A stretch of DNA of 58,299 nucleotides from NCBI GenBank assembly GCA_037134755.1, contig JBAXLO010000001.1, forward strand, positions 1 to 58,299. The letters are read 5' to 3'. This DNA comes from Bacteroidota bacterium. GTDB taxonomy: Bacteria; Bacteroidota; Bacteroidia; Bacteroidales; JACABE01. Each line of letters begins with the position of its first letter. Positions within the stretch are counted from its first letter, which is position 1. A program made the translations under genes and the position numbers. The notes below the pieces were generated by a model. The model had not been told where the DNA came from. It saw only the letters and a list, made by a program, of their open reading frames with translations, and searched no databases. Positions 1 to 58,299 of this stretch are shown piece after piece.

Positions 1-257
1 GGCAACTGATCCAACTCCTGATACACATATTCCACCTTTATAAGATTATTGAAACGGGAAGTATTAAAAGCAGCAGTAAAGTCATCTTTAAAACTATTTT
101 TAATAACAAAAACCACTTTGCCGAAGCCTGCTCTTATAGCATCATACACAGAATAGTCCATGATAGTTTCGCCCGAAGGACCTAACTTCTCTATTTGTTT
201 ATTTCCTCCGAAACGACTGCCCATTCCAGCAGCTAATATTACGAGTGTTGGTTGCAT
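1..257 (-). CDS. sugar-phosphate nucleotidyltransferase-family protein, N-terminal part (gene runs off the window start)
   Basis: My own minus-strand translation from the ATG at 257-255 gives MQPTLVILAAGMGSRFGGNKQIEKLGPSGETIMDYSVYDAIRAGFGKVVFVIK... The LAAGxGxRFGG loop is typical of the NTP_transferase fold. It is absent from the ORF track because it is truncated by the window edge. Confidence 0.65.
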   Translation of the reverse strand, partial: MQPTLVILAAGMGSRFGGNKQIEKLGPSGETIMDYSVYDAIRAGFGKVVFVIKNSFKDDFTAAFNTSRFNNLIKVEYVYQELDQL

Positions 258-282
258 ATTCGTTTTTTTAGTATTTGTTGTT

Positions 283-365
283 ACCGCTTAGCCGATTTCC
301 GGCTTAGCGGTTATGATTCTATTCTTTTTTAATTGTATTACTTTCTTTTTAATCCGCTAAGCGGA
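283..365. repeat. REP-like palindromes on the stop-codon side of RAYT copy 1
   Basis: 283-311 is ACCGCTTAGCCG-ATTTC-CGGCTTAGCGGT, a 12-bp stem with one central mismatch. 353-365 is the short palindrome TCCGCTAAGCGGA. Confidence 0.8.
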
Positions 366-376
366 ATTCGCAACAT

Positions 377-970
377 TTAATCATTTTCATATAAATCTAC
401 TATTCTATTATTGTTTAATATAATATATGATTGCACATAAAAATCTTCTATATCAAAATTAACTATTTCATAAGCTAATTCTTTATTTAATAATGTTCCT
501 TTTCTTTTACCAATATAATCTATAAAAGAAGAAAACTCCCAATCTTCCATTTTATCAACAAGTTTAGCTACAATAGGGTTTTGATGAATATAATAGAAAC
601 AATCTCTTGCATAATCACCTATTTGATAGTTTAATTGTTTGGCTCTTGTTTTATGAGAAAATAAAGAGCCTTTTCTAGCTTGTTGTTTATTTAATGCTTG
701 TGTGTATGAACTAAGCATAGTTCTTATTGATTTTGATAATGCTTGAGCAAAGATATTATTCTTTTCATTAGTATTTTCTTCAGCTTCTTTTTTAGTATTA
801 ATTAATAAATGAAAATGATTTGGCATAAGGCAATATGCAATTATATCAGCATAAGGTAGAATATGAGTTCTTATTTTTCTCATAAAAAACAAATAATTCT
901 CTCTATTGAAAAAGACTTGTTCATTGCTTCTATTATAGATATGATAAGTATAATTTTCTTTAAAGTTCAT
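377..970 (-). CDS. REP-associated tyrosine transposase (RAYT; IS200/IS605-type Y1 transposase fold), copy 1
   Basis: 197-aa ORF with YHIYNRSNEQ.FF, the HUH-type motif MPNHFHLL, and YIHQNP..AKLV...WEFSS with the catalytic-Tyr context. It is flanked on both sides by REP palindromes. Confidence 0.85.
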   Translation of the reverse strand: MNFKENYTYHIYNRSNEQVFFNRENYLFFMRKIRTHILPYADIIAYCLMPNHFHLLINTKKEAEENTNEKNNIFAQALSKSIRTMLSSYTQALNKQQARKGSLFSHKTRAKQLNYQIGDYARDCFYYIHQNPIVAKLVDKMEDWEFSSFIDYIGKRKGTLLNKELAYEIVNFDIEDFYVQSYIILNNNRIVDLYEND

Positions 971-997
971 TACTTGTTTTTAAATTGTTTGTTTGTT

Positions 998-1096
998 GCC
1001 GCTTAGCCGATTTCCGGCTTTGCGGTTATTATCTAATCTTTATCTTTAGTTTGCTTTTTCTTTTATCCGCTAAGCGGTTTGGAACCGCTAAGCGGA
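998..1096. repeat. REP-like palindromes on the start-codon side of RAYT copy 1
   Basis: 998-1026 is GCCGCTTAGCCGATTTCCGGCTTTGCGGT, the same palindrome as 283-311 with one change. 1066-1096 is TCCGCTAAGCGGTT-TGG-AACCGCTAAGCGGA. Confidence 0.8.
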
Positions 1097-1260
1097 AATA
1101 CATTTGCATTAGCATCTTATTAAGTTTGTAAAAGTAGTAAAATTCTTAGAAACTGAGCTGATAAATTATTCCAATAAATCGAATAATATTGATAATTTAC
1201 TTAAAAAAGGTACTTAAAATGAAATTCAATGGAAATAGTGTTTTTGTAAAGCTTTAATTA

Positions 1261-1475
1261 TGACCTGAATCACTACCCTTTTTTTTGAGGGGAAGCAAAA
1301 CAGTCCTGTTTTGCTTCCCCTAGGATTCAGGAGTAGTGATTCAGGTCTGTTTTAGTCACTTCCATTTTGAGGGGAGGCAATTCAGGTCTGTTTTAGACAC
1401 ATCCAATTTCAGGGGGAGCAATTCAGCCCTGTTTTGCTTCCCCCAGTTAATAATGGTGGCAAAACAGGATTATTT
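1261..1475. repeat. GC-enriched nested-hairpin and 41-bp tandem-repeat element
   Basis: The outer stem GACCTGAATCACTAC (1262-1276) / GTAGTGATTCAGGTC (1333-1347) encloses a perfect 15-bp hairpin GGGGAAGCAAAACAG-TC-CTGTTTTGCTTCCCC (1289-1320). TTCAGGTCTGTTTTAG... units follow, starting at 1340, 1381 and 1422 (41-bp spacing). The element ends in a second GGGGGAGCAA...TTGCTTCCCCC hairpin. Confidence 0.8.
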
Positions 1476-1646
1476 TAGTTAAATTTAACTTTTGTGGATA
1501 AACTGTAGAAAGATTTATCTTAAGTTGTTTTTATTAATAAAAAATGATTTTGGTATGATAATTTATAGAAGGACGACTCGTTTTTTCTTTGTTTTATGAA
1601 AACAAAAATTATAATGTTTTTTTAAAAATCTAGTTTAATGAAAACT

Positions 1647-2426
1647 CTATAACTTAAAAACAAATCCTGCCAAAGGAAGTAAATGCCATTGGTCGCCCGG
1701 TACATATTTGCCATAGCATAGTTTATATCCCAGTTCTATTTTGCATGTTTGCTTTTTAGAAATATAAGTCAAGCCAAGATTATGTTCCATAAAATAATTA
1801 AAATCAGTATTGCTAAACCAAAAGTTGTCAACACTTAATTGCCAGCCCAAACGTCTAATAATCGTCCCTCTAAAATCAATACCGGCATCAAGTTCAGGCT
1901 GGTTGTAGAAAACAGCAAGTCGGGGATAGAAAATAGGGAAATCAATAGTTGACTGTGGATTTAACTCGCCGGAATTAATGGCAAATTTAAATCCTGCATT
2001 AATAGTTAAAATTGCTTTCTTAAATGGGATATATGAAACTAAAAGTTGGTTATTAATTGCAAGCATATCAGGTATTTTGTATTCGGGTGAGATTAATCCT
2101 CCGGTACCTTTTGTAGCAACAGTCCGCATAAAAATGGAAGGATAAAAGATGCCATGCTTACTGGCAAAATAAAAGCCATGATAACTTCCCCAGTATTTCT
2201 TTATCTGAAAATTAGGTAATAGAAAACATACAATTAAATGTGGAGAAGATATTTGTAAATCATCTTTTAAACCATAAGAAGATTCGTCTAGGATGCCAAG
2301 TTCAAACCTATGTTTGGGCATTGTAAAAGCGGTGCCATTATTAAAATATTTGTAAGATAAACTATCCTGAGCATTCAAACTTAAGATGCTTAAGTTTATT
2401 ATTATAATGAATAAATATTTTTTCAT
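1647..2426 (-). CDS. hypothetical secreted protein, possibly an outer-membrane beta-barrel
   Basis: 259-aa ORF with N-terminal signal peptide MKKYLFIIIINLSILSLNAQ. It has alternating hydrophobic/aromatic beta-like segments and a C-terminal ...GFVFKL. No recognisable catalytic motif. Confidence 0.55.
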   Translation of the reverse strand: MKKYLFIIIINLSILSLNAQDSLSYKYFNNGTAFTMPKHRFELGILDESSYGLKDDLQISSPHLIVCFLLPNFQIKKYWGSYHGFYFASKHGIFYPSIFMRTVATKGTGGLISPEYKIPDMLAINNQLLVSYIPFKKAILTINAGFKFAINSGELNPQSTIDFPIFYPRLAVFYNQPELDAGIDFRGTIIRRLGWQLSVDNFWFSNTDFNYFMEHNLGLTYISKKQTCKIELGYKLCYGKYVPGDQWHLLPLAGFVFKL

Positions 2427-2437
2427 AATCTATTTTA

Positions 2438-3535
2438 TTATTTAGATAAACTTATGGATACACTTAACGGGCAATGATCAGATTCAGGAAGTGCTTCCTG
2501 ATGCGTGACTACCGAATTAGTAATCCAGCTTTTATTAGTAAACAAATGATCGAGCGTTCGATCCCAGAAATGGGTTGGTCTATCAGTATGTGTAAAATAT
2601 TTATATTGATTTATAATATAGTCGGTAGTTGGGACTGCAGGTTTGTATTTAGTGTATAAATAATTCAACCAAGTTTGTTCGGGAGTATAATTACTTCCAT
2701 CTTTATGAGGACCACTACTTGAAGTATGATAAGATTCGCCGGGACACATATCCTGAATACAAAAGTCAGTAGTGTCCGAATTAGGTGGCAATGTATTTAA
2801 ATCGCCACCAGCAACAAATATTCCTCCCATATTATTTATCCTGTCTAATTCATTCACAAAGCTTACAATATGTTTATACTTTGAATCATCAGTTGCAAAG
2901 GCAGAAGCATGAATATTTACAGCATAAAAATTATTATTATGAGGCAAATTAACTTTACAATTAAGCATGCAACATCTTTCATAAAAATAACGAGTCAAAT
3001 TATCCTGATCATTACGCAAAGCAAGCTGAATACGATGCGCATCAGTAAGACTCCAGCGAGAGAGAATCATATTTGTTTCTTCTAATCTACCAATACCATC
3101 GCTGGGTATAAACTGAGCTTTCCATTGAAAAGCCGACACTGCATAATTAAAATAAGTATGATTTAATATCCATCGTACCTGATCAATATAAGCCGAACGC
3201 TTAGAGTTTAAATCTACTTCCTGAAGCAAAAGGATGTCAGGTTTCAGAAGATTAATCCTATTAACAATTGCTGTAAGATTGGTGTAAATTTCATCCGGAG
3301 TAAAAATAACCCTGCTTCCACAAGCATCACCAAACCATGGCAATCTACCGGCACCAAACCTGATATTCCATGTCATAACTTTAAGAGAAGTAAATGTGTC
3401 GGGAACATATTTAATAGTACTAGCCGAATAATACTGAGCATCTTCAATGTCATTAAAACCTGTTGCCATAGGTTCGCATGAGTTAAAGATGATACCTGTT
3501 AAGAATAGTATGAAAAGCGTATAGATTTTATTCAA
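2438..3535 (-). CDS. endonuclease/exonuclease/phosphatase (EEP) family protein, secreted
   Basis: Signal peptide plus EEP motifs: VMTWNIRFG, LLLQEVD, GGDLN and C-terminal SDHCPL. Confidence 0.85.
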   Translation of the reverse strand: MNKIYTLFILFLTGIIFNSCEPMATGFNDIEDAQYYSASTIKYVPDTFTSLKVMTWNIRFGAGRLPWFGDACGSRVIFTPDEIYTNLTAIVNRINLLKPDILLLQEVDLNSKRSAYIDQVRWILNHTYFNYAVSAFQWKAQFIPSDGIGRLEETNMILSRWSLTDAHRIQLALRNDQDNLTRYFYERCCMLNCKVNLPHNNNFYAVNIHASAFATDDSKYKHIVSFVNELDRINNMGGIFVAGGDLNTLPPNSDTTDFCIQDMCPGESYHTSSSGPHKDGSNYTPEQTWLNYLYTKYKPAVPTTDYIINQYKYFTHTDRPTHFWDRTLDHLFTNKSWITNSVVTHQEALPESDHCPLSVSISLSK

Positions 3536-3682
3536 TTGTAAAACATTTTAATTCAACAATAGAGAAATAACAAACAAAATTATTACTTTGTTAATAATAA
3601 GATGTAAAAGTAGTAAATAATTAAATAAATCAAAGAAAAAATAAAACATTTTTGTTTTCATGCACAATTCATAATTAATTTG

Positions 3683-3690
3683 TACTTTTG
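3683..3690 (+). promoter_or_regulatory. putative Bacteroidota -7 box (TAnnTTTG) for the fucosidase-xyl operon
   Basis: TACTTTTG lies about 40 nt upstream of the ATG at 3731. Confidence 0.4.
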
Positions 3691-3730
3691 GTGATTAGTT
3701 TTAGATGTTAATTCTAATTAATTATACAAA

Positions 3731-5191
3731 ATGAAAACAAAGCCTATTACCTTTATAACTATTGTTTTGCTTAGCATGCTTATTAGTATTAATGCTGTCT
3801 CGCAAAAAGTAAATCCTCCTGCACCTTATGGCGCTCTCCCCAGCGAACGTCAGCTGGCATGGCACGAAATGGAGTTCTATGGTTTTATACATTATACCGT
3901 TAACGCTTTTACCGATAGAGAATGGGGCAATGGCGATGAAGACCCTTCTATATTTGCTCCAACACAGTTGGATGTAAACCAATGGGCGAAGACGGCAAAG
4001 GCAGCAGGCATGAAAGCTTTGATATTAACTGCCAAGCACCATGATGGATTTTGTTTGTGGCCAAGTAAATATACAGAACATTCAATAAAGAATAGTCCCG
4101 TAAAAGATCATAATATAGTTAAGGAACTGGCAGCAGCATGCAAAGCAAACGGTTTAAAGTTTGGTGTTTATCTTTCGCCATGGGACAGGAATAGTGCCAT
4201 GTATGCCGATACCGCTTATATTACTTATTATAGAAAACAGTTAACTGAATTGCTAACGGAAAATGGTGATATCTTCGAGGTTTGGTTTGATGGTGCCAAT
4301 GGTGGTGATGGTTATTATGGTGGAGCAAAAGAAAAGCGTACTATTGATAAGAAAACATATTATCAGTGGGATAAAACACGTGCATTGGTTCGCAAACTTC
4401 AACCTAATGCATGTATGTTTAGTGATGCCGGTCCTGATTGTCGTTGGTGTGGAAACGAAGATGGTATAGCTGGAGTTACTAATTGGAATACTATAAATAC
4501 AATTGGTTTATTTCCCGGTATAGCTAATCAGAACGAATTAAATTCAGGTGTTCGTAATGGTAGTGACTGGATTCCTGCCGAAACAGATGTATCTATTCGT
4601 CCGGGCTGGTTTTATCATGCAAGTCAGGACAGCAATGTAAAATCTCCAAAAAAACTTTTGGAAATATATTATAACTCTGTTGGAAGAGGTTCAAATCTTT
4701 TATTAAATTTGCCACCTGATAAAAGAGGTTTAATTCATGAAAATGATGTTAAATCTTTAAAAGAAATGCGAAAGATACTTGATGAAACATTTGCTAATAA
4801 TCTTGCTAAAGGTAAAAAAGTAACTGCTTCAAACTACAGAGGGAATGATAAACTTTATGCTCCTGCTAATACAATTGATAATAATAAAGATACTTACTGG
4901 GCAACCGATGATAAAATAAAAAGTCCAGAACTGATAGTTGATTTTGGTGATAAAGTAACTTTCAACAGGGTTAAAGTTAAAGAATATATTAAATTTGGAC
5001 AACGTATAGAAGGCTTTGCAATAGACTATTGGAACAACGGGAAATGGGAACTATTGGAAGAAGGCACAAGTATAGGTTATCAAAGAATACTTTGCACTAA
5101 GAATGTTACAACAACAAAGGTTAAATTAAGGATAACAAAGAGTCCTGTATGTGTTGCTATTTCTGAATTTGGAATATATTTACAAAAATAA
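3731..5191 (+). CDS. alpha-L-fucosidase (GH29) with C-terminal F5/8 type C (discoidin) domain
   Basis: Signal peptide plus GH29 hallmarks: FIHYTVNAFTDREWG, LTAKHHDGFCLWPS, SPWD, FEVWFDGANGG. The C-terminus is discoidin-like: NTIDNNKDTYWATDD...ISEFGIY. Confidence 0.9.
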   Translation: MKTKPITFITIVLLSMLISINAVSQKVNPPAPYGALPSERQLAWHEMEFYGFIHYTVNAFTDREWGNGDEDPSIFAPTQLDVNQWAKTAKAAGMKALILTAKHHDGFCLWPSKYTEHSIKNSPVKDHNIVKELAAACKANGLKFGVYLSPWDRNSAMYADTAYITYYRKQLTELLTENGDIFEVWFDGANGGDGYYGGAKEKRTIDKKTYYQWDKTRALVRKLQPNACMFSDAGPDCRWCGNEDGIAGVTNWNTINTIGLFPGIANQNELNSGVRNGSDWIPAETDVSIRPGWFYHASQDSNVKSPKKLLEIYYNSVGRGSNLLLNLPPDKRGLIHENDVKSLKEMRKILDETFANNLAKGKKVTASNYRGNDKLYAPANTIDNNKDTYWATDDKIKSPELIVDFGDKVTFNRVKVKEYIKFGQRIEGFAIDYWNNGKWELLEEGTSIGYQRILCTKNVTTTKVKLRITKSPVCVAISEFGIYLQK

Positions 5192-5194
5192 TTT

Positions 5195-6685
5195 ATGACA
5201 TTACTTGGTTACGATTTAGGAAGTTCTTCAGTAAAAGCCTCATTAATTGATGCCATTACCGGGAAATGTATTGCTAAGGCACAGTATCCGGATACTGAGA
5301 TGAAGATAAATGCACCGCAAGCAGGTTGGGCAGAACAAGACCCTGAAATATGGTGGGAATATATTGGCAAGGTTACTAAACTTATCCTTTCAAATCCCGG
5401 TGTTGATGCCAATGATATAAAAGCCATTGGTATTTCCTATCAGATGCATGGTTTGGTTTTGATTGATAAGGAAAAGAAAGTTCTTCGCCCTTCTATTATC
5501 TGGTGCGATAGCCGTGCAGTTCCTTATGGTGAAAAAGCTTTTAAAGAGATAGGTGAAGAGAAATGTTTGGAAGAATTATTAAATTCACCCGGCAACTTTA
5601 CTGCCTCAAAACTTAAATGGGTTAAGGAAAACGAGCCTGCTATATATAATAAGGTATATAAGATGTTGCTTCCCGGAGATTATATTGCGATGATGCTTAC
5701 TGGTGAATGCAAAACTACTACAATAGGTTTGTCGGAAGGTATTCTGTGGAACTTTAAGAAGGAAGATATTGCTGATATGCTTTTGGATTATTATGGTATT
5801 AATAAAGATTTAATTCCTGATAGAACTCCTATTATGGGCATTCAGGGGAAAGTAAATAAGATGGCTTCTGAATTGCTTGGCCTTCCTGAGGGGATTCCTG
5901 TTGCATATCGTGCCGGCGATCAACCTAATAATGCACTTTCGTTAAATGTTCTCAATCCCGGGGAGGTGGCTGCAACGGCAGGCACCTCAGGTGTAGTTTA
6001 TGGTGTTAATGATAAGATTCTATTTGACCCTGCTTCCAGAGTAAATACCTTTGTACATGTAAATCATACTAAAGATAAGCCTCGTTATGGGGTATTGCTT
6101 TGCATTAATGGCACAGGTATTTTGTATTCTTGGATGAAAAGAATGTTTGGAGGTAAATATTCTTATGATGAACTGAATCTTAAAGCTGAGAAGGCAAATA
6201 TTGGTTCGGATGGTTTGATATTTATCCCTTTCGGGAATGGCTCTGAAAGAATGCTTGGCAATAAGATTGTAAATGCCGGTATGATGAATCTTAATTTTAA
6301 TATTCATGGTGAAAATGAACTGATACGTTCTGCAATTGAGGGCATAGCTTTCTCTTTTGCTTATGGTATGAAAATCTTAAATAGCACAGGAGTTCAGACT
6401 AAGACTATCAAAGCAGGCAATGCTAATTTGTTTTTAAGTCCTGTGTTCAGGCAGACTTTAGCCAATGCCACAGGTTCTATTATTGAATTATATGATACCG
6501 ATGGAGCCACTGGAGCTGCAATTGGAGCAGGAATTGGTTCAGGTATTTATAAATCGGAAGAAGAAGCTTTCAAGAATTTAAATGTAATCGGCATTACCAA
6601 ACCTGATAGTAATGCTATTGAAATGACAACCACTGCTTGCGAAAAATGGATTCATACATTAGAAACGCAGTTAACAAATTTATAA
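5195..6685 (+). CDS. xylB: xylulokinase (FGGY carbohydrate kinase)
   Basis: FGGY N-terminus LGYDLGSSSVKA, plus GDQPNNALS and TSGVVYGV. It sits directly upstream of xylA, with a 3-nt gap to the preceding gene. Confidence 0.85.
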   Translation: MTLLGYDLGSSSVKASLIDAITGKCIAKAQYPDTEMKINAPQAGWAEQDPEIWWEYIGKVTKLILSNPGVDANDIKAIGISYQMHGLVLIDKEKKVLRPSIIWCDSRAVPYGEKAFKEIGEEKCLEELLNSPGNFTASKLKWVKENEPAIYNKVYKMLLPGDYIAMMLTGECKTTTIGLSEGILWNFKKEDIADMLLDYYGINKDLIPDRTPIMGIQGKVNKMASELLGLPEGIPVAYRAGDQPNNALSLNVLNPGEVAATAGTSGVVYGVNDKILFDPASRVNTFVHVNHTKDKPRYGVLLCINGTGILYSWMKRMFGGKYSYDELNLKAEKANIGSDGLIFIPFGNGSERMLGNKIVNAGMMNLNFNIHGENELIRSAIEGIAFSFAYGMKILNSTGVQTKTIKAGNANLFLSPVFRQTLANATGSIIELYDTDGATGAAIGAGIGSGIYKSEEEAFKNLNVIGITKPDSNAIEMTTTACEKWIHTLETQLTNL

Positions 6686-6706
6686 ACAAAAAATACAATA
6701 ATAATT

Positions 6707-8035
6707 ATGGAGTATCTTACAGGTGACGTTGAATTCTTTCATGGAATAGGAAGAATTAAGTTTGAAGGTAGAAGTTCAAGGAATCCCTTGGCATATAAGT
6801 GGTACAACGAAAATCAGATCGTTGGCGGAAAGACGATGAAGGAACACATGCGCTTTGCAGTTGCTTACTGGCATAGTTTCTGCGGTACCGGTGCCGATCC
6901 TTTTGGTCCCGGAACTAAGATTTATCCTTGGGCCGACATTAAAGATCCTATTGAAAAGGCTAAGGCTAAGATGGATTTCGCTTTTGAGTTTATTAGTAAG
7001 TTGGGTGTGCCTTTTTATTGTTTTCATGATTATGATTTAGTTGAAGAGGCTGATTCTATCTTGGAATCTGAGAAAAGACTTCTGACTATGGTTGAGTATG
7101 CTAAGCAGAAACAAGCTGCTTCAGGTGTTAAGCTTTTGTGGGGAACTGCAAATGTATTTTCAAATCCAAGATACATGAATGGTGCTTCTACCAACCCTGA
7201 TTTCCATGCTTTATCTCATGCCGGAACTCAGGTTAAGAATGCCATAGATGCTACCATTGCTCTCGGTGGTCAGAATTATGTTTTCTGGGGTGGAAGAGAA
7301 GGTTATATGACTTTGTTGAATACTGATATGAAACGCGAGAAAGAACATTTAGGTCGTTTCTTAACTATGGCAAGAGATTATGCCCGCAAACAAGGGTTTA
7401 AAGGAACTTTCTTAATTGAACCTAAACCCATGGAACCTACTAAACACCAATATGATTTTGATACAGAAACAGTGATTGGTTTCTTACGCTATTTTGGTTT
7501 AGAAAACGATTTCAAATTAAATATTGAAGTTAATCATGCAACATTAGCCGGTCATACTTTCCAGCATGAACTGCAATGTGCTGCTGATGCTGGTTTGTTA
7601 GGTAGTATTGATGCCAATCGTGGAGACTATCAGAATGGCTGGGATACTGATCAGTTTGTTTTGAATATTTATGAGACTATTGAAGCTATGCTAGTGATAC
7701 TTGGCAATGGTGGTTTCACTAATGGAGGTATTAATTTTGATGCTAAGATAAGAAGAAACTCTACGGATCCTCAGGATTTATTTATAGCACATATCTCTGC
7801 TATGGATGTGTTTGCCCGTGCTTTGGTTATAGCTAATGAATTGCTTACAAATTCCGAACTTCCACAATGGAAGAAAGAGCGTTATGCTTCTTTTGATTCA
7901 GGTAAGGGTTTGGCTTATGAACAAGGTAAGCTTACACTTGAAGATCTAAGGACTTATGCAATAGAAAACGGTGAGCCTGAGATGAGAAGTGGCAAGCAGG
8001 AATTGTACGAACAGTTAATTAATCTATACATTTAA
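6707..8035 (+). CDS. xylA: xylose isomerase
   Basis: 442 aa with the class II XylA motifs [50 protein letters not shown]. Confidence 0.95.
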
Positions 8036-8047
8036 TACCTATAAATT

Positions 8048-9700
8048 ATGGCTTTCATAGATACTTCCCCGAAAGGGAATCTTAATTTGCAGGAAAAGGG
8101 AAATCCTTTTTATATCATGCTTCTGACATTGGTTGCCACTTTGGGCGGACTTTTATTTGGATATGATACTGCGGTTGTGAATGGTGCCGGCGAATCTTTA
8201 GATAAGTTTTATATCTTAAAGATGCTTGATCCTAACAATCTGCCTTATGCAATCCAAATGATCACCCAATACAAACTTATAGTTGTCATCGTTTTTTATC
8301 TGGTCTTACTCATAATTTCAGGGCAGATAATTAGATTGCTTGACGTTAAGAAGGGTTCAATTGTAAGTGCTGTTTTATTAATTATACTCACAGTTTGGGT
8401 TATTTCTTATTTCAGCAAAGCTATTCCTAATGATGTTGATGGATTGAAAGCCATGAAAGATTCTGTAAAGGGCTTTGTAATTGGAAGTGCTTTAATAGGC
8501 TGTATTATAGGTGGTGCTTTGTCGGGTTTTGTTTCTAAATCTATTGGGCGTAAGCGTGGTTTAGTTATTTCAGCTATTGCTTTTACTTTATCGGCGATAG
8601 GTGCGTGGAAACCTGAGGCTTTTAATATTTTCGGAACATTAGATGTGTATTCTTTTGTGGTTTATCGTATTATTGGCGGCGTTGGTGTGGGGCTGGCTTC
8701 AATGCTTTCGCCTTTGTATATTGCCGAAATTGCTCCGGCTAAGATTAGAGGTAAACTGGTGTCGTGGAATCAGTTTGCTATTATCTTTGGTATGCTTGTA
8801 ATATACTTTGTCAATTGGTTTATTGCCCGTAGTGGCAACGAAGATTGGCTGATAAATGAAGGATGGCGCTGGATGTTCTTTTCGGGAGTGATACCTGCTG
8901 CAATCTTCTTGATACTACTTATATTTGTGCCCGAAACTCCTCGTTTTCTTGTTATGAATAATAATGAAGCTAAGGCTTTAAAAGTTCTTAAAAAGATATC
9001 AGGAAATGATGTTGCCAACAGTATTCTTAAAGATATAAAAGGGTCATTACACGAAACCAAAGTGCCATGGCTTTCTTATGGTTTCTTTGTAATCTTTATA
9101 GGGATTATGTTAAGTGTATTCCAGCAGTTTGTAGGTATTAATGTGGTGCTTTATTATGCAGGCAATATCTTTAAAAACATGGGTGCAAGTACCGATTCTT
9201 CTTTATTACAGACAATAATTATTGGTTTAATAAATCTTATCTTTACAATATTAGCAATCTTTACTGTTGATAAATTTGGCAGGAAACCATTAATGATTAT
9301 TGGAGCCTTAACGATGGGTATAAGTATGTTTGCATTAGGATTAAGTTTCTATATGCAGAGTCAGGGGATAATGGCTTTAGTATTTATGTTGATTTACACA
9401 GCAGGTTTTGCAATGAGTTGGGGACCGGTTACCTGGGTATTGCTTTCGGAAATATTTCCTAACAGTATCAGAGGCGCAATGTCTATTGCTGTGGCTGCAC
9501 AATGGATTGCCAATTTAATTATTTCCTGGACCTTCCCAATGATGAACGATAACAACTGGCTTACAGATTTATTCCACCATGGTTTTGCTTATTGGGTTTA
9601 TGGTGCAATGGGTATTTTAGCTGCCTGGTTTATCTGGAAATTAGTTCCTGAAACTAAAGGTAAGACGCTGGAAGAAATGGAAAAGCTCTGGAAGAAATAA
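8048..9700 (+). CDS. xylE: MFS sugar porter, D-xylose:H+ symporter-like
   Basis: Sugar-porter signatures: GGLLFGYDTAVVNGA, GRKRG, PLYIAEIAPAKIRGKLVS, PETPRFL, VDKFGRKPL, PETKGKTLEEME. It has an extra hydrophobic insertion after TM1. It is the last gene of the xyl operon. Confidence 0.85.
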   Translation: MAFIDTSPKGNLNLQEKGNPFYIMLLTLVATLGGLLFGYDTAVVNGAGESLDKFYILKMLDPNNLPYAIQMITQYKLIVVIVFYLVLLIISGQIIRLLDVKKGSIVSAVLLIILTVWVISYFSKAIPNDVDGLKAMKDSVKGFVIGSALIGCIIGGALSGFVSKSIGRKRGLVISAIAFTLSAIGAWKPEAFNIFGTLDVYSFVVYRIIGGVGVGLASMLSPLYIAEIAPAKIRGKLVSWNQFAIIFGMLVIYFVNWFIARSGNEDWLINEGWRWMFFSGVIPAAIFLILLIFVPETPRFLVMNNNEAKALKVLKKISGNDVANSILKDIKGSLHETKVPWLSYGFFVIFIGIMLSVFQQFVGINVVLYYAGNIFKNMGASTDSSLLQTIIIGLINLIFTILAIFTVDKFGRKPLMIIGALTMGISMFALGLSFYMQSQGIMALVFMLIYTAGFAMSWGPVTWVLLSEIFPNSIRGAMSIAVAAQWIANLIISWTFPMMNDNNWLTDLFHHGFAYWVYGAMGILAAWFIWKLVPETKGKTLEEMEKLWKK

Positions 9701-9741
9701 TTCTAAACTAAATACATTTTAAATATATCCTAAAAATGTTT

Positions 9742-9778
9742 AGACCTAATCCTATACAAACGGGGTTAGGTCTTTTTG
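9742..9778 (+). terminator. rho-independent terminator after xylE
   Basis: AGACCTAATCC ... GGGTTAGGTCT stem followed by TTTTT. Confidence 0.7.
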
Positions 9779-9786
9779 TCATTTAA

Positions 9787-10209
9787 TCATTTTAAAATAC
9801 TTCTTATATAATCCATAAATGGGAATAAAAGAAATGTTAGAATTATATAGCAAAAGAAGTAAAGATAGTGAATGTCCTTTGGCTTATTTTCTTCGAAATA
9901 ATCAATAATTTTTATATATTTACCTTTATAATATAATAGAAAATAATTTATCAAGCTAAATAATATTAAAGTTGGTAATAATCTATCAGGATATTTATCA
10001 TATATTAATGGGAAAAATGCTAAAAAGTTTGCACTTTGAAAAATTGCAAACAAAATTAAAGTTCCAAATGAACGATTTTCTTTTGTATGAGCAGGTAACC
10101 ATGAAAGTTTATTAAAAAAGTAAAAGGATATATAAAACAAAAGTTTATAAATAAAGAAAATTCTTTTTCCTAATTTCTTAAAGAAATCTATAATACTATT
10201 TGAAAACAT
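9787..10209 (-). CDS. hypothetical integral membrane protein
   Basis: 140-aa ORF with about four hydrophobic helices and no recognisable motif. Confidence 0.5.
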   Translation of the reverse strand: MFSNSIIDFFKKLGKRIFFIYKLLFYISFYFFNKLSWLPAHTKENRSFGTLILFAIFQSANFLAFFPLIYDKYPDRLLPTLILFSLINYFLLYYKGKYIKIIDYFEENKPKDIHYLYFFCYIILTFLLFPFMDYIRSILK

Positions 10210-10371
10210 ATATTAATTTTTATTTTTGATATTTATAATTCATTTGTATAAACATTCCATTTAGCATGTAAAAGTAGTAAAATAATTAACACGTGAAGTA
10301 AAAAAGAACAAAAAACATTTCTACTAAATTAAAATATGATTTTATTAATAATAATTCCGTACATTTGCATT

Positions 10372-10665
10372 ATGAATTTAGACAATAAATCAATAGAGAC
10401 AATAAAAGAATATTTTGAAACTCGTCCGGTTTTAAAAGCATACCTTTTTGGTTCGTACGTTCGTGACGAAGCGGATGATTCAAGTGATATTGATATTCTT
10501 GTTGATTTAGATTATTCTCAAAAGATTGGTTTGCAATTTATACAAATGAAATTAGATTTAGAGAAACTATTATGTAAAGAAGTTGACTTGGTTTCTTCAA
10601 ATGGGATATCTAAATATATTAAACCTATTGTTGATAATGAAAAACAACTGATATATGCGAAGTAA
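10372..10665 (+). CDS. MNT-type nucleotidyltransferase (antitoxin of an MNT/HepT pair)
   Basis: GSYVRDEADDSSDIDILVD is the minimal nucleotidyltransferase GS...DxD motif. The track ORF starts at 10336. The ATG at 10372 (MNLDNKSIETIKEYF...) fits family N-termini better. Confidence 0.8.
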   Translation: MNLDNKSIETIKEYFETRPVLKAYLFGSYVRDEADDSSDIDILVDLDYSQKIGLQFIQMKLDLEKLLCKEVDLVSSNGISKYIKPIVDNEKQLIYAK

Positions 10666-11002
10666 TCTAGGTGATAAAGTTAGATTGCAGCATATTTTGG
10701 ATGCTATTACTGAGATAGAATCGTATCTTATCAATACTGAGTTTTCTGATTTTATGGATAATTCAATGATGAGGTTTGCTTGTATCAAACAAATGGAGAT
10801 TATTGGAGAAGCAAGTAATCATATCTCTGATGATATTAAATCAAGATTTTCGCAGATAGAATGGGCGCAGATTAATGGTATGAGAAATGTTTTTGTACAT
10901 GAATACTTTGGTATTGATGCTAATTTAGTTTGGGAAATTATTAAAAATGATATCCCAGCATTAAAAGAAAAAATAATTGATGTTTTAGAGTCTTTTGAAT
11001 AA
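10655..11002 (+). CDS. HepT-type HEPN toxin (DUF86)
   Basis: 115 aa and overlaps the MNT gene by 11 nt. RNVFVHEY is the Rx4-6H HEPN motif. Confidence 0.8.
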   Translation: MRSNLGDKVRLQHILDAITEIESYLINTEFSDFMDNSMMRFACIKQMEIIGEASNHISDDIKSRFSQIEWAQINGMRNVFVHEYFGIDANLVWEIIKNDIPALKEKIIDVLESFE

Positions 11003-11038
11003 TAATAAAGATATCAAAATAGAAAATAAATAACTTTT

Positions 11039-11689
11039 CTAATACCCTCCAACTTGCAGTATATGCAATGTCTGAAAAGTTAAAAATTGAATAGCTTTCC
11101 CAATTGGTAATAAATTCAAATGAGTTTGACTATCTATAATTATAATCGCAAATAAACCTATCGCACCATATTTAATTATATTAGCTTCCATTTCTTTACT
11201 AATATTTATTGATTTCAAAATTAAATGAGAACCGTCCAATGGAGGTATAGGTATCATGTTGAAAACAAATAATCCATAGTTAAGGAAAATACAATACATA
11301 TTTATTTGAATTAAATACTTTATCATAACATTATCGGCATCAACTATAAATGGAGTCCATATCTTGAGAATAATAGCGAACAATACTGCAAGAATTACAT
11401 TGGCAATTGGTCCGGCAATGGCAATTAGCTTTTCATCACGACGAGGATTTTTTAGTTTCTCAGGGTTGAAATGTACAGGTTTAGCCCAGCCAAAATGAGC
11501 AATGATTATAAATAATAAACCAAACCAGTCGATGTGTTTTAGTGGATTAAGTGAAACCCGACCTTCCTGAAAAGCCGTATCATCTCCTAATAGATGTCCA
11601 ACTTTTGCATGAGCATATTCATGAAACGTAAGCCCAATTATAATTGCCGGTAATATCGTAATAATAGATTCTAAATCAATTCCTCCCAT
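11039..11689 (-). CDS. site-2 protease family (peptidase M50) membrane metalloprotease
   Basis: HEYAHA (HExxH) lies in the first TM helix. The protein has multiple TM segments and NMIPIPPLDGSH (the LDG motif). Confidence 0.8.
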   Translation of the reverse strand: MGGIDLESIITILPAIIIGLTFHEYAHAKVGHLLGDDTAFQEGRVSLNPLKHIDWFGLLFIIIAHFGWAKPVHFNPEKLKNPRRDEKLIAIAGPIANVILAVLFAIILKIWTPFIVDADNVMIKYLIQINMYCIFLNYGLFVFNMIPIPPLDGSHLILKSINISKEMEANIIKYGAIGLFAIIIIDSQTHLNLLPIGKAIQFLTFQTLHILQVGGY

Positions 11690-11824
11690 AGTAGTTTTTT
11701 TTATTGAAGTAAATATTTCTCAAAATTATATTAATAGATTTTATAAAATTTGATTGATAACGGAAATTTAAGTGTTTACTATATTTATAAAGTATGTTTA
11801 TTATGAATATATATGTTAAAGGCT

Positions 11825-12457
11825 TTATAACTTGTGTAATAGTTCTTTTGTGTTTTTAACAAATAAATCCCATTTATGGTAAAAATGACTGCTCATAATA
11901 GGTATCATTGTTCGGTTGAGGTAGTTTTCTGAAGGTTTAATAAACTTCCCTTCCTGATAATATTCTAACATATTCCTTTTGTTAATTTTGTGTGGGGATA
12001 ATGCTTGCAGGACTTTTAAATTTGTAAAAAACACAGGTATTCTTAACGAAAATAATGTATCTATCTCCTGTTTTAAAGTTGGTTTCCAGATTTCTGCAAA
12101 CTCATACCAATTGGGGTTTTTATCTACATGTCTATTACAATAATTTTGAACCAAATTTTGCACATATATAGTATCAAGACCTAAACCAACCATTCGCAAG
12201 TTAAATTCATGAGTTTTAAAATATTTTGACCCCGGATCTTCTAAACCAAAAACATATTTATAGTTTAATTTAATATCCAAACTAGGGTCAGGGCCTATAA
12301 CAATGGCTTTTACATTAGCTATATTTCCATAAAAAGGTTTTGGCAGATGTTTAGTGTCTACATAATACCTCATTAATTCCTCGTTTTTTATAATAATATC
12401 AATAGCGTTATCATTACTTACATCAAACAAACTTAAGGTTTTATCTACTTGTTTCAT
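11825..12457 (-). CDS. hypothetical protein, possibly uracil-DNA-glycosylase-superfamily fold
   Basis: 210-aa ORF. VIGPDPS, YVQNLVQNY and MSSHFYH are spaced like UDG motifs A, the mid motif and B, but the resemblance is weak. Confidence 0.5.
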   Translation of the reverse strand: MKQVDKTLSLFDVSNDNAIDIIIKNEELMRYYVDTKHLPKPFYGNIANVKAIVIGPDPSLDIKLNYKYVFGLEDPGSKYFKTHEFNLRMVGLGLDTIYVQNLVQNYCNRHVDKNPNWYEFAEIWKPTLKQEIDTLFSLRIPVFFTNLKVLQALSPHKINKRNMLEYYQEGKFIKPSENYLNRTMIPIMSSHFYHKWDLFVKNTKELLHKL

Positions 12458-12634
12458 TTTTTTATTAATTTCTATACAAAAGTACTATTCTTTAGTTATA
12501 AAAGGGTTCTTTTTGTAATATAATATTAAAAAAAATAAAATTAGTCATTAGTTTTAGATAAAAATCCAGACATATTAAGTTAAAGCATATATTATCAATA
12601 ATAAAGTACTTTAAGTAAGGCTGAAAACCTTGTA

Positions 12635-12844
12635 TAATGCAAATGTAAAGTAGGAGGTTTTGCTCAAATGTTGGTGTAATACAAATGTAAAGTAGGAGGT
12701 TTTGAGCCGAAACTGGTGTAATGCAAATGTAAATTTTGAGTGCAAAGGTAAAAGCTGGCTTAATACAAATGTAAAATTTAGGTGCAGATGTAAAAGTTGA
12801 TATAATGCAAATGTAAAATAAGAGTTTTTGAATCCGAGGAAAGC
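12635..12844. repeat. tandem array, 5 x 42 bp (TAATRCAAATGTAAA...)
   Basis: Unit starts at 12635, 12677, 12719, 12761 and 12803 are spaced exactly 42 bp apart. Each unit contains an internal half-repeat (TGCAAATGTAAA / TGCAAAGGTAAA). Confidence 0.9.
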
Positions 12845-13103
12845 TATTTTTTATAAAATAAATTCTAGATGCTTAAACAAGCTATATTTTTAAGTGCTTT
12901 TTACATATATTTTTAAATATAATGGTTAGTTTAGATAAAAAGAATCAATTTGTGTTAAAATAAGTGTATCATAATAGTACAAAATATATCTATTTTAGAA
13001 GTATTTTTAATTTTTATTCAACTATAATAGGTATTAGATGAGATGGTAGTATAATATTTTTAATTTTTATTTATTATTTTGTAATACAGAGCATTTTATT
13101 TTG

Positions 13104-13111
13104 TACATTTG
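13104..13111 (+). promoter_or_regulatory. putative -7 box (TACATTTG) for the 13257-21466 operon
   Basis: A TAnnTTTG match lies about 145 nt upstream of the ATG at 13257, which implies a long leader. Confidence 0.35.
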
Positions 13112-13256
13112 TCAACGAAAACACGAATATCTGACTAATCATTGGGACAAGGTATTGTTTATGGTGTAATGATATGATTTTTATCTATCTCTACCAAAAA
13201 AAAGCCGCCTGTTCGCCTTTTCTTAACAATAGTATTAATAAATTAATAATGTTCAT

Positions 13257-14222
13257 ATGAGCAGCAAACATTCGTTTTACATTACAAATTACTTTCTGAA
13301 TTATACCGTTAATTCCAGAAAAAAGATGGTGGACATAGTGGCATACTTTATGTCGGTAGTTAATCAAGGCATGCCAGATGTTGACCTACAAATAATCTTA
13401 GATAGGACTGATCCTCAGTTTACACTCTACAAGGCTAAATTTAAGACATGGAAACTCGCAAAAGAAACATATCAGAATGCAACTACGCTGATTGAGCAGT
13501 CATTCGGTCATTTACATTTAGATTTAGAAGCTGTTCATGGATTAGTTATAGCAGTTTATCCATCAAACTCTAACGAATATCAGTCTATATTTCGCGATGG
13601 ATTAGATATCTATCATACAGATTCTTATTATCAACGAATTCAACAATTAGGATATTTAAGCGACCGCTTAGGATTATACCTGCCTATGGCAACAGAAAAA
13701 ACTACGATTGCAGGCTTGTGTACTAGTATCTCAGCTCTTAGAGATAAACAACAACAGAAAGCAAAATCTTTAGTTGAAGCTTCTGATGATCTCGAATTGT
13801 GTAGAGTAGATATTGCTGATATGATGTATGGTAACGTTGGTTTATTAATGAATAAATTTCGTAAAACAAGAGATAAAATTCTTAGCTTCTTTAATTTGGA
13901 TTTATTATATGGAAGAGGACAAAAAGAAGTTGCTACAAAGACTTATGGTTTAAATGTTCCTGTTAATTCTTATGGAAAAACAGCAATACAGATAACTTCA
14001 AAAACTACTTTTGGATTTAATAACACAGGCAATGTAATGATGCAAGTTTATACAGCTTCTACACCAGATGCACCAGTACCTACAAATGCGTTAACTATTG
14101 ATGCAGATGTAGAAGTAAATGCAAAAGCTGATACATTAGGAGCAGTAACCAATACCTGGCTTATCGTTTATAATGCTGATGTTAATTTTTCAGGTTCAAT
14201 AGATATTACTGAAACCAACTAA
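13257..14222 (+). CDS. hypothetical protein, orphan helical-N / beta-rich-C family; first gene of the MELLYID/NYN operon
   Basis: 321-aa ORF with no signal peptide. The N-terminal two-thirds are predicted helical and the C-terminal ~100 aa are beta-rich (TYGLNVPVNSYGKTAIQITSKTTFGFNN...). Its layout resembles 25395..26309 and 27158..28090. An alternative start is M24, at 13326. Confidence 0.65.
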   Translation: MSSKHSFYITNYFLNYTVNSRKKMVDIVAYFMSVVNQGMPDVDLQIILDRTDPQFTLYKAKFKTWKLAKETYQNATTLIEQSFGHLHLDLEAVHGLVIAVYPSNSNEYQSIFRDGLDIYHTDSYYQRIQQLGYLSDRLGLYLPMATEKTTIAGLCTSISALRDKQQQKAKSLVEASDDLELCRVDIADMMYGNVGLLMNKFRKTRDKILSFFNLDLLYGRGQKEVATKTYGLNVPVNSYGKTAIQITSKTTFGFNNTGNVMMQVYTASTPDAPVPTNALTIDADVEVNAKADTLGAVTNTWLIVYNADVNFSGSIDITETN

Positions 14223-14245
14223 TACCTTTACTTAAGAATCCGGTT

Positions 14246-14280
14246 ATGTATATATTAGCCTCAAAAGCTAATATGTACAT
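14246..14280 (+). terminator. intra-operon hairpin (possible partial terminator or attenuator)
   Basis: ATGTATATATTAGC-CTCAAAA-GCTAATATGTACAT is a 14-bp stem with one mismatch. A TTTTT run follows 8 nt later. Confidence 0.45.
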
Positions 14281-14307
14281 TGCTGCATTTTTCAAATTCT
14301 TATCGTT

Positions 14308-15399
14308 ATGGAATTACTATATATTGATTTAATAACAAAAAATATTCAATGTGAATCTGAATATTATTATTTCATTGTAAACTATATAATAGGCAAAAAA
14401 ATTTCCTTACATTCAAATATAGGATTTTATAATTTCATTAATAAAAATAAAAAAAGAATTAGTTTATCTGATTTCATTAAATATTATGAAAGTTATTGTA
14501 TTTATTTTCATAAAGATAATAAAGAAGAACTTGATGTTGTCTTTAGCTATTGTGATGATTTTAAAATTTTTAATAAAGATTACAAAGCCTATTCAAAGAA
14601 GAAGAATTTAACAAAAGAACAATTAGTATTTATGAATTGCCATAATACTAACTACAATATGATAAAAGAAAAATTAATTGATATTTGCAAAAATAATATG
14701 ACATCATTAAATCTAATGGCCTATTCTGATTTAATAAATGATGATATAATTGAAACAAGTTTTTCATTATTCAAAAGAAATGGAAAAATTGATGATATTG
14801 AATTGAGTGAAATTATTTTTAATAATTTTTTATCAAAAGAAAAATTAGTTATAGCAGGAAGTTTCTATGAAAAAGTTATTGATTCTATGAATAAATATAA
14901 AGAAGAAAATGAGATAGAAGGAGAAAAATCTAATAAAATATTTTTGCCAGATTTACCATTATTGAAATTCCCTATATCAAGTGAAATATCAAAAGAGCAT
15001 TTGCAATTAATTAGATTACAATTTAATTCACAGATTACCATTTTGTTTGATAAAATACAAAACTATAGAATTAATGAATTGCAACATGAAATTAATGAAA
15101 CACTTGCAGAAAAATTATCTGTGTTTTACAAAACATTACATGAGGATATAGAAATTATTCAAAATAAAATAGATGAAAATATATTTTTTCAAAAAATAAT
15201 AAACTCAGATTCTATATATAAAACAGTAATAGTAAATTTGGGTATAGTTCCTTATTTTACTCTGGTATGTTTGTATTTTTCTCTAAAAGCAATTACTATA
15301 GAAAAATTTTTAGAATTAAGAAATAGATGTAATTACGAACTCGGAACTTTTACAGGTGATTTTTTTCTTTATTATGAAATAGAACCTAAAATAAATTAA
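14308..15399 (+). CDS. MELLYID-family paralogue 1 (hypothetical, no recognisable domain)
   Basis: 363 aa. Starts MELLYIDLITK..SEYYYFIVNYIIGKK and ends FFLYYEIEPKIN. Clear paralogy to the next four ORFs. Confidence 0.75.
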   Translation: MELLYIDLITKNIQCESEYYYFIVNYIIGKKISLHSNIGFYNFINKNKKRISLSDFIKYYESYCIYFHKDNKEELDVVFSYCDDFKIFNKDYKAYSKKKNLTKEQLVFMNCHNTNYNMIKEKLIDICKNNMTSLNLMAYSDLINDDIIETSFSLFKRNGKIDDIELSEIIFNNFLSKEKLVIAGSFYEKVIDSMNKYKEENEIEGEKSNKIFLPDLPLLKFPISSEISKEHLQLIRLQFNSQITILFDKIQNYRINELQHEINETLAEKLSVFYKTLHEDIEIIQNKIDENIFFQKIINSDSIYKTVIVNLGIVPYFTLVCLYFSLKAITIEKFLELRNRCNYELGTFTGDFFLYYEIEPKIN

Positions 15400-15483
15400 G
15401 AAGAAAATGAAATTGAATAAAGTTAGAAATATGAATGGATTTATTAAAAATACATTAATAATTAAAAACTAATTATTACAATT

Positions 15484-16593
15484 ATGGAATTGCTATATAT
15501 AGATTATATGAAAACGCAAAATCAATTTGATTCTGAATATTATTATTTTATTATAAATTATTTAATTGGTGAAAAGATTCAAATGCATTCTAACTTTGGA
15601 TTTTATATGCATGTTGTTAAAAATATTAATAAGTTAAGCAAATATGAACTTGTAGATTATCTTGAAAATTATATGATTCAAAGCACTTTACATACTCCTT
15701 GCGATTTAAAAGATTTTTTTGCTACAAAAGATATGTATAGTAGAACTAATAAGCTAGTTACAAAAATTTTAAAGCACGGTAAAATGCCAAAGATAGACTT
15801 TGAAATAGTGAAATCCTTTAACGATTTAATAGCAACAAATAAATCTGAATTACTAAGAATATGTAATGAATTATTAGAAAAGCAACATTTATTGCCTTAT
15901 GTTGATTTACTTGATAATGATATTTTAAAGACTTCTTTTTCTTTATATAATCGTGATGTAACTATAAAAGAAAAGGAAATTGGGGAAATTATATATAATA
16001 ACTTTAAAAGAAAAGATAGGCTTTTAGTTTTGGGAAGCATGATTGGTATGCAAATGGACTTGTTTTTAGTTGAAGATGGAATTGGGACCTCAAAAAATGA
16101 AGAAGACTTAGTAACTGTTGGATCTTCATGTTTATTAACAATTCCATGCTCAAAAAAATTAACAAAGGATAATCTTATTTTTATTAGAAAGCAATTCCAT
16201 GCAAAATTTGATTCTTTATTTGCCAAAATATATGATTTCCGATCAAAATTTCTTAAAAAAGAGTTAGATGATGACCTAATGATAGAATTTAATAATTTTA
16301 CTTCAGAAATAGAAAATGAATTGGAAATATTACAACTTGAAATAGACAACCATATCTATTTTCAGAAAATTAAAAATTCAGATCCTGATTATGTAAATAT
16401 AAGTATCAATTTGGGAGTTCTACCAATTGATTTAATTTTTATGGTTTATGTTACGTCAAATGTAATTTCATTTGATAAATACTTAGAATTAAGTATTAGA
16501 GAATATAATGAAATAGGTAAAGGTATGGGAGATATTTATCTTTATTATGAAATTGAACCAAAAATAAACGAAGAAGAAAATACAGAAGAATAA
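15484..16593 (+). CDS. MELLYID-family paralogue 2
   Basis: 369 aa. Contains MELLYIDYMK..SEYYYFIINYLIGEK, IPCS, QKIKNSDPDYVNISINLGVL and IYLYYEIEPKIN. Confidence 0.75.
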   Translation: MELLYIDYMKTQNQFDSEYYYFIINYLIGEKIQMHSNFGFYMHVVKNINKLSKYELVDYLENYMIQSTLHTPCDLKDFFATKDMYSRTNKLVTKILKHGKMPKIDFEIVKSFNDLIATNKSELLRICNELLEKQHLLPYVDLLDNDILKTSFSLYNRDVTIKEKEIGEIIYNNFKRKDRLLVLGSMIGMQMDLFLVEDGIGTSKNEEDLVTVGSSCLLTIPCSKKLTKDNLIFIRKQFHAKFDSLFAKIYDFRSKFLKKELDDDLMIEFNNFTSEIENELEILQLEIDNHIYFQKIKNSDPDYVNISINLGVLPIDLIFMVYVTSNVISFDKYLELSIREYNEIGKGMGDIYLYYEIEPKINEEENTEE

Positions 16594-16693
16594 AATTTTT
16601 AATTGCTTTTTAAATACACACATAAATTGTGTAAATACTTATTTATAAATTTTATTAGTTCAGATATTCATTAAAATAATTAATATTTAAGTT

Positions 16694-17800
16694 ATGGAAT
16701 TATTGTATATAAACGATGTTAAAGATGATAAACAACTTGATGAAGAGGTTTTTTACTTTATTGTTAATTACATTATAAGTGAAAATGTAACGATACATTC
16801 AAATGTTGGGTTTGGCTTAGAAATGTTTAAAAAGATTGATTGTTTTTCTGATGATGAAGTAATGAAGTATTTAGAAAGTTATTTTTTTATAATACAGCCC
16901 CAAATTACATCACGTTTATCTGAAGAACTTAAAAAAATTGATGGATTGAAGGAGTGTATGAAAACCTACAAACAATTAAAACATCGGAATCAATTACCTC
17001 CAGGACATTTCAAATATCTTCAGACATTAAAAACAAGGTATTTAGATTATCGGAAAACCTTCAAGGGGTTTTTGAATGATTATGTACGATTTTTGGGAAT
17101 ATATAAATATGTAGATTTATATGACGAAGTTATAATAAAAGCAAGCTATACCGACATTAATAGAGATTGGGAATTAATCGACCAGGAGCTTGGGGAAATA
17201 TTATATAACAATATTTCAAACCGAAAAAATCTAATATTACTTCATGATCTATCAAATTTAGAGGAATTTGACGCAAATAAAGAAGTTGATGAAGAACAAA
17301 AAGCCTTGCTTATCGAATTGTTTACATTGCATAAAATTCTATTAGTAACTATTCCATGTTCCGTTAATTTACAATTAAACGAACTAGTAGTTTTGAGACA
17401 AAGGTTTTTAAACAATTTTACTGAATTATTCTCAAGAATACAATTTTTTAGAAAAGATATTAATAAAATTGACACAGTTGAAACGTTAACAGAAAAATTA
17501 AATGAATTTAAATCTGAAATTAAAGATGATTTACAAAAAATACAAAACGAAATAAATACAAATCTATACTTCCTGAAAATTAAAAATTCAGATTCAGATT
17601 ACACAAATGTTACTATTAATCTTGGTATATTATTTAATGTAACTATATTTAATTATTTCTCTGTGAGAAATTTGATATCGCCTGATAAATATTCAGAATT
17701 AGAATATAGGTTAAATAATAAATTAAATGAAAAGTATTATGATTTATTTATATACTATAAAATTGACTTAGATATAAATAAATATAAAATTAGCGAATAA
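16694..17800 (+). CDS. MELLYID-family paralogue 3
   Basis: 368 aa. Contains MELLYINDVK, IPCS, LKIKNSDSDYTNVTINLGIL and LFIYYKIDLDIN. Confidence 0.75.
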   Translation: MELLYINDVKDDKQLDEEVFYFIVNYIISENVTIHSNVGFGLEMFKKIDCFSDDEVMKYLESYFFIIQPQITSRLSEELKKIDGLKECMKTYKQLKHRNQLPPGHFKYLQTLKTRYLDYRKTFKGFLNDYVRFLGIYKYVDLYDEVIIKASYTDINRDWELIDQELGEILYNNISNRKNLILLHDLSNLEEFDANKEVDEEQKALLIELFTLHKILLVTIPCSVNLQLNELVVLRQRFLNNFTELFSRIQFFRKDINKIDTVETLTEKLNEFKSEIKDDLQKIQNEINTNLYFLKIKNSDSDYTNVTINLGILFNVTIFNYFSVRNLISPDKYSELEYRLNNKLNEKYYDLFIYYKIDLDINKYKISE

Positions 17801-17822
17801 TAATTAAAAAACACATATAATT

Positions 17823-18908
17823 ATGGAATTGCTATATGTAGATAATATTACTAAAGAGTTTCAATATGAGAACGAATACTATTATTTTGTATTTAATTAT
17901 ATAATTGGAAAAAGAGTTCATTTGCATTCTAATGTGAGTTTTTGCTTTCATGTTATTAAAAATATAAGTAAATTTAAAGAGAATGAGATTCTGGATTTAT
18001 ATGAGATTAACAGCTTCCACAAAAATGTTGAAGAAGGTAGAGATTTGGAGGAGGTAACAAAAGGATATGAGCTTATTAAAAAACAATCTCCATTTGTAAA
18101 ACAACTAAAGAAACAAAAAAGATTAAATAAAGAAAGATTTGGCTTAGTACAAACATTTAATCAAGTTTTAACTTCAAGTAGAGATATTTTAAGAGAGTCA
18201 TGTAAAGATGACTTAGAAGCTATGGATTTATTGCCTTATATTGATTTAATTGATGAAGGTGTTATTATAACAAGTTATTCAACCTATAATAAAGTAGGAA
18301 AGATTGATGATTGTGAAATTGGAGAGAAATTGTTACAAACATATATTAATAGAGATAAAATATTAGTTTTAGGTAGTATATTGCCTATTTTGGCTAAACC
18401 AATATTACCAGAAGATATAAAAAGAATTCCTCCTTTGTTTTCAAGGAAAGTTTGTTTAGTAGGTATTCCACTTGTTTATATTCCTTGTTCAATAGGTTTT
18501 AAAAAAGACTCTCTTGTTTTATTACGTAAACAATTTATGAGTAAGTTTGATAAATTATTGGAGAAAATTCAATCTTTTAGGATTGAAATAAATACGTTGA
18601 CATTTAACAAAGAGATTAAAAATAAGATACTAGCATTTCAGGAATTATTAAATCAGGATTTAACGATGCTTCAAGATGAAATTAATACTAATATTTATTT
18701 CCAAAATGTAATTAATTGTGGAAAAGAGTATAATAATGTGTTTTTAATACTAGGCATACTTCAAAATGAATATATAGGTTTGTTTCATATAAGTAATTAC
18801 GCATTAAGTAAAGAAAAACATTTGGAATCAAATGAAGTAATAAAAAATAAAATTGGGAAAAACAAAAGTGAAGTCTTTCTCTATTATAATATAGAACAGA
18901 ATAGATAG
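17823..18908 (+). CDS. MELLYID-family paralogue 4
   Basis: 361 aa. Contains MELLYVDNITK..NEYYYFVFNYIIGKR, IPCS and VFLYYNIEQNR. Confidence 0.75.
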   Translation: MELLYVDNITKEFQYENEYYYFVFNYIIGKRVHLHSNVSFCFHVIKNISKFKENEILDLYEINSFHKNVEEGRDLEEVTKGYELIKKQSPFVKQLKKQKRLNKERFGLVQTFNQVLTSSRDILRESCKDDLEAMDLLPYIDLIDEGVIITSYSTYNKVGKIDDCEIGEKLLQTYINRDKILVLGSILPILAKPILPEDIKRIPPLFSRKVCLVGIPLVYIPCSIGFKKDSLVLLRKQFMSKFDKLLEKIQSFRIEINTLTFNKEIKNKILAFQELLNQDLTMLQDEINTNIYFQNVINCGKEYNNVFLILGILQNEYIGLFHISNYALSKEKHLESNEVIKNKIGKNKSEVFLYYNIEQNR

Positions 18909-18926
18909 ATTAATAATCTTAATAAT

Positions 18927-20042
18927 ATGAATTTAACTTTTATAAATAGAACAACTTCCAAAATATTACCAATGTCTGAGAACATTTATTTTTATTGTTC
19001 TTATATTATTGCTGATACGTCTTCTTATCATGCAGTGTTTTCGATGATGGAAGATTTTAGTGACTTGAAAATAGAAAGTAATAATGAAGAGTTTATTTTG
19101 GAGCTTTATCTTTTATTTAATAAAGATAATATTAATTGCGATGTGCTTAGGAGTGAAGCTAATATTTTGTTTTCTTGGTGTCAGAAACATAAGAGTGTAA
19201 ATCATAAGACAAAAGAGATGATTATTAATTATCAAAGAAAAAATCTTTTACTTAGAAAGATGTTGAATTTTATAGTAGATTTCTATCAAAACATGACAAG
19301 TAGTTTTGGGTTTGCAAAAGATCAATTAGGATTAATAGATGGGAAGATTGCTTCTTGTATTAGAAATATTTATGAAAGTGAAGATTATTTAGATGAACAT
19401 ACAGAAGATTCTTTAATAACATTGATTCCAGAATACTTATTTAGAAAAGAGAACTATTTTGTAATAGAAACTCTTATAGAGGATATTCTTAAGCCTTTTT
19501 ATATAAAAGATCCTGACCATTCAATTAATATTATGAATGAAAATGAATTTGTATGTATGCCATTATTTAAGATACCTTATTTTAGATTCTTTAACTCGAA
19601 TAGTTTGGTGTCGATAAGGAATACTTTAAAATCGAGTATGGGTGTTCTTTCAGATATTATTAATGATTTCCAAGATAATCTTAAAGAATTTGATTTTGAT
19701 AATAATGCAATAGATGTTATAAATAGTTATGTGCCGAAAGTACAATTAATATCTACTAATATACAGGAGCAAATAGACACTCAAGTTTATATTAAGAAAG
19801 AAATGAATTCAGGTTCAATGTTTCTTAATATGCAAATATATCTTGGTATATGTAAAATCAAATCAATACCTGAGTATTTTAGTGAAGCCGAAATAATAAA
19901 GCCTTTTATAATTGATTCAATTAATAAAAATATAGAAATAAAAGGTAATTTAAATAAAAGTCAGGTGTTCATTTATATGAAACCTGAGGAACAATCAATA
20001 CATGAATTCTTAGTATCTTATAAAAATAATTTAACATGTTAA
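18927..20042 (+). CDS. MELLYID-family paralogue 5, divergent member
   Basis: 371 aa. The N-terminus has diverged (MNLTFINRTTSK..ENIYFYCSYIIAD), but the family blocks are retained: LFKIPYF, LVSIRNTL, QVYIKKEMNSGSMFLNMQIYLGI, VFIYMKPEE. Confidence 0.7.
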   Translation: MNLTFINRTTSKILPMSENIYFYCSYIIADTSSYHAVFSMMEDFSDLKIESNNEEFILELYLLFNKDNINCDVLRSEANILFSWCQKHKSVNHKTKEMIINYQRKNLLLRKMLNFIVDFYQNMTSSFGFAKDQLGLIDGKIASCIRNIYESEDYLDEHTEDSLITLIPEYLFRKENYFVIETLIEDILKPFYIKDPDHSINIMNENEFVCMPLFKIPYFRFFNSNSLVSIRNTLKSSMGVLSDIINDFQDNLKEFDFDNNAIDVINSYVPKVQLISTNIQEQIDTQVYIKKEMNSGSMFLNMQIYLGICKIKSIPEYFSEAEIIKPFIIDSINKNIEIKGNLNKSQVFIYMKPEEQSIHEFLVSYKNNLTC

Positions 20043-21466
20043 AACAAAAAATCGAACATTTTGAGGTGTCCGGCTTATCCGGATTTAAGTCTGTGGAATT
20101 AATAAAGATTAAAGACTTTGTTAAGATCTCCGACATATTAAAGGTGTATCATGTCTTCATAACTGAAAATAAAGTTGATGAAGAAATTAACAGAGCCTTC
20201 AATATTTTAAACAATGATATTATTTATAATATCAATTCAAATGGATTTATTTCTGTTGATGATTTTGATGATGCAGATGATAAAGGCTTTGAGAACGCTG
20301 AGGATTATGCTGAAGCAAAAAAAGGAGGCTACCATAACTATAAAGAGTTTGTGGAATTCCGTCAGTCGGGGGTGATTGATAGAAATGTGTATAAAAAAGC
20401 ACAGAAGTTAGGTTTCGTTGATAACTTTGATGACTTTAAAAAGAAATTAGAGCTAAATAAGAAGACGATACCCGAAGATTTTGATCTTAGTGAATATGAT
20501 AATTCATTAAAGTTGTTTCAATTTGCAAACGATCGTGGGTTTAAAGATTATGGTGATTTTGCTAAAGGCTTCTTTCTAGGCTTTACAGAGAAAATTATGA
20601 TGGATGAAGCAAAAGACAAAGGCTTTACTTATGCTAAAGATTATATTGGAGCCGTTTCTATGGGTTTTGATAATATTAGAGAGTTTCAGGAAGCAACTCA
20701 TCTTAATATTAAGAATAAGATTGAATTTAAAATGTTTGATAAGTTGAGGAGGATCTCTAAAAACATCCATGGTTTTGATGGAGCTCAGCTTATTGAAGCT
20801 CTTAAGATATATGAGAATGGCAAGCGTTTATCTATAAAGAAAATTTCGGAACTTATTGAACTGGAAAAAGAAAAGTGTAAACAATGCACTAGTGATAAAG
20901 GTATCAAAGAGCTACCTGAATGGTACGATCTTAAATTAAATACTAATGCTGATATCGAACAATTCTTGAAAACATGCACTGAGCTTAAAGATTATGGCTT
21001 TTATGATGCAGATGGTGAGTTTTTTGAAGTCTCTCGTCTTTCAGATACAACTATTTATATTGATGGTAGTAATGTTGCTTATGCTGATAATGGAAATAAA
21101 AAAGAAAACAAACCACAATATCTTAATATTATAACTTTAGCTCAACATTTAAAAGAACTTCGCTACAAAGATATCATTGTTATAGTAGATGCTAGTCTTA
21201 ATCATACAGTTACTGACCCTTTGTATTTAAGTACATTAAAGCAGAGTGCTCAATATCTGGAAGCTCCGGGTAATACTTCAGCTGATGAGTTCCTAATAGA
21301 AAACGCTAAGAAAAATAAATGTTACATAGTTACTAATGATACCTTCAGAGATTGGAAAGCTAAAGATAGCTGGATCTTTGAAAACATCGATCGTATCAGA
21401 GTTCCTTTCCTTAGAAACAGTAACGGTACGTTTAGTACTCCTTCGCTTGACTTAATAAAGGATTAG
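20036..21466 (+). CDS. Zc3h12a-like NYN-domain ribonuclease with N-terminal GF-repeat region
   Basis: The C-terminal ~130 aa read IYIDGSNVAY...IIVIVDASL...SADEFLIENAKKNKCYIVTNDTFRDW. This matches the MCPIP1/Zc3h12a NYN pattern (DGSNVA ... DD/DE ... SND...RD). The start overlaps the stop of the preceding gene (ATGTTAA). Confidence 0.8.
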   Translation: MLKQKIEHFEVSGLSGFKSVELIKIKDFVKISDILKVYHVFITENKVDEEINRAFNILNNDIIYNINSNGFISVDDFDDADDKGFENAEDYAEAKKGGYHNYKEFVEFRQSGVIDRNVYKKAQKLGFVDNFDDFKKKLELNKKTIPEDFDLSEYDNSLKLFQFANDRGFKDYGDFAKGFFLGFTEKIMMDEAKDKGFTYAKDYIGAVSMGFDNIREFQEATHLNIKNKIEFKMFDKLRRISKNIHGFDGAQLIEALKIYENGKRLSIKKISELIELEKEKCKQCTSDKGIKELPEWYDLKLNTNADIEQFLKTCTELKDYGFYDADGEFFEVSRLSDTTIYIDGSNVAYADNGNKKENKPQYLNIITLAQHLKELRYKDIIVIVDASLNHTVTDPLYLSTLKQSAQYLEAPGNTSADEFLIENAKKNKCYIVTNDTFRDWKAKDSWIFENIDRIRVPFLRNSNGTFSTPSLDLIKD

Positions 21467-21493
21467 TATTAAATGCTCTTCTATACGCAAGGT

Positions 21494-21540
21494 CACAATA
21501 ATGGGATTATGAATATTGTATTTGTAATCCTTTTATTGTG
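21494..21540 (+). terminator. imperfect hairpin after the NYN gene (operon terminator candidate)
   Basis: CACAATAATGGGATTA ... TAATCCTTTTATTGTG, followed by a T-rich tract. Confidence 0.4.
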
Positions 21541-21599
21541 TCTTTATTTAAAGTCGAATAACTTTTGTGAAAATGCACTTTAATTTGGTACTTATTTTG

Positions 21600-21607
21600 T
21601 AAATTTG
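21600..21607 (+). promoter_or_regulatory. putative -7 box (TAAATTTG) for the HAD gene
   Basis: A TAnnTTTG match lies 34 nt upstream of the ATG at 21641. Confidence 0.4.
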
Positions 21608-21640
21608 CAGCCTATTAAAACAATTATTTAAATACATCTT

Positions 21641-22324
21641 ATGTTTTCAGATATAGATAACAATCAATTCAATATTAATAAATCTAAGTATTCTCATTTT
21701 ATTTTTGACTGGAATGGTACCTTAATGGATGACCTTTGGCTTGCCGTTGATGTTATTGATAAGATGCTTGTTAAAAGAGGACTTTCCGGTATGACAATAG
21801 AACACTACAGCGAAGTGTTTGATTTTCCTGTTAAAGATTATTACGAGAAGATAGGTTTTGATTTTCAAAAAGAGAGTTTCGAACTTATAGGTACTGAGTT
21901 TATTGACGGATATAATGAGCGTCAATACGAATGCAAACTTCAGGTAGGAGCAAACGAGCTATTAAGAAATCTGAGCAGGCTACCAATTCAGTTAAGTGTG
22001 CTTTCGGCTCGCATTCAACATACTTTAGAAGAAAATCTGGATCATTATGGTATCTATAATCACTTTATGCATGTTGCCGGGTTAGATGACCATTATGCCA
22101 ATGGTAAACTGGGTGCGGGTATTGAGTTGCTTAATAAGACATCAATCCCAAAAGGGGACACTCTTATGATAGGCGATACTTTGCACGATGCTGAAGTAGC
22201 TAAAGAATTAGGTATTGATTGTGTTTTGGTAGTCTCAGGACATCAATCCGAAAAACGATTATTGTCAGCTAATGTGCCTGTATTTGATACTTTAGTTGAA
22301 TTAAATAAAGTCCTTTTGGCATAA
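21641..22324 (+). CDS. HAD-superfamily hydrolase (phosphoglycolate-phosphatase-like)
   Basis: Motif I-like FIFDWNGTLMDD and motif IV IGDTLHDAEVA. The length and layout are typical of HAD subfamily IA. Confidence 0.8.
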   Translation: MFSDIDNNQFNINKSKYSHFIFDWNGTLMDDLWLAVDVIDKMLVKRGLSGMTIEHYSEVFDFPVKDYYEKIGFDFQKESFELIGTEFIDGYNERQYECKLQVGANELLRNLSRLPIQLSVLSARIQHTLEENLDHYGIYNHFMHVAGLDDHYANGKLGAGIELLNKTSIPKGDTLMIGDTLHDAEVAKELGIDCVLVVSGHQSEKRLLSANVPVFDTLVELNKVLLA

Positions 22325-22395
22325 AGTTTGTTTTATTAACATCGTTTAGTTGAAAAAGAACTGAAATAGGTTGTTTTGCATCTGTATTTGTGTAC

Positions 22396-22403
22396 TAACT
22401 TTG
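22396..22403 (+). promoter_or_regulatory. putative -7 box (TAACTTTG)
   Basis: It lies inside the TTG-initiated long ORF and 48 nt upstream of the ATG at 22451. This supports the shorter start. Confidence 0.35.
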
Positions 22404-22450
22404 TAAACTTATTATGGTTTCCATTTCAATTGGAAAATAAACATTTTGCT

Positions 22451-25234
22451 ATGAATAACATGCTTTTAAAGTCCCTAAATATTAATCTGAGAAATTATTT
22501 CAGAGATTTGCTTATTATTTCATTGTTTGTCTTTTCGTCATACAATGCCTATTGTATTAAAGGCGGGGTAGTTGACAATTACGGCAAGATTGTCCCTTTT
22601 GCCACTATTCGATTTGTTGATCAGTCCGATTCCACAAAGGTTTTCATGGGGTTTACCGATGCTTTGGGGAACTACAACGTTGATGTGCCATTGATAAATT
22701 ATTCGGATGGTAATAAAAACTTTATGTTTTTTGATATTTACCCAAATCCTGCCACTAATGGCGTTGTTATTCCGCTCAATTTGATGAATGCCGGCTATTT
22801 GTTAGTGTATGTTTACAATACATATGGTGAGAGGGTCAATACTATATATGATGGCAATTACAGTTCCGGTTTGTATCAGTTTATATGGGATGGGCGAACG
22901 AATGCACATCAAAGGGTTGCCCCCGGTATTTATTTTGTGCAGGTGATATTTAATGGGCGAACAGCCACTAGGAAAGTGGTGTTAATGGAGAATGATGGCA
23001 ATGCCGTTAGCCCCGTGCCTATGAACAATTTTTTAAATAAATTTGAACCCTTTAAGATAAAATACACCGTTACCATAACACGCGACAGCGTTATAGATCC
23101 ATTTTATTTAACAAATTATGAAGTTTTAAAACCTGATTCCAATAATTTTATGGTTAACAGGCATGTTCCTATACCTTATAGAGTTGAAGGGAACTTTCTG
23201 TCAGTATATAATATCAATGATAGCACTTATAAAAAGATATTTATAAAAGGGATTAATCTCGGTGTTGGTATTCCCGGCACTTATCCCGGCGATCTGGCTG
23301 CTGATTCGCTTACTTATGTAAGGTGGTTTAAGATGATGGATTCCGCAGGGTTTAATGCTATCCGTGTTTACACACTTCACTACCCTCGTTTTTATAATGC
23401 TATAGCTAAGCACAATGAGGATAATCCCGATCATCCATTGTATTTATTGCATGGTATTTGGCTTGATGAAGATACTATTTATAAGTTGAATAATAACTTT
23501 TATAAATATGCCGAAGGTTATGATATTGATATAAAAGAAATTGTTGATTGCCTTCATGGTCGAAAAATTATAGGACCTAGGCCTGGTAGAGCTTACGGCA
23601 CTTTTAATACTGATGTTTCTCGTTGGGTTATCGGTTATATCGAAGGACGCGAAATCAGTCCTTATGAAGTATTGGGTACTGACACTGTAAATACTTCTCA
23701 TACAAGTTATAATGGATATTCTAATGCAATAATTCTACCAAGTGGTGGCACTCCGATGGAATGCTGGATGGCTGCACATTTAGATTATTTAGTAAAGTAC
23801 GAAAGAACTACTTATTTTCATGAGCGTCCTGTTAGTTTTACCAGCTGGCCTACCTTAGATCCTATTAAACATCCAACTGAACATCCAAATTATGGCAGTT
23901 CCGAAGATATTGTTCAGGTTAATTTAAACAAACTTGTGTTGAAAAATGCTCCGGCAGGCTTCTTTTTAAGCTATCACGTTTATCCGTATTTCCCTGATTT
24001 TATTACGCAAGGTCCTTATCATTTATATTCTGACTCTATTGGCCCTTGTCCTTATTTTGAATATGTAAAAACTTTAAAAGGTCAGTATAATTATCCGCTT
24101 CTGGTTGCTGAATTTGGAGTGCCTACAAGTTGGGGAAATGCTCATTTCGAATTTAATGGAATGACTCAGGGCGATGAAGATGAAGTACAACAAGGTGATT
24201 TCAACGTTCGCATGTATAAAGACATTTATCAAGCAGGTTGTGCAGGTGGTTGTATGTTTGCATGGATTAATGAGAATTTTAAGCAGAGTTGGATCATTGA
24301 TCCAACAAGCTGTGGTGTTGATCGTAGAATACTTTGGCATAATCTGGCAAGTCCCGAAGAAAACTTTGGCTTGTTAAAGTTTGTTGAAGATCCTCCTTCT
24401 TATAATCGTTGGCCCGCTACCTATCCTTCCTATGATTCTAGTAGAATTAAAAAGATTCAAGCAGATTATGATAATGAATACTTCTATGTTAATGTTGCTT
24501 ATAACTCTTTATTAGCTACTGATTCTTTGTATATAGGATTTGATACTTATGGTGATGCAGTTGGGGAGAATTTTTTTCCTAATCATGTAGGAACTGTTTA
24601 CAATTTTTGTGAATTTATGTTGGTTATAACCTCTGATTCGGCTAATTTATATGTAGAGCAAACTTATGACACTTATTGCAGTAGCCCTAAGTTTCCCTTA
24701 GCTGATTCGGCTGTGCAAAAATTTCATTCCGAAGCTACAGGTGACGTTCCTTGGAATATACTTAGATGGAGGAATAACTTTCCGGATAGCTGTAACTTTT
24801 ATGCAGGCAGACTTAGAAACTGCAATTTTACTGATACACCAAGTAGTAATACTGCTGTTGTGCGTTATCCCGACCATGTAGAGGTACGTATTCCATGGCA
24901 TTTCTTAAATTTTACCGACCCCTCGGATCTCGAAGCCCTTGATTGCGAAACGTGTACTGGTAATGGTATTAGGCCTCACGAACCACCCATTTCGATGTTT
25001 GATGCATCTTCTCTTCCCCGAGAAACTACTTATACTACCGGTATAGCATTGAGTGTTTTAATGGGTAATGACCAAAACAATTTAGTGGAAACAAGTCGCT
25101 TTTTATGGAATACCTGGGGGATTGATATGGGCACCGGTTTATATACACCACCTTCGCCTGTTAAAGAAGTTAAGAAACAATCTTATAACATTATTAAGAA
25201 TTGTTTGCTAAATACACCCTTTACTCCTTACTAG
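22451..25234 (+). CDS. secreted multidomain protein: CarbopepD_reg-like + T9SS-CTD/FlgD-Ig-like beta-sandwich + putative TIM-barrel glycoside hydrolase
   Basis: Start is moved from the TTG at 22376 to the ATG at 22451 (MNNMLLKS...SSYNAYC signal). IKGGVVDNYGKIVPFATIRF is CarbopepD_reg-like. FDIYPNPATNG...GIYFVQVIFNGRTATRKVVLM is CTD-like but N-proximal. IKGINLGVGIPG...GFNAIRVYTLHYP...LVAEFGVPTSWG is GH-like. Confidence 0.7.
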   Translation: MNNMLLKSLNINLRNYFRDLLIISLFVFSSYNAYCIKGGVVDNYGKIVPFATIRFVDQSDSTKVFMGFTDALGNYNVDVPLINYSDGNKNFMFFDIYPNPATNGVVIPLNLMNAGYLLVYVYNTYGERVNTIYDGNYSSGLYQFIWDGRTNAHQRVAPGIYFVQVIFNGRTATRKVVLMENDGNAVSPVPMNNFLNKFEPFKIKYTVTITRDSVIDPFYLTNYEVLKPDSNNFMVNRHVPIPYRVEGNFLSVYNINDSTYKKIFIKGINLGVGIPGTYPGDLAADSLTYVRWFKMMDSAGFNAIRVYTLHYPRFYNAIAKHNEDNPDHPLYLLHGIWLDEDTIYKLNNNFYKYAEGYDIDIKEIVDCLHGRKIIGPRPGRAYGTFNTDVSRWVIGYIEGREISPYEVLGTDTVNTSHTSYNGYSNAIILPSGGTPMECWMAAHLDYLVKYERTTYFHERPVSFTSWPTLDPIKHPTEHPNYGSSEDIVQVNLNKLVLKNAPAGFFLSYHVYPYFPDFITQGPYHLYSDSIGPCPYFEYVKTLKGQYNYPLLVAEFGVPTSWGNAHFEFNGMTQGDEDEVQQGDFNVRMYKDIYQAGCAGGCMFAWINENFKQSWIIDPTSCGVDRRILWHNLASPEENFGLLKFVEDPPSYNRWPATYPSYDSSRIKKIQADYDNEYFYVNVAYNSLLATDSLYIGFDTYGDAVGENFFPNHVGTVYNFCEFMLVITSDSANLYVEQTYDTYCSSPKFPLADSAVQKFHSEATGDVPWNILRWRNNFPDSCNFYAGRLRNCNFTDTPSSNTAVVRYPDHVEVRIPWHFLNFTDPSDLEALDCETCTGNGIRPHEPPISMFDASSLPRETTYTTGIALSVLMGNDQNNLVETSRFLWNTWGIDMGTGLYTPPSPVKEVKKQSYNIIKNCLLNTPFTPY

Positions 25235-25252
25235 TATTTGTTTTAAAACATA

Positions 25253-25292
25253 AAAAAGAGCCGTCAGCATTAGTTTGCCGACGGCTCTTTTT
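25253..25292. terminator. bidirectional terminator hairpin; exact reverse-complement copy at 43614-43651
   Basis: AAAAAGAGCCGTCAGCATTAGTTTGCCGACGGCTCTTTTT lies between convergent genes. Confidence 0.75.
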
Positions 25293-25394
25293 GAATGCAC
25301 ATTTAGCGAAGGCGAAATGCCCTGCAATTAATAGTAGTGTCCCTTTATTTTTTTATTCTTAAACTATATTTTACTTTACGTTAGCAGCTACCTT

Positions 25395-26309
25395 TTACAA
25401 AGGCACAAGCTCTACAGATATTGCTAGCACATCACCTACACCCACTTCTACATTTGCTTTAGTAAGCACTGAATAACCGGGTTTTGTAAAAGTAATAGTG
25501 TAAATGCCGGCTTTGGCAATTTGCAAAAGAGCAACTCCTGCATCATCGGTAAGGGCTTTATCTCCCGGCTCTACTACTTCTATTCTTACCAAACGCAAAG
25601 GAAGTTTGGTGATAAAATCAATTGCTTTAAATTCAAAAGTAGCTTCAGGGTTTAAATGGCGGATACCGTAATGAACTATCTTACGTGATGAATGGTACTG
25701 ATTAACAAAATCAGGAACAGTGTCAATATAAGTTTCTATCAGAGGATCTAATTCATTTTTAATTCTGCCATTCATGCGGCTAATTTCTTTGGCAATGTTT
25801 TCGGTAGCCACAACCACTGTGGTCTGTACATCTCTTGTGCCTCCCAAAACGCCATTATAAGTGTCGATTCTGGATTTTAACAACAAAGTATCTGCTGTTT
25901 TAATATTATATGGAACAATTTTAATACCTAAACTAATTGCCAACTCATACACTATGTCGGCATAAGCTGTTATCTCTTCATCTGTTAAAGCCTTTATATC
26001 CGAATTAGAAATATTAACAACAACAAAACCGCTACGATCTTTAGTTGAGTTACTATAGGAAATTATCCCTGATTTAACTTTAAAAAGTGATGCTTCCAAC
26101 TCTGCACGAGCTTCATTCTTAATAAGAGTTTCACCGGCACTCCCTTTCATTTGAATCATCATCTGGGTGTGGATGTATGCTTTTGATTGCATCATGTCTT
26201 CAACAAAAGCTTCGATAATTGGATTAGGAGACCACTCGTCGGTAAACCTTATTAAACAATCATGTGATGAGTTAAACATCTTTGTGTAATCGTTTTGTAA
26301 TCGTTCCAT
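25395..26309 (-). CDS. hypothetical protein, orphan helical-N / beta-sandwich-C family
   Basis: 304 aa with no signal peptide. The C-terminus (LVRIEVVEPGDKALTDDAGVALLQIAKAGIYTITFTKPGYS) is carboxypeptidase-regulatory-like. The N-part aligns by eye with 27158..28090 (LGIKIVPYN.KTADTLLL vs VGIKLLPFGTTLAQIDLL; TVPDFVNQYHSSRKI vs TNPEFHESYYLSRRRV). Confidence 0.7.
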   Translation of the reverse strand: MERLQNDYTKMFNSSHDCLIRFTDEWSPNPIIEAFVEDMMQSKAYIHTQMMIQMKGSAGETLIKNEARAELEASLFKVKSGIISYSNSTKDRSGFVVVNISNSDIKALTDEEITAYADIVYELAISLGIKIVPYNIKTADTLLLKSRIDTYNGVLGGTRDVQTTVVVATENIAKEISRMNGRIKNELDPLIETYIDTVPDFVNQYHSSRKIVHYGIRHLNPEATFEFKAIDFITKLPLRLVRIEVVEPGDKALTDDAGVALLQIAKAGIYTITFTKPGYSVLTKANVEVGVGDVLAISVELVPL

Positions 26310-26689
26310 AATATTTAATTGTATTGATAAATGATAAATTAATTATGAAGCAAAATTAAACCTTAATTACCAGCTAAAATTTTAATTATGTCTTATTATT
26401 AATAATAATCTAAACTCGTCTGTTTATAAGCTATTTAAATATTAAAATACTTAATATAGGTTTTGATAAAAATAAGACTAATAAGCAATACTTTTATTGC
26501 TTTTATTATCATTATAATAATAATAAATATATTGATGAAATGCAATATTAATGTATTGATAATAAGTTGTTATGATATGATTTGCTTTAGTTGATGCATG
26601 CTATCAAATACAGCTGATTTAAGGCTTTGTAAATGCACCATAATCCCTATTAAATATGCCCTTACATCCATTATTTAATTATTTGTTTC

Positions 26690-27019
26690 GTTTATAGTAT
26701 TATTTGTTTCAATTATACTCTTATTATTTTTGTTTATAATGCTCTTTGTTTTATTTATTTAATAATTTGTTTTGTTTATACTATTCTCTTTTTCGTTTAT
26801 GCTAACCTCTCTTTTGTTTATAGTCTTATTTGTTTTGTTTATATTCCTTTTTGTTTCATTTATAACGCTCTTTGTTTTAATTATACTTTTATAATCAAAA
26901 CAAATATTATTTAGATCAAAACAGATAATCTTTAAATCAAATATATTATTACAAAAAAGAAATAAGATAAAAGTAGGATTAAAACATAAAAGAAGATTAT
27001 TAAAACACTTAATTTTACT
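26690..27019. repeat. two abutting tandem arrays with 21-bp period (about 10 + 6 units)
   Basis: GTTTATA-type unit starts fall at 26690, 26711, 26732, 26753, 26774, 26795, 26816, 26837, 26858 and 26879. ATCAAAA/ATTAAAA-type units then start at 26894, 26915, 26936, 26957, 26978 and 26999. Confidence 0.9.
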
Positions 27020-27157
27020 AATAAAACAGATAAACATAAATATATTTTAAATACTATGATTTATCAATAAAAAAGACTAATTTTACAGAAAATTAATGGC
27101 TTGATTAATATCAAAATTAAAACAATGAAAAACGAATAAAAATAAATTTAAAACACT

Positions 27158-28090
27158 ATGAATGATATAGATGAAACTCATTTTAAGATGATGATAAATA
27201 CTGCCAAAACGATGGACAGGTTTAAATATGTTTGGATTGACAACCCTACTATTGTAGATTGTAACGAAATGTTAACTGTCAACATTCGGCAAGTAAGGGG
27301 CTTAAATAAAGATAAGCGAAAGAGCCCTAAAGGAATAACTATACAGAAGGGAAGTTCGCGTGTGGTACTCAAGAAAGAGGTATTCTCAATAAAACAATCG
27401 CTCAGGATGTATTACCTTTCCAAACAGTTGGACGACGATGCAAAGTTGCTTAGCTATCCAAAGTCTTTCCTTACTTATTTATCGGATAATGATTTTTATA
27501 TGGCGGCATCGTATGTGCAGCAAAAGGCTGTTGAGGTTGGTATAAAACTGCTTCCATTTGGTACTACACTAGCTCAGATTGACTTATTAACCGTAAATTT
27601 GGAAGAGTTTCGTTTAATCTTACCAAAATTAAAATTGGCATTAATAAATAAGACAAAGGGGATTAAGAAAACGACTATAATTATTAACAACTGCGTAGCG
27701 ATGCTTCACGATATATTAAATAATGCAATAGATGTGTATGCCGATACGAACCCTGAGTTCCATGAGAGTTATTATTTGTCGAGGCGTAGAGTATTGAAAC
27801 CCGGCAAACATGCTACCTACATGGAAACTGTTTTTGGGAAAGTAACTGATAGTGTTACTAAGGAGGCTGTTGTAGGTGTAAAGGTAGAGGTTGGTGATAA
27901 TAAGGAATTGACAACTACTGATATAGATGGTAATTACAGTAAAAAGATTTATAAAAAGTATGCAAAAACCATCACATTCAGTTTGCCTGATAAATATCAA
28001 GATTTAACGCTCAACATACCTGCCAAATGCATTAAGGATAGGGTAGAGGTGGATGCGGAGCTTGAACTTAATCCTAGTAATGTGTTGTAA
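27158..28090 (+). CDS. hypothetical protein, orphan helical-N / beta-sandwich-C family
   Basis: 310 aa, divergently transcribed from 25395..26309. The C-terminus VFGKVTDSVTKEAVVGVKVEVGDNKELTTTDIDGNYS is carboxypeptidase-regulatory-like. Confidence 0.7.
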   Translation: MNDIDETHFKMMINTAKTMDRFKYVWIDNPTIVDCNEMLTVNIRQVRGLNKDKRKSPKGITIQKGSSRVVLKKEVFSIKQSLRMYYLSKQLDDDAKLLSYPKSFLTYLSDNDFYMAASYVQQKAVEVGIKLLPFGTTLAQIDLLTVNLEEFRLILPKLKLALINKTKGIKKTTIIINNCVAMLHDILNNAIDVYADTNPEFHESYYLSRRRVLKPGKHATYMETVFGKVTDSVTKEAVVGVKVEVGDNKELTTTDIDGNYSKKIYKKYAKTITFSLPDKYQDLTLNIPAKCIKDRVEVDAELELNPSNVL

Positions 28091-28111
28091 TTTATAAAAC
28101 AAATGCCAATC

Positions 28112-28265
28112 TCGCTTATCGACTTCAGTCGATTAGCGAATAAAAGTAATAGAAAGTAACAAAAAGAAAAGATAATGTATTTTAAAAGCTATAACATATA
28201 TCCGCTAAGCGATAGGAATCGCTAAGCGGAAAACCTCTCGCTTATCGACTTCGGTCGATTAGCGA
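28112..28265. repeat. REP cluster upstream of RAYT copy 2 (REP-A, spacer, REP-B, REP-A)
   Basis: TCGCTTATCGAC-TTCA-GTCGATTAGCGA at 28112-28139. TCCGCTAAGCGAT-AGGA-ATCGCTAAGCGGA at 28201-28230. REP-A again at 28238-28265. Confidence 0.85.
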
Positions 28266-28281
28266 ATAAAAACACTCACAA

Positions 28282-28875
28282 ATGAATTTTAAAGAGAACT
28301 ATACATACCATGTTTATAATAGAAGTAATGAACAACTCTTTTTCAACAGAGAAAATTATTTGTTTTTTATTAGAAAGATAAGAAAACATATTCTTCCTTT
28401 TTCAGATATACTAGCTTATTGTTTAATGCCTAATCATTTTCATTTACTTATTACAGCAAAAAAAGAAGCTGAAGAGCTTTTGGATGAAAATAATCAGTAT
28501 CGTACACAAACCTTAGCGAAATCAATTGGAACTATGCTTAGCTCTTATACACGTGCAATTAATATTCAGCAAAATAGAAAAGGTTCTTTATTTGCTCATC
28601 AAACTAAAGCAAAACAATTAAATTATCATAAAAATGATTATTCTAAAGATTGTTTTTTTTATATTCATCAAAACCCTTATGTAGCAAAACTTGTAAAAAG
28701 GCTTGAAGATTGGGAGTTTTCTTCTTTTAATGATTATATAGGCAAAAGAAACGGGTCATTAGTCAATAAAGAATTAGCTTATGAAATAGTAAACTTTGAT
28801 AAAAATGATCTTTATAATCAAACATATAATATTATGAATTCTAAAAGTGATGAGCCTTTTTACGAGGATGATTAA
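28282..28875 (+). CDS. REP-associated tyrosine transposase (RAYT), copy 2
   Basis: 197 aa, collinear with copy 1 (MNFKENYTYH.YNRSNEQ.FFNRENYLFF.RKIR.HILP..D..AYCLMPNHFHLLI...YIHQNP.VAKLV...EDWEFSSF.DYIGKR). It is in the opposite orientation to copy 1. Confidence 0.85.
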   Translation: MNFKENYTYHVYNRSNEQLFFNRENYLFFIRKIRKHILPFSDILAYCLMPNHFHLLITAKKEAEELLDENNQYRTQTLAKSIGTMLSSYTRAINIQQNRKGSLFAHQTKAKQLNYHKNDYSKDCFFYIHQNPYVAKLVKRLEDWEFSSFNDYIGKRNGSLVNKELAYEIVNFDKNDLYNQTYNIMNSKSDEPFYEDD

Positions 28876-28935
28876 ATTCTAATCTTTTGCTTATACATTT
28901 TATTAAATATTTTATTACAATGTATTTTTAACACA

Positions 28936-29091
28936 CCCGCTAAGCTATAGGAATCGCTAAGTGGAAAATTACTCCCTTATCGACTTCGGTCGATTAGCGA
29001 ATAAAAGTAATTAAAAAGAACAAAAAGAAAAGATAATGTATATTATGAGTTATAACACTTATCCGCTAAGCGATAGGAATCGCTAAGCGGG
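28936..29091. repeat. REP cluster downstream of RAYT copy 2 (degenerate REP-B, REP-A, spacer, REP-B)
   Basis: A degenerate REP-B lies at 28936-28965. 28973-29091 repeats 28112-28230 as a ~119-bp direct composite unit with the same spacer AATAAAAGTAAT.A.AAG.AACAAAAAGAAAAGATAATGTAT. Confidence 0.85.
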
Positions 29092-29143
29092 AAACTGAAA
29101 GAACTTTATAGAAAATATTTTAACAATCAACGACTTTTTGTTG

Positions 29144-29151
29144 TATCTTTG
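29144..29151 (+). promoter_or_regulatory. putative -7 box (TATCTTTG)
   Basis: It lies 28 nt upstream of the ATG at 29179. The same octamer precedes 30745. Confidence 0.4.
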
Positions 29152-29178
29152 TATTCTTAAAATTAATATAATTCAAAT

Positions 29179-30645
29179 ATGAAAAGAATATATCTTCTCT
29201 TATTTGCAATCTTTGTGATAAATGTTGCAGATGCTCAGTGGCAATCACTTAATAGCCCTTTAAGTAGCATTGTCAATTGTTTGGCTATAGATAGTAACAA
29301 GATATTTGTTGGCACTTATTCGAACAATAGTATTTATTATTCTCCTGATTTTGGAAATAACTGGTCAGTTATCCGATCAACTGATGATAGTACTATACGA
29401 GAATACATTAGTTCCATTCTTCTGATGGATAGTACTATGTATGCTGCATCAATGGGTAGTTATACCCATAACCCTGTTGATAGTAGTGCGTTTTTGGGAG
29501 GCGTATTTAAGAAAACTTACGACACAAATTCTTCGTGGACTCCTTTGGTAAATCCGTATTTTAATCCTATGAATGTAAACTTTTTAAAAGTATATGATGG
29601 ATTAGTTTATCTTGGATATAATTACCCGGGTCTTAATTATGGCGGGCGAGTGGCGGCGATGAATTCTAACGAGAATTACTGGAGTGAATGTTGGGAACTT
29701 TTTTTAATTGGTGGAGCCAGAGTGTTGGTAGCTAATAAAGATACCTGTTATATGGCTTCGACTAATAGTTTTGGGCAAGATAACTTATACGGAACTGCTA
29801 AGATCTATTTATCTTCGTACTATGGACAGGTTTGCAAGAATGTTACTGATTGGGACTTGCCTCAAGATAGTCTTATAGTAACAGCCTTAGCAATTGATGG
29901 GAATTATGTTTTTGCAGGCACCTATGGCAAAGGAGTTTATATTACACAAAACAATGGTGTTTCGTGGAAAGCCGTAAATAATGGATTGACAAATAAATTT
30001 ATTAATGCATTAGTGACAAAAGACAGTACTATTTTTGTTGCAACTAATGGTGGTGGCGTTTATTTATCAATGGATAAGGGTAATTCATGGAATCAAATTA
30101 ATAAAGGCCTATCTGAAATTAATATTAATACCTTAAATATTAGTGCAGATTATATTTATGCCGGAGGGAACGGAGGCGGAATTTATAAACTGTTATTAAA
30201 AGACACAATTAATACTTCATTAAATAGAATTCTTGGTGGCACTACTTCAGGCGACGGAATATACGCTTATGGATACCATTGTACAATAAAAGCTACGCCT
30301 GATAAAGGTTATGGATTTGTAAACTGGAGAGAAAATGGCAATGTTATAAGTACTGATAGTATTTACACTTTTACTGTTACTGAAAATAGAAAGATGAATG
30401 CTAATTTCCTTCCTCTAAATAATGTTACTATTTATCCAAATCCTGTTACTAATGATCTAATAATTGAATCAAACTCAATAAAAGAACAGAGGCTTGAGAT
30501 ACTAAACATATTGGGGCAAAACGTTTATACATCTAATATTAATAAAAAAGCTATAGTTAATACTTCAGCTTTCGCTAATGGGGTTTATTTTGTAAAGCTA
30601 TCTAACGATAAGGAAACAGAGGTGCGTAAGTTTGTGAAAGAATAA
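29179..30645 (+). CDS. T9SS-secreted beta-propeller repeat protein (BNR/Asp-box-like) with InlB-B-repeat-like domain and Por C-terminal sorting domain
   Basis: Signal peptide MKRIYLLLFAIFVINVADAQW. Repeats of the form GGGVYLSMDKGNSW / ITQNNGVSWKAVNNGL. GYGFVNWRENGNVISTDSIYTFTVTENRKMNANF. CTD IYPNPVTNDLIIE...GVYFVKL...RKFVKE. Confidence 0.8.
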   Translation: MKRIYLLLFAIFVINVADAQWQSLNSPLSSIVNCLAIDSNKIFVGTYSNNSIYYSPDFGNNWSVIRSTDDSTIREYISSILLMDSTMYAASMGSYTHNPVDSSAFLGGVFKKTYDTNSSWTPLVNPYFNPMNVNFLKVYDGLVYLGYNYPGLNYGGRVAAMNSNENYWSECWELFLIGGARVLVANKDTCYMASTNSFGQDNLYGTAKIYLSSYYGQVCKNVTDWDLPQDSLIVTALAIDGNYVFAGTYGKGVYITQNNGVSWKAVNNGLTNKFINALVTKDSTIFVATNGGGVYLSMDKGNSWNQINKGLSEININTLNISADYIYAGGNGGGIYKLLLKDTINTSLNRILGGTTSGDGIYAYGYHCTIKATPDKGYGFVNWRENGNVISTDSIYTFTVTENRKMNANFLPLNNVTIYPNPVTNDLIIESNSIKEQRLEILNILGQNVYTSNINKKAIVNTSAFANGVYFVKLSNDKETEVRKFVKE

Positions 30646-30718
30646 GAAACTCTTCTAAATTCCTTCCAAAGGAGTGGAATTTATTGAAAATAATTTAACT
30701 CTCAATGTATTTTTATTG

Positions 30719-30726
30719 TATCTTTG
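30719..30726 (+). promoter_or_regulatory. putative -7 box (TATCTTTG)
   Basis: It lies 19 nt upstream of the ATG at 30745, inside the TTG-initiated track ORF. Confidence 0.4.
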
Positions 30727-30744
30727 CTACTTAAATACAGCTTA

Positions 30745-32106
30745 ATGAAACTTCAAGAAATAACACAAAGTAGATTATATATATGTTTAGGTTTAAGCAT
30801 TCTATTATTGTTGTCAAATATAGCATATAGCCAGAAGGTAAATTTCAGTGTGTTTTTACCTCCTGTTAAAAGTACAGATAATTATTACAATGCATTTAAT
30901 ACATATGTGCTTCCAAGTCCTCTGTTTACGATGGTAACTGTTTCGATGATATGGTCTGACATTGAAACCAGTCAGGGAGTTTTTGATTTTAGTACTTACG
31001 ATAGTCAAATTCAACAATTCATTACAGCAGGCAAGAAGGTAAACATAGTTACCTGGCCTATATCTCCCAATGGTATTAATACTTACACACCGGCCTATAT
31101 CTTTACGGCGGCATGGGCAAGTTCGCTTGGTGCATCTCAGCTTACTGTTGATACATGCAGTGCCATGCATGGAAATGGCACTCCTACAAGTGGTATGCCT
31201 ACCCCATATGAAACTCCGTTCAAGCAAGGCTTAAAGAATTTCTACACTCAAGTTATCAATCATTATAATAATAACCCAAACATTGGATATATTCGCCTTG
31301 GATTAGCTGTTGGAGGCGACTTCTTCCCCAGATGTAGCAGCGTAATGCCGGGTTATTCTTTATCAGTTTGGGAGAACTATGCTAAAGAAATGAATGATTT
31401 TGAAGCAGCTCTTCATCCTACTGTAAAACTTGTTCAATCGGTAATGCTCACAGGTGCAGATGTTGAAGCAGTTAATGCTGTTAATGACAGTATTTCAATT
31501 GGAGTTCAAGGATGGCAGCTATCTGATAACACAGCTACTACCTGCACATCCGATTGGTGTGCTTTGTTTGCTCAATACACAGGCAAAGTGTGGCCATTAG
31601 AATTGCAGACTATAAATTATAGTGAAGCTGATGGAGTAACTACTAACGCAAATCCTACAGGTTCGCTTATCGATCTTATTCCTTTTGCTGCAAGCCATCA
31701 TGCTGATGTTCTGGAGTTGTATTTAGTAGATTGGCTGCTGGCACTTGATCCTAATTACGCAACCTTAAGCGGCCCTGACATCGTGCCTGCTTATGCACAA
31801 TATGCTTCTGCTTATTATAATGTGATAGCTAATGCAGCAATTACTAATGTAAAAGAGTATGCTGATGATAATGGGTGTGAAATTTATCCCAATCCTGCTA
31901 AAGACAATATTATTATAGACCTGCACGGAACAAAAGTTCTGTGTAATTCGTCTGTCTCATTATATGATTTGCAAGGTAAAATCCTATTACAACAATCTCT
32001 GAAACAAAACGAAACAGAGCTTAATATTTCTAGTCTGGTTAAAGGTATATACCTGTTAAAAGTCATAAATAATAACGTAACTATAAAGAAGATTATAAAA
32101 GAATAG
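30745..32106 (+). CDS. T9SS-secreted putative glycoside-hydrolase-like (TIM-barrel) protein
   Basis: Start is moved from the TTG at 30724 to the ATG at 30745. Signal peptide, then MIWSDIETSQGVFDFSTYDSQI (GH-like W..E...G.F.F motif). CTD is IYPNPAKDNIIIDL...GIYLLKV. Confidence 0.65.
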   Translation: MKLQEITQSRLYICLGLSILLLLSNIAYSQKVNFSVFLPPVKSTDNYYNAFNTYVLPSPLFTMVTVSMIWSDIETSQGVFDFSTYDSQIQQFITAGKKVNIVTWPISPNGINTYTPAYIFTAAWASSLGASQLTVDTCSAMHGNGTPTSGMPTPYETPFKQGLKNFYTQVINHYNNNPNIGYIRLGLAVGGDFFPRCSSVMPGYSLSVWENYAKEMNDFEAALHPTVKLVQSVMLTGADVEAVNAVNDSISIGVQGWQLSDNTATTCTSDWCALFAQYTGKVWPLELQTINYSEADGVTTNANPTGSLIDLIPFAASHHADVLELYLVDWLLALDPNYATLSGPDIVPAYAQYASAYYNVIANAAITNVKEYADDNGCEIYPNPAKDNIIIDLHGTKVLCNSSVSLYDLQGKILLQQSLKQNETELNISSLVKGIYLLKVINNNVTIKKIIKE

Positions 32107-32136
32107 CTAAGAATTATAAATTAAGAATTATAAATT

Positions 32137-33486
32137 ATGTATGATGTAAAAAGTATCATTACCAAAAGGATATATCTTCTTTTAATATCAACAATCTTTA
32201 TTCTAAATATTACATATGCACAATTTCATGGGCATAGTGGTGTGTATTATTTAGGTACTGCTGATGTGCCTAACTCTGTAGCTACTTATTCTAATCCCGA
32301 CATCAGTGGAGTTGTAGTTCGTTTTACATGGAATGGTCTCGAAACATCTCCGGGTATTTTTAACTGGACTTTTATTGATGGTGAAATAGCTAAAGCTGTT
32401 ACTTATAATAAAAAAGTATCACTTCAGCCTCTTTCTTCACCTACTTGGCTCGATAGTATCGGAGTTCAACACTATTATTATATTGATAATAATACAGCAC
32501 ATCCTACTTATGGACAAGCAGTTTCAGGGAATATTCCATGGGATAGCATTTATGTTAAAAGATATAAAATACTTCTTCAAAACCTTGCTGCTAAGTATGC
32601 TTCTGATACAAATGTTTCGTATATCAATGCTATTGGTGGTGCTTTTTCAAGAAACCTACCCGATACCATCCTTACCGACACAGCACTAATGACTAAGCAT
32701 GCCTTTTGGACTGCCTATAATTATAATGCTGACACCTTAGGTAAGCTTATGAATACTATTACAGATTATTATATGATGCATTTTCCTTCAACGCACTTAT
32801 GGTGTTCTGTTGATTATGTAAAGTTTGAGTTAAAAGCTTCAAGTCGTCCAATTAATTATCTTGCATCTGTTTATACTAATTACGGAATAGCTAATTATTC
32901 TGATAGGTTTGGTTTATGGAGAGAAGATCTTTCGGGTTGCAATCCACAGCTGCCTATCAGCACAGGCAATCAATGGTATCTAATGCAACAAAACCCTTGT
33001 AGAACCGGTGCTCAAATGGTTTGGAATGTTCAGGATGGTCCTATACGCATGAATAAGTGCGGAATACTTCCAAATACAAAAGCAATTGTTTTAGATTCGG
33101 CTGTTAACAATGGGCTGAGTTTAGGGATGCGCTACCTCGAGATATATGCAGTAGATATTGATGATGCTACACTAACAAATTCAATACTTCAGGCTAACAA
33201 TAAACTTATTATTAAAGGAGCCAATTGTGATTTGAATAATGGGATAATCGAAAGATACTCTAATAACATTATCTCAATTTATCCTAATCCCACAAAAGAC
33301 AATCTTACAATAGAAACAAGCAAAGAACTAAGCTTAGAGATAGTAAATCTTATCGGGCAAACCGTATATACATCTAATATAAATAAGAAAGCTGTAATAA
33401 ATATTTCAGCTTTCGCTAAAGGAGTTTATATCATAAAGCTTAAGGACGAGAAGGAAACTGTGGTTAAGAAAGTTGTTAAAGAGTAA
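32137..33486 (+). CDS. T9SS-secreted putative glycoside-hydrolase-like protein (distant paralogue of 30745..32106)
   Basis: VVRFTWNGLETSPGIFNWTFIDGEI, then CTD IYPNPTKDNLTIE...GVYIIKL...KKVVKE. Confidence 0.65.
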   Translation: MYDVKSIITKRIYLLLISTIFILNITYAQFHGHSGVYYLGTADVPNSVATYSNPDISGVVVRFTWNGLETSPGIFNWTFIDGEIAKAVTYNKKVSLQPLSSPTWLDSIGVQHYYYIDNNTAHPTYGQAVSGNIPWDSIYVKRYKILLQNLAAKYASDTNVSYINAIGGAFSRNLPDTILTDTALMTKHAFWTAYNYNADTLGKLMNTITDYYMMHFPSTHLWCSVDYVKFELKASSRPINYLASVYTNYGIANYSDRFGLWREDLSGCNPQLPISTGNQWYLMQQNPCRTGAQMVWNVQDGPIRMNKCGILPNTKAIVLDSAVNNGLSLGMRYLEIYAVDIDDATLTNSILQANNKLIIKGANCDLNNGIIERYSNNIISIYPNPTKDNLTIETSKELSLEIVNLIGQTVYTSNINKKAVINISAFAKGVYIIKLKDEKETVVKKVVKE

Positions 33487-33489
33487 ATT

Positions 33490-34536
33490 ATGAATGGATT
33501 TAAAAATGTTATAATGAAAAAGATATTTCTTGTTATATCAGCAATGTTTATTATCAGTATTGCTGAGTCGCAAACTACTACTAGCTATAAGATAGCAGAT
33601 AAAATTCATATCGAAGGGGATGGTAATTGGGATTATATCAAAGCAGATGGCACTACTAATATGTTATTTGTGTCAAATTCGAGTAGAGTTATAGTTATTG
33701 ATACCAAAATTAATAAAAAGATAGGTACCATAACTAATACTCCGGGTGTACATGGAATAGCTGTTGCTGCTGATAAAAACAAAGGATATACTACTAATAG
33801 CAGTGATACTTCGGTTACGGTGTTTAATCTTACAACTTTGCAAAACATAAAGAGGATTAAGCTTACCGGGCTTAGTCCTGATGCTATTCTTTACGATTCT
33901 TCTACTCAAAAGCTATATACTTTTAATGCAACAGGTCGTAATACAACTGTTATCAATACCATTAACGATTCAGTGATTGCAACCATAGCATTAAACGGTA
34001 AACCTGAGTCGGGCGTAAGTGACGAGAACGGTTTTGTTTATGTAAATATAAATGATAGTAATATAGTTAGGGTTATTAATAGTAGTACCAATCAAATTGT
34101 AAAGCGTTTTACATTAGGAACCGGTACCAGCCCTAAAGCTATGGCTATTGACTTAGTAAACCATAGACTGTTTGTAACTTGCAGCAGCAAATTGATAGTT
34201 TTGAATTATGATGATGGCTCTTTAGTAGCTACTGTTCCAACAGGAGGGAGCATGGATGGGATTGCTTTTGATCCTATCTTAAACAGAGTGTATTGCCCGA
34301 TAAGTAGCGGTGCTATAGTTGTTGTAAAAGAAACAGATGCTTCAACATTTACTTTATTAGAGAACATTCTTACTATGACAGGGGCAGGAACTATAACTAT
34401 AAATCCTGTGACGCAACATGTTTATGTTCCATGTATTGAATACGAGCCGGCAACTAATCGTTCACCTAAAACACACCGATTGCATCCAACTTCTAAGCCA
34501 TTTTCGTTTACAATACTTGATATAGCTCCTTTGTAA
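33490..34536 (+). CDS. YncE/YVTN-type beta-propeller repeat protein, secreted
   Basis: Repeated motifs of the form P.GIAVD...N..YV.N....VSVI. (GVHGIAVAADKNKGYTTNSSDTSVTVFN; PKAMAIDLVNHRLFVTCSSKLIVLN). The signal peptide may start at M10 (33517, MKKIFLVISAMF). Confidence 0.65.
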   Translation: MNGFKNVIMKKIFLVISAMFIISIAESQTTTSYKIADKIHIEGDGNWDYIKADGTTNMLFVSNSSRVIVIDTKINKKIGTITNTPGVHGIAVAADKNKGYTTNSSDTSVTVFNLTTLQNIKRIKLTGLSPDAILYDSSTQKLYTFNATGRNTTVINTINDSVIATIALNGKPESGVSDENGFVYVNINDSNIVRVINSSTNQIVKRFTLGTGTSPKAMAIDLVNHRLFVTCSSKLIVLNYDDGSLVATVPTGGSMDGIAFDPILNRVYCPISSGAIVVVKETDASTFTLLENILTMTGAGTITINPVTQHVYVPCIEYEPATNRSPKTHRLHPTSKPFSFTILDIAPL

Positions 34537-34560
34537 AAGAGAGATGACTTCCCGGTGGCT

Positions 34561-37500
34561 TTATTGCTTTATTAAATTGAGCATTGCTTTGACCTCGCCC
34601 TTTTCTCTCAATACTACTTTATAGATGCCAGACAGATAAGAGAGAGTGTTTATTTTTGTTTGGGATGATGCTTTCGTAAGTTTCTCTTCATATAGTATCT
34701 GACCTAAAATATTATATAAAGTTAAGATAGCATCTGTCTCTAATTTGGGATAAGTTATATTAACCTCAGCAGTTGCCGGATTAGGATATATTAGATATTC
34801 AATCTCTTTGTTGAAGCTTGCTATGCCTCCTGTGCAATTTATTACATTAATAGGGAAGTAGGGAGAGAAAGTTCCATCACCACAACCATTATGACCGTAA
34901 ACAATTAAATCGCCGGAAGTTGCGGATGAAGAAAAGTTAATAGTAGTAAAGCTGCCGTTGCCATTTATAGTAGCACCACTCCCAGTGTAATACCATGTAT
35001 AAGAGGTTGCATTGGTAAGAGCATCAATCGAAAAAGGAACACTGGTGTCGCCCAAACAAACAATATGACCTTGATGTGGAGCGGTGGAGGTAATGATCTT
35101 AGCAGAGTCGGGTATCGTTGCACTTACATTAATACTTTTGGCTGAAGCGGCGCCACTTCCACACAAATTGCTGCCATACACATGAATGTAGCTTGTAAGG
35201 GCATTACTTCCAAAGCTTAGAGCAATTGAATTAGTGGTGCTTGAACCGGTAATACCTGTTGGCAGTGTCCATATGTAAGATGAAGCATATGCAATAGCAG
35301 GCACGGTATACACTACATTGTTAGTACCCCTGCATACACTAGTGTTTCCTGATATAGTCCCTGCTGCCGCAGGATCGTTTAATACTGTTAATGTTAAAGT
35401 AACAATTGAATCGCAACCAATAACAGAAGTAAAAGGTTTTGTGTGGACTCCTGAGGTAGAATAGCTAATCCCTGCAAAGTTATAGGATTGACCGGGACAA
35501 ATACTTACACTAAACGAAGTATAATAGGGTTCATGTATTATAATTGGCAATGTCGTTGAGGTTCCGTTCCCACATTTATTATGTCCTTTCACTATGATAT
35601 TTCCCTGATTTAAACTCGAACTAATATTGGTGATAATACTATTTGTAGTTGTTGTATCTGTTGTGTTATTTAGCACGTTCCATATATAAGAAGTGGCATT
35701 CGTGATTGTATTTGTAGTGTAAGTTATATTACTCATCGTATCACATACATCCGTCAAGCCTTGTATAGCATCAGGTGCACCTATCACAGGGTTTACATTT
35801 ACATGTAATGAAGAAGTATTGCCTACGCCTAATGAATTAAGACCATGTACAGTAATATTGCCTGATACTGCCGACATACTTACCGCAACAATAATAGAAT
35901 CATTATTTATTGTAGTTGTAAATCCACTAGGAACTGTCCAGATATAAGAAGTAGCTCCTATTATAACAGGTACTGAATAAACGAGATTGGAATTGCCTTT
36001 GCAAACTATTGTGTCGCCAGTTATTGAGCCGGCAGCGTAGGGAGTAAGTATTTCAGTCAAGTTTCTTTTCCAAATTCCATTAGCTGTAGTAATAAACAGA
36101 TTGTTTGCAAATACAATAGATGCCATAACATAAGTGCTATCAGGAAGACCATTGTTAGCAGCTATCCAGCTTGCTCCGTAATTTGTCGATATAAATACAC
36201 CGCCACCGAAGCTTCCGGCAATTAAGTAGCTTCCATTATTGAATAGCGAAACTATCTTTGTATTTGTCAATCCATTGTTGATAGCATTCCAAGTTGAAGT
36301 GTTGTTGTATGAAACATAAACACCTTGGTCAGTGCCGGCATATATAGAATCACCTTTAATAACTATTGAATTAATATTGGTAGAAGCAGGCAAGCCGCTA
36401 TTAGATAAAGTCCAGCTTGCACCATTATTTATCGACAAATAAACACCACTACTCGTCCCGGCATAAATATTATTTCCACTCATTGCCAAAGCGTAAGTGG
36501 GAGGCAGGGCAATGCCATTGTTTTTTCCTGTCCAGCTTGTGCCGTTATTAGCTGAGTAATAGATGCTATCGCCACTGGCTGCATACACAAGAGTTCCTTT
36601 GGCTGTTATCGAGTAAATATCAGTGCTCGTCAAACCACTGTTGACCGTTGCCCAACTAGTGCCGTAGTTTTTCGAAATATAAACTCCACCATAAGTACCG
36701 GCATAAAGGTTGGTGTCATTTGTTGTTAATGATAATATATATTGACTGTTAAAAGTGGTTAAGCCCGAATCTTTAGCTATCCATGTAGCACCTGTGTCAG
36801 CTGACATGAAGATTCCATTATCAGTACTTGCGTAGATTTTAGAATTGCAGCTTACTAATGAAGTAATCTCTAAACTGCTTATCCCATTATTATTAATTGT
36901 CCATGATGTTCCGGTGTTTGCCGAAATATGAATTCCATCTCTTGTTCCTGCATATACATTGCTCCCTATTACAACCAACCCATAAACATATTTACTGTTC
37001 AATGATGTTAATCCGGTATTTACTGCTGCCCAACTTGAACCACTATTTGTTGATAAAAAGACTCCTCCGCCATTTGTTCCTGCAAATATATTGGTGCCAT
37101 CAGTTGCCAGCGAAATTACATTTAAGTTAGTTAGTCCTGTATTAGCAGCCGCCCAACTTGTACCGTTATTTGTTGATTTATATATCCCGTTTTGGTAGGT
37201 ACTTGCATATAAACTGCTGCCATTTGCAATCAATGATGTTATTATAATACCGCCTATTGTGGCATTTGATAATAAACTAGTGTTTACAGCTGTCCATAAA
37301 GTACCGTTGTTAGATGTTATGTAGACGCCTCCGCCCCATGTAGCAGCAAAAATATTGTTGCCGATGACAGCTAAAGCTGTAATTTCGGTATGTTTAAAAC
37401 CTGTGTTAACAGCTACCCAACTCAAACCGCTATTTGTTGATAGAAATACACCACCGTAATAAGTGCCTGCAAATACATTAGTACCATAAACAGCTAATGA

Positions 37501-37842
37501 AAGTACGCTTAAATAATTTAAGCCGGTGTTTACATCAAACCAGCTAGTTCCGTTATCTAATGTTTTATATACTCCTTGATTAGTGCCGGCAAAGAGTGTA
37601 GTTCCGCTTACCGCAAATGTATTTACGTAAACTCCGGAAGGTAATCCTTTGTTTACAGCTAGCCAAGTGATACCATTGTCAGATGAAACAAAAACACCAC
37701 CACTTCCCCCTGCAAATATTTTAGAATTACAACTAGTGATACAACTTACTCTTCCTCCATAAGGCCCTAAAGTTTGCACCCATTGTGCATTAGCAACATT
37801 CATCACAAACATTGCTGCTAAGAGAAGTATAATTTTTTTCAT
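34561..37842 (-). CDS. large T9SS-secreted protein: BNR-like beta-propeller repeats + PKD-like Ig domains + Por C-terminal sorting domain
   Basis: 1093 aa. Signal MKKIILLLAAMFVMNVANAQW. Many GGGVFLSTNSGxSWxAVNTGL repeats. C.G....Y.VP...GA.SY.W..P.G modules. CTD is IYPNPATAEVNITY...GIYKVVL. Confidence 0.8.
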   Translation of the reverse strand: MKKIILLLAAMFVMNVANAQWVQTLGPYGGRVSCITSCNSKIFAGGSGGVFVSSDNGITWLAVNKGLPSGVYVNTFAVSGTTLFAGTNQGVYKTLDNGTSWFDVNTGLNYLSVLSLAVYGTNVFAGTYYGGVFLSTNSGLSWVAVNTGFKHTEITALAVIGNNIFAATWGGGVYITSNNGTLWTAVNTSLLSNATIGGIIITSLIANGSSLYASTYQNGIYKSTNNGTSWAAANTGLTNLNVISLATDGTNIFAGTNGGGVFLSTNSGSSWAAVNTGLTSLNSKYVYGLVVIGSNVYAGTRDGIHISANTGTSWTINNNGISSLEITSLVSCNSKIYASTDNGIFMSADTGATWIAKDSGLTTFNSQYILSLTTNDTNLYAGTYGGVYISKNYGTSWATVNSGLTSTDIYSITAKGTLVYAASGDSIYYSANNGTSWTGKNNGIALPPTYALAMSGNNIYAGTSSGVYLSINNGASWTLSNSGLPASTNINSIVIKGDSIYAGTDQGVYVSYNNTSTWNAINNGLTNTKIVSLFNNGSYLIAGSFGGGVFISTNYGASWIAANNGLPDSTYVMASIVFANNLFITTANGIWKRNLTEILTPYAAGSITGDTIVCKGNSNLVYSVPVIIGATSYIWTVPSGFTTTINNDSIIVAVSMSAVSGNITVHGLNSLGVGNTSSLHVNVNPVIGAPDAIQGLTDVCDTMSNITYTTNTITNATSYIWNVLNNTTDTTTTNSIITNISSSLNQGNIIVKGHNKCGNGTSTTLPIIIHEPYYTSFSVSICPGQSYNFAGISYSTSGVHTKPFTSVIGCDSIVTLTLTVLNDPAAAGTISGNTSVCRGTNNVVYTVPAIAYASSYIWTLPTGITGSSTTNSIALSFGSNALTSYIHVYGSNLCGSGAASAKSINVSATIPDSAKIITSTAPHQGHIVCLGDTSVPFSIDALTNATSYTWYYTGSGATINGNGSFTTINFSSSATSGDLIVYGHNGCGDGTFSPYFPINVINCTGGIASFNKEIEYLIYPNPATAEVNITYPKLETDAILTLYNILGQILYEEKLTKASSQTKINTLSYLSGIYKVVLREKGEVKAMLNLIKQ

Positions 37843-37864
37843 GTTAACATTTATTATTTCATTC

Positions 37865-37892
37865 CGTAATTCGTAATTCGTAATTCGTAATT
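37865..37892. repeat. heptanucleotide tandem repeat (CGTAATT)x4 in the 5' region of 34561..37842
   Basis: Four perfect units at 37865, 37872, 37879 and 37886. They lie 23-50 nt upstream of the minus-strand ATG at 37842. Confidence 0.9.
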
Positions 37893-37897
37893 GGTTC

Positions 37898-39703
37898 TCA
37901 TTCCTTTACAAACTTCCTTACCACTGTTTCCTTATCTGTATACAACTTTAAGATATAAACCCCTTTCGCGAAAGCGGAAGTATTAATTACCACTTTCTTA
38001 TTAATAATAGTTGTATATATAGTTTGCCCGATAAGGTTTATTATCTCTATTCTTTGTTCTTTATTTGTGTTTGTTTCTATTATAAGATTATTTGTTGTAG
38101 GATTAGGGTATATAGATATAGATTCATTAAGAGTATTACTAATTATCCCTTGTGTTGATGTGAAATTAGCAAACAAATACCTATCGGCAGTAACATTAAA
38201 AGTATAACTTGTATCAATACAAATTATATTCCCATTCTCTGTCCAATATGTAAAAGCATAATCTGCATTAGGTATTGCTAATAAAGAACATGATTGATTA
38301 AATATATATGTACCACCACCAATAATAGATCCACCTGTAGTTGGAATTGCATAAGTAGTAATTGTATATTGAGGTAAAGTTTGTGTGAAGTTTGCAATCA
38401 GATTCCTATTCCCTGTAACTGTAAATGTATAATTTGTATCAGTACTTACAATATTCCCGTTCTCAGTCCAGTCTATAAAAGCATTACCATTAAAAGGTAT
38501 TGCATTTACACTACATATTTGACCTGAAACATATAACCCACCACCATAAGATGTTCCTTCAATAGCAGGGTTTGTAGTAGTTGTTATTGTATATAATTGT
38601 AGAAAATTAGCAACCAGATTTCTGCTTGCAGTAATAGTAAAAGTAAAAATGCTGTCAGTACTAACAATATTTCCATTCTCTGTCCAATTTACAAAACCAT
38701 ATCCTATATTAGATAGTGCTTTTACTGTACATGTTTGAGTAAAAGTAAATATACCATTTCCTAAAGCTGAACCACCGATATTTGGACTTGAAGTTGTTGT
38801 TATTGTGTCTTGTTCTAATAATGAACGTTTCCATATACCATCAAAAACACCACCACTTATTACCCAAGTTCCTGCAAGAAGAGTGTTTCCACATATAGCG
38901 ATACTATTAACTGAAAAACCAGCTAAACCTATAAAATTCCAACTGTTACCATTATCTGTTGATAAATAGACACCATTTTCTGTTGCTGCAAAAATAGTAT
39001 CACCTTTAATGGCTAATGAAAAGACATTAGTATCTGTTAAACCGTTATTCACTGGTGTCCAATATGCACCATTGTTTGTAGATAAAAATACACCATTATC
39101 TGTACCTACAAAAATATTATTACCATTTATGGCTAAAGAATTGACTTCAAAATTTAATGATAATGACCAATTATTTCCATTAATTGTTGATATATATAAA
39201 CCATTACCATAAGTACCTGCAAAAATAGTATCACCTTTAATAGCTAATGACATAATTTCATTAGATATTAAGCTTGTATTTACCGCTGTCCAACTGCTTC
39301 CATAATTAGTTGATAAAAACACACCTCCTCCAAATGTAGCAGCAAAGATATTATTTCCGCTTATGGCTAATTGACTAACATTAAGATTAGATAAACCTGT
39401 ATTAACAGCATTCCATGTATTCCCATTATCTGTTGATAAAAACACACCATCACCCCAGGACCCATAAAAAATATTGCTATCTTTTATCACTATTGCATCT
39501 ATACTATTAGCTATTGAATCTTTTGTAATCCAACTGTATCCATTATCTGTTGATGTCATCATAACACCCTCAACAGTACCCGCATAAATAGTATTCCCAA
39601 TTGTTGCAAAACAATCTCCAGAGTTACCAGATACTTTTTGCCACTGTGCATTTGCAAAGCTTATTGTAAAGATTGCTGCTAATAAAAGAATGTATTTTTT
39701 CAT
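37898..39703 (-). CDS. T9SS-secreted BNR-like beta-propeller protein with three InlB-B-repeat-like domains
   Basis: 601 aa. Signal MKKYILLLAAIFTISFANAQW. STDNGNSW-type repeats. Three modules of the form GYGFVNWTENGNIVSTDSIFTFTITASRNLVANF. CTD is IYPNPTTNNLIIE...KETVVRKFVKE. Confidence 0.8.
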   Translation of the reverse strand: MKKYILLLAAIFTISFANAQWQKVSGNSGDCFATIGNTIYAGTVEGVMMTSTDNGYSWITKDSIANSIDAIVIKDSNIFYGSWGDGVFLSTDNGNTWNAVNTGLSNLNVSQLAISGNNIFAATFGGGVFLSTNYGSSWTAVNTSLISNEIMSLAIKGDTIFAGTYGNGLYISTINGNNWSLSLNFEVNSLAINGNNIFVGTDNGVFLSTNNGAYWTPVNNGLTDTNVFSLAIKGDTIFAATENGVYLSTDNGNSWNFIGLAGFSVNSIAICGNTLLAGTWVISGGVFDGIWKRSLLEQDTITTTSSPNIGGSALGNGIFTFTQTCTVKALSNIGYGFVNWTENGNIVSTDSIFTFTITASRNLVANFLQLYTITTTTNPAIEGTSYGGGLYVSGQICSVNAIPFNGNAFIDWTENGNIVSTDTNYTFTVTGNRNLIANFTQTLPQYTITTYAIPTTGGSIIGGGTYIFNQSCSLLAIPNADYAFTYWTENGNIICIDTSYTFNVTADRYLFANFTSTQGIISNTLNESISIYPNPTTNNLIIETNTNKEQRIEIINLIGQTIYTTIINKKVVINTSAFAKGVYILKLYTDKETVVRKFVKE

Positions 39704-39769
39704 AGTATAAATGTTTAGGTATATAATAATTTGTAAAATTAAACTTTTATTTAATACGAGTTGTAAATT

Positions 39770-40396
39770 TTATATAATTGTTTTTATTTTCTTTGATTTT
39801 GTAGCATATTTATACGTGAAATTGATTTTTTTGTTTGTTAAATCCCAAGTTGATAATTCTTCTTCAATAAGCAATGAATGTTTTTTAGAAATATCTCTTA
39901 ACGAATTACCAACTGATTTCCTTAAATACTCACTCTCGTTTGCTTTATGCTGACTTATTAATTGAATTGTTATCTTCGGATTAGTTTTAAAGTAAGGGCG
40001 ACCTGTCCAAATTCTTAATCCTTCGGTAACTGCTCTACATACATTTGGATTTTCATCACTTAACCAATCCTTAATAATAGGTAAAGATTTTTCATAACCT
40101 GTATCCTTGCAGTATTGATCAAATGCTTTTGCAAGTATCTCTTGAACCTGCCAGCTTTTATCATAACTTACTTTAGTTCTTAAAATATGTAATGCAGCTA
40201 TATCTTTTGACGAAATAAAACCTAAGATAAATACTGCCAGACATCTCACCTGATACACATCACTTTTTAATAAATCACAAGCAATATTCATGGAATCTAA
40301 AATAGTTTTTGAACTAAATATATTTTGGGCTTCAAATTCTATCGGTTTAAACCCATTGTCAATCTTTGATATTTTATTAATAATTTCCTCAATCAT
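39770..40396 (-). CDS. DNA alkylation repair protein (AlkD-like HEAT-repeat family)
   Basis: 208 aa with HEAT-like repeats. YQVRCLAVFILG, SWQVQEILAKAFDQYC and WLSDENPNVCRAVTEGLRIWTGRPYFK are typical of the DNA_alkylation family. Confidence 0.7.
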   Translation of the reverse strand: MIEEIINKISKIDNGFKPIEFEAQNIFSSKTILDSMNIACDLLKSDVYQVRCLAVFILGFISSKDIAALHILRTKVSYDKSWQVQEILAKAFDQYCKDTGYEKSLPIIKDWLSDENPNVCRAVTEGLRIWTGRPYFKTNPKITIQLISQHKANESEYLRKSVGNSLRDISKKHSLLIEEELSTWDLTNKKINFTYKYATKSKKIKTII

Positions 40397-40420
40397 ATAA
40401 TTATTATATTTATAAAATAT

Positions 40421-41998
40421 CTATTCCTTTACAAACTTCCTTACCACTGTTTCCTTATCTGATAATAGTTTTAAGATATAAACCCCATTTGCGAAAGCGG
40501 AAGTATTAACTATAGCTTTCTTATTAATAATAGTAGTAAATGTGGTTTGCCCGATAAGGTTTACGATCTCTAGTCTTTGGTTTGTATTAGAGTTTGTTTC
40601 TATTGTAAGATTGTCTCTGGTGGGGTTGGGGTAGATTGATATGTTTGTTTCTGATTTATTAATAATACCAACAGTTGATGTTGTATCAATATATTTTCCT
40701 AATTGATATTTATTGGATACGCTGAGATATTTAAAATAAAGAGCATTATTAAAAACAATTAAATTGCCTAAAACTCCCATGTCTGATGATGAAGAATTTT
40801 GGATTTTGACAAAAGGAGTACCATCATATTTAGTAAGGACATACTTACTGTTCATATCTGAATAACAATAATACAATTTATTATTATAAACTATTGGGCT
40901 ATCAAAAAAACCTGAACCTGTAGAATCAGGTCTCTGTAAACAATATACAGAAATATTGTCATATTTGGAAATACAATTAGCATTATTAATTGTATTATTT
41001 ATAAAATACATATAATCATTATATATTATACTGCATCCTTGATAACCAAAATCATCATAAGGATTAATATCATATGTTCCTTCTAACCAAGCTCCATTAT
41101 TATTACTATCCCATTTTGATAATGCGGAGGTTGTCCAATGTGTTCCCATTAAAACGCCTTCATATTTATCGCCTATAAGTAAATAATTGTTATATAGTAT
41201 AGGTGAAAAATAACCATAATCACTAATTCCGATTAAATTAATTGAATCTCCATTAAATTTAGCTAATGCTTCATAACCATTATAGGGATAATCATTTGGA
41301 GTAGAAATATGATAATTAAAATATAATGCTTGATTATATACAATAAGACTATTTTGAAAACCCCATTTGCCTGTATCAGGGTTTGCAATGATTTGCAAAT
41401 TCACACCATCATAGCTAGCTAAATAACTTAAACTTGTATCCTGATACCCGAAAAATAATTTGTTATTATAAATTATCGGACTCCATACAGCACAGCCAAG
41501 ATCTGAAGTATTAAGATTATTTATTAGTGAAATGTCATTACCATTAAGAAAAGCTAATTGATATTTGCTTGAAGCATTTTTATATGGTAAATACAGATTA
41601 TTATTAAATACAAATGGAATTCCCGAAATACCATAATCGGCAGTATTAATATTAGATATCAATGATAATGTTGTATCATTATATTTTGCCAAAAAATTAA
41701 CACTATTTGAATCTTTATATGAAAAATATAAATTATTATTATATAAAACAGCTTGACCGGTCATACCCAAATCAGAAGAAGAAGGATTTGGAATTAATGT
41801 AACTGTAATGCCATCATATTTTGCTAATTGGAACTTCTTAGTAGAATTGCAGTATTGAAAATAAAGATTATTATTGAAAATAATAGGATAAGCCATAAAC
41901 CCTGAATCTAATGGTGAAGGGTTTGATATTAATGTTAACTGTGCATTAGCAACATTCATCACAAAGATTGCAATTAAGAGAAGAAATACTTTTTTCAT
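40421..41998 (-). CDS. T9SS-secreted repeat protein (LAKYDG...YNNxLYF repeats, ELWxxDGT-repeat-like)
   Basis: About nine repeats of the form LAKYDGxxxxLIxNPxxxDxGxxxxxxxYNNNLYFxY. CTD is IYPNPTRDNLTIE...KETVVRKFVKE. The start at 41998 (MKKVFLLLIAIFVMNVANAQ) is preferred over the upstream ATG at 42010. Confidence 0.75.
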   Translation of the reverse strand: MKKVFLLLIAIFVMNVANAQLTLISNPSPLDSGFMAYPIIFNNNLYFQYCNSTKKFQLAKYDGITVTLIPNPSSSDLGMTGQAVLYNNNLYFSYKDSNSVNFLAKYNDTTLSLISNINTADYGISGIPFVFNNNLYLPYKNASSKYQLAFLNGNDISLINNLNTSDLGCAVWSPIIYNNKLFFGYQDTSLSYLASYDGVNLQIIANPDTGKWGFQNSLIVYNQALYFNYHISTPNDYPYNGYEALAKFNGDSINLIGISDYGYFSPILYNNYLLIGDKYEGVLMGTHWTTSALSKWDSNNNGAWLEGTYDINPYDDFGYQGCSIIYNDYMYFINNTINNANCISKYDNISVYCLQRPDSTGSGFFDSPIVYNNKLYYCYSDMNSKYVLTKYDGTPFVKIQNSSSSDMGVLGNLIVFNNALYFKYLSVSNKYQLGKYIDTTSTVGIINKSETNISIYPNPTRDNLTIETNSNTNQRLEIVNLIGQTTFTTIINKKAIVNTSAFANGVYILKLLSDKETVVRKFVKE

Positions 41999-42190
41999 AA
42001 TAAGATTCATTTTAAATAAGACAACAAAGATACTACTTATTTCTTAATTCAATACATTATTTTAATATTAATCACTTTCATGAAAAAGATAAGAGGCTAA
42101 GCAGTAGCACTAGTTAAAGAGATGTTGAAAATAAATGCTAACAAAGTGAAAATAAATGAAAATAAAAGAACTTAGGTCTTAAAAAATGCT

Positions 42191-42900
42191 TATATTTGCA
42201 ATCAAATTATGGTATAACAATTTTCAAACGTTTTATGGGCTTTATCTAATATAAAAATAATGACAACTTCAGCTACTTATGTAAGAAATATTCTTAAAAG
42301 TTGCATAGAATTAAAACTCCGTGGTGTCATTACTAAGCCAATATCCAAAACAAATTTCGTTAAGAATACTAAAAAACTCCGTTTAGAAGGTCTAATCATA
42401 CCAAATGGCAGTTTAGAGCTAGACTATGACTTCATAGAGTTCGACCGTGACTTCATAGACCTAGACAATGATTGTCTAGACCTAAACCGTGACTGCCTAG
42501 ACCTAGACAATGGCTTCATAGACCTAGACAATGACTTTATAGGTCTAGACAATGACTTTATAAGTCTAGACAATGACTTCATAGATCTAGACAATGACTT
42601 TATAAGCCTAGACAATGATTTCATAGAGCTAGACAATGGCAGTCTAGGCTTAAACCGCTTTTTGGCATTCCTAAGATCTATCATTTTGGTAACGTTCTGT
42701 TATTTGCTTAAATACAAACAAAATAAAATTAAACCATTTTTTAAAATTAAGTACTCGATTTATAATGTTACAGGATTTCATTTTAATTTAGACTTTATTA
42801 ATTTTCATATATTAAGGCAACTTTTTATCATATTTAAGTTGTTGTTTAATCAAAAGCATCAATATTGGTACGAATCGAATTATTTTTCATAGTGTAGATA
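42191..42900 (+). other. conserved-flank tandem-repeat element A (promoter-like box, 5' box, 21-bp array, 3' box); nature unresolved (long leader, ncRNA, small repeat protein or DNA-level element)
   Basis: TATATTTG at 42191-42198. The 5' box at 42303-42345 and the 3' box at 42746-42808 are both shared with element B at 52.5 kb. The track ORF 42260..42892 runs through the whole element. Confidence 0.6.
42398..42649. repeat. tandem array, about 12 x 21 bp (CTAGACAATGACTTCATAGAC)
   Basis: Units start at 42419, 42440, 42461 and so on to 42629, with exact 21-bp spacing. A degenerate unit lies at each end. Confidence 0.95.
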
Positions 42901-42962
42901 TTTAAACTGATAAAATATATACCCTTTAAAAATCATATTTATAATTATTTATATAATACACA

Positions 42963-43571
42963 ATGAAAAATTCGAAAATTAGATTAGATTTTGCTCAATT
43001 ATGTTGGCAATTTCTTATTCCCTTTGCAATGAGTGTGTCGGGATTATTTTATTTACTAACATTTGTATTGGTTCCACCATGCACTAAAATTGAATTAGAT
43101 GCAGCAATTCATGATTTACTTACAAAAGGCGTAGCTTCATTGACTCCCGGTTTAGGAAAAGTTAACTTAAGAGAGGATGCTTATAAAATTGTTGTAAATT
43201 ATCTACGTCAATTGGCCCATTTTGCAGAAATGGAATATGAAGGTGATGGAAAAAAATTACTTTTAACAGGTTTTAATATTTATTCACCTGAATCCGGCTC
43301 AGTCCCTATAATATTTAATGTTATACAGGGAACATTTTCAGGACAGGTTATTGCTAACTGGCCTTTCGACCAAAATAATCATGGCTACGTACTTAGATAT
43401 TCTATTAATGAAGTTGGCTTGAGAGATGTTTACACTGAAGTAAATGCAGGTACAACAGGTTGGACTCTAGAAGGTTTGACACCTTTAAAAGAATATATGT
43501 TCTCTTATTGTGTGGTTTATTCAACTTACAAAGGTACTTTTTGTGATCCTGTTTTCTTAACAGTTATCTAA
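42963..43571 (+). CDS. hypothetical protein: short helical N-part + fibronectin-III-like C-terminal domain (possible truncated member of the orphan family)
   Basis: 202-aa ORF. The C-terminus FSGQVIANWPFDQNNHGYVLRYS......GWTLEGLTPLKEYMFSYCVVYS is FN3-like. It is followed by two hairpins, including the shared terminator. Confidence 0.6.
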   Translation: MKNSKIRLDFAQLCWQFLIPFAMSVSGLFYLLTFVLVPPCTKIELDAAIHDLLTKGVASLTPGLGKVNLREDAYKIVVNYLRQLAHFAEMEYEGDGKKLLLTGFNIYSPESGSVPIIFNVIQGTFSGQVIANWPFDQNNHGYVLRYSINEVGLRDVYTEVNAGTTGWTLEGLTPLKEYMFSYCVVYSTYKGTFCDPVFLTVI

Positions 43572-43613
43572 TCTGTAGGGATATTCCATGGAATGTCCTT
43601 AGATTAAATTACG

Positions 43614-43651
43614 AAAAGAGCCGTCGGCAAACTAATGCTGACGGCTCTTTT
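43614..43651 (+). terminator. terminator hairpin, exact reverse-complement copy of 25253-25292
   Basis: AAAAGAGCCGTCGGCAAACTAATGCTGACGGCTCTTTTT. Confidence 0.75.
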
Positions 43652-43872
43652 TAGCTCTAGTTTATACTATCTCTTTTCAGAGTTTCTTTTGGTTTTTAAT
43701 AGGATTTCAAAGCAAATAGTACTTGCAGGAACTATTAAAGGTTAAAAAACTGTTAAATAATAAGTCTTTTTTCTAATAGTTCGTTTTATATAAGTAATTT
43801 TACCAACTTATTTAATCAAAATTAAATTATATAACCTTAATTAAATTATTAATCTATCTAAACAAATTAGTT

Positions 43873-46800
43873 ATGAGAAAGATATATCTTTTTATTTTAC
43901 TAAATCTACTTTTTGTTATTACAACAAAAGCACAAGTAGTAATCAATGAAGTTCAATCAGCAAATGCAAATACCATTGCTGATGAAAGTGGATCCTATTC
44001 TGATTGGATCGAATTGTATAATACCAGTACCACAACCTCTGTAAACCTTTTAGGTTATGGTTTAACTGATGGTAGTAACCTCTTTAAGTGGGTATTCCCA
44101 AGTATTGATCTGCCTCACGAACAACATTTAGTAGTATTTGCTTCAGGAACTCCTAACTATACTTATATGACCCATTGGGAAACTGCCGTAAACGCTAATG
44201 ATTCCTGGTTGTTTAAAGTTGCAAATGCCAGCATTCCTTCCACATGGAGTACTTCATCTTATTTACCGGATACTTCATGGAAACAAAAAAAAGGACCCTT
44301 TGGTATTGGGTATTCAGCTGATTCAACAACTGTGCCTCAATGTAAAACTTTTTATATTAGAAGAACTTTCAATGTTTCAGCAACTGCTTATGCTGATATT
44401 TTAAAAGTTGCTCTTTCTATTGATTGGAATGATGGTTTTGTAGCGTACTTAAATGGAAACGAAATTGCAAGAGCTAATGTTCTGGGAAATCCACCAAGTT
44501 ACGATACTTCAGCTACTACTAGTAACACTCCTGCATATCTTACCGGAGATCCTCCAACAAATTATATATTTGATATTGCATCAAGCTTCTTGGTATCCGG
44601 GGATAATATTTTAGCAATTGAAGTTCATAATATAAGTGCAACTAATCCTTCATTGTTTGTAATGCCTTACTTGTCAGTTGGTATTCATGATTTTCAATCT
44701 TTTTATAATCCCACACCAACATCCTTTGGTTTGCAAAATGTTTATCTTCACACTAATTTCAAAATTAATGATAATGAAACGATCTCATTAACCAGCCCAG
44801 GAGCAACACCTACTACAGATTCTCAAAATATTGGCTTTGTTTATGCTGATGCGTCTATTGCGCGTATCCCAGATGGAGGAGATTGGTGTTATACTTCAAC
44901 AGCAACACCTATGTTGCCTAATGTTGGTCCTTGTGGGCAGGGGTTTACTGCACAACCTCAGGCTTCAGTACCTGCCGGCTTCTATACTACTACTCTTCAT
45001 GATTCTCTTAAATGTTCGTCAGCAAATACAGCAATACATTATACTTTAAATGGAAACATACCAAAGATTACTGATAAACTTTATACAGGTCCAATTACTA
45101 TTGATAGTACTGTAGTGTTAAGAGCAAGAGCATTTTCTACAGTTCCAAATGGACTACTCCCTGGGCAACCTTTTACAGCAACCTATTTATTAAATCAACC
45201 TGCAACTACTTGTCCAATTGTTTCTTTAAGTTTAGATTCAATGTCGTTATGGGATTGGAATACGGGGATATATGTACTAGGTCCTAATGCAAGCCCTAAC
45301 AGACCTTTCTGGGGTGCTAATTTCTGGCAAAACTGGAATAGACCCGGACATGTTGAATATTTTACTTCTACAGATAGTTTAAAGTTCAGTATGGATGCTT
45401 TTCTTGGTATGAATGGTAATTATTCAAGAGATAAAGATCAAAAAAGCTTTGCGATAACTACAAGATCATCACTTGATACCAACTCTATTAATTATCAAAT
45501 ATTCCCAGATAAAAACATAACTGATTTTAAAAGATTCGTTGTGCGTAATGCAGGTTCTGATAATCTAATATGTCATTTTAGAGATGAATGTCTTCAAACA
45601 ATGTTTAAATCCTCTTATAATGATTGGGAAGCAAACAGACCTTGCGATGTATATTTAAATGGTAAGTATTGGGGTGTTTATCATCTTCACGAAAAGAGTG
45701 ATAAGTATTATCTAGCCGAAAACTATGGTGTAAATCCTGACAGTGTCGATTTAATAAAGAATTTTGCAGCACAGGATGGTAATATGAATGCATTCACAAT
45801 CATGCAAAACTACTTAGGAAACACTAGCTTAGATTTATCAACAACAGCTAATTATACAACAGCTCAAAGTTATTGGGATATGGATAATCTAAAGGATTAT
45901 TATATTGGTGAGATATTTGTTGAAAACCAAGATTGGATAACAAAACAATGGACTGCTATTTCACCTGCACATTTTGAATATTGGGTAAATAATATTAAGT
46001 TATGGAGGCCACAGCAAACTAATGCTAAATGGAGATTTAATTTGCACGATATAGATCAGGGAGGGTTTCCAGCTAATATTTTGGCAATAAATTATAATCA
46101 TACAAACGTAAATTTTCTATCATTGGCAATTAGTCCTGGAAGTGTTATCAACAATAATCTTTATTCAGTAATATTAAGGAATTTCTTAAAGAATGCTGAC
46201 TTTAAAAATAAGTTTATCAACCGATATGCAGATCTTTTAAATACCGTCCTATTAACAAATAGAACTTTAATAGTAGCTGATACATTTGTAAATAGGCTTT
46301 CACCTGAAATACAAAGAGAAATAAATAGGTGGGGACTATCTGATCCAACTTCCAGATGTCATAATATCACTGAATGGAATACAAATATTTCAGACTTTAA
46401 AACATTCCTAACTCAGCGTCCTGATTCAGCTCGAAAGGAAATACTATCATATTTTAATTTATCAGGTAATGTTACAATAACTATAGATGTTGCTAATAAA
46501 TCTCAAGGGAAAGTGCAAATTAGTACATTAACTCCTGATACTGCTACTTTACCATGGCATGGAATATATTTTAATGGGAATAATGTACCTATAACACCAA
46601 TACCAAATCCGGGATATGTATTTGACTATTGGGAAGCAAATCACTCTTTTTCTGTTAATAACTATACAGGATTTCATTTTATGAATTTCACACAAAGTGA
46701 CACCATGAGAGCACATTTTAAAGCAGCACCAACAATTACTATATCCGAAATAAATTATCATTCAGACCCTACTCGTGATACAAAAGACTGGATTGAATTA

Positions 46801-47970
46801 CATAATTATGGAACTACAGCTATGAATGTAACTGGATGGAAAATATTTAAACCCGCAACCGGTGATTCTTATACTTTTCCTAGTAGTACTATTATTTCAG
46901 CGAATGGTTATATGGTCTTTTGTGAAGACACTGATTATTTCGCAACTACTTATTTACCTACCGTCATCACAAATAAAAAAGGTCCTATGAATTTTGGATT
47001 TAATGATAACGGTGAAGAAATACAAATACAAAACTCTCAAGGTGGGATAATTCTAGATTTTACATACAAATCTGATTCTACATGGCCGGGTTGTGCAGCT
47101 GGTTATGGACGTACATTAGAGCTACAAAGTAACACTCTTTTTATAAACGATCCAGCTAATTGGGCTTGTGGTTGTATGTTAGGTTCTCCTGGAGTTGCTC
47201 ATTCTCCATGTACAGAAGCAGTTTTATTTAATGAAATTAATTACAATTCTTCCGCTAACTATCCTATGAATGACTGGGTAGAATTGCATAACAGGAGTAA
47301 TACAGCTATTGATGTATCTAATTGGGTTTTTAAAGATGGTGTTGATACACATTCGTTCATTATCCCAAAAAGAATTGCTAATGGAAGTACTATTCCTCCT
47401 TATGGTTATCTAGTTTTGGTTAAAGATACAGTAAGTTTTAATACTGTATGGCCTGGTATTACTAATAGATTTGGTGATTTAGGTTTTGGTTTATCATCAA
47501 GTGGAGATGTTCTCAGACTTTATAATTCAACAGGTAAGATTTATCAGTCTTTATTATATAGTCCTGAATGGGGTGCAAATGGAGATGGAACAACTTTAGA
47601 GTTTAATAACAGTCTTACAGATGCAAATCCTAATATGAGTATTGGTTGGTTTCCAGGTTGTATAAAAGGCTCACCGGGATATCCTTTTGCACCCAATTGT
47701 GATGCTGGAATAAAAGAATATACTAGTGAAACTTATAAGGTTTATCCTAATCCTGCTACAAATGATGTGAATATTGAATTGAATACTGTACATAATGATG
47801 ATATTTATTTTCAATTATACGATTTAGAAGGTCGTATGTTAAATGAAGTATCGATGAAAGGTAAAACAAAGATTACTGTAAGTAGAAATGGTTTACAAAG
47901 TGGTATTTATATATACAGAATAAGTACTAATAATTCAGTTGAGGGTGCGGGTAAGCTGATTTTTGAATAA
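43873..47970 (+). CDS. T9SS-secreted lamin-tail-domain (x3) / CotH kinase-family protein, copy 1
   Basis: 1365 aa. LTD signature VINEVQSAN...SDWIELYNTS..VNLLGYGLTD. CHB_HEX_C-like HYTLNGNIPKITDKLYTGPITIDSTVVLRARAF. CotH core FVVRNAGSDN..CHFRDE...YLNGKYWGVYHLHEKSDKYYLAENYG. Two further LTDs. CTD is VYPNPATNDVNIEL...GIYIYRI. Confidence 0.85.
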   Translation: MRKIYLFILLNLLFVITTKAQVVINEVQSANANTIADESGSYSDWIELYNTSTTTSVNLLGYGLTDGSNLFKWVFPSIDLPHEQHLVVFASGTPNYTYMTHWETAVNANDSWLFKVANASIPSTWSTSSYLPDTSWKQKKGPFGIGYSADSTTVPQCKTFYIRRTFNVSATAYADILKVALSIDWNDGFVAYLNGNEIARANVLGNPPSYDTSATTSNTPAYLTGDPPTNYIFDIASSFLVSGDNILAIEVHNISATNPSLFVMPYLSVGIHDFQSFYNPTPTSFGLQNVYLHTNFKINDNETISLTSPGATPTTDSQNIGFVYADASIARIPDGGDWCYTSTATPMLPNVGPCGQGFTAQPQASVPAGFYTTTLHDSLKCSSANTAIHYTLNGNIPKITDKLYTGPITIDSTVVLRARAFSTVPNGLLPGQPFTATYLLNQPATTCPIVSLSLDSMSLWDWNTGIYVLGPNASPNRPFWGANFWQNWNRPGHVEYFTSTDSLKFSMDAFLGMNGNYSRDKDQKSFAITTRSSLDTNSINYQIFPDKNITDFKRFVVRNAGSDNLICHFRDECLQTMFKSSYNDWEANRPCDVYLNGKYWGVYHLHEKSDKYYLAENYGVNPDSVDLIKNFAAQDGNMNAFTIMQNYLGNTSLDLSTTANYTTAQSYWDMDNLKDYYIGEIFVENQDWITKQWTAISPAHFEYWVNNIKLWRPQQTNAKWRFNLHDIDQGGFPANILAINYNHTNVNFLSLAISPGSVINNNLYSVILRNFLKNADFKNKFINRYADLLNTVLLTNRTLIVADTFVNRLSPEIQREINRWGLSDPTSRCHNITEWNTNISDFKTFLTQRPDSARKEILSYFNLSGNVTITIDVANKSQGKVQISTLTPDTATLPWHGIYFNGNNVPITPIPNPGYVFDYWEANHSFSVNNYTGFHFMNFTQSDTMRAHFKAAPTITISEINYHSDPTRDTKDWIELHNYGTTAMNVTGWKIFKPATGDSYTFPSSTIISANGYMVFCEDTDYFATTYLPTVITNKKGPMNFGFNDNGEEIQIQNSQGGIILDFTYKSDSTWPGCAAGYGRTLELQSNTLFINDPANWACGCMLGSPGVAHSPCTEAVLFNEINYNSSANYPMNDWVELHNRSNTAIDVSNWVFKDGVDTHSFIIPKRIANGSTIPPYGYLVLVKDTVSFNTVWPGITNRFGDLGFGLSSSGDVLRLYNSTGKIYQSLLYSPEWGANGDGTTLEFNNSLTDANPNMSIGWFPGCIKGSPGYPFAPNCDAGIKEYTSETYKVYPNPATNDVNIELNTVHNDDIYFQLYDLEGRMLNEVSMKGKTKITVSRNGLQSGIYIYRISTNNSVEGAGKLIFE

Positions 47971-48209
47971 TTAGATATAGTTTATCTTATTTTATTCTCG
48001 TTTGTTATTATTCAAGAATTAAATAAGTATCTAAATTAATAATTAAGAGCAGTTATTAAGCAAGACTGAAAAATTTATAACATAATAAGCTTTTTAATGT
48101 TATAATAGTATAAATAAAAAGCATACAAGGTCAATAGCTAAATACTGAACTTATTATTACTTATAATTTAAGACTTAATTAATTTACAATTTTAACAATA
48201 CAACATATT

Positions 48210-51200
48210 ATGAGAAAGATTTTTCTTTTTATTCTTATTAATCTTCTTTTAGGTTTAACAACGAAAGCACAGGTTGTTTTAAATGAGATTCAGGCAGAAA
48301 ACGCCACTACTATTTATAATGACGTAGATAGTTCGAATTCTGATTGGATTGAACTATATAACAAAGGAACAGCCTCTGTCAATTTATTAGGTTATGGTTT
48401 GTCGGATAATACTACACTTTATAAATGGGTGTTTCCAAGTATTGACCTACCATCACATAAACACCTATTAGTATTTGCTTCAGGTGATAATATTACTACT
48501 TATATGAATCATTGGGAAATAGGTGTTAGTGCTAATGATACTTGGACTTATAAAGTGGCAACTTCCAGCACACCTACAACCTGGAATACTTCCTCTTATT
48601 TACCCGATACTTCGTGGAAACAGAAGATTGGTCCTATTGGTCATGGATATTCAGCTGATTCAACCACAATTCCTCAATGTAATACTTTATATATGAGGAG
48701 GACTTTTAATGTAACAGCTTCTTCAATCGCTGATATGATGAAAGCTGCACTAGTTATTGATTATGATGATGGTTTTGTTGCTTATTTAAATGGCTACGAA
48801 ATCGCAAGAGCTAACATTACAGGAACTCCTACTTACAATTTAGCTGCTGATGGTACCCATGTGCCTGCATATATGACGGGAGACCTCACTCCAAATTTTA
48901 TGTTAGATAGTGCTACTTTCTTTAGTCATTTGTTACCGGGAGATAATATTTTGGCAATTGAAGTCCACAATGTAAGTACTACAGATCCTACATTGTTTGC
49001 AATGCCATATCTAGCATTTGGCATCCATGATTTTCAAACGTTCTTTAGTCCTGTTCCATCTTGGTTTTATCTTCAAAATAAGTATCTTCATACAAATTTT
49101 AAAATTAACGATAACGAAACAATTTCTTTAACTCCTCCAGGTACTTCTGCTGCCTCTGATTTTATTAATATTGGGTATCTTTATACTGATGCTTCCATTG
49201 CACGTATTCCTGATGGAAATAATATTGGCGGTGTTTATCAAGGCTGGTGTTATACTGAAAGTCCTTCTCCAAATTTACCAAATCCTATGGCTGGTTGTGG
49301 CATGGGGTTTACTGCTAAGCCTCAATCTTCAGTGCCTGCCGGATTTTATACCACTGCAATACATGATAGTCTTAAATGCTCATCACCTAATACTGTAATA
49401 TATTACACATTGAACGGGAATATGCCTAAGGCAACTGATAAATTATATACTGGACCTATTACTATTGATAGTACAACAGTTTTAAGAGCACGTGCTTTTT
49501 CAACAGGAATTGGGACACTACTTCCCGGACAAACGTTTACAGCTACTTATTTTATTAATGAACCTTCAACAATTCCAATAGTTTCTTTAAGTACTGATTC
49601 GATGTCATTATGGGATTGGAATACCGGTATATATGTAATGGGACCTCATGCTGACAGTATAAATCCTCCAAACTATGGAGCTAACTTCTGGCAAAACTGG
49701 AATAAAGAAGCACATGCAGAGTATTTTTTAAGACCTTCAGATAATAATATATTTAGTTTGGATGCATTTATTTCAATCAACGGAAACTGGTCCAGAGCTT
49801 ATGATCAAAAGAGTTTTGGTGTTGAAACTAAATCTTCATTAGATACTAATACTATTAATTATCAACTCTTCCCTAATAAAAACATTACTAATTTTCAAAG
49901 GTTTGTTGTTCGTGATGCAGGTACTGATAATCTTTTCTGTCATTTCAGAGATGAACTGCTTCAAAAGATGTTTTCGAATACTAATGTTGGATGGGAAGCT
50001 TCTCGCCCATGCAATTTGTTTTTAAATGGTAAGTATTGGGGTTTATATCATCTACTCGAAAAGAGTGATAAATATTATCTTGCAGAAAATTATGGTGTAA
50101 ATCCAGATAGTGTCGATTTAATAAAGATTTTTGCTGTTCAGGATGGTAATAATAATGCCTATAATAGTTTAGTATCTACTTTTACTAACATAAGTGACTT
50201 TTCAACAAGTGCTAATTATGCCATTTTTAAAAGCCTTTGGAATATGGATAATTTTATGGATTATTATATTGATGAGATTTGTATTGAGAATATGGACTGG
50301 ATTTCTAAAAGATATTATAGTAATATTCCAGGGTATTTATATTGGGTAACAAATGTGAAACTTTGGAGAGAACAGAAACCAAACGCTATATGGAGATATG
50401 AAATGCATGATGTAGATCAGGGAGCTAAACCTTTTAGTATGATAAATGGAGGTGGTCCCGATCATATTAATTTCCTATCTCAAGCAATTAGTCCAGGGGG
50501 GAACATTAACAATAATATATATTCAGTTATGTTAAGGAAGTTAATGCAGAATTCTGATTTTAAAAACAAGTTTATAAACCGTTATGCAGATATATTAAAT
50601 ACTACCTTTTTACCAAGTCGTACTTTGCCAATTGCAGACTCTTTAAAAAATATAATGGAACCTGAAATGCAAAGAGAAATAACAAGATGGGCAACATCTT
50701 CTTCCTTATCAAGAAATATGACTGAATGGCACAGTAATGTTACTAACTTTAGAACATTCTTATCTCAACGTCCCGATTCTGCAAGAGTTGAAATTCTTTC
50801 TTATTTTAACTTATTGGGAAATGTTAATATCACTGTTGATGTTGCTAATAAAGCTCAAGGAAAAGTTCAGATAAGTACTCTAACTCCAGATACTGCTATC
50901 TTACCTTGGCACGGTATTTATTTTAATGGTAATAATGTGCCTATAACACCTGTACCAAATCCAGGATATGTATTTGATTATTGGGAGGCAAATCATTCTT
51001 TTTCATCAAATAATTATACCGGTTATCATTTTATGAATTTTACTCAAAGTGATACTATGAGAGCTCATTTTAAAGTAGCACCATCAATAACTATTTCTGA
51101 ATTGAATTATCATTCAGATCCTACTCGCGACACTAAGGATTGGATCGAATTACATAACTATGGTACAACAGCAATGAACATCACCGGTTGGGAAATATAT

Positions 51201-52343
51201 AAACCTGCTACGGGTGATACTTATACTATCCCAAGTGGAACAGTTATTACAGCAAACGGTTACATGGTCTTTTGTGAAGATACTGATTATTTTGCAACAT
51301 CTTATCCTAACACAATCACCAATAAAAGAGGGCCGATGAACTTTGGTTTTAATGATTACGGAGAAGAAATTCAAATACAAAATGCTCAGGGCGGTATTAT
51401 TTTAGATCTTACCTATAGTTCTGATTCTACTATTTGGCCAGGTTGTGCAGCAGGGTATGGTCGTACTTTGGAATTGCAAAGCAATACTCTTTTTATAAAT
51501 GATCCTTCTAATTGGGCATGTGGTTGTATGTTAGGTTCACCCGGAGCTGCTCATTCACCTTGTACAGAAACTGTTTTATTTAATGAAATTAATTATAATT
51601 CTTCAACTACTTATCCTATGAATGATTGGGTAGAATTACATAATAAAAGTAATACTGCTATAGATGTGTCAAATTGGGTACTTAAAGATGGTGTAGATAC
51701 CCATTCATTTGTAATCCCTAAAAGAATTGCAAATGGAAGTACTATTCCTCCAAATGGTTATTTAGTTATTGTACGAGATACAACTAGTTTTAATGCAGTA
51801 TGGTCTGGGATTACTAATAGATTGGGCAATTTAAGTTTTGGCTATTCTTCAAGTGGAGATGCTATCAGACTATATAATTCAACAGGTAAAATATATCAAT
51901 CAATGGTATATAAGTCCGAATGGGGAGCTAATGGAAATGGTGCAACATTAGAGTACAATCATAGTATTTCGGATGCAAATCCAAATTTAAGTACTGGATG
52001 GTTTGAAGGATGTTTAGGAGGTTCTCCGGGATATGCACATATCGTACCTTGTCCCACAGTAGGCTCAATGACAACAGGTATAAAAGAATTTTCAAACAAC
52101 GAAAACTATAGGGTTTATCCTAATCCTGCAACAAATGATGTGAATATTGAATTGAATACTGTACATAATGATGATATTTATTTTCAATTATACGATTTAG
52201 AAGGTCGTATATTAAATGAAGTATCGATGAAAGGTAAAACAAGGATCACAATAAGTAGAAATGGTATACAAAGTGGTATCTATATATTTAGGATAATAAC
52301 AAATCAATCAGTAACCGGTGCCGGTAAATTGATATTTGAATAG
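48210..52343 (+). CDS. T9SS-secreted lamin-tail-domain / CotH kinase-family protein, copy 2 (tandem paralogue)
   Basis: 1377 aa, collinear with copy 1 over its full length, with the same domain order. Confidence 0.85.
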   Translation: MRKIFLFILINLLLGLTTKAQVVLNEIQAENATTIYNDVDSSNSDWIELYNKGTASVNLLGYGLSDNTTLYKWVFPSIDLPSHKHLLVFASGDNITTYMNHWEIGVSANDTWTYKVATSSTPTTWNTSSYLPDTSWKQKIGPIGHGYSADSTTIPQCNTLYMRRTFNVTASSIADMMKAALVIDYDDGFVAYLNGYEIARANITGTPTYNLAADGTHVPAYMTGDLTPNFMLDSATFFSHLLPGDNILAIEVHNVSTTDPTLFAMPYLAFGIHDFQTFFSPVPSWFYLQNKYLHTNFKINDNETISLTPPGTSAASDFINIGYLYTDASIARIPDGNNIGGVYQGWCYTESPSPNLPNPMAGCGMGFTAKPQSSVPAGFYTTAIHDSLKCSSPNTVIYYTLNGNMPKATDKLYTGPITIDSTTVLRARAFSTGIGTLLPGQTFTATYFINEPSTIPIVSLSTDSMSLWDWNTGIYVMGPHADSINPPNYGANFWQNWNKEAHAEYFLRPSDNNIFSLDAFISINGNWSRAYDQKSFGVETKSSLDTNTINYQLFPNKNITNFQRFVVRDAGTDNLFCHFRDELLQKMFSNTNVGWEASRPCNLFLNGKYWGLYHLLEKSDKYYLAENYGVNPDSVDLIKIFAVQDGNNNAYNSLVSTFTNISDFSTSANYAIFKSLWNMDNFMDYYIDEICIENMDWISKRYYSNIPGYLYWVTNVKLWREQKPNAIWRYEMHDVDQGAKPFSMINGGGPDHINFLSQAISPGGNINNNIYSVMLRKLMQNSDFKNKFINRYADILNTTFLPSRTLPIADSLKNIMEPEMQREITRWATSSSLSRNMTEWHSNVTNFRTFLSQRPDSARVEILSYFNLLGNVNITVDVANKAQGKVQISTLTPDTAILPWHGIYFNGNNVPITPVPNPGYVFDYWEANHSFSSNNYTGYHFMNFTQSDTMRAHFKVAPSITISELNYHSDPTRDTKDWIELHNYGTTAMNITGWEIYKPATGDTYTIPSGTVITANGYMVFCEDTDYFATSYPNTITNKRGPMNFGFNDYGEEIQIQNAQGGIILDLTYSSDSTIWPGCAAGYGRTLELQSNTLFINDPSNWACGCMLGSPGAAHSPCTETVLFNEINYNSSTTYPMNDWVELHNKSNTAIDVSNWVLKDGVDTHSFVIPKRIANGSTIPPNGYLVIVRDTTSFNAVWSGITNRLGNLSFGYSSSGDAIRLYNSTGKIYQSMVYKSEWGANGNGATLEYNHSISDANPNLSTGWFEGCLGGSPGYAHIVPCPTVGSMTTGIKEFSNNENYRVYPNPATNDVNIELNTVHNDDIYFQLYDLEGRILNEVSMKGKTRITISRNGIQSGIYIFRIITNQSVTGAGKLIFE

Positions 52344-52387
52344 ATAAGCATTTAAAGATATTTCATTCTTTCTTGAAGTATATTATA

Positions 52388-52419
52388 ATAGCCTTCACCA
52401 TTAATTTGGTGAAGGCTAT
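52388..52419 (+). terminator. rho-independent terminator after CotH copy 2
   Basis: ATAGCCTTCACC-ATTAATTT-GGTGAAGGCTAT is a 12-bp perfect stem followed by a T-rich tract. Confidence 0.7.
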
Positions 52420-52590
52420 TTATATTTAAGTCCACAAATAGTTGAATTATCATAGAAAATAAATTCCATTTATCTATTGACTTTCTTTCAATATAATTTA
52501 AAAATACGCATAGAAATAAAACTCCAAGGTGTCATCAATAAGCAAATATCTCATTCAAAACCATTCAAAATCCTTAAAAAGCTGCTTGAG

Positions 52591-52653
52591 GCAGGTGCAA
52601 CGCTGCATTCGGTAAATGCAACGCTGCACTTGTCGAATACAAGGCTGCATTCG
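52591..52653. repeat. tandem array, 3 x 21 bp (GCAGGTGCAACGCTGCATTCG)
   Basis: Units at 52591, 52612 and 52633, with degenerate flanking units. Confidence 0.85.
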
Positions 52654-52824
52654 TTCCTTGTGGGTTTGTTCTTGATTTTATCAAAAATTAGACTTATAAA
52701 TACACATCAAGTCATTAATATTAAATACTTTATTTGTAATGTCAAAGGATTGCATTTTAATTTAGCCTTTATCAATTACCATAAACTCATGGTTTAAATG
52801 AATACTAGAATCGTTGTTATAAAT

Positions 52825-52860
52825 AAAAGAGGCTGTCTCAGATTTGAGACAGCCTCTTTT
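52825..52860. terminator. bidirectional terminator hairpin
   Basis: AAAAGAGGCTGTCTC-AGATTT-GAGACAGCCTCTTTT lies downstream of both element B (+) and 52887..53681 (-). Confidence 0.8.
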
Positions 52861-52886
52861 ATTTATAAGAGAAAATAATTTAAATA

Positions 52887-53681
52887 TTATTTCTTAAAGC
52901 AATTTACATATTTGTATTGAGGAACAGCTGAAGTAGCATCATATTTCCATAATACTGCAATTACATTTAATGTCTTTGTCCAAGTAGGATCAATAGTAAG
53001 AGAATAACTCTTATTAATAGTTTTTCCAGCTGTAACTGCTCCACTATAAATAGATTCTCCATAAGCATTGCTAGGAACTGAAGTAGTTCTTAAAACTTGC
53101 ATGTGTTTGTAAGTTGCAGGATTTGGTGGGTTGTTTTGTACATAAGCAGTTGGTGCTGTAGTACTACCATCAATTCCACTTTCAATTAAATAAACAGAAA
53201 GATAATAATTTCCTGTTCCAGCTGCAAAGAATTTAGTTTGTGTATTAACTGTCATCTTGGTTCCTGATTTAGTATAATTTAAATCAATAGCAGCAGTAGC
53301 TGTTTGAGCTAACAAACTAGTTAATGTTCCAGTTTGATAATTTGATGCATCACCAATCCAGAAAGAAGGAATACCACCTCCATCTGTACGGTCGTTGTAA
53401 AATGATGTATATAATGTTGCATTATACATCGGATCATTGCTGGAATGACATGATACGCCTGCAGTGTAAGGTGTAGCACACAAAGCATCCATAGTTGAAG
53501 CTCCCCAAGCACCACAATAATAGCACCATGTAGCAGTGTATTCAATCACAAAACCCCATTGCTTTTGAACAGGATTTAATGTTGTTGTTGTTCCTCCTGG
53601 AGGTGTTGTTGTAGTATTGTCTTTTTTACAAGATGCAACCACTACTAATACAATTACGAATAGATAAATTAATTTTTTCAT
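52887..53681 (-). CDS. lipoprotein with thioredoxin-like WCxxC motif (Omp28-related-like)
   Basis: Lipobox VVASC, a Thr/Pro-rich linker, then EYTATWCYYCGAWG. Confidence 0.6.
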   Translation of the reverse strand: MKKLIYLFVIVLVVVASCKKDNTTTTPPGGTTTTLNPVQKQWGFVIEYTATWCYYCGAWGASTMDALCATPYTAGVSCHSSNDPMYNATLYTSFYNDRTDGGGIPSFWIGDASNYQTGTLTSLLAQTATAAIDLNYTKSGTKMTVNTQTKFFAAGTGNYYLSVYLIESGIDGSTTAPTAYVQNNPPNPATYKHMQVLRTTSVPSNAYGESIYSGAVTAGKTINKSYSLTIDPTWTKTLNVIAVLWKYDATSAVPQYKYVNCFKK

Positions 53682-53883
53682 TGCTTTTTTATTTGTTTAA
53701 AAATTTCCTCAAAAATACTATAAATTTCAATCACTTTTACATTTTAATTAAAATTTAACAAAATAAATTTAGTTATTCATTATTTGATTAGCTTTATTAT
53801 ATTGAAATCAAAATTGATTAATTCTCTTATTAATTTATAAAATGTTTATTTACAAATGTATTATAGTTTATTTTCTGCTAACA

Positions 53884-53967
53884 TAACGAAGTGTTCAACC
53901 GATAGTACAGAGTTGTTAACATGTTGTACGAAGTTGTCAACATGTTGTACAGAGTTGTCAGGAAGCA
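53884..53967. repeat. tandem array, 4 x 21 bp (GTACAGAGTTGTCAACATGTT), bracketed by a 9-bp inverted repeat
   Basis: Units at 53884 (degenerate), 53905, 53926 and 53947. TTTTCTGCT (53871-53879) and AGCAGAAAA (53964-53972) bracket the array. Confidence 0.85.
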
Positions 53968-54093
53968 GAAAATTTTTAATCTAATTGCTTTTTATGGCTT
54001 TCATTTAATAATAGTTATCGAGTATTTGTTAATCTGTTTGTAATTATTTTTATCAAAAGATAATATTTTATTTTGCAGCATTAAAAAAAGAAG

Positions 54094-54101
54094 TACATTT
54101 G
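54094..54101 (+). promoter_or_regulatory. putative -7 box (TACATTTG)
   Basis: It lies 43 nt upstream of the ATG at 54144. Confidence 0.4.
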
Positions 54102-54143
54102 CAAATAAATTGGATTGTAATTAAAATTAATAATTAAATAATA

Positions 54144-54854
54144 ATGAAAAACTCAATCAAGCTAATAACTTTAATGTTATCAATCTTTTTAGCATTTACA
54201 TCAAATAATAATTATGCTCAAAAGTCAAAGTTCAAAGGAATCGTTACCTATGATATAAAATATACAGGTAAAGATATTACACCTGCTCAAGAAGCACAAT
54301 TGCCAAAAGAACAGGTTATAAAGATATATGAAAACAAAACCATGCAGGAAACTAAATATGGTCCTGTTACAATTACTGAAGTAACTAATGGTGATGAAGG
54401 TTCAAAGACATCTATGTTTGACCTAATGGCTGTTATGCAGAAGAAAGTATATGTAAAAACAACAAAAAAAGAAATTGAACAGAAAATAGCTGAATCAAAA
54501 TCAAAGCCTGTAATTAAATATATTGAAGAAACTAAAGAAGTGGCAGGTTACAAAGCTAAAAAAGCAATCTTTTCTTTTAAAGAAGAAGATGCTGAAGATT
54601 CAACTCATGTAACAATATGGTATAGCGAAGAATTAGGTGGAGAAGATTTAAATTATGGTGGTGAATTTTCAGGATTAAAAGGTTTCCCTTTAGAATATGA
54701 AATGCCAACATCTAAAATTACTATTAAAGCTTCTGCTAAAACTATTGTTAAAGGCAAAGTAAAAGAGACAGAGTTTTTAATTCCAACTGATTATAATCAA
54801 ATTACCCAGGAAGAATTACAAGGTATGATGGGTGGCGGTGGTGGTGATGAATAA
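54144..54854 (+). CDS. hypothetical secreted protein
   Basis: 236 aa with signal peptide MKNSIKLITLMLSIFLAFTSNNNYAQ and a Gly-rich acidic tail. No recognisable motif. Confidence 0.6.
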   Translation: MKNSIKLITLMLSIFLAFTSNNNYAQKSKFKGIVTYDIKYTGKDITPAQEAQLPKEQVIKIYENKTMQETKYGPVTITEVTNGDEGSKTSMFDLMAVMQKKVYVKTTKKEIEQKIAESKSKPVIKYIEETKEVAGYKAKKAIFSFKEEDAEDSTHVTIWYSEELGGEDLNYGGEFSGLKGFPLEYEMPTSKITIKASAKTIVKGKVKETEFLIPTDYNQITQEELQGMMGGGGGDE

Positions 54855-54876
54855 TATCATCATTTAAAATATATTA

Positions 54877-54905
54877 AAATCCCCTCCTTAAAAGGGGATT
54901 TTTTA
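54877..54905 (+). terminator. rho-independent terminator
   Basis: AAAATCCCCT-CCTTAAA-AGGGGATTTTTT. Confidence 0.75.
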
Positions 54906-54937
54906 TTTATTTTAGTTCGTATTCATTGTTTTTAATT

Positions 54938-54945
54938 AATTTTGC
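54938..54945 (+). promoter_or_regulatory. putative -7 box (TAATTTTG) for ftsK
   Basis: It lies 25 nt upstream of the ATG at 54970. Confidence 0.4.
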
Positions 54946-54969
54946 ATAAAAAATAAGCAAATTTGATAA

Positions 54970-57414
54970 ATGGCAGAAAGTAAAAAGCAAACCAAAAAGA
55001 ATACCTTCAAAAGCGAACTTGAGCCTGAGAAAAAAGGAAGTAAGAAAAAAACAAGTCTCTTTAAAGATACAAACATGTTCTTTAAAAATGATAAGACTCA
55101 TGGAGTTTTAGGTGTGTTCTTATTGTTGTTTTCATTGTATTTGGCCTTTTCTTTTATTTCTTTCTTTTTTACCTGGTGGATGGATTATGATAAGATATCC
55201 GGCGCTTCATTTCGTACAATATTATTCGACAACAACCTTGAAATACATAACTGGACCGGCAGATTTGGTGCTGCCCTCTCTAATTTATTCATTAGAGATT
55301 GGTTTGGGATTGCATCTTTTACGTTTATTTTCCTTTCTTTTAACTTTGGTTTAAGGCTATTTAAGATAGTTTTGGTTCCGGTATCTTTATCATTAAAGTA
55401 TAGTATTTTTATCTTAATATTTGTTTCGATAAGTTTAGGATACATTATTAAAGATGATAAACTTTCGATATTAGATGGTGTATTTGGCTTTGAATCTAGT
55501 CAGTTTCTTGAAGGATTATTAGGTAGGGTAGGAGCAGGCATCTTGTTGTTGTTTTGTTTGTGCAGTTTCTTTATCATAGCTTTTAATATGACCTTAGATT
55601 TTTATAAAAAGAAACAAAAAGAGATAGTTGAAGAAGTAGAAGTTGAGAATAATTTACCGAAAGGTAATGAATTTAAAGAAGAAATAATAGAACTTGAAGA
55701 TGAGGAAGAGGAAGACGAAGAGGGGAGTACTGACTTTGAATTAATAATTAGAGATCCTAAGGCTACTAAAACTAAAAATGTTCCTGAAGAAGTTCCTTTT
55801 TCTGTGGAGATTCCTGTTGTAAATAAGATTGAGGTTATAAATATTCAGGAAGAAGATGTTGAGAACGAAGTTGTGATGGAGCATAAAACCATTGATACTG
55901 ACTTTGATCCACGATTAGACCTTAGTACTTATAAATTCCCTAGTATAGATTTATTAAAAGATTACAATGAGAGTCCTTCATTGGTTCAAAATGAAGAGTT
56001 GATTGCCAATAAGAATAAGATTATTGAAACCTTACGTAATTATTCTATTGAGATTACGCAGATAAAGGCTACTATTGGGCCTACCGTTACATTATATGAG
56101 ATAGTTCCTGCTCCCGGAGTAAGAATTTCTAAAATAAAGAACCTTGAAGATGATATAGCTTTAAGTCTTGCTGCTTTGGGTATTAGAATTATTGCACCTA
56201 TCCCCGGCAAGGGCACTATTGGTATTGAAGTTCCTAATCAAAACCCTCAGATAGTGGCAATGAAAACGATGCTTTCGTGTGATAAGTTTACTAATTCTAA
56301 ATTTGATCTTCCGATAGCTATTGGCAAAACCATTGCTAACGAGCCTTTCATTGCTGATCTTACCAAGATGCCTCATCTTTTGATGGCTGGAGCTACGGGT
56401 CAGGGGAAATCTGTTGGTTTAAATGCAATTATAGCTTCTTTATTATATAAGAAACATCCTGCTGAGATTAAGTTTGTGATGGTTGACCCAAAGAAAGTTG
56501 AATTAACTTTGTTTACAAAGATAGAGCGTCATTTCTTAGCTAAATTGCCTGATTCGGAAGATGCTATCATAACTGATACTCGTAAAGTTGTACGTACTCT
56601 TAACTCACTGACTATAGAGATGGATCAAAGATATGATCTGTTGAAAGATGCTCAGGTTAAGAATATTAAAGAATACAATGCTAAGTTTATCTCACGCAGA
56701 TTGAATCCAAATGAAGGTCATCGCTATTTGCCTTATGTTGTATTGGTTGTGGATGAGTTTGCAGATTTGATCATGACTGCCGGTAAGGAGATTGAAACTC
56801 CTATTGCCCGTTTGGCTCAGTTGGCCAGAGCTATAGGTATTCATTTGATTATTGCTACTCAACGTCCGTCGGTTAACATTATTACAGGTACTATCAAGGC
56901 TAATTTCCCTGCTCGTATCGCTTTTAGGGTTATCTCAAAGATAGATTCAAGAACTATTTTGGATACCGGAGGTGCTGATCAGCTTATAGGTAGGGGTGAT
57001 ATGTTGCTGTCTACAGGTAGTGATCTTATTCGTTTGCAATGTGCTTTTATCGATACACCCGAAATTGATAGTGTGGCTGAGTTTATAGGCTCTCAAAGAG
57101 GCTATGCCAGTGCATTTAACCTTCCTGAATATCTTGATGAAGATAGTGAGCCTAACAAGGATTTTGATCCTTCACAAAAGGATGAGTTGTTTGAAGATGC
57201 TGCCCGTATAATTGTTGCACATCAGCATGGATCAACGTCTTTGCTTCAGCGAAAGCTTAAACTTGGATATAACAGGGCAGGACGTATAATTGATCAGTTG
57301 GAGGCTGCAGGCATTGTTGGGCCTTTTGAAGGTAGCAAGGCACGCGAGGTGAAATATAAAGATGAAATTGCTTTGGAACAGTATTTGAGGGATTATAATC
57401 AAAATCATAAATAA
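54970..57414 (+). CDS. ftsK: DNA translocase FtsK/SpoIIIE
   Basis: N-terminal TM helices and an acidic linker. Walker A is MAGATGQGKS and Walker B is LVVDEFADL. The C-terminal gamma winged helix is STSLLQRKLKLGYNRAGRIIDQLE. Confidence 0.95.
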   Translation: MAESKKQTKKNTFKSELEPEKKGSKKKTSLFKDTNMFFKNDKTHGVLGVFLLLFSLYLAFSFISFFFTWWMDYDKISGASFRTILFDNNLEIHNWTGRFGAALSNLFIRDWFGIASFTFIFLSFNFGLRLFKIVLVPVSLSLKYSIFILIFVSISLGYIIKDDKLSILDGVFGFESSQFLEGLLGRVGAGILLLFCLCSFFIIAFNMTLDFYKKKQKEIVEEVEVENNLPKGNEFKEEIIELEDEEEEDEEGSTDFELIIRDPKATKTKNVPEEVPFSVEIPVVNKIEVINIQEEDVENEVVMEHKTIDTDFDPRLDLSTYKFPSIDLLKDYNESPSLVQNEELIANKNKIIETLRNYSIEITQIKATIGPTVTLYEIVPAPGVRISKIKNLEDDIALSLAALGIRIIAPIPGKGTIGIEVPNQNPQIVAMKTMLSCDKFTNSKFDLPIAIGKTIANEPFIADLTKMPHLLMAGATGQGKSVGLNAIIASLLYKKHPAEIKFVMVDPKKVELTLFTKIERHFLAKLPDSEDAIITDTRKVVRTLNSLTIEMDQRYDLLKDAQVKNIKEYNAKFISRRLNPNEGHRYLPYVVLVVDEFADLIMTAGKEIETPIARLAQLARAIGIHLIIATQRPSVNIITGTIKANFPARIAFRVISKIDSRTILDTGGADQLIGRGDMLLSTGSDLIRLQCAFIDTPEIDSVAEFIGSQRGYASAFNLPEYLDEDSEPNKDFDPSQKDELFEDAARIIVAHQHGSTSLLQRKLKLGYNRAGRIIDQLEAAGIVGPFEGSKAREVKYKDEIALEQYLRDYNQNHK

Positions 57415-57423
57415 CATAACACA

Positions 57424-58080
57424 ATGAAGAAAATACTTCTTATCCTATTACTAACATTTATAGTATATCCATTTACAAAGTCTTACGCTCAGGTTGTAGA
57501 TAAAAAAGCTATTGCAATAGTTGATCAGCTTGCAGCTAAAATGAAATCGTATCCTACTCTAAAGATTGACTTTACCTATACTTTGGAGAACAAACAGAAG
57601 AAGATTAATCAAAGTAAGAAAGGTACTATTATTATTAAAAGTGATAAATATTCGCTAAATGTAGCAGGACAAAAGATTATATCGGATGGTAAAACTACCT
57701 GGACTTATATTCCTGATGCTAACGAAGTGCAGATTAATTCAGTTAATCCTAATGAAGATGAAGGTATTAATTTAACTAAGCTACTTGCTACCTATAGTAA
57801 GAACTTTCGCCCAAAGCTTATCAAAGAGGAAAGAGTAAGTAATGTAAATACGCAGGTTGTTGATTTAGTTCCTTTAAAAACAAAAGCTTACTATAAGGTA
57901 CGTTTGATTATCGATAAAGATAAAACTCAGATAATAAGTACACAGATATTTAATAAGAATGAAAGTACTTTTAAATATAAAGTAGATAAGTTTCAATCAA
58001 ATCCTAAGGTTGTAGATAGTGATTTTACTTTTAAGAAAACAGATTATCCCGCCAATGTCGAGATTAACGATATGAGGTAA
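57424..58080 (+). CDS. lolA: LolA-like outer-membrane lipoprotein carrier protein
   Basis: 218 aa with a signal peptide. It lies immediately downstream of ftsK, a synteny conserved in Bacteroidota. The LolA-like beta-rich composition supports the call, but sequence recognition is moderate. Confidence 0.65.
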   Translation: MKKILLILLLTFIVYPFTKSYAQVVDKKAIAIVDQLAAKMKSYPTLKIDFTYTLENKQKKINQSKKGTIIIKSDKYSLNVAGQKIISDGKTTWTYIPDANEVQINSVNPNEDEGINLTKLLATYSKNFRPKLIKEERVSNVNTQVVDLVPLKTKAYYKVRLIIDKDKTQIISTQIFNKNESTFKYKVDKFQSNPKVVDSDFTFKKTDYPANVEINDMR

Positions 58081-58084
58081 TCTA

Positions 58085-58119
58085 AAAGAGACCGCTTAGA
58101 ATCTTAGCGGTCTCTTTTT
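58085..58119 (+). terminator. terminator hairpin built on the REP core (CCGCTTAG...CTTAGCGG)
   Basis: AAAAGAGACCGCTTAGAATCTTAGCGGTCTCTTTTT. Confidence 0.75.
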
Positions 58120-58177
58120 GATTATAAACACTTTGTAATTAAATCTTAAAATATTATACTAAATTTAGATAAAATTA

Positions 58178-58299
58178 TCGCAGTCACGAAGCAAACTGTC
58201 GCAGTCACGAAGCAAACTGTCGCAGTCACGAAGCAAACTGTCGTAGTCACGAAGCAAACTGTCGCAGTCACGAAGCAAACTGTCGTAGTCACGAAGCAA
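58178..58299. repeat. tandem array, at least 5.8 x 21 bp (TCGCAGTCACGAAGCAAACTG), running off the window end
   Basis: Units at 58178, 58199, 58220, 58241, 58262 and 58283. The only variation is C/T at one position (TCGCAG vs TCGTAG). Confidence 0.95.

Follow-up and report, generated by a model that had tools for sequence, protein, structure and literature searches.

Results

Element B lies between a CotH gene and a convergent Omp28-like gene

The window analyzed here, that is, the whole 58,299-nt stretch of Bacteroidota DNA, contains two repeat-bearing elements, A and B. Element B is located downstream of the second CotH gene (48210-52343), and its own downstream neighbor is a convergent gene for an Omp28-like lipoprotein (52887-53681, minus strand). 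A terminator scan placed the intrinsic terminator hairpin of the CotH gene at 52387-52420 on the plus strand, with 14 pairs and a T-run (fold, −23 kcal/mol; z, −7.8), and this predicted terminator insulates element B against upstream transcription. As an earlier note on this DNA had observed, the element begins immediately 3′ of the hairpin with TATATTTA (52421-52428, plus strand). The note took this motif for a promoter-like box belonging to the element; the motif is present, but it is only a near-match to the Bacteroidota −7 box TAnnTTTG, with the final G changed to A, and it conveys little information because TAnnTTTA is so frequent in this low-G+C window (3.6 per kb; G+C content, 31.7%). 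A search of the region around the start of element B (52340-52520) found zero occurrences of TAnnTTTG, in contrast to element A, which is preceded by a perfect −7 box, TATATTTG (42191-42198, plus strand), kept in the locus-A alleles L004, L006, and L013.

Element B carries an open reading frame (ORF) of 106 codons on the plus strand, running from TTG to TAA (52477-52797), which is a truncated paralog of the ORF of element A. TTG can serve as a start codon; the first in-frame ATG does not occur before codon 104. The ORF frame contains no stops across the element, whereas the two alternative frames contain 8 and 10. The 5′ box (52510-52535, plus strand) is read IEIKLQGVI and, extended in frame to IEIKLQGVINK (52510-52542), matches the family pattern I-x-x-K-x-x-G-V-[IF]-x-K; across the family, this box is conserved at the nucleotide level, with no third-position excess. 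It is followed on the same strand by three 21-nt units (52588-52650) encoding the heptads (A)GATLHS, VNATLHL, and SNTRLHS, an in-frame variable-number tandem repeat (VNTR) whose units in register are GCAGGTGCAACGCTGCATTCG, GTAAATGCAACGCTGCACTTG, and TCGAATACAAGGCTGCATTCG; TRF delimits the array at 52596-52653, with a period of 21 and 2.8 copies. The earlier description of an array of three units differing in sequence from that of A is correct: when the consensus units were compared by hand in the ORF register, the A unit GACTTCATAGACCTAGACAAT and the B unit were alike at ~7 of 21 positions. Next come the hydrophobic stretch FLVGLFLIL (52654-52680, plus strand), a counterpart of the hydrophobic and possibly transmembrane segment of the family, with borderline hydrophobicity (Kyte-Doolittle value of 1.53 over 19 residues), and the 3′ box (52714-52779, plus strand), the segment INIKYFICNVKGLHFNLAFINY coding for the C box, in which every family-invariant residue is retained. 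That elements A and B share both boxes, as had been reported, was borne out by pattern searches, in which ATAGAAnTAAAACTCCnnGGTGTCAT (42305-42330 and 52510-52535) and GGATTnCATTTTAATTTAGnCTTTAT (42773-42798 and 52747-52772) each had two sites in the window, one in A and one in B, with shuffles expecting zero.

Similarity to full-length elements stops at ~52785, and the truncation point lies within 52786-52816 on the plus strand; the C-terminal end of B reads ...INYHKLMV*, with the stop codon at 52795-52797. Beyond it lies a hairpin with a perfect 24-bp stem (52817-52868), bordered by an A-run and, on the opposite side, by a T-run and predicted to be a bidirectional terminator (about −36 kcal/mol on either strand; z of about −11). 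The 3′ hairpin of the earlier note is therefore real, although it was described as a 13-bp stem at 52825-52860. Because it follows the stop codon of the convergent gene by 18 nt, it is the terminator of the Omp28-like gene as much as that of B, so that the terminator attributed to the element exists but is shared. The hairpin is 94% conserved in L018/L019, and the Omp28-like gene is found downstream of B in every B-locus ortholog that reaches that far (L016, L018, and L019).

Full-length element A is followed by a partner gene that element B lacks

Element A (42260-42892, plus strand) is a full-length family member with an ATG start and 210 amino acids (aa), comprising the head, an array of LDNDFI-type heptads numbering 10 to 12 (of 12 rows in register, the first and the last are divergent; 10.8 units according to TRF), a hydrophobic helix, the C box, and the tail ...KHQYWYESNYFS*. 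The AlphaFold2 model of the A ORF, built from six sequences, had a pLDDT of 39 and was unusable. Downstream on the same strand is a partner gene encoding 202 aa (42963-43571), for which AlphaFold2 (pLDDT of 75) predicted an N-terminal hydrophobic helix, two further helices, and a C-terminal fibronectin type III (FN3) domain. A sequence search of the PDB with the partner returned weak FN3 matches only; the fold search later confirmed FN3, with FN3 domains filling all the top Foldseek matches. The partner, a predicted single-pass membrane protein of ~203 aa, is encoded on the same strand behind each of the 15 full-length copies for which the downstream sequence extends far enough and behind none of the B-locus copies, and its family is tiny (10 clusters). 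The spacer between element and partner, measured at seven loci, ranges from 66 to 215 nt, being 66-70 nt in four (element A of the window [W_A], L001, L005, and L010) and 191-215 nt in the other three (L006, L008, and L009). The module is flanked by a T9SS cargo gene and CotH in the window and by RecR and FBP aldolase in L001/L002, and adjoins a LolA-like gene in L005.

Compared with this layout, B is reduced at both ends. Full-length members start with ATG 20-21 codons before G-V, which occupies residues 21-22, whereas the head of B starts with TTG and has 16 residues before G-V, four head codons fewer than A. At the 3′ end, B is devoid of the 24-codon tail, the most conserved part of the family, as well as of the 66-70-nt spacer and the partner gene. 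No convincing homology to the C-terminal tail ...IFxxLFNxKHxYWxExxYF[SN]-stop was detected in B, and alignments seeking leftover tail or partner homology past 52785 remained at the background level of AT-rich DNA. Searched with tblastn and four partner proteins, the window gave a match only at 42963-43568, in agreement with the earlier statement that B has no downstream gene of its own and that the next gene, on the minus strand, is convergent.

The boxes belong to a protein-coding frame

The ORFs of A and B are in the same frame relative to both boxes, and BLASTP of the B ORF against the A ORF aligned the C box with an E-value of 2e-7 and the N box with an E-value of 2e-5. Further copies were gathered through a protein search, one metagenome-assembled genome, and a metagenome scan with a degenerate 3′-box pattern, in addition to the window; a scan of genome contigs with back-translated, AT-rich box patterns gave at least one locus among the matches listed. 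The collection of box copies and comparison of their arrays, suggested in the note, showed that all 18 box-bearing copies are open in the ORF frame, with the array repeat differing by lineage. In six diverged full-length copies, the region from the C box to the stop (the last 50 codons) is ungapped, with dN/dS of 0.12-0.38 and 18/21/35 variable columns by codon position; this codon-position pattern and the low dN/dS indicate that the C-terminal region is translated and constrained. For the head and the 5′ box, the corresponding counts are 15/15/15 and 17/16/12, with dN/dS of about 0.5-2.9. Given that a conserved internal start codon is absent, the head must be translated as well; judged by these substitution patterns, its conservation, where present, is at the level of nucleotides, not of the peptide. 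The 5′ and 3′ boxes noted earlier are conserved parts of this protein reading frame.

A small, unannotated family with a replaceable heptad array

A profile of the C-terminal part, compared with 1.84 billion representative proteins, had 16 matches only, 11 of which are full-length proteins with a common architecture, the tail motif being found in 10 of these 11; the remaining five (P0016, P0022, P0024, P0028, and P0029) are truncated or degenerate copies or fragments. P0028 and P0029 are further degenerate members of the family. For the distant members P0020, P0021, and P0026, contigs are too short for gene context, with assemblies breaking at the arrays. No family model in Pfam, NCBIfam, PHROGs, or PADLOC matched the A ORF, the B ORF, or the partner, and literature searches for 21-bp or heptad repeats turned up no relevant work on Bacteroidota. 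The family is thus new and unannotated, yet of a known general kind.

The complete protein consists of 150-220 aa and includes a head whose 21 residues end in G-V, a linker, the heptad array, a hydrophobic stretch, and a conserved C-terminus of ~50 residues, itself made up of the C box IKYxIYNVKGxHFNLxFINY (the position after the isoleucine that precedes NVKG is also given as x, IKYxIxNVKGxHFNLxFINY) and the tail ...KHxYWxExxYF[SN]-stop. The heptad differs in almost every lineage, ranging in composition from acidic through polar to strongly basic (for instance, LDNDFID, ATLQSxN, LVKGTLL, LPKTSLV, KVRVSLP, HETNVVR, SNARKML, RERVFFA, and NTSRLLA), with the period constant at 7 residues. At the B locus, the number of units varies across strains from 3 in the window to 12 in a sister strain and ~17 in a distant relative, and the 21-nt period preserves the frame in each case. 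From the aligned copies, the array is shown to be an in-frame VNTR, the sequence of which is free to drift and the copy number of which is strain dependent; we infer that copy number changes by replication slippage or unequal exchange. The possibility that B is a phase-variable on/off contingency locus was rejected because the unit is a multiple of 3.

No match to known RNA families was found in the window at the Rfam gathering threshold, and an E-value scan of 52300-52950 produced only subthreshold matches on the hairpins 52387-52420 and 52817-52868. A 6-4-6 palindrome with compensatory changes was apparent by eye in the units of three array types; in a systematic test, the signal was strong in the L001/L014 type only (unit hairpin of the L014 type, AAAAGGA-ACTC-TCCTTTT; shuffle p of ~0.006), of moderate strength for B-type units, and no greater than chance for units of the A and L005 types. 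A unit hairpin was accordingly rejected as a defining feature, and the palindrome may merely favor slippage. The note had regarded the array as a variable specificity part between constant handles. The variable array and its flanking conserved segments are real, as are mosaic alleles (see below), but the notion of specificity did not hold: in searches of the window, phage records, and viral contigs, neither other copies of the B 21-mers nor complements to them exceeded chance expectation, with one 18-mer match in a G+C-rich viral coding region being consistent with chance. The array was therefore rejected as a spacer-like targeting part. A CRISPR array was likewise rejected, as the units are head-to-tail without spacers, and no Cas families were detected with Pfam among nine selected ORFs (within 42260-43571, 43873-52343, 52477-53681, 54144-54854, 27158-28090, and 40421-42010).

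Truncated B is inherited and under relaxed constraint

Three further lineages have the CotH–B–Omp28 arrangement with a truncated B, their arrays counting 12, ~17, and at least 6 units; being common to them, the truncation is inherited. In the sister strain (L016), the flanks are 98-99.5% identical to those of the window, and the TTG, the stop, and the hairpin are the same; the array differs by a single 189-nt indel at 52597, corresponding to 9 extra units in L016. The ORFs of the two strains differ by three substitutions, all three nonsynonymous, with none across 52574-53700. L018/L019, in which CotH and Omp28 are 84.5% and 79% identical to those of the window, have the same CotH–terminator–element–hairpin–Omp28 order, the identical 3′ truncation, and ~17 diverged units. 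There, however, an in-frame stop lies between the position of the TTG of B and the box, a new ATG is found six codons before LLGV, TATATTAA is present where the window has TATATTTA, and four family-invariant C-box residues are changed. In L020, a gene for an ISL3 transposase lies within the head, two invariant residues are changed, and no start codon is conserved.

In the C-terminal part, dN/dS is 0.40-0.92 for B-locus copies (estimates based on 40-50 codons), with 0.40 for the window B versus L018, compared with 0.12-0.25 for most full-length pairs. Together with the features of L016, L018/L019, and L020 given above, these values indicate that constraint at the B locus is relaxed and that B is an old remnant. 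Against simple decay, the ORF frame of the B locus has zero stops in four lineages, whereas the two alternative frames contain 6-16; in a crude neutral simulation with substitutions only, P was ~0.09 for zero stops at d = 0.1 per lineage. The lack of stops is a hint that selection keeps the frame open or that gene conversion has repaired it repeatedly. Element B has also escaped deletion despite a flank divergence of ~15-20%.

Mosaic alleles at locus A

Four relatives (L004, L006, L009, and L013) have the 5′ flank of A, with 92-95% identity over 41940-42354, and the first 29-32 codons of A, which are followed by a B-type linker, array, hydrophobic stretch, and C box, and then by the tail. The B-type parts of these locus-A alleles are 81-83% identical to B. 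A-like sequence gives way to B-like sequence shortly 3′ of the 5′ box, but not always at the same position: there are two distinct junctions, ~8 nt apart, and their existence implies that recombination occurred in or near the conserved "handles" more than once. By visual comparison, the units of the L016 B locus and those of the L006 locus-A allele are alike, with several rare variants in common; the unique parts of these two loci are 81-83% identical. Furthermore, in a contig of 783 nt (L017), the 5′ side of a B locus is joined, inside the array, to an L006-type 3′ side with the tail. Its 5′ side is 99.7% identical to L016 and exact up to nt 463, and its 3′ side is 100% identical to L006 and exact from nt 465, with a 1-nt novelty at the junction. 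L017 may be a genuine recombinant, or else a chimera created during the assembly of short reads.

Discussion

Element B is best described as an old truncated paralog of a small protein-coding gene, rather than an RNA element, and is, with a probability of roughly 0.55, a nonfunctional remnant. B has retained the head-box, array, hydrophobic stretch, and C box, with ATG replaced by TTG and the tail and the partner absent; as a remnant, it would no longer yield the functional product of the family, and full-length copies may occasionally have refreshed it through recombination. Some remaining function, either as a protein or as a donor in recombination, is possible, and the interpretation of B as a remnant is tempered by the frame being open in four lineages and by the mosaic alleles at locus A. 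A decayed remnant of a duplicated locus had been envisaged in the earlier note as the outcome that would overturn its own proposal, and this is essentially what was found, albeit with zero traces of the partner gene in 52783-52886. The central proposal, namely, that B argues for an element type capable of functioning alone, is not supported: B is the exception, without partner, tail, or ATG, and with relaxed constraint. Of the two products considered in the note, a noncoding RNA (ncRNA) or a small protein, the latter applies to the element type, whereas no evidence emerged for the former, given that no Rfam family matched and that the codon pattern of the 3′ box is that of translated sequence.

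Three other explanations were weighed. That B is a functional short paralog, a tail-less protein of 106-171 aa starting with TTG in the window and ATG in L018 and acting independently of the FN3 partner, for instance, by competing with the full-length protein or modulating it, appears possible but unlikely. The stop-free frame in four lineages, with stop-rich alternative frames, the synteny retained across ~15-20% divergence, the flanking terminators on either side, the complete set of invariant C-box residues in the window, and the dN/dS of 0.40 between the window B and L018 would all fit such a role. These features are offset by a start codon that is unconserved (TTG in the window, a stop and another ATG in L018, and none in L020), the tolerated ISL3 insertion in L020, the invariant residues lost from L018 and L020, the nonsynonymous nature of 3/3 ORF substitutions between the window and L016, the missing tail, where conservation within the family is highest, and the absence of a canonical promoter box. 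A free-standing ncRNA of ~400 nt, the idea foremost in the note, with the boxes as structural handles and the array as a variable targeting part, is highly improbable and the weakest of the readings considered. In its favor, terminators lie on both sides of B, substitutions in the conserved head and 5′ box do not follow a coding pattern (15/15/15; 17/16/12; dN/dS of about 1), and the units of some array types, such as that of L014, are capable of forming hairpins. Against it, the 3′ box is periodic by codon and has a low dN/dS, one frame is open in every copy, and there is no Rfam match. Moreover, units of A and L005 and most of those of the B type do not show the hairpin signal, complementary targets in the window, phage records, and viral contigs do not exceed chance, and B has no canonical promoter box.

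It seems rather doubtful that B is a silent donor cassette, the linker and array of which would be copied into the expressed locus A via the boxes or arrays, in the manner of Neisseria pilS/pilE. This idea draws on the truncation of B at both ends combined with an open frame, on the locus-A relatives with a B-type linker, array, and C box and two junctions, on the resemblance between L016 B units and L006 locus-A units, including shared rare variants, and on L017, which joins the 5′ side of a B locus to a locus-A 3′ side with the tail. However, cassette systems usually contain several donor copies, and there is only one truncated copy in the window; in pairwise alignment, runs of identity between A and B do not exceed ~13 nt, which is too short for efficient homologous exchange; B is unable to supply the tail; and L017, a 783-nt short-read contig, is possibly an assembly chimera. 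The mosaics are equally explicable by exchange between full-length alleles of different strains.

Among known systems, element B resembles an ordinary pseudogene in the loss of its start, 3′ end, and operon partner and in its relaxed dN/dS, as does the B locus in its IS insertion in one lineage and mutated invariant residues in others, but it differs in being unusually long lived and stop-free in four lineages. The silent, truncated pilS cassettes of the Neisseria antigenic-variation system are similarly promoter-poor, start-less, 3′-truncated, and open-framed, with conserved blocks flanking a variable segment; B, too, would have its expressed full-length counterpart in a locus 10 kb away, at which mosaic alleles exist. 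Unlike pilS, B is a single copy, its runs of identity with the resident locus are too short, and it is associated with no known recombination-initiating sequence.

For the full-length module, two interpretations may be entertained. Its first gene may encode a small, mostly basic membrane-associated protein, with the conserved C-terminus contacting the FN3 partner and the heptad region being a variable spacer or exposed segment. In this respect, the family is reminiscent of the Vlp/Vsa lipoproteins of Mycoplasma, the genes of which are in-frame VNTRs encoding size-variable surface proteins: in both, a head-to-tail coding repeat has a period that is a multiple of three, the copy number is strain variable, length changes occur without frameshift, and the repeat evolves fast. 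The family differs from Vlp/Vsa in the absence of a lipoprotein signal peptide, the wholesale replacement of the repeat (acidic, polar, and basic heptads), the obligatory FN3 partner, and the host, a freshwater Bacteroidota. Alternatively, by analogy with the monitoring-substrate or arrest-peptide leader ORFs SecM, MifM, VemP, and TnaC, the first gene may be a long leader ORF, an idea prompted by the constraint being confined to the last ~50 residues and by the hydrophobic segment located ~55-75 residues before the stop; the portion upstream would merely have to remain in frame. As in SecM/MifM, full-length members span 150-220 codons, the N-terminal two-thirds vary in sequence and length, the hydrophobic segment occupies that same position, purifying selection is limited to the last ~50 residues, an invariant Trp among them, and the ORF often ends 66-70 nt upstream of a co-directional gene for a membrane protein, all of which is a likeness in pattern. 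Unlike in SecM/MifM, the spacer reaches 191-215 nt in some loci (L006, L008, and L009), which argues against the simple hairpin-coupling form of the leader ORF, and the downstream gene is no known biogenesis factor. B itself does not have the tail and the downstream gene that this mechanism needs; under both interpretations of the module, B is without essential parts.

Being a truncated gene copy, B provides no evidence for the element type as an autonomous RNA or protein unit. Its value is in having led to a tiny, unannotated two-gene module (16 and 10 protein clusters among billions of sequences), the first gene of which combines an unusual trio of features: a replaceable repeat with a 21-nt period, a head conserved at the nucleotide level, and a constrained C-terminus of ~50 residues preceding an FN3 gene. 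By analogy with the systems discussed above, the module is a candidate for a size- and sequence-variable envelope protein pair or for a long regulatory leader ORF of the SecM/MifM type, a kind of regulation that, to our knowledge, has been little explored in Bacteroidota. Should B act as a donor cassette after all, which we regard as improbable, this would amount to pilS/pilE-like variation in free-living, nonpathogenic freshwater Bacteroidota, presumably driven by phages or grazers. In uncultured lake bacteria, the mosaic alleles and the long-lived, open-framed remnant offer a small natural setting in which to study how VNTRs turn over and how sequences recombine within a genome.

Variation around the element A and element B loci

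In the window, the 3.8-kb segment at 38123-41938, which encodes T9SS-cargo paralogues, is replaced in the sister contig L015 by a different, 1.4-kb segment (L015 2426-3854), whereas the flanks on both sides of the replaced segment are 98-99.7% identical to the window. The 5′-flank homology common to three related contigs that share the 5′ flank of the element A locus (L004, L006, and L013) begins at 41940, coincident with the breakpoint at 41938. A join of another kind was observed in L017, a contig of 783 nt, in which the 5′ side of a B locus, similar to that of the B-locus orthologue L016, meets, inside the array, a tail-bearing 3′ side of the A-locus type, similar to that of L006. The junction lies at nt 464, with one novel base, and reflects either recombination or a chimeric assembly.

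The spacer between the element and its partner, the FN3 membrane-protein gene, also varies, being 191-215 nt long in some family members (L004, ~970-1080; L006, ~1850-1960; and the spacer of L008) versus 66-70 nt. The extra DNA contains inverted repeats (...TCGTCATTGCAAAG....CAATAGCAATGACAG...) and looks like a small MITE/REP insertion. An open reading frame of 197 aa in the window (28282-28875) matches the NCBIfam model of the REP-associated tyrosine transposase (RAYT) with an E value of 2.9e-12, under the curated cut-off, and the head of the B-locus orthologue in L020 is interrupted by an ISL3-family transposase gene (1125-1970). Between elements A and B lie tandem duplicate genes encoding CotH, lamin-tail, and T9SS-sorting domains (43873-47970, 1365 aa; 48210-52343, 1377 aa), with nucleotide identity of 73-89%, in blocks.

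Short-period repeats in the window

Immediately upstream of the -7 promoter box of element A, TGAAAATAAA is repeated in 4.4 copies (42126-42170), a stretch also found in L004. At the end of the window, 100 nt beyond the LolA-like gene (57424-58080) and its terminator, starts a near-perfect array (97%) of at least 5.8 copies of the 21-nt unit TCGCAGTCACGAAGCAAACTG (58178-58299), which continues past the window end; neither the 5′ box nor the 3′ box is present at this array. The corresponding position in the relative L005 holds a complete element and partner module, convergent to the LolA-like gene.

Another array, at 26671-26941, comprises ~13 units of the AT-rich 21-nt repeat TTATnnnnnTnnTTTGTTTyGT, with no sequence relation to elements A or B, and sits within the 850 nt that separate a minus-strand gene (25395-26309) from a divergent plus-strand gene (27158-28090). 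Because its T-tracts are phased at two helical turns, this array may be curved DNA or a protein-binding array. Two more intergenic arrays have periods of 21 or 42 nt: 2.7 copies of GTACAGAGTTGTCAACATGTT (53905-53960), which precede a GLPGLI-family gene (54144-54854) by 185 nt, and a 42-nt repeat with the core TAATGCAAATGTAAA (12624-12819). Intergenic repeats with a 21-nt period seem to be generally abundant in this genome.
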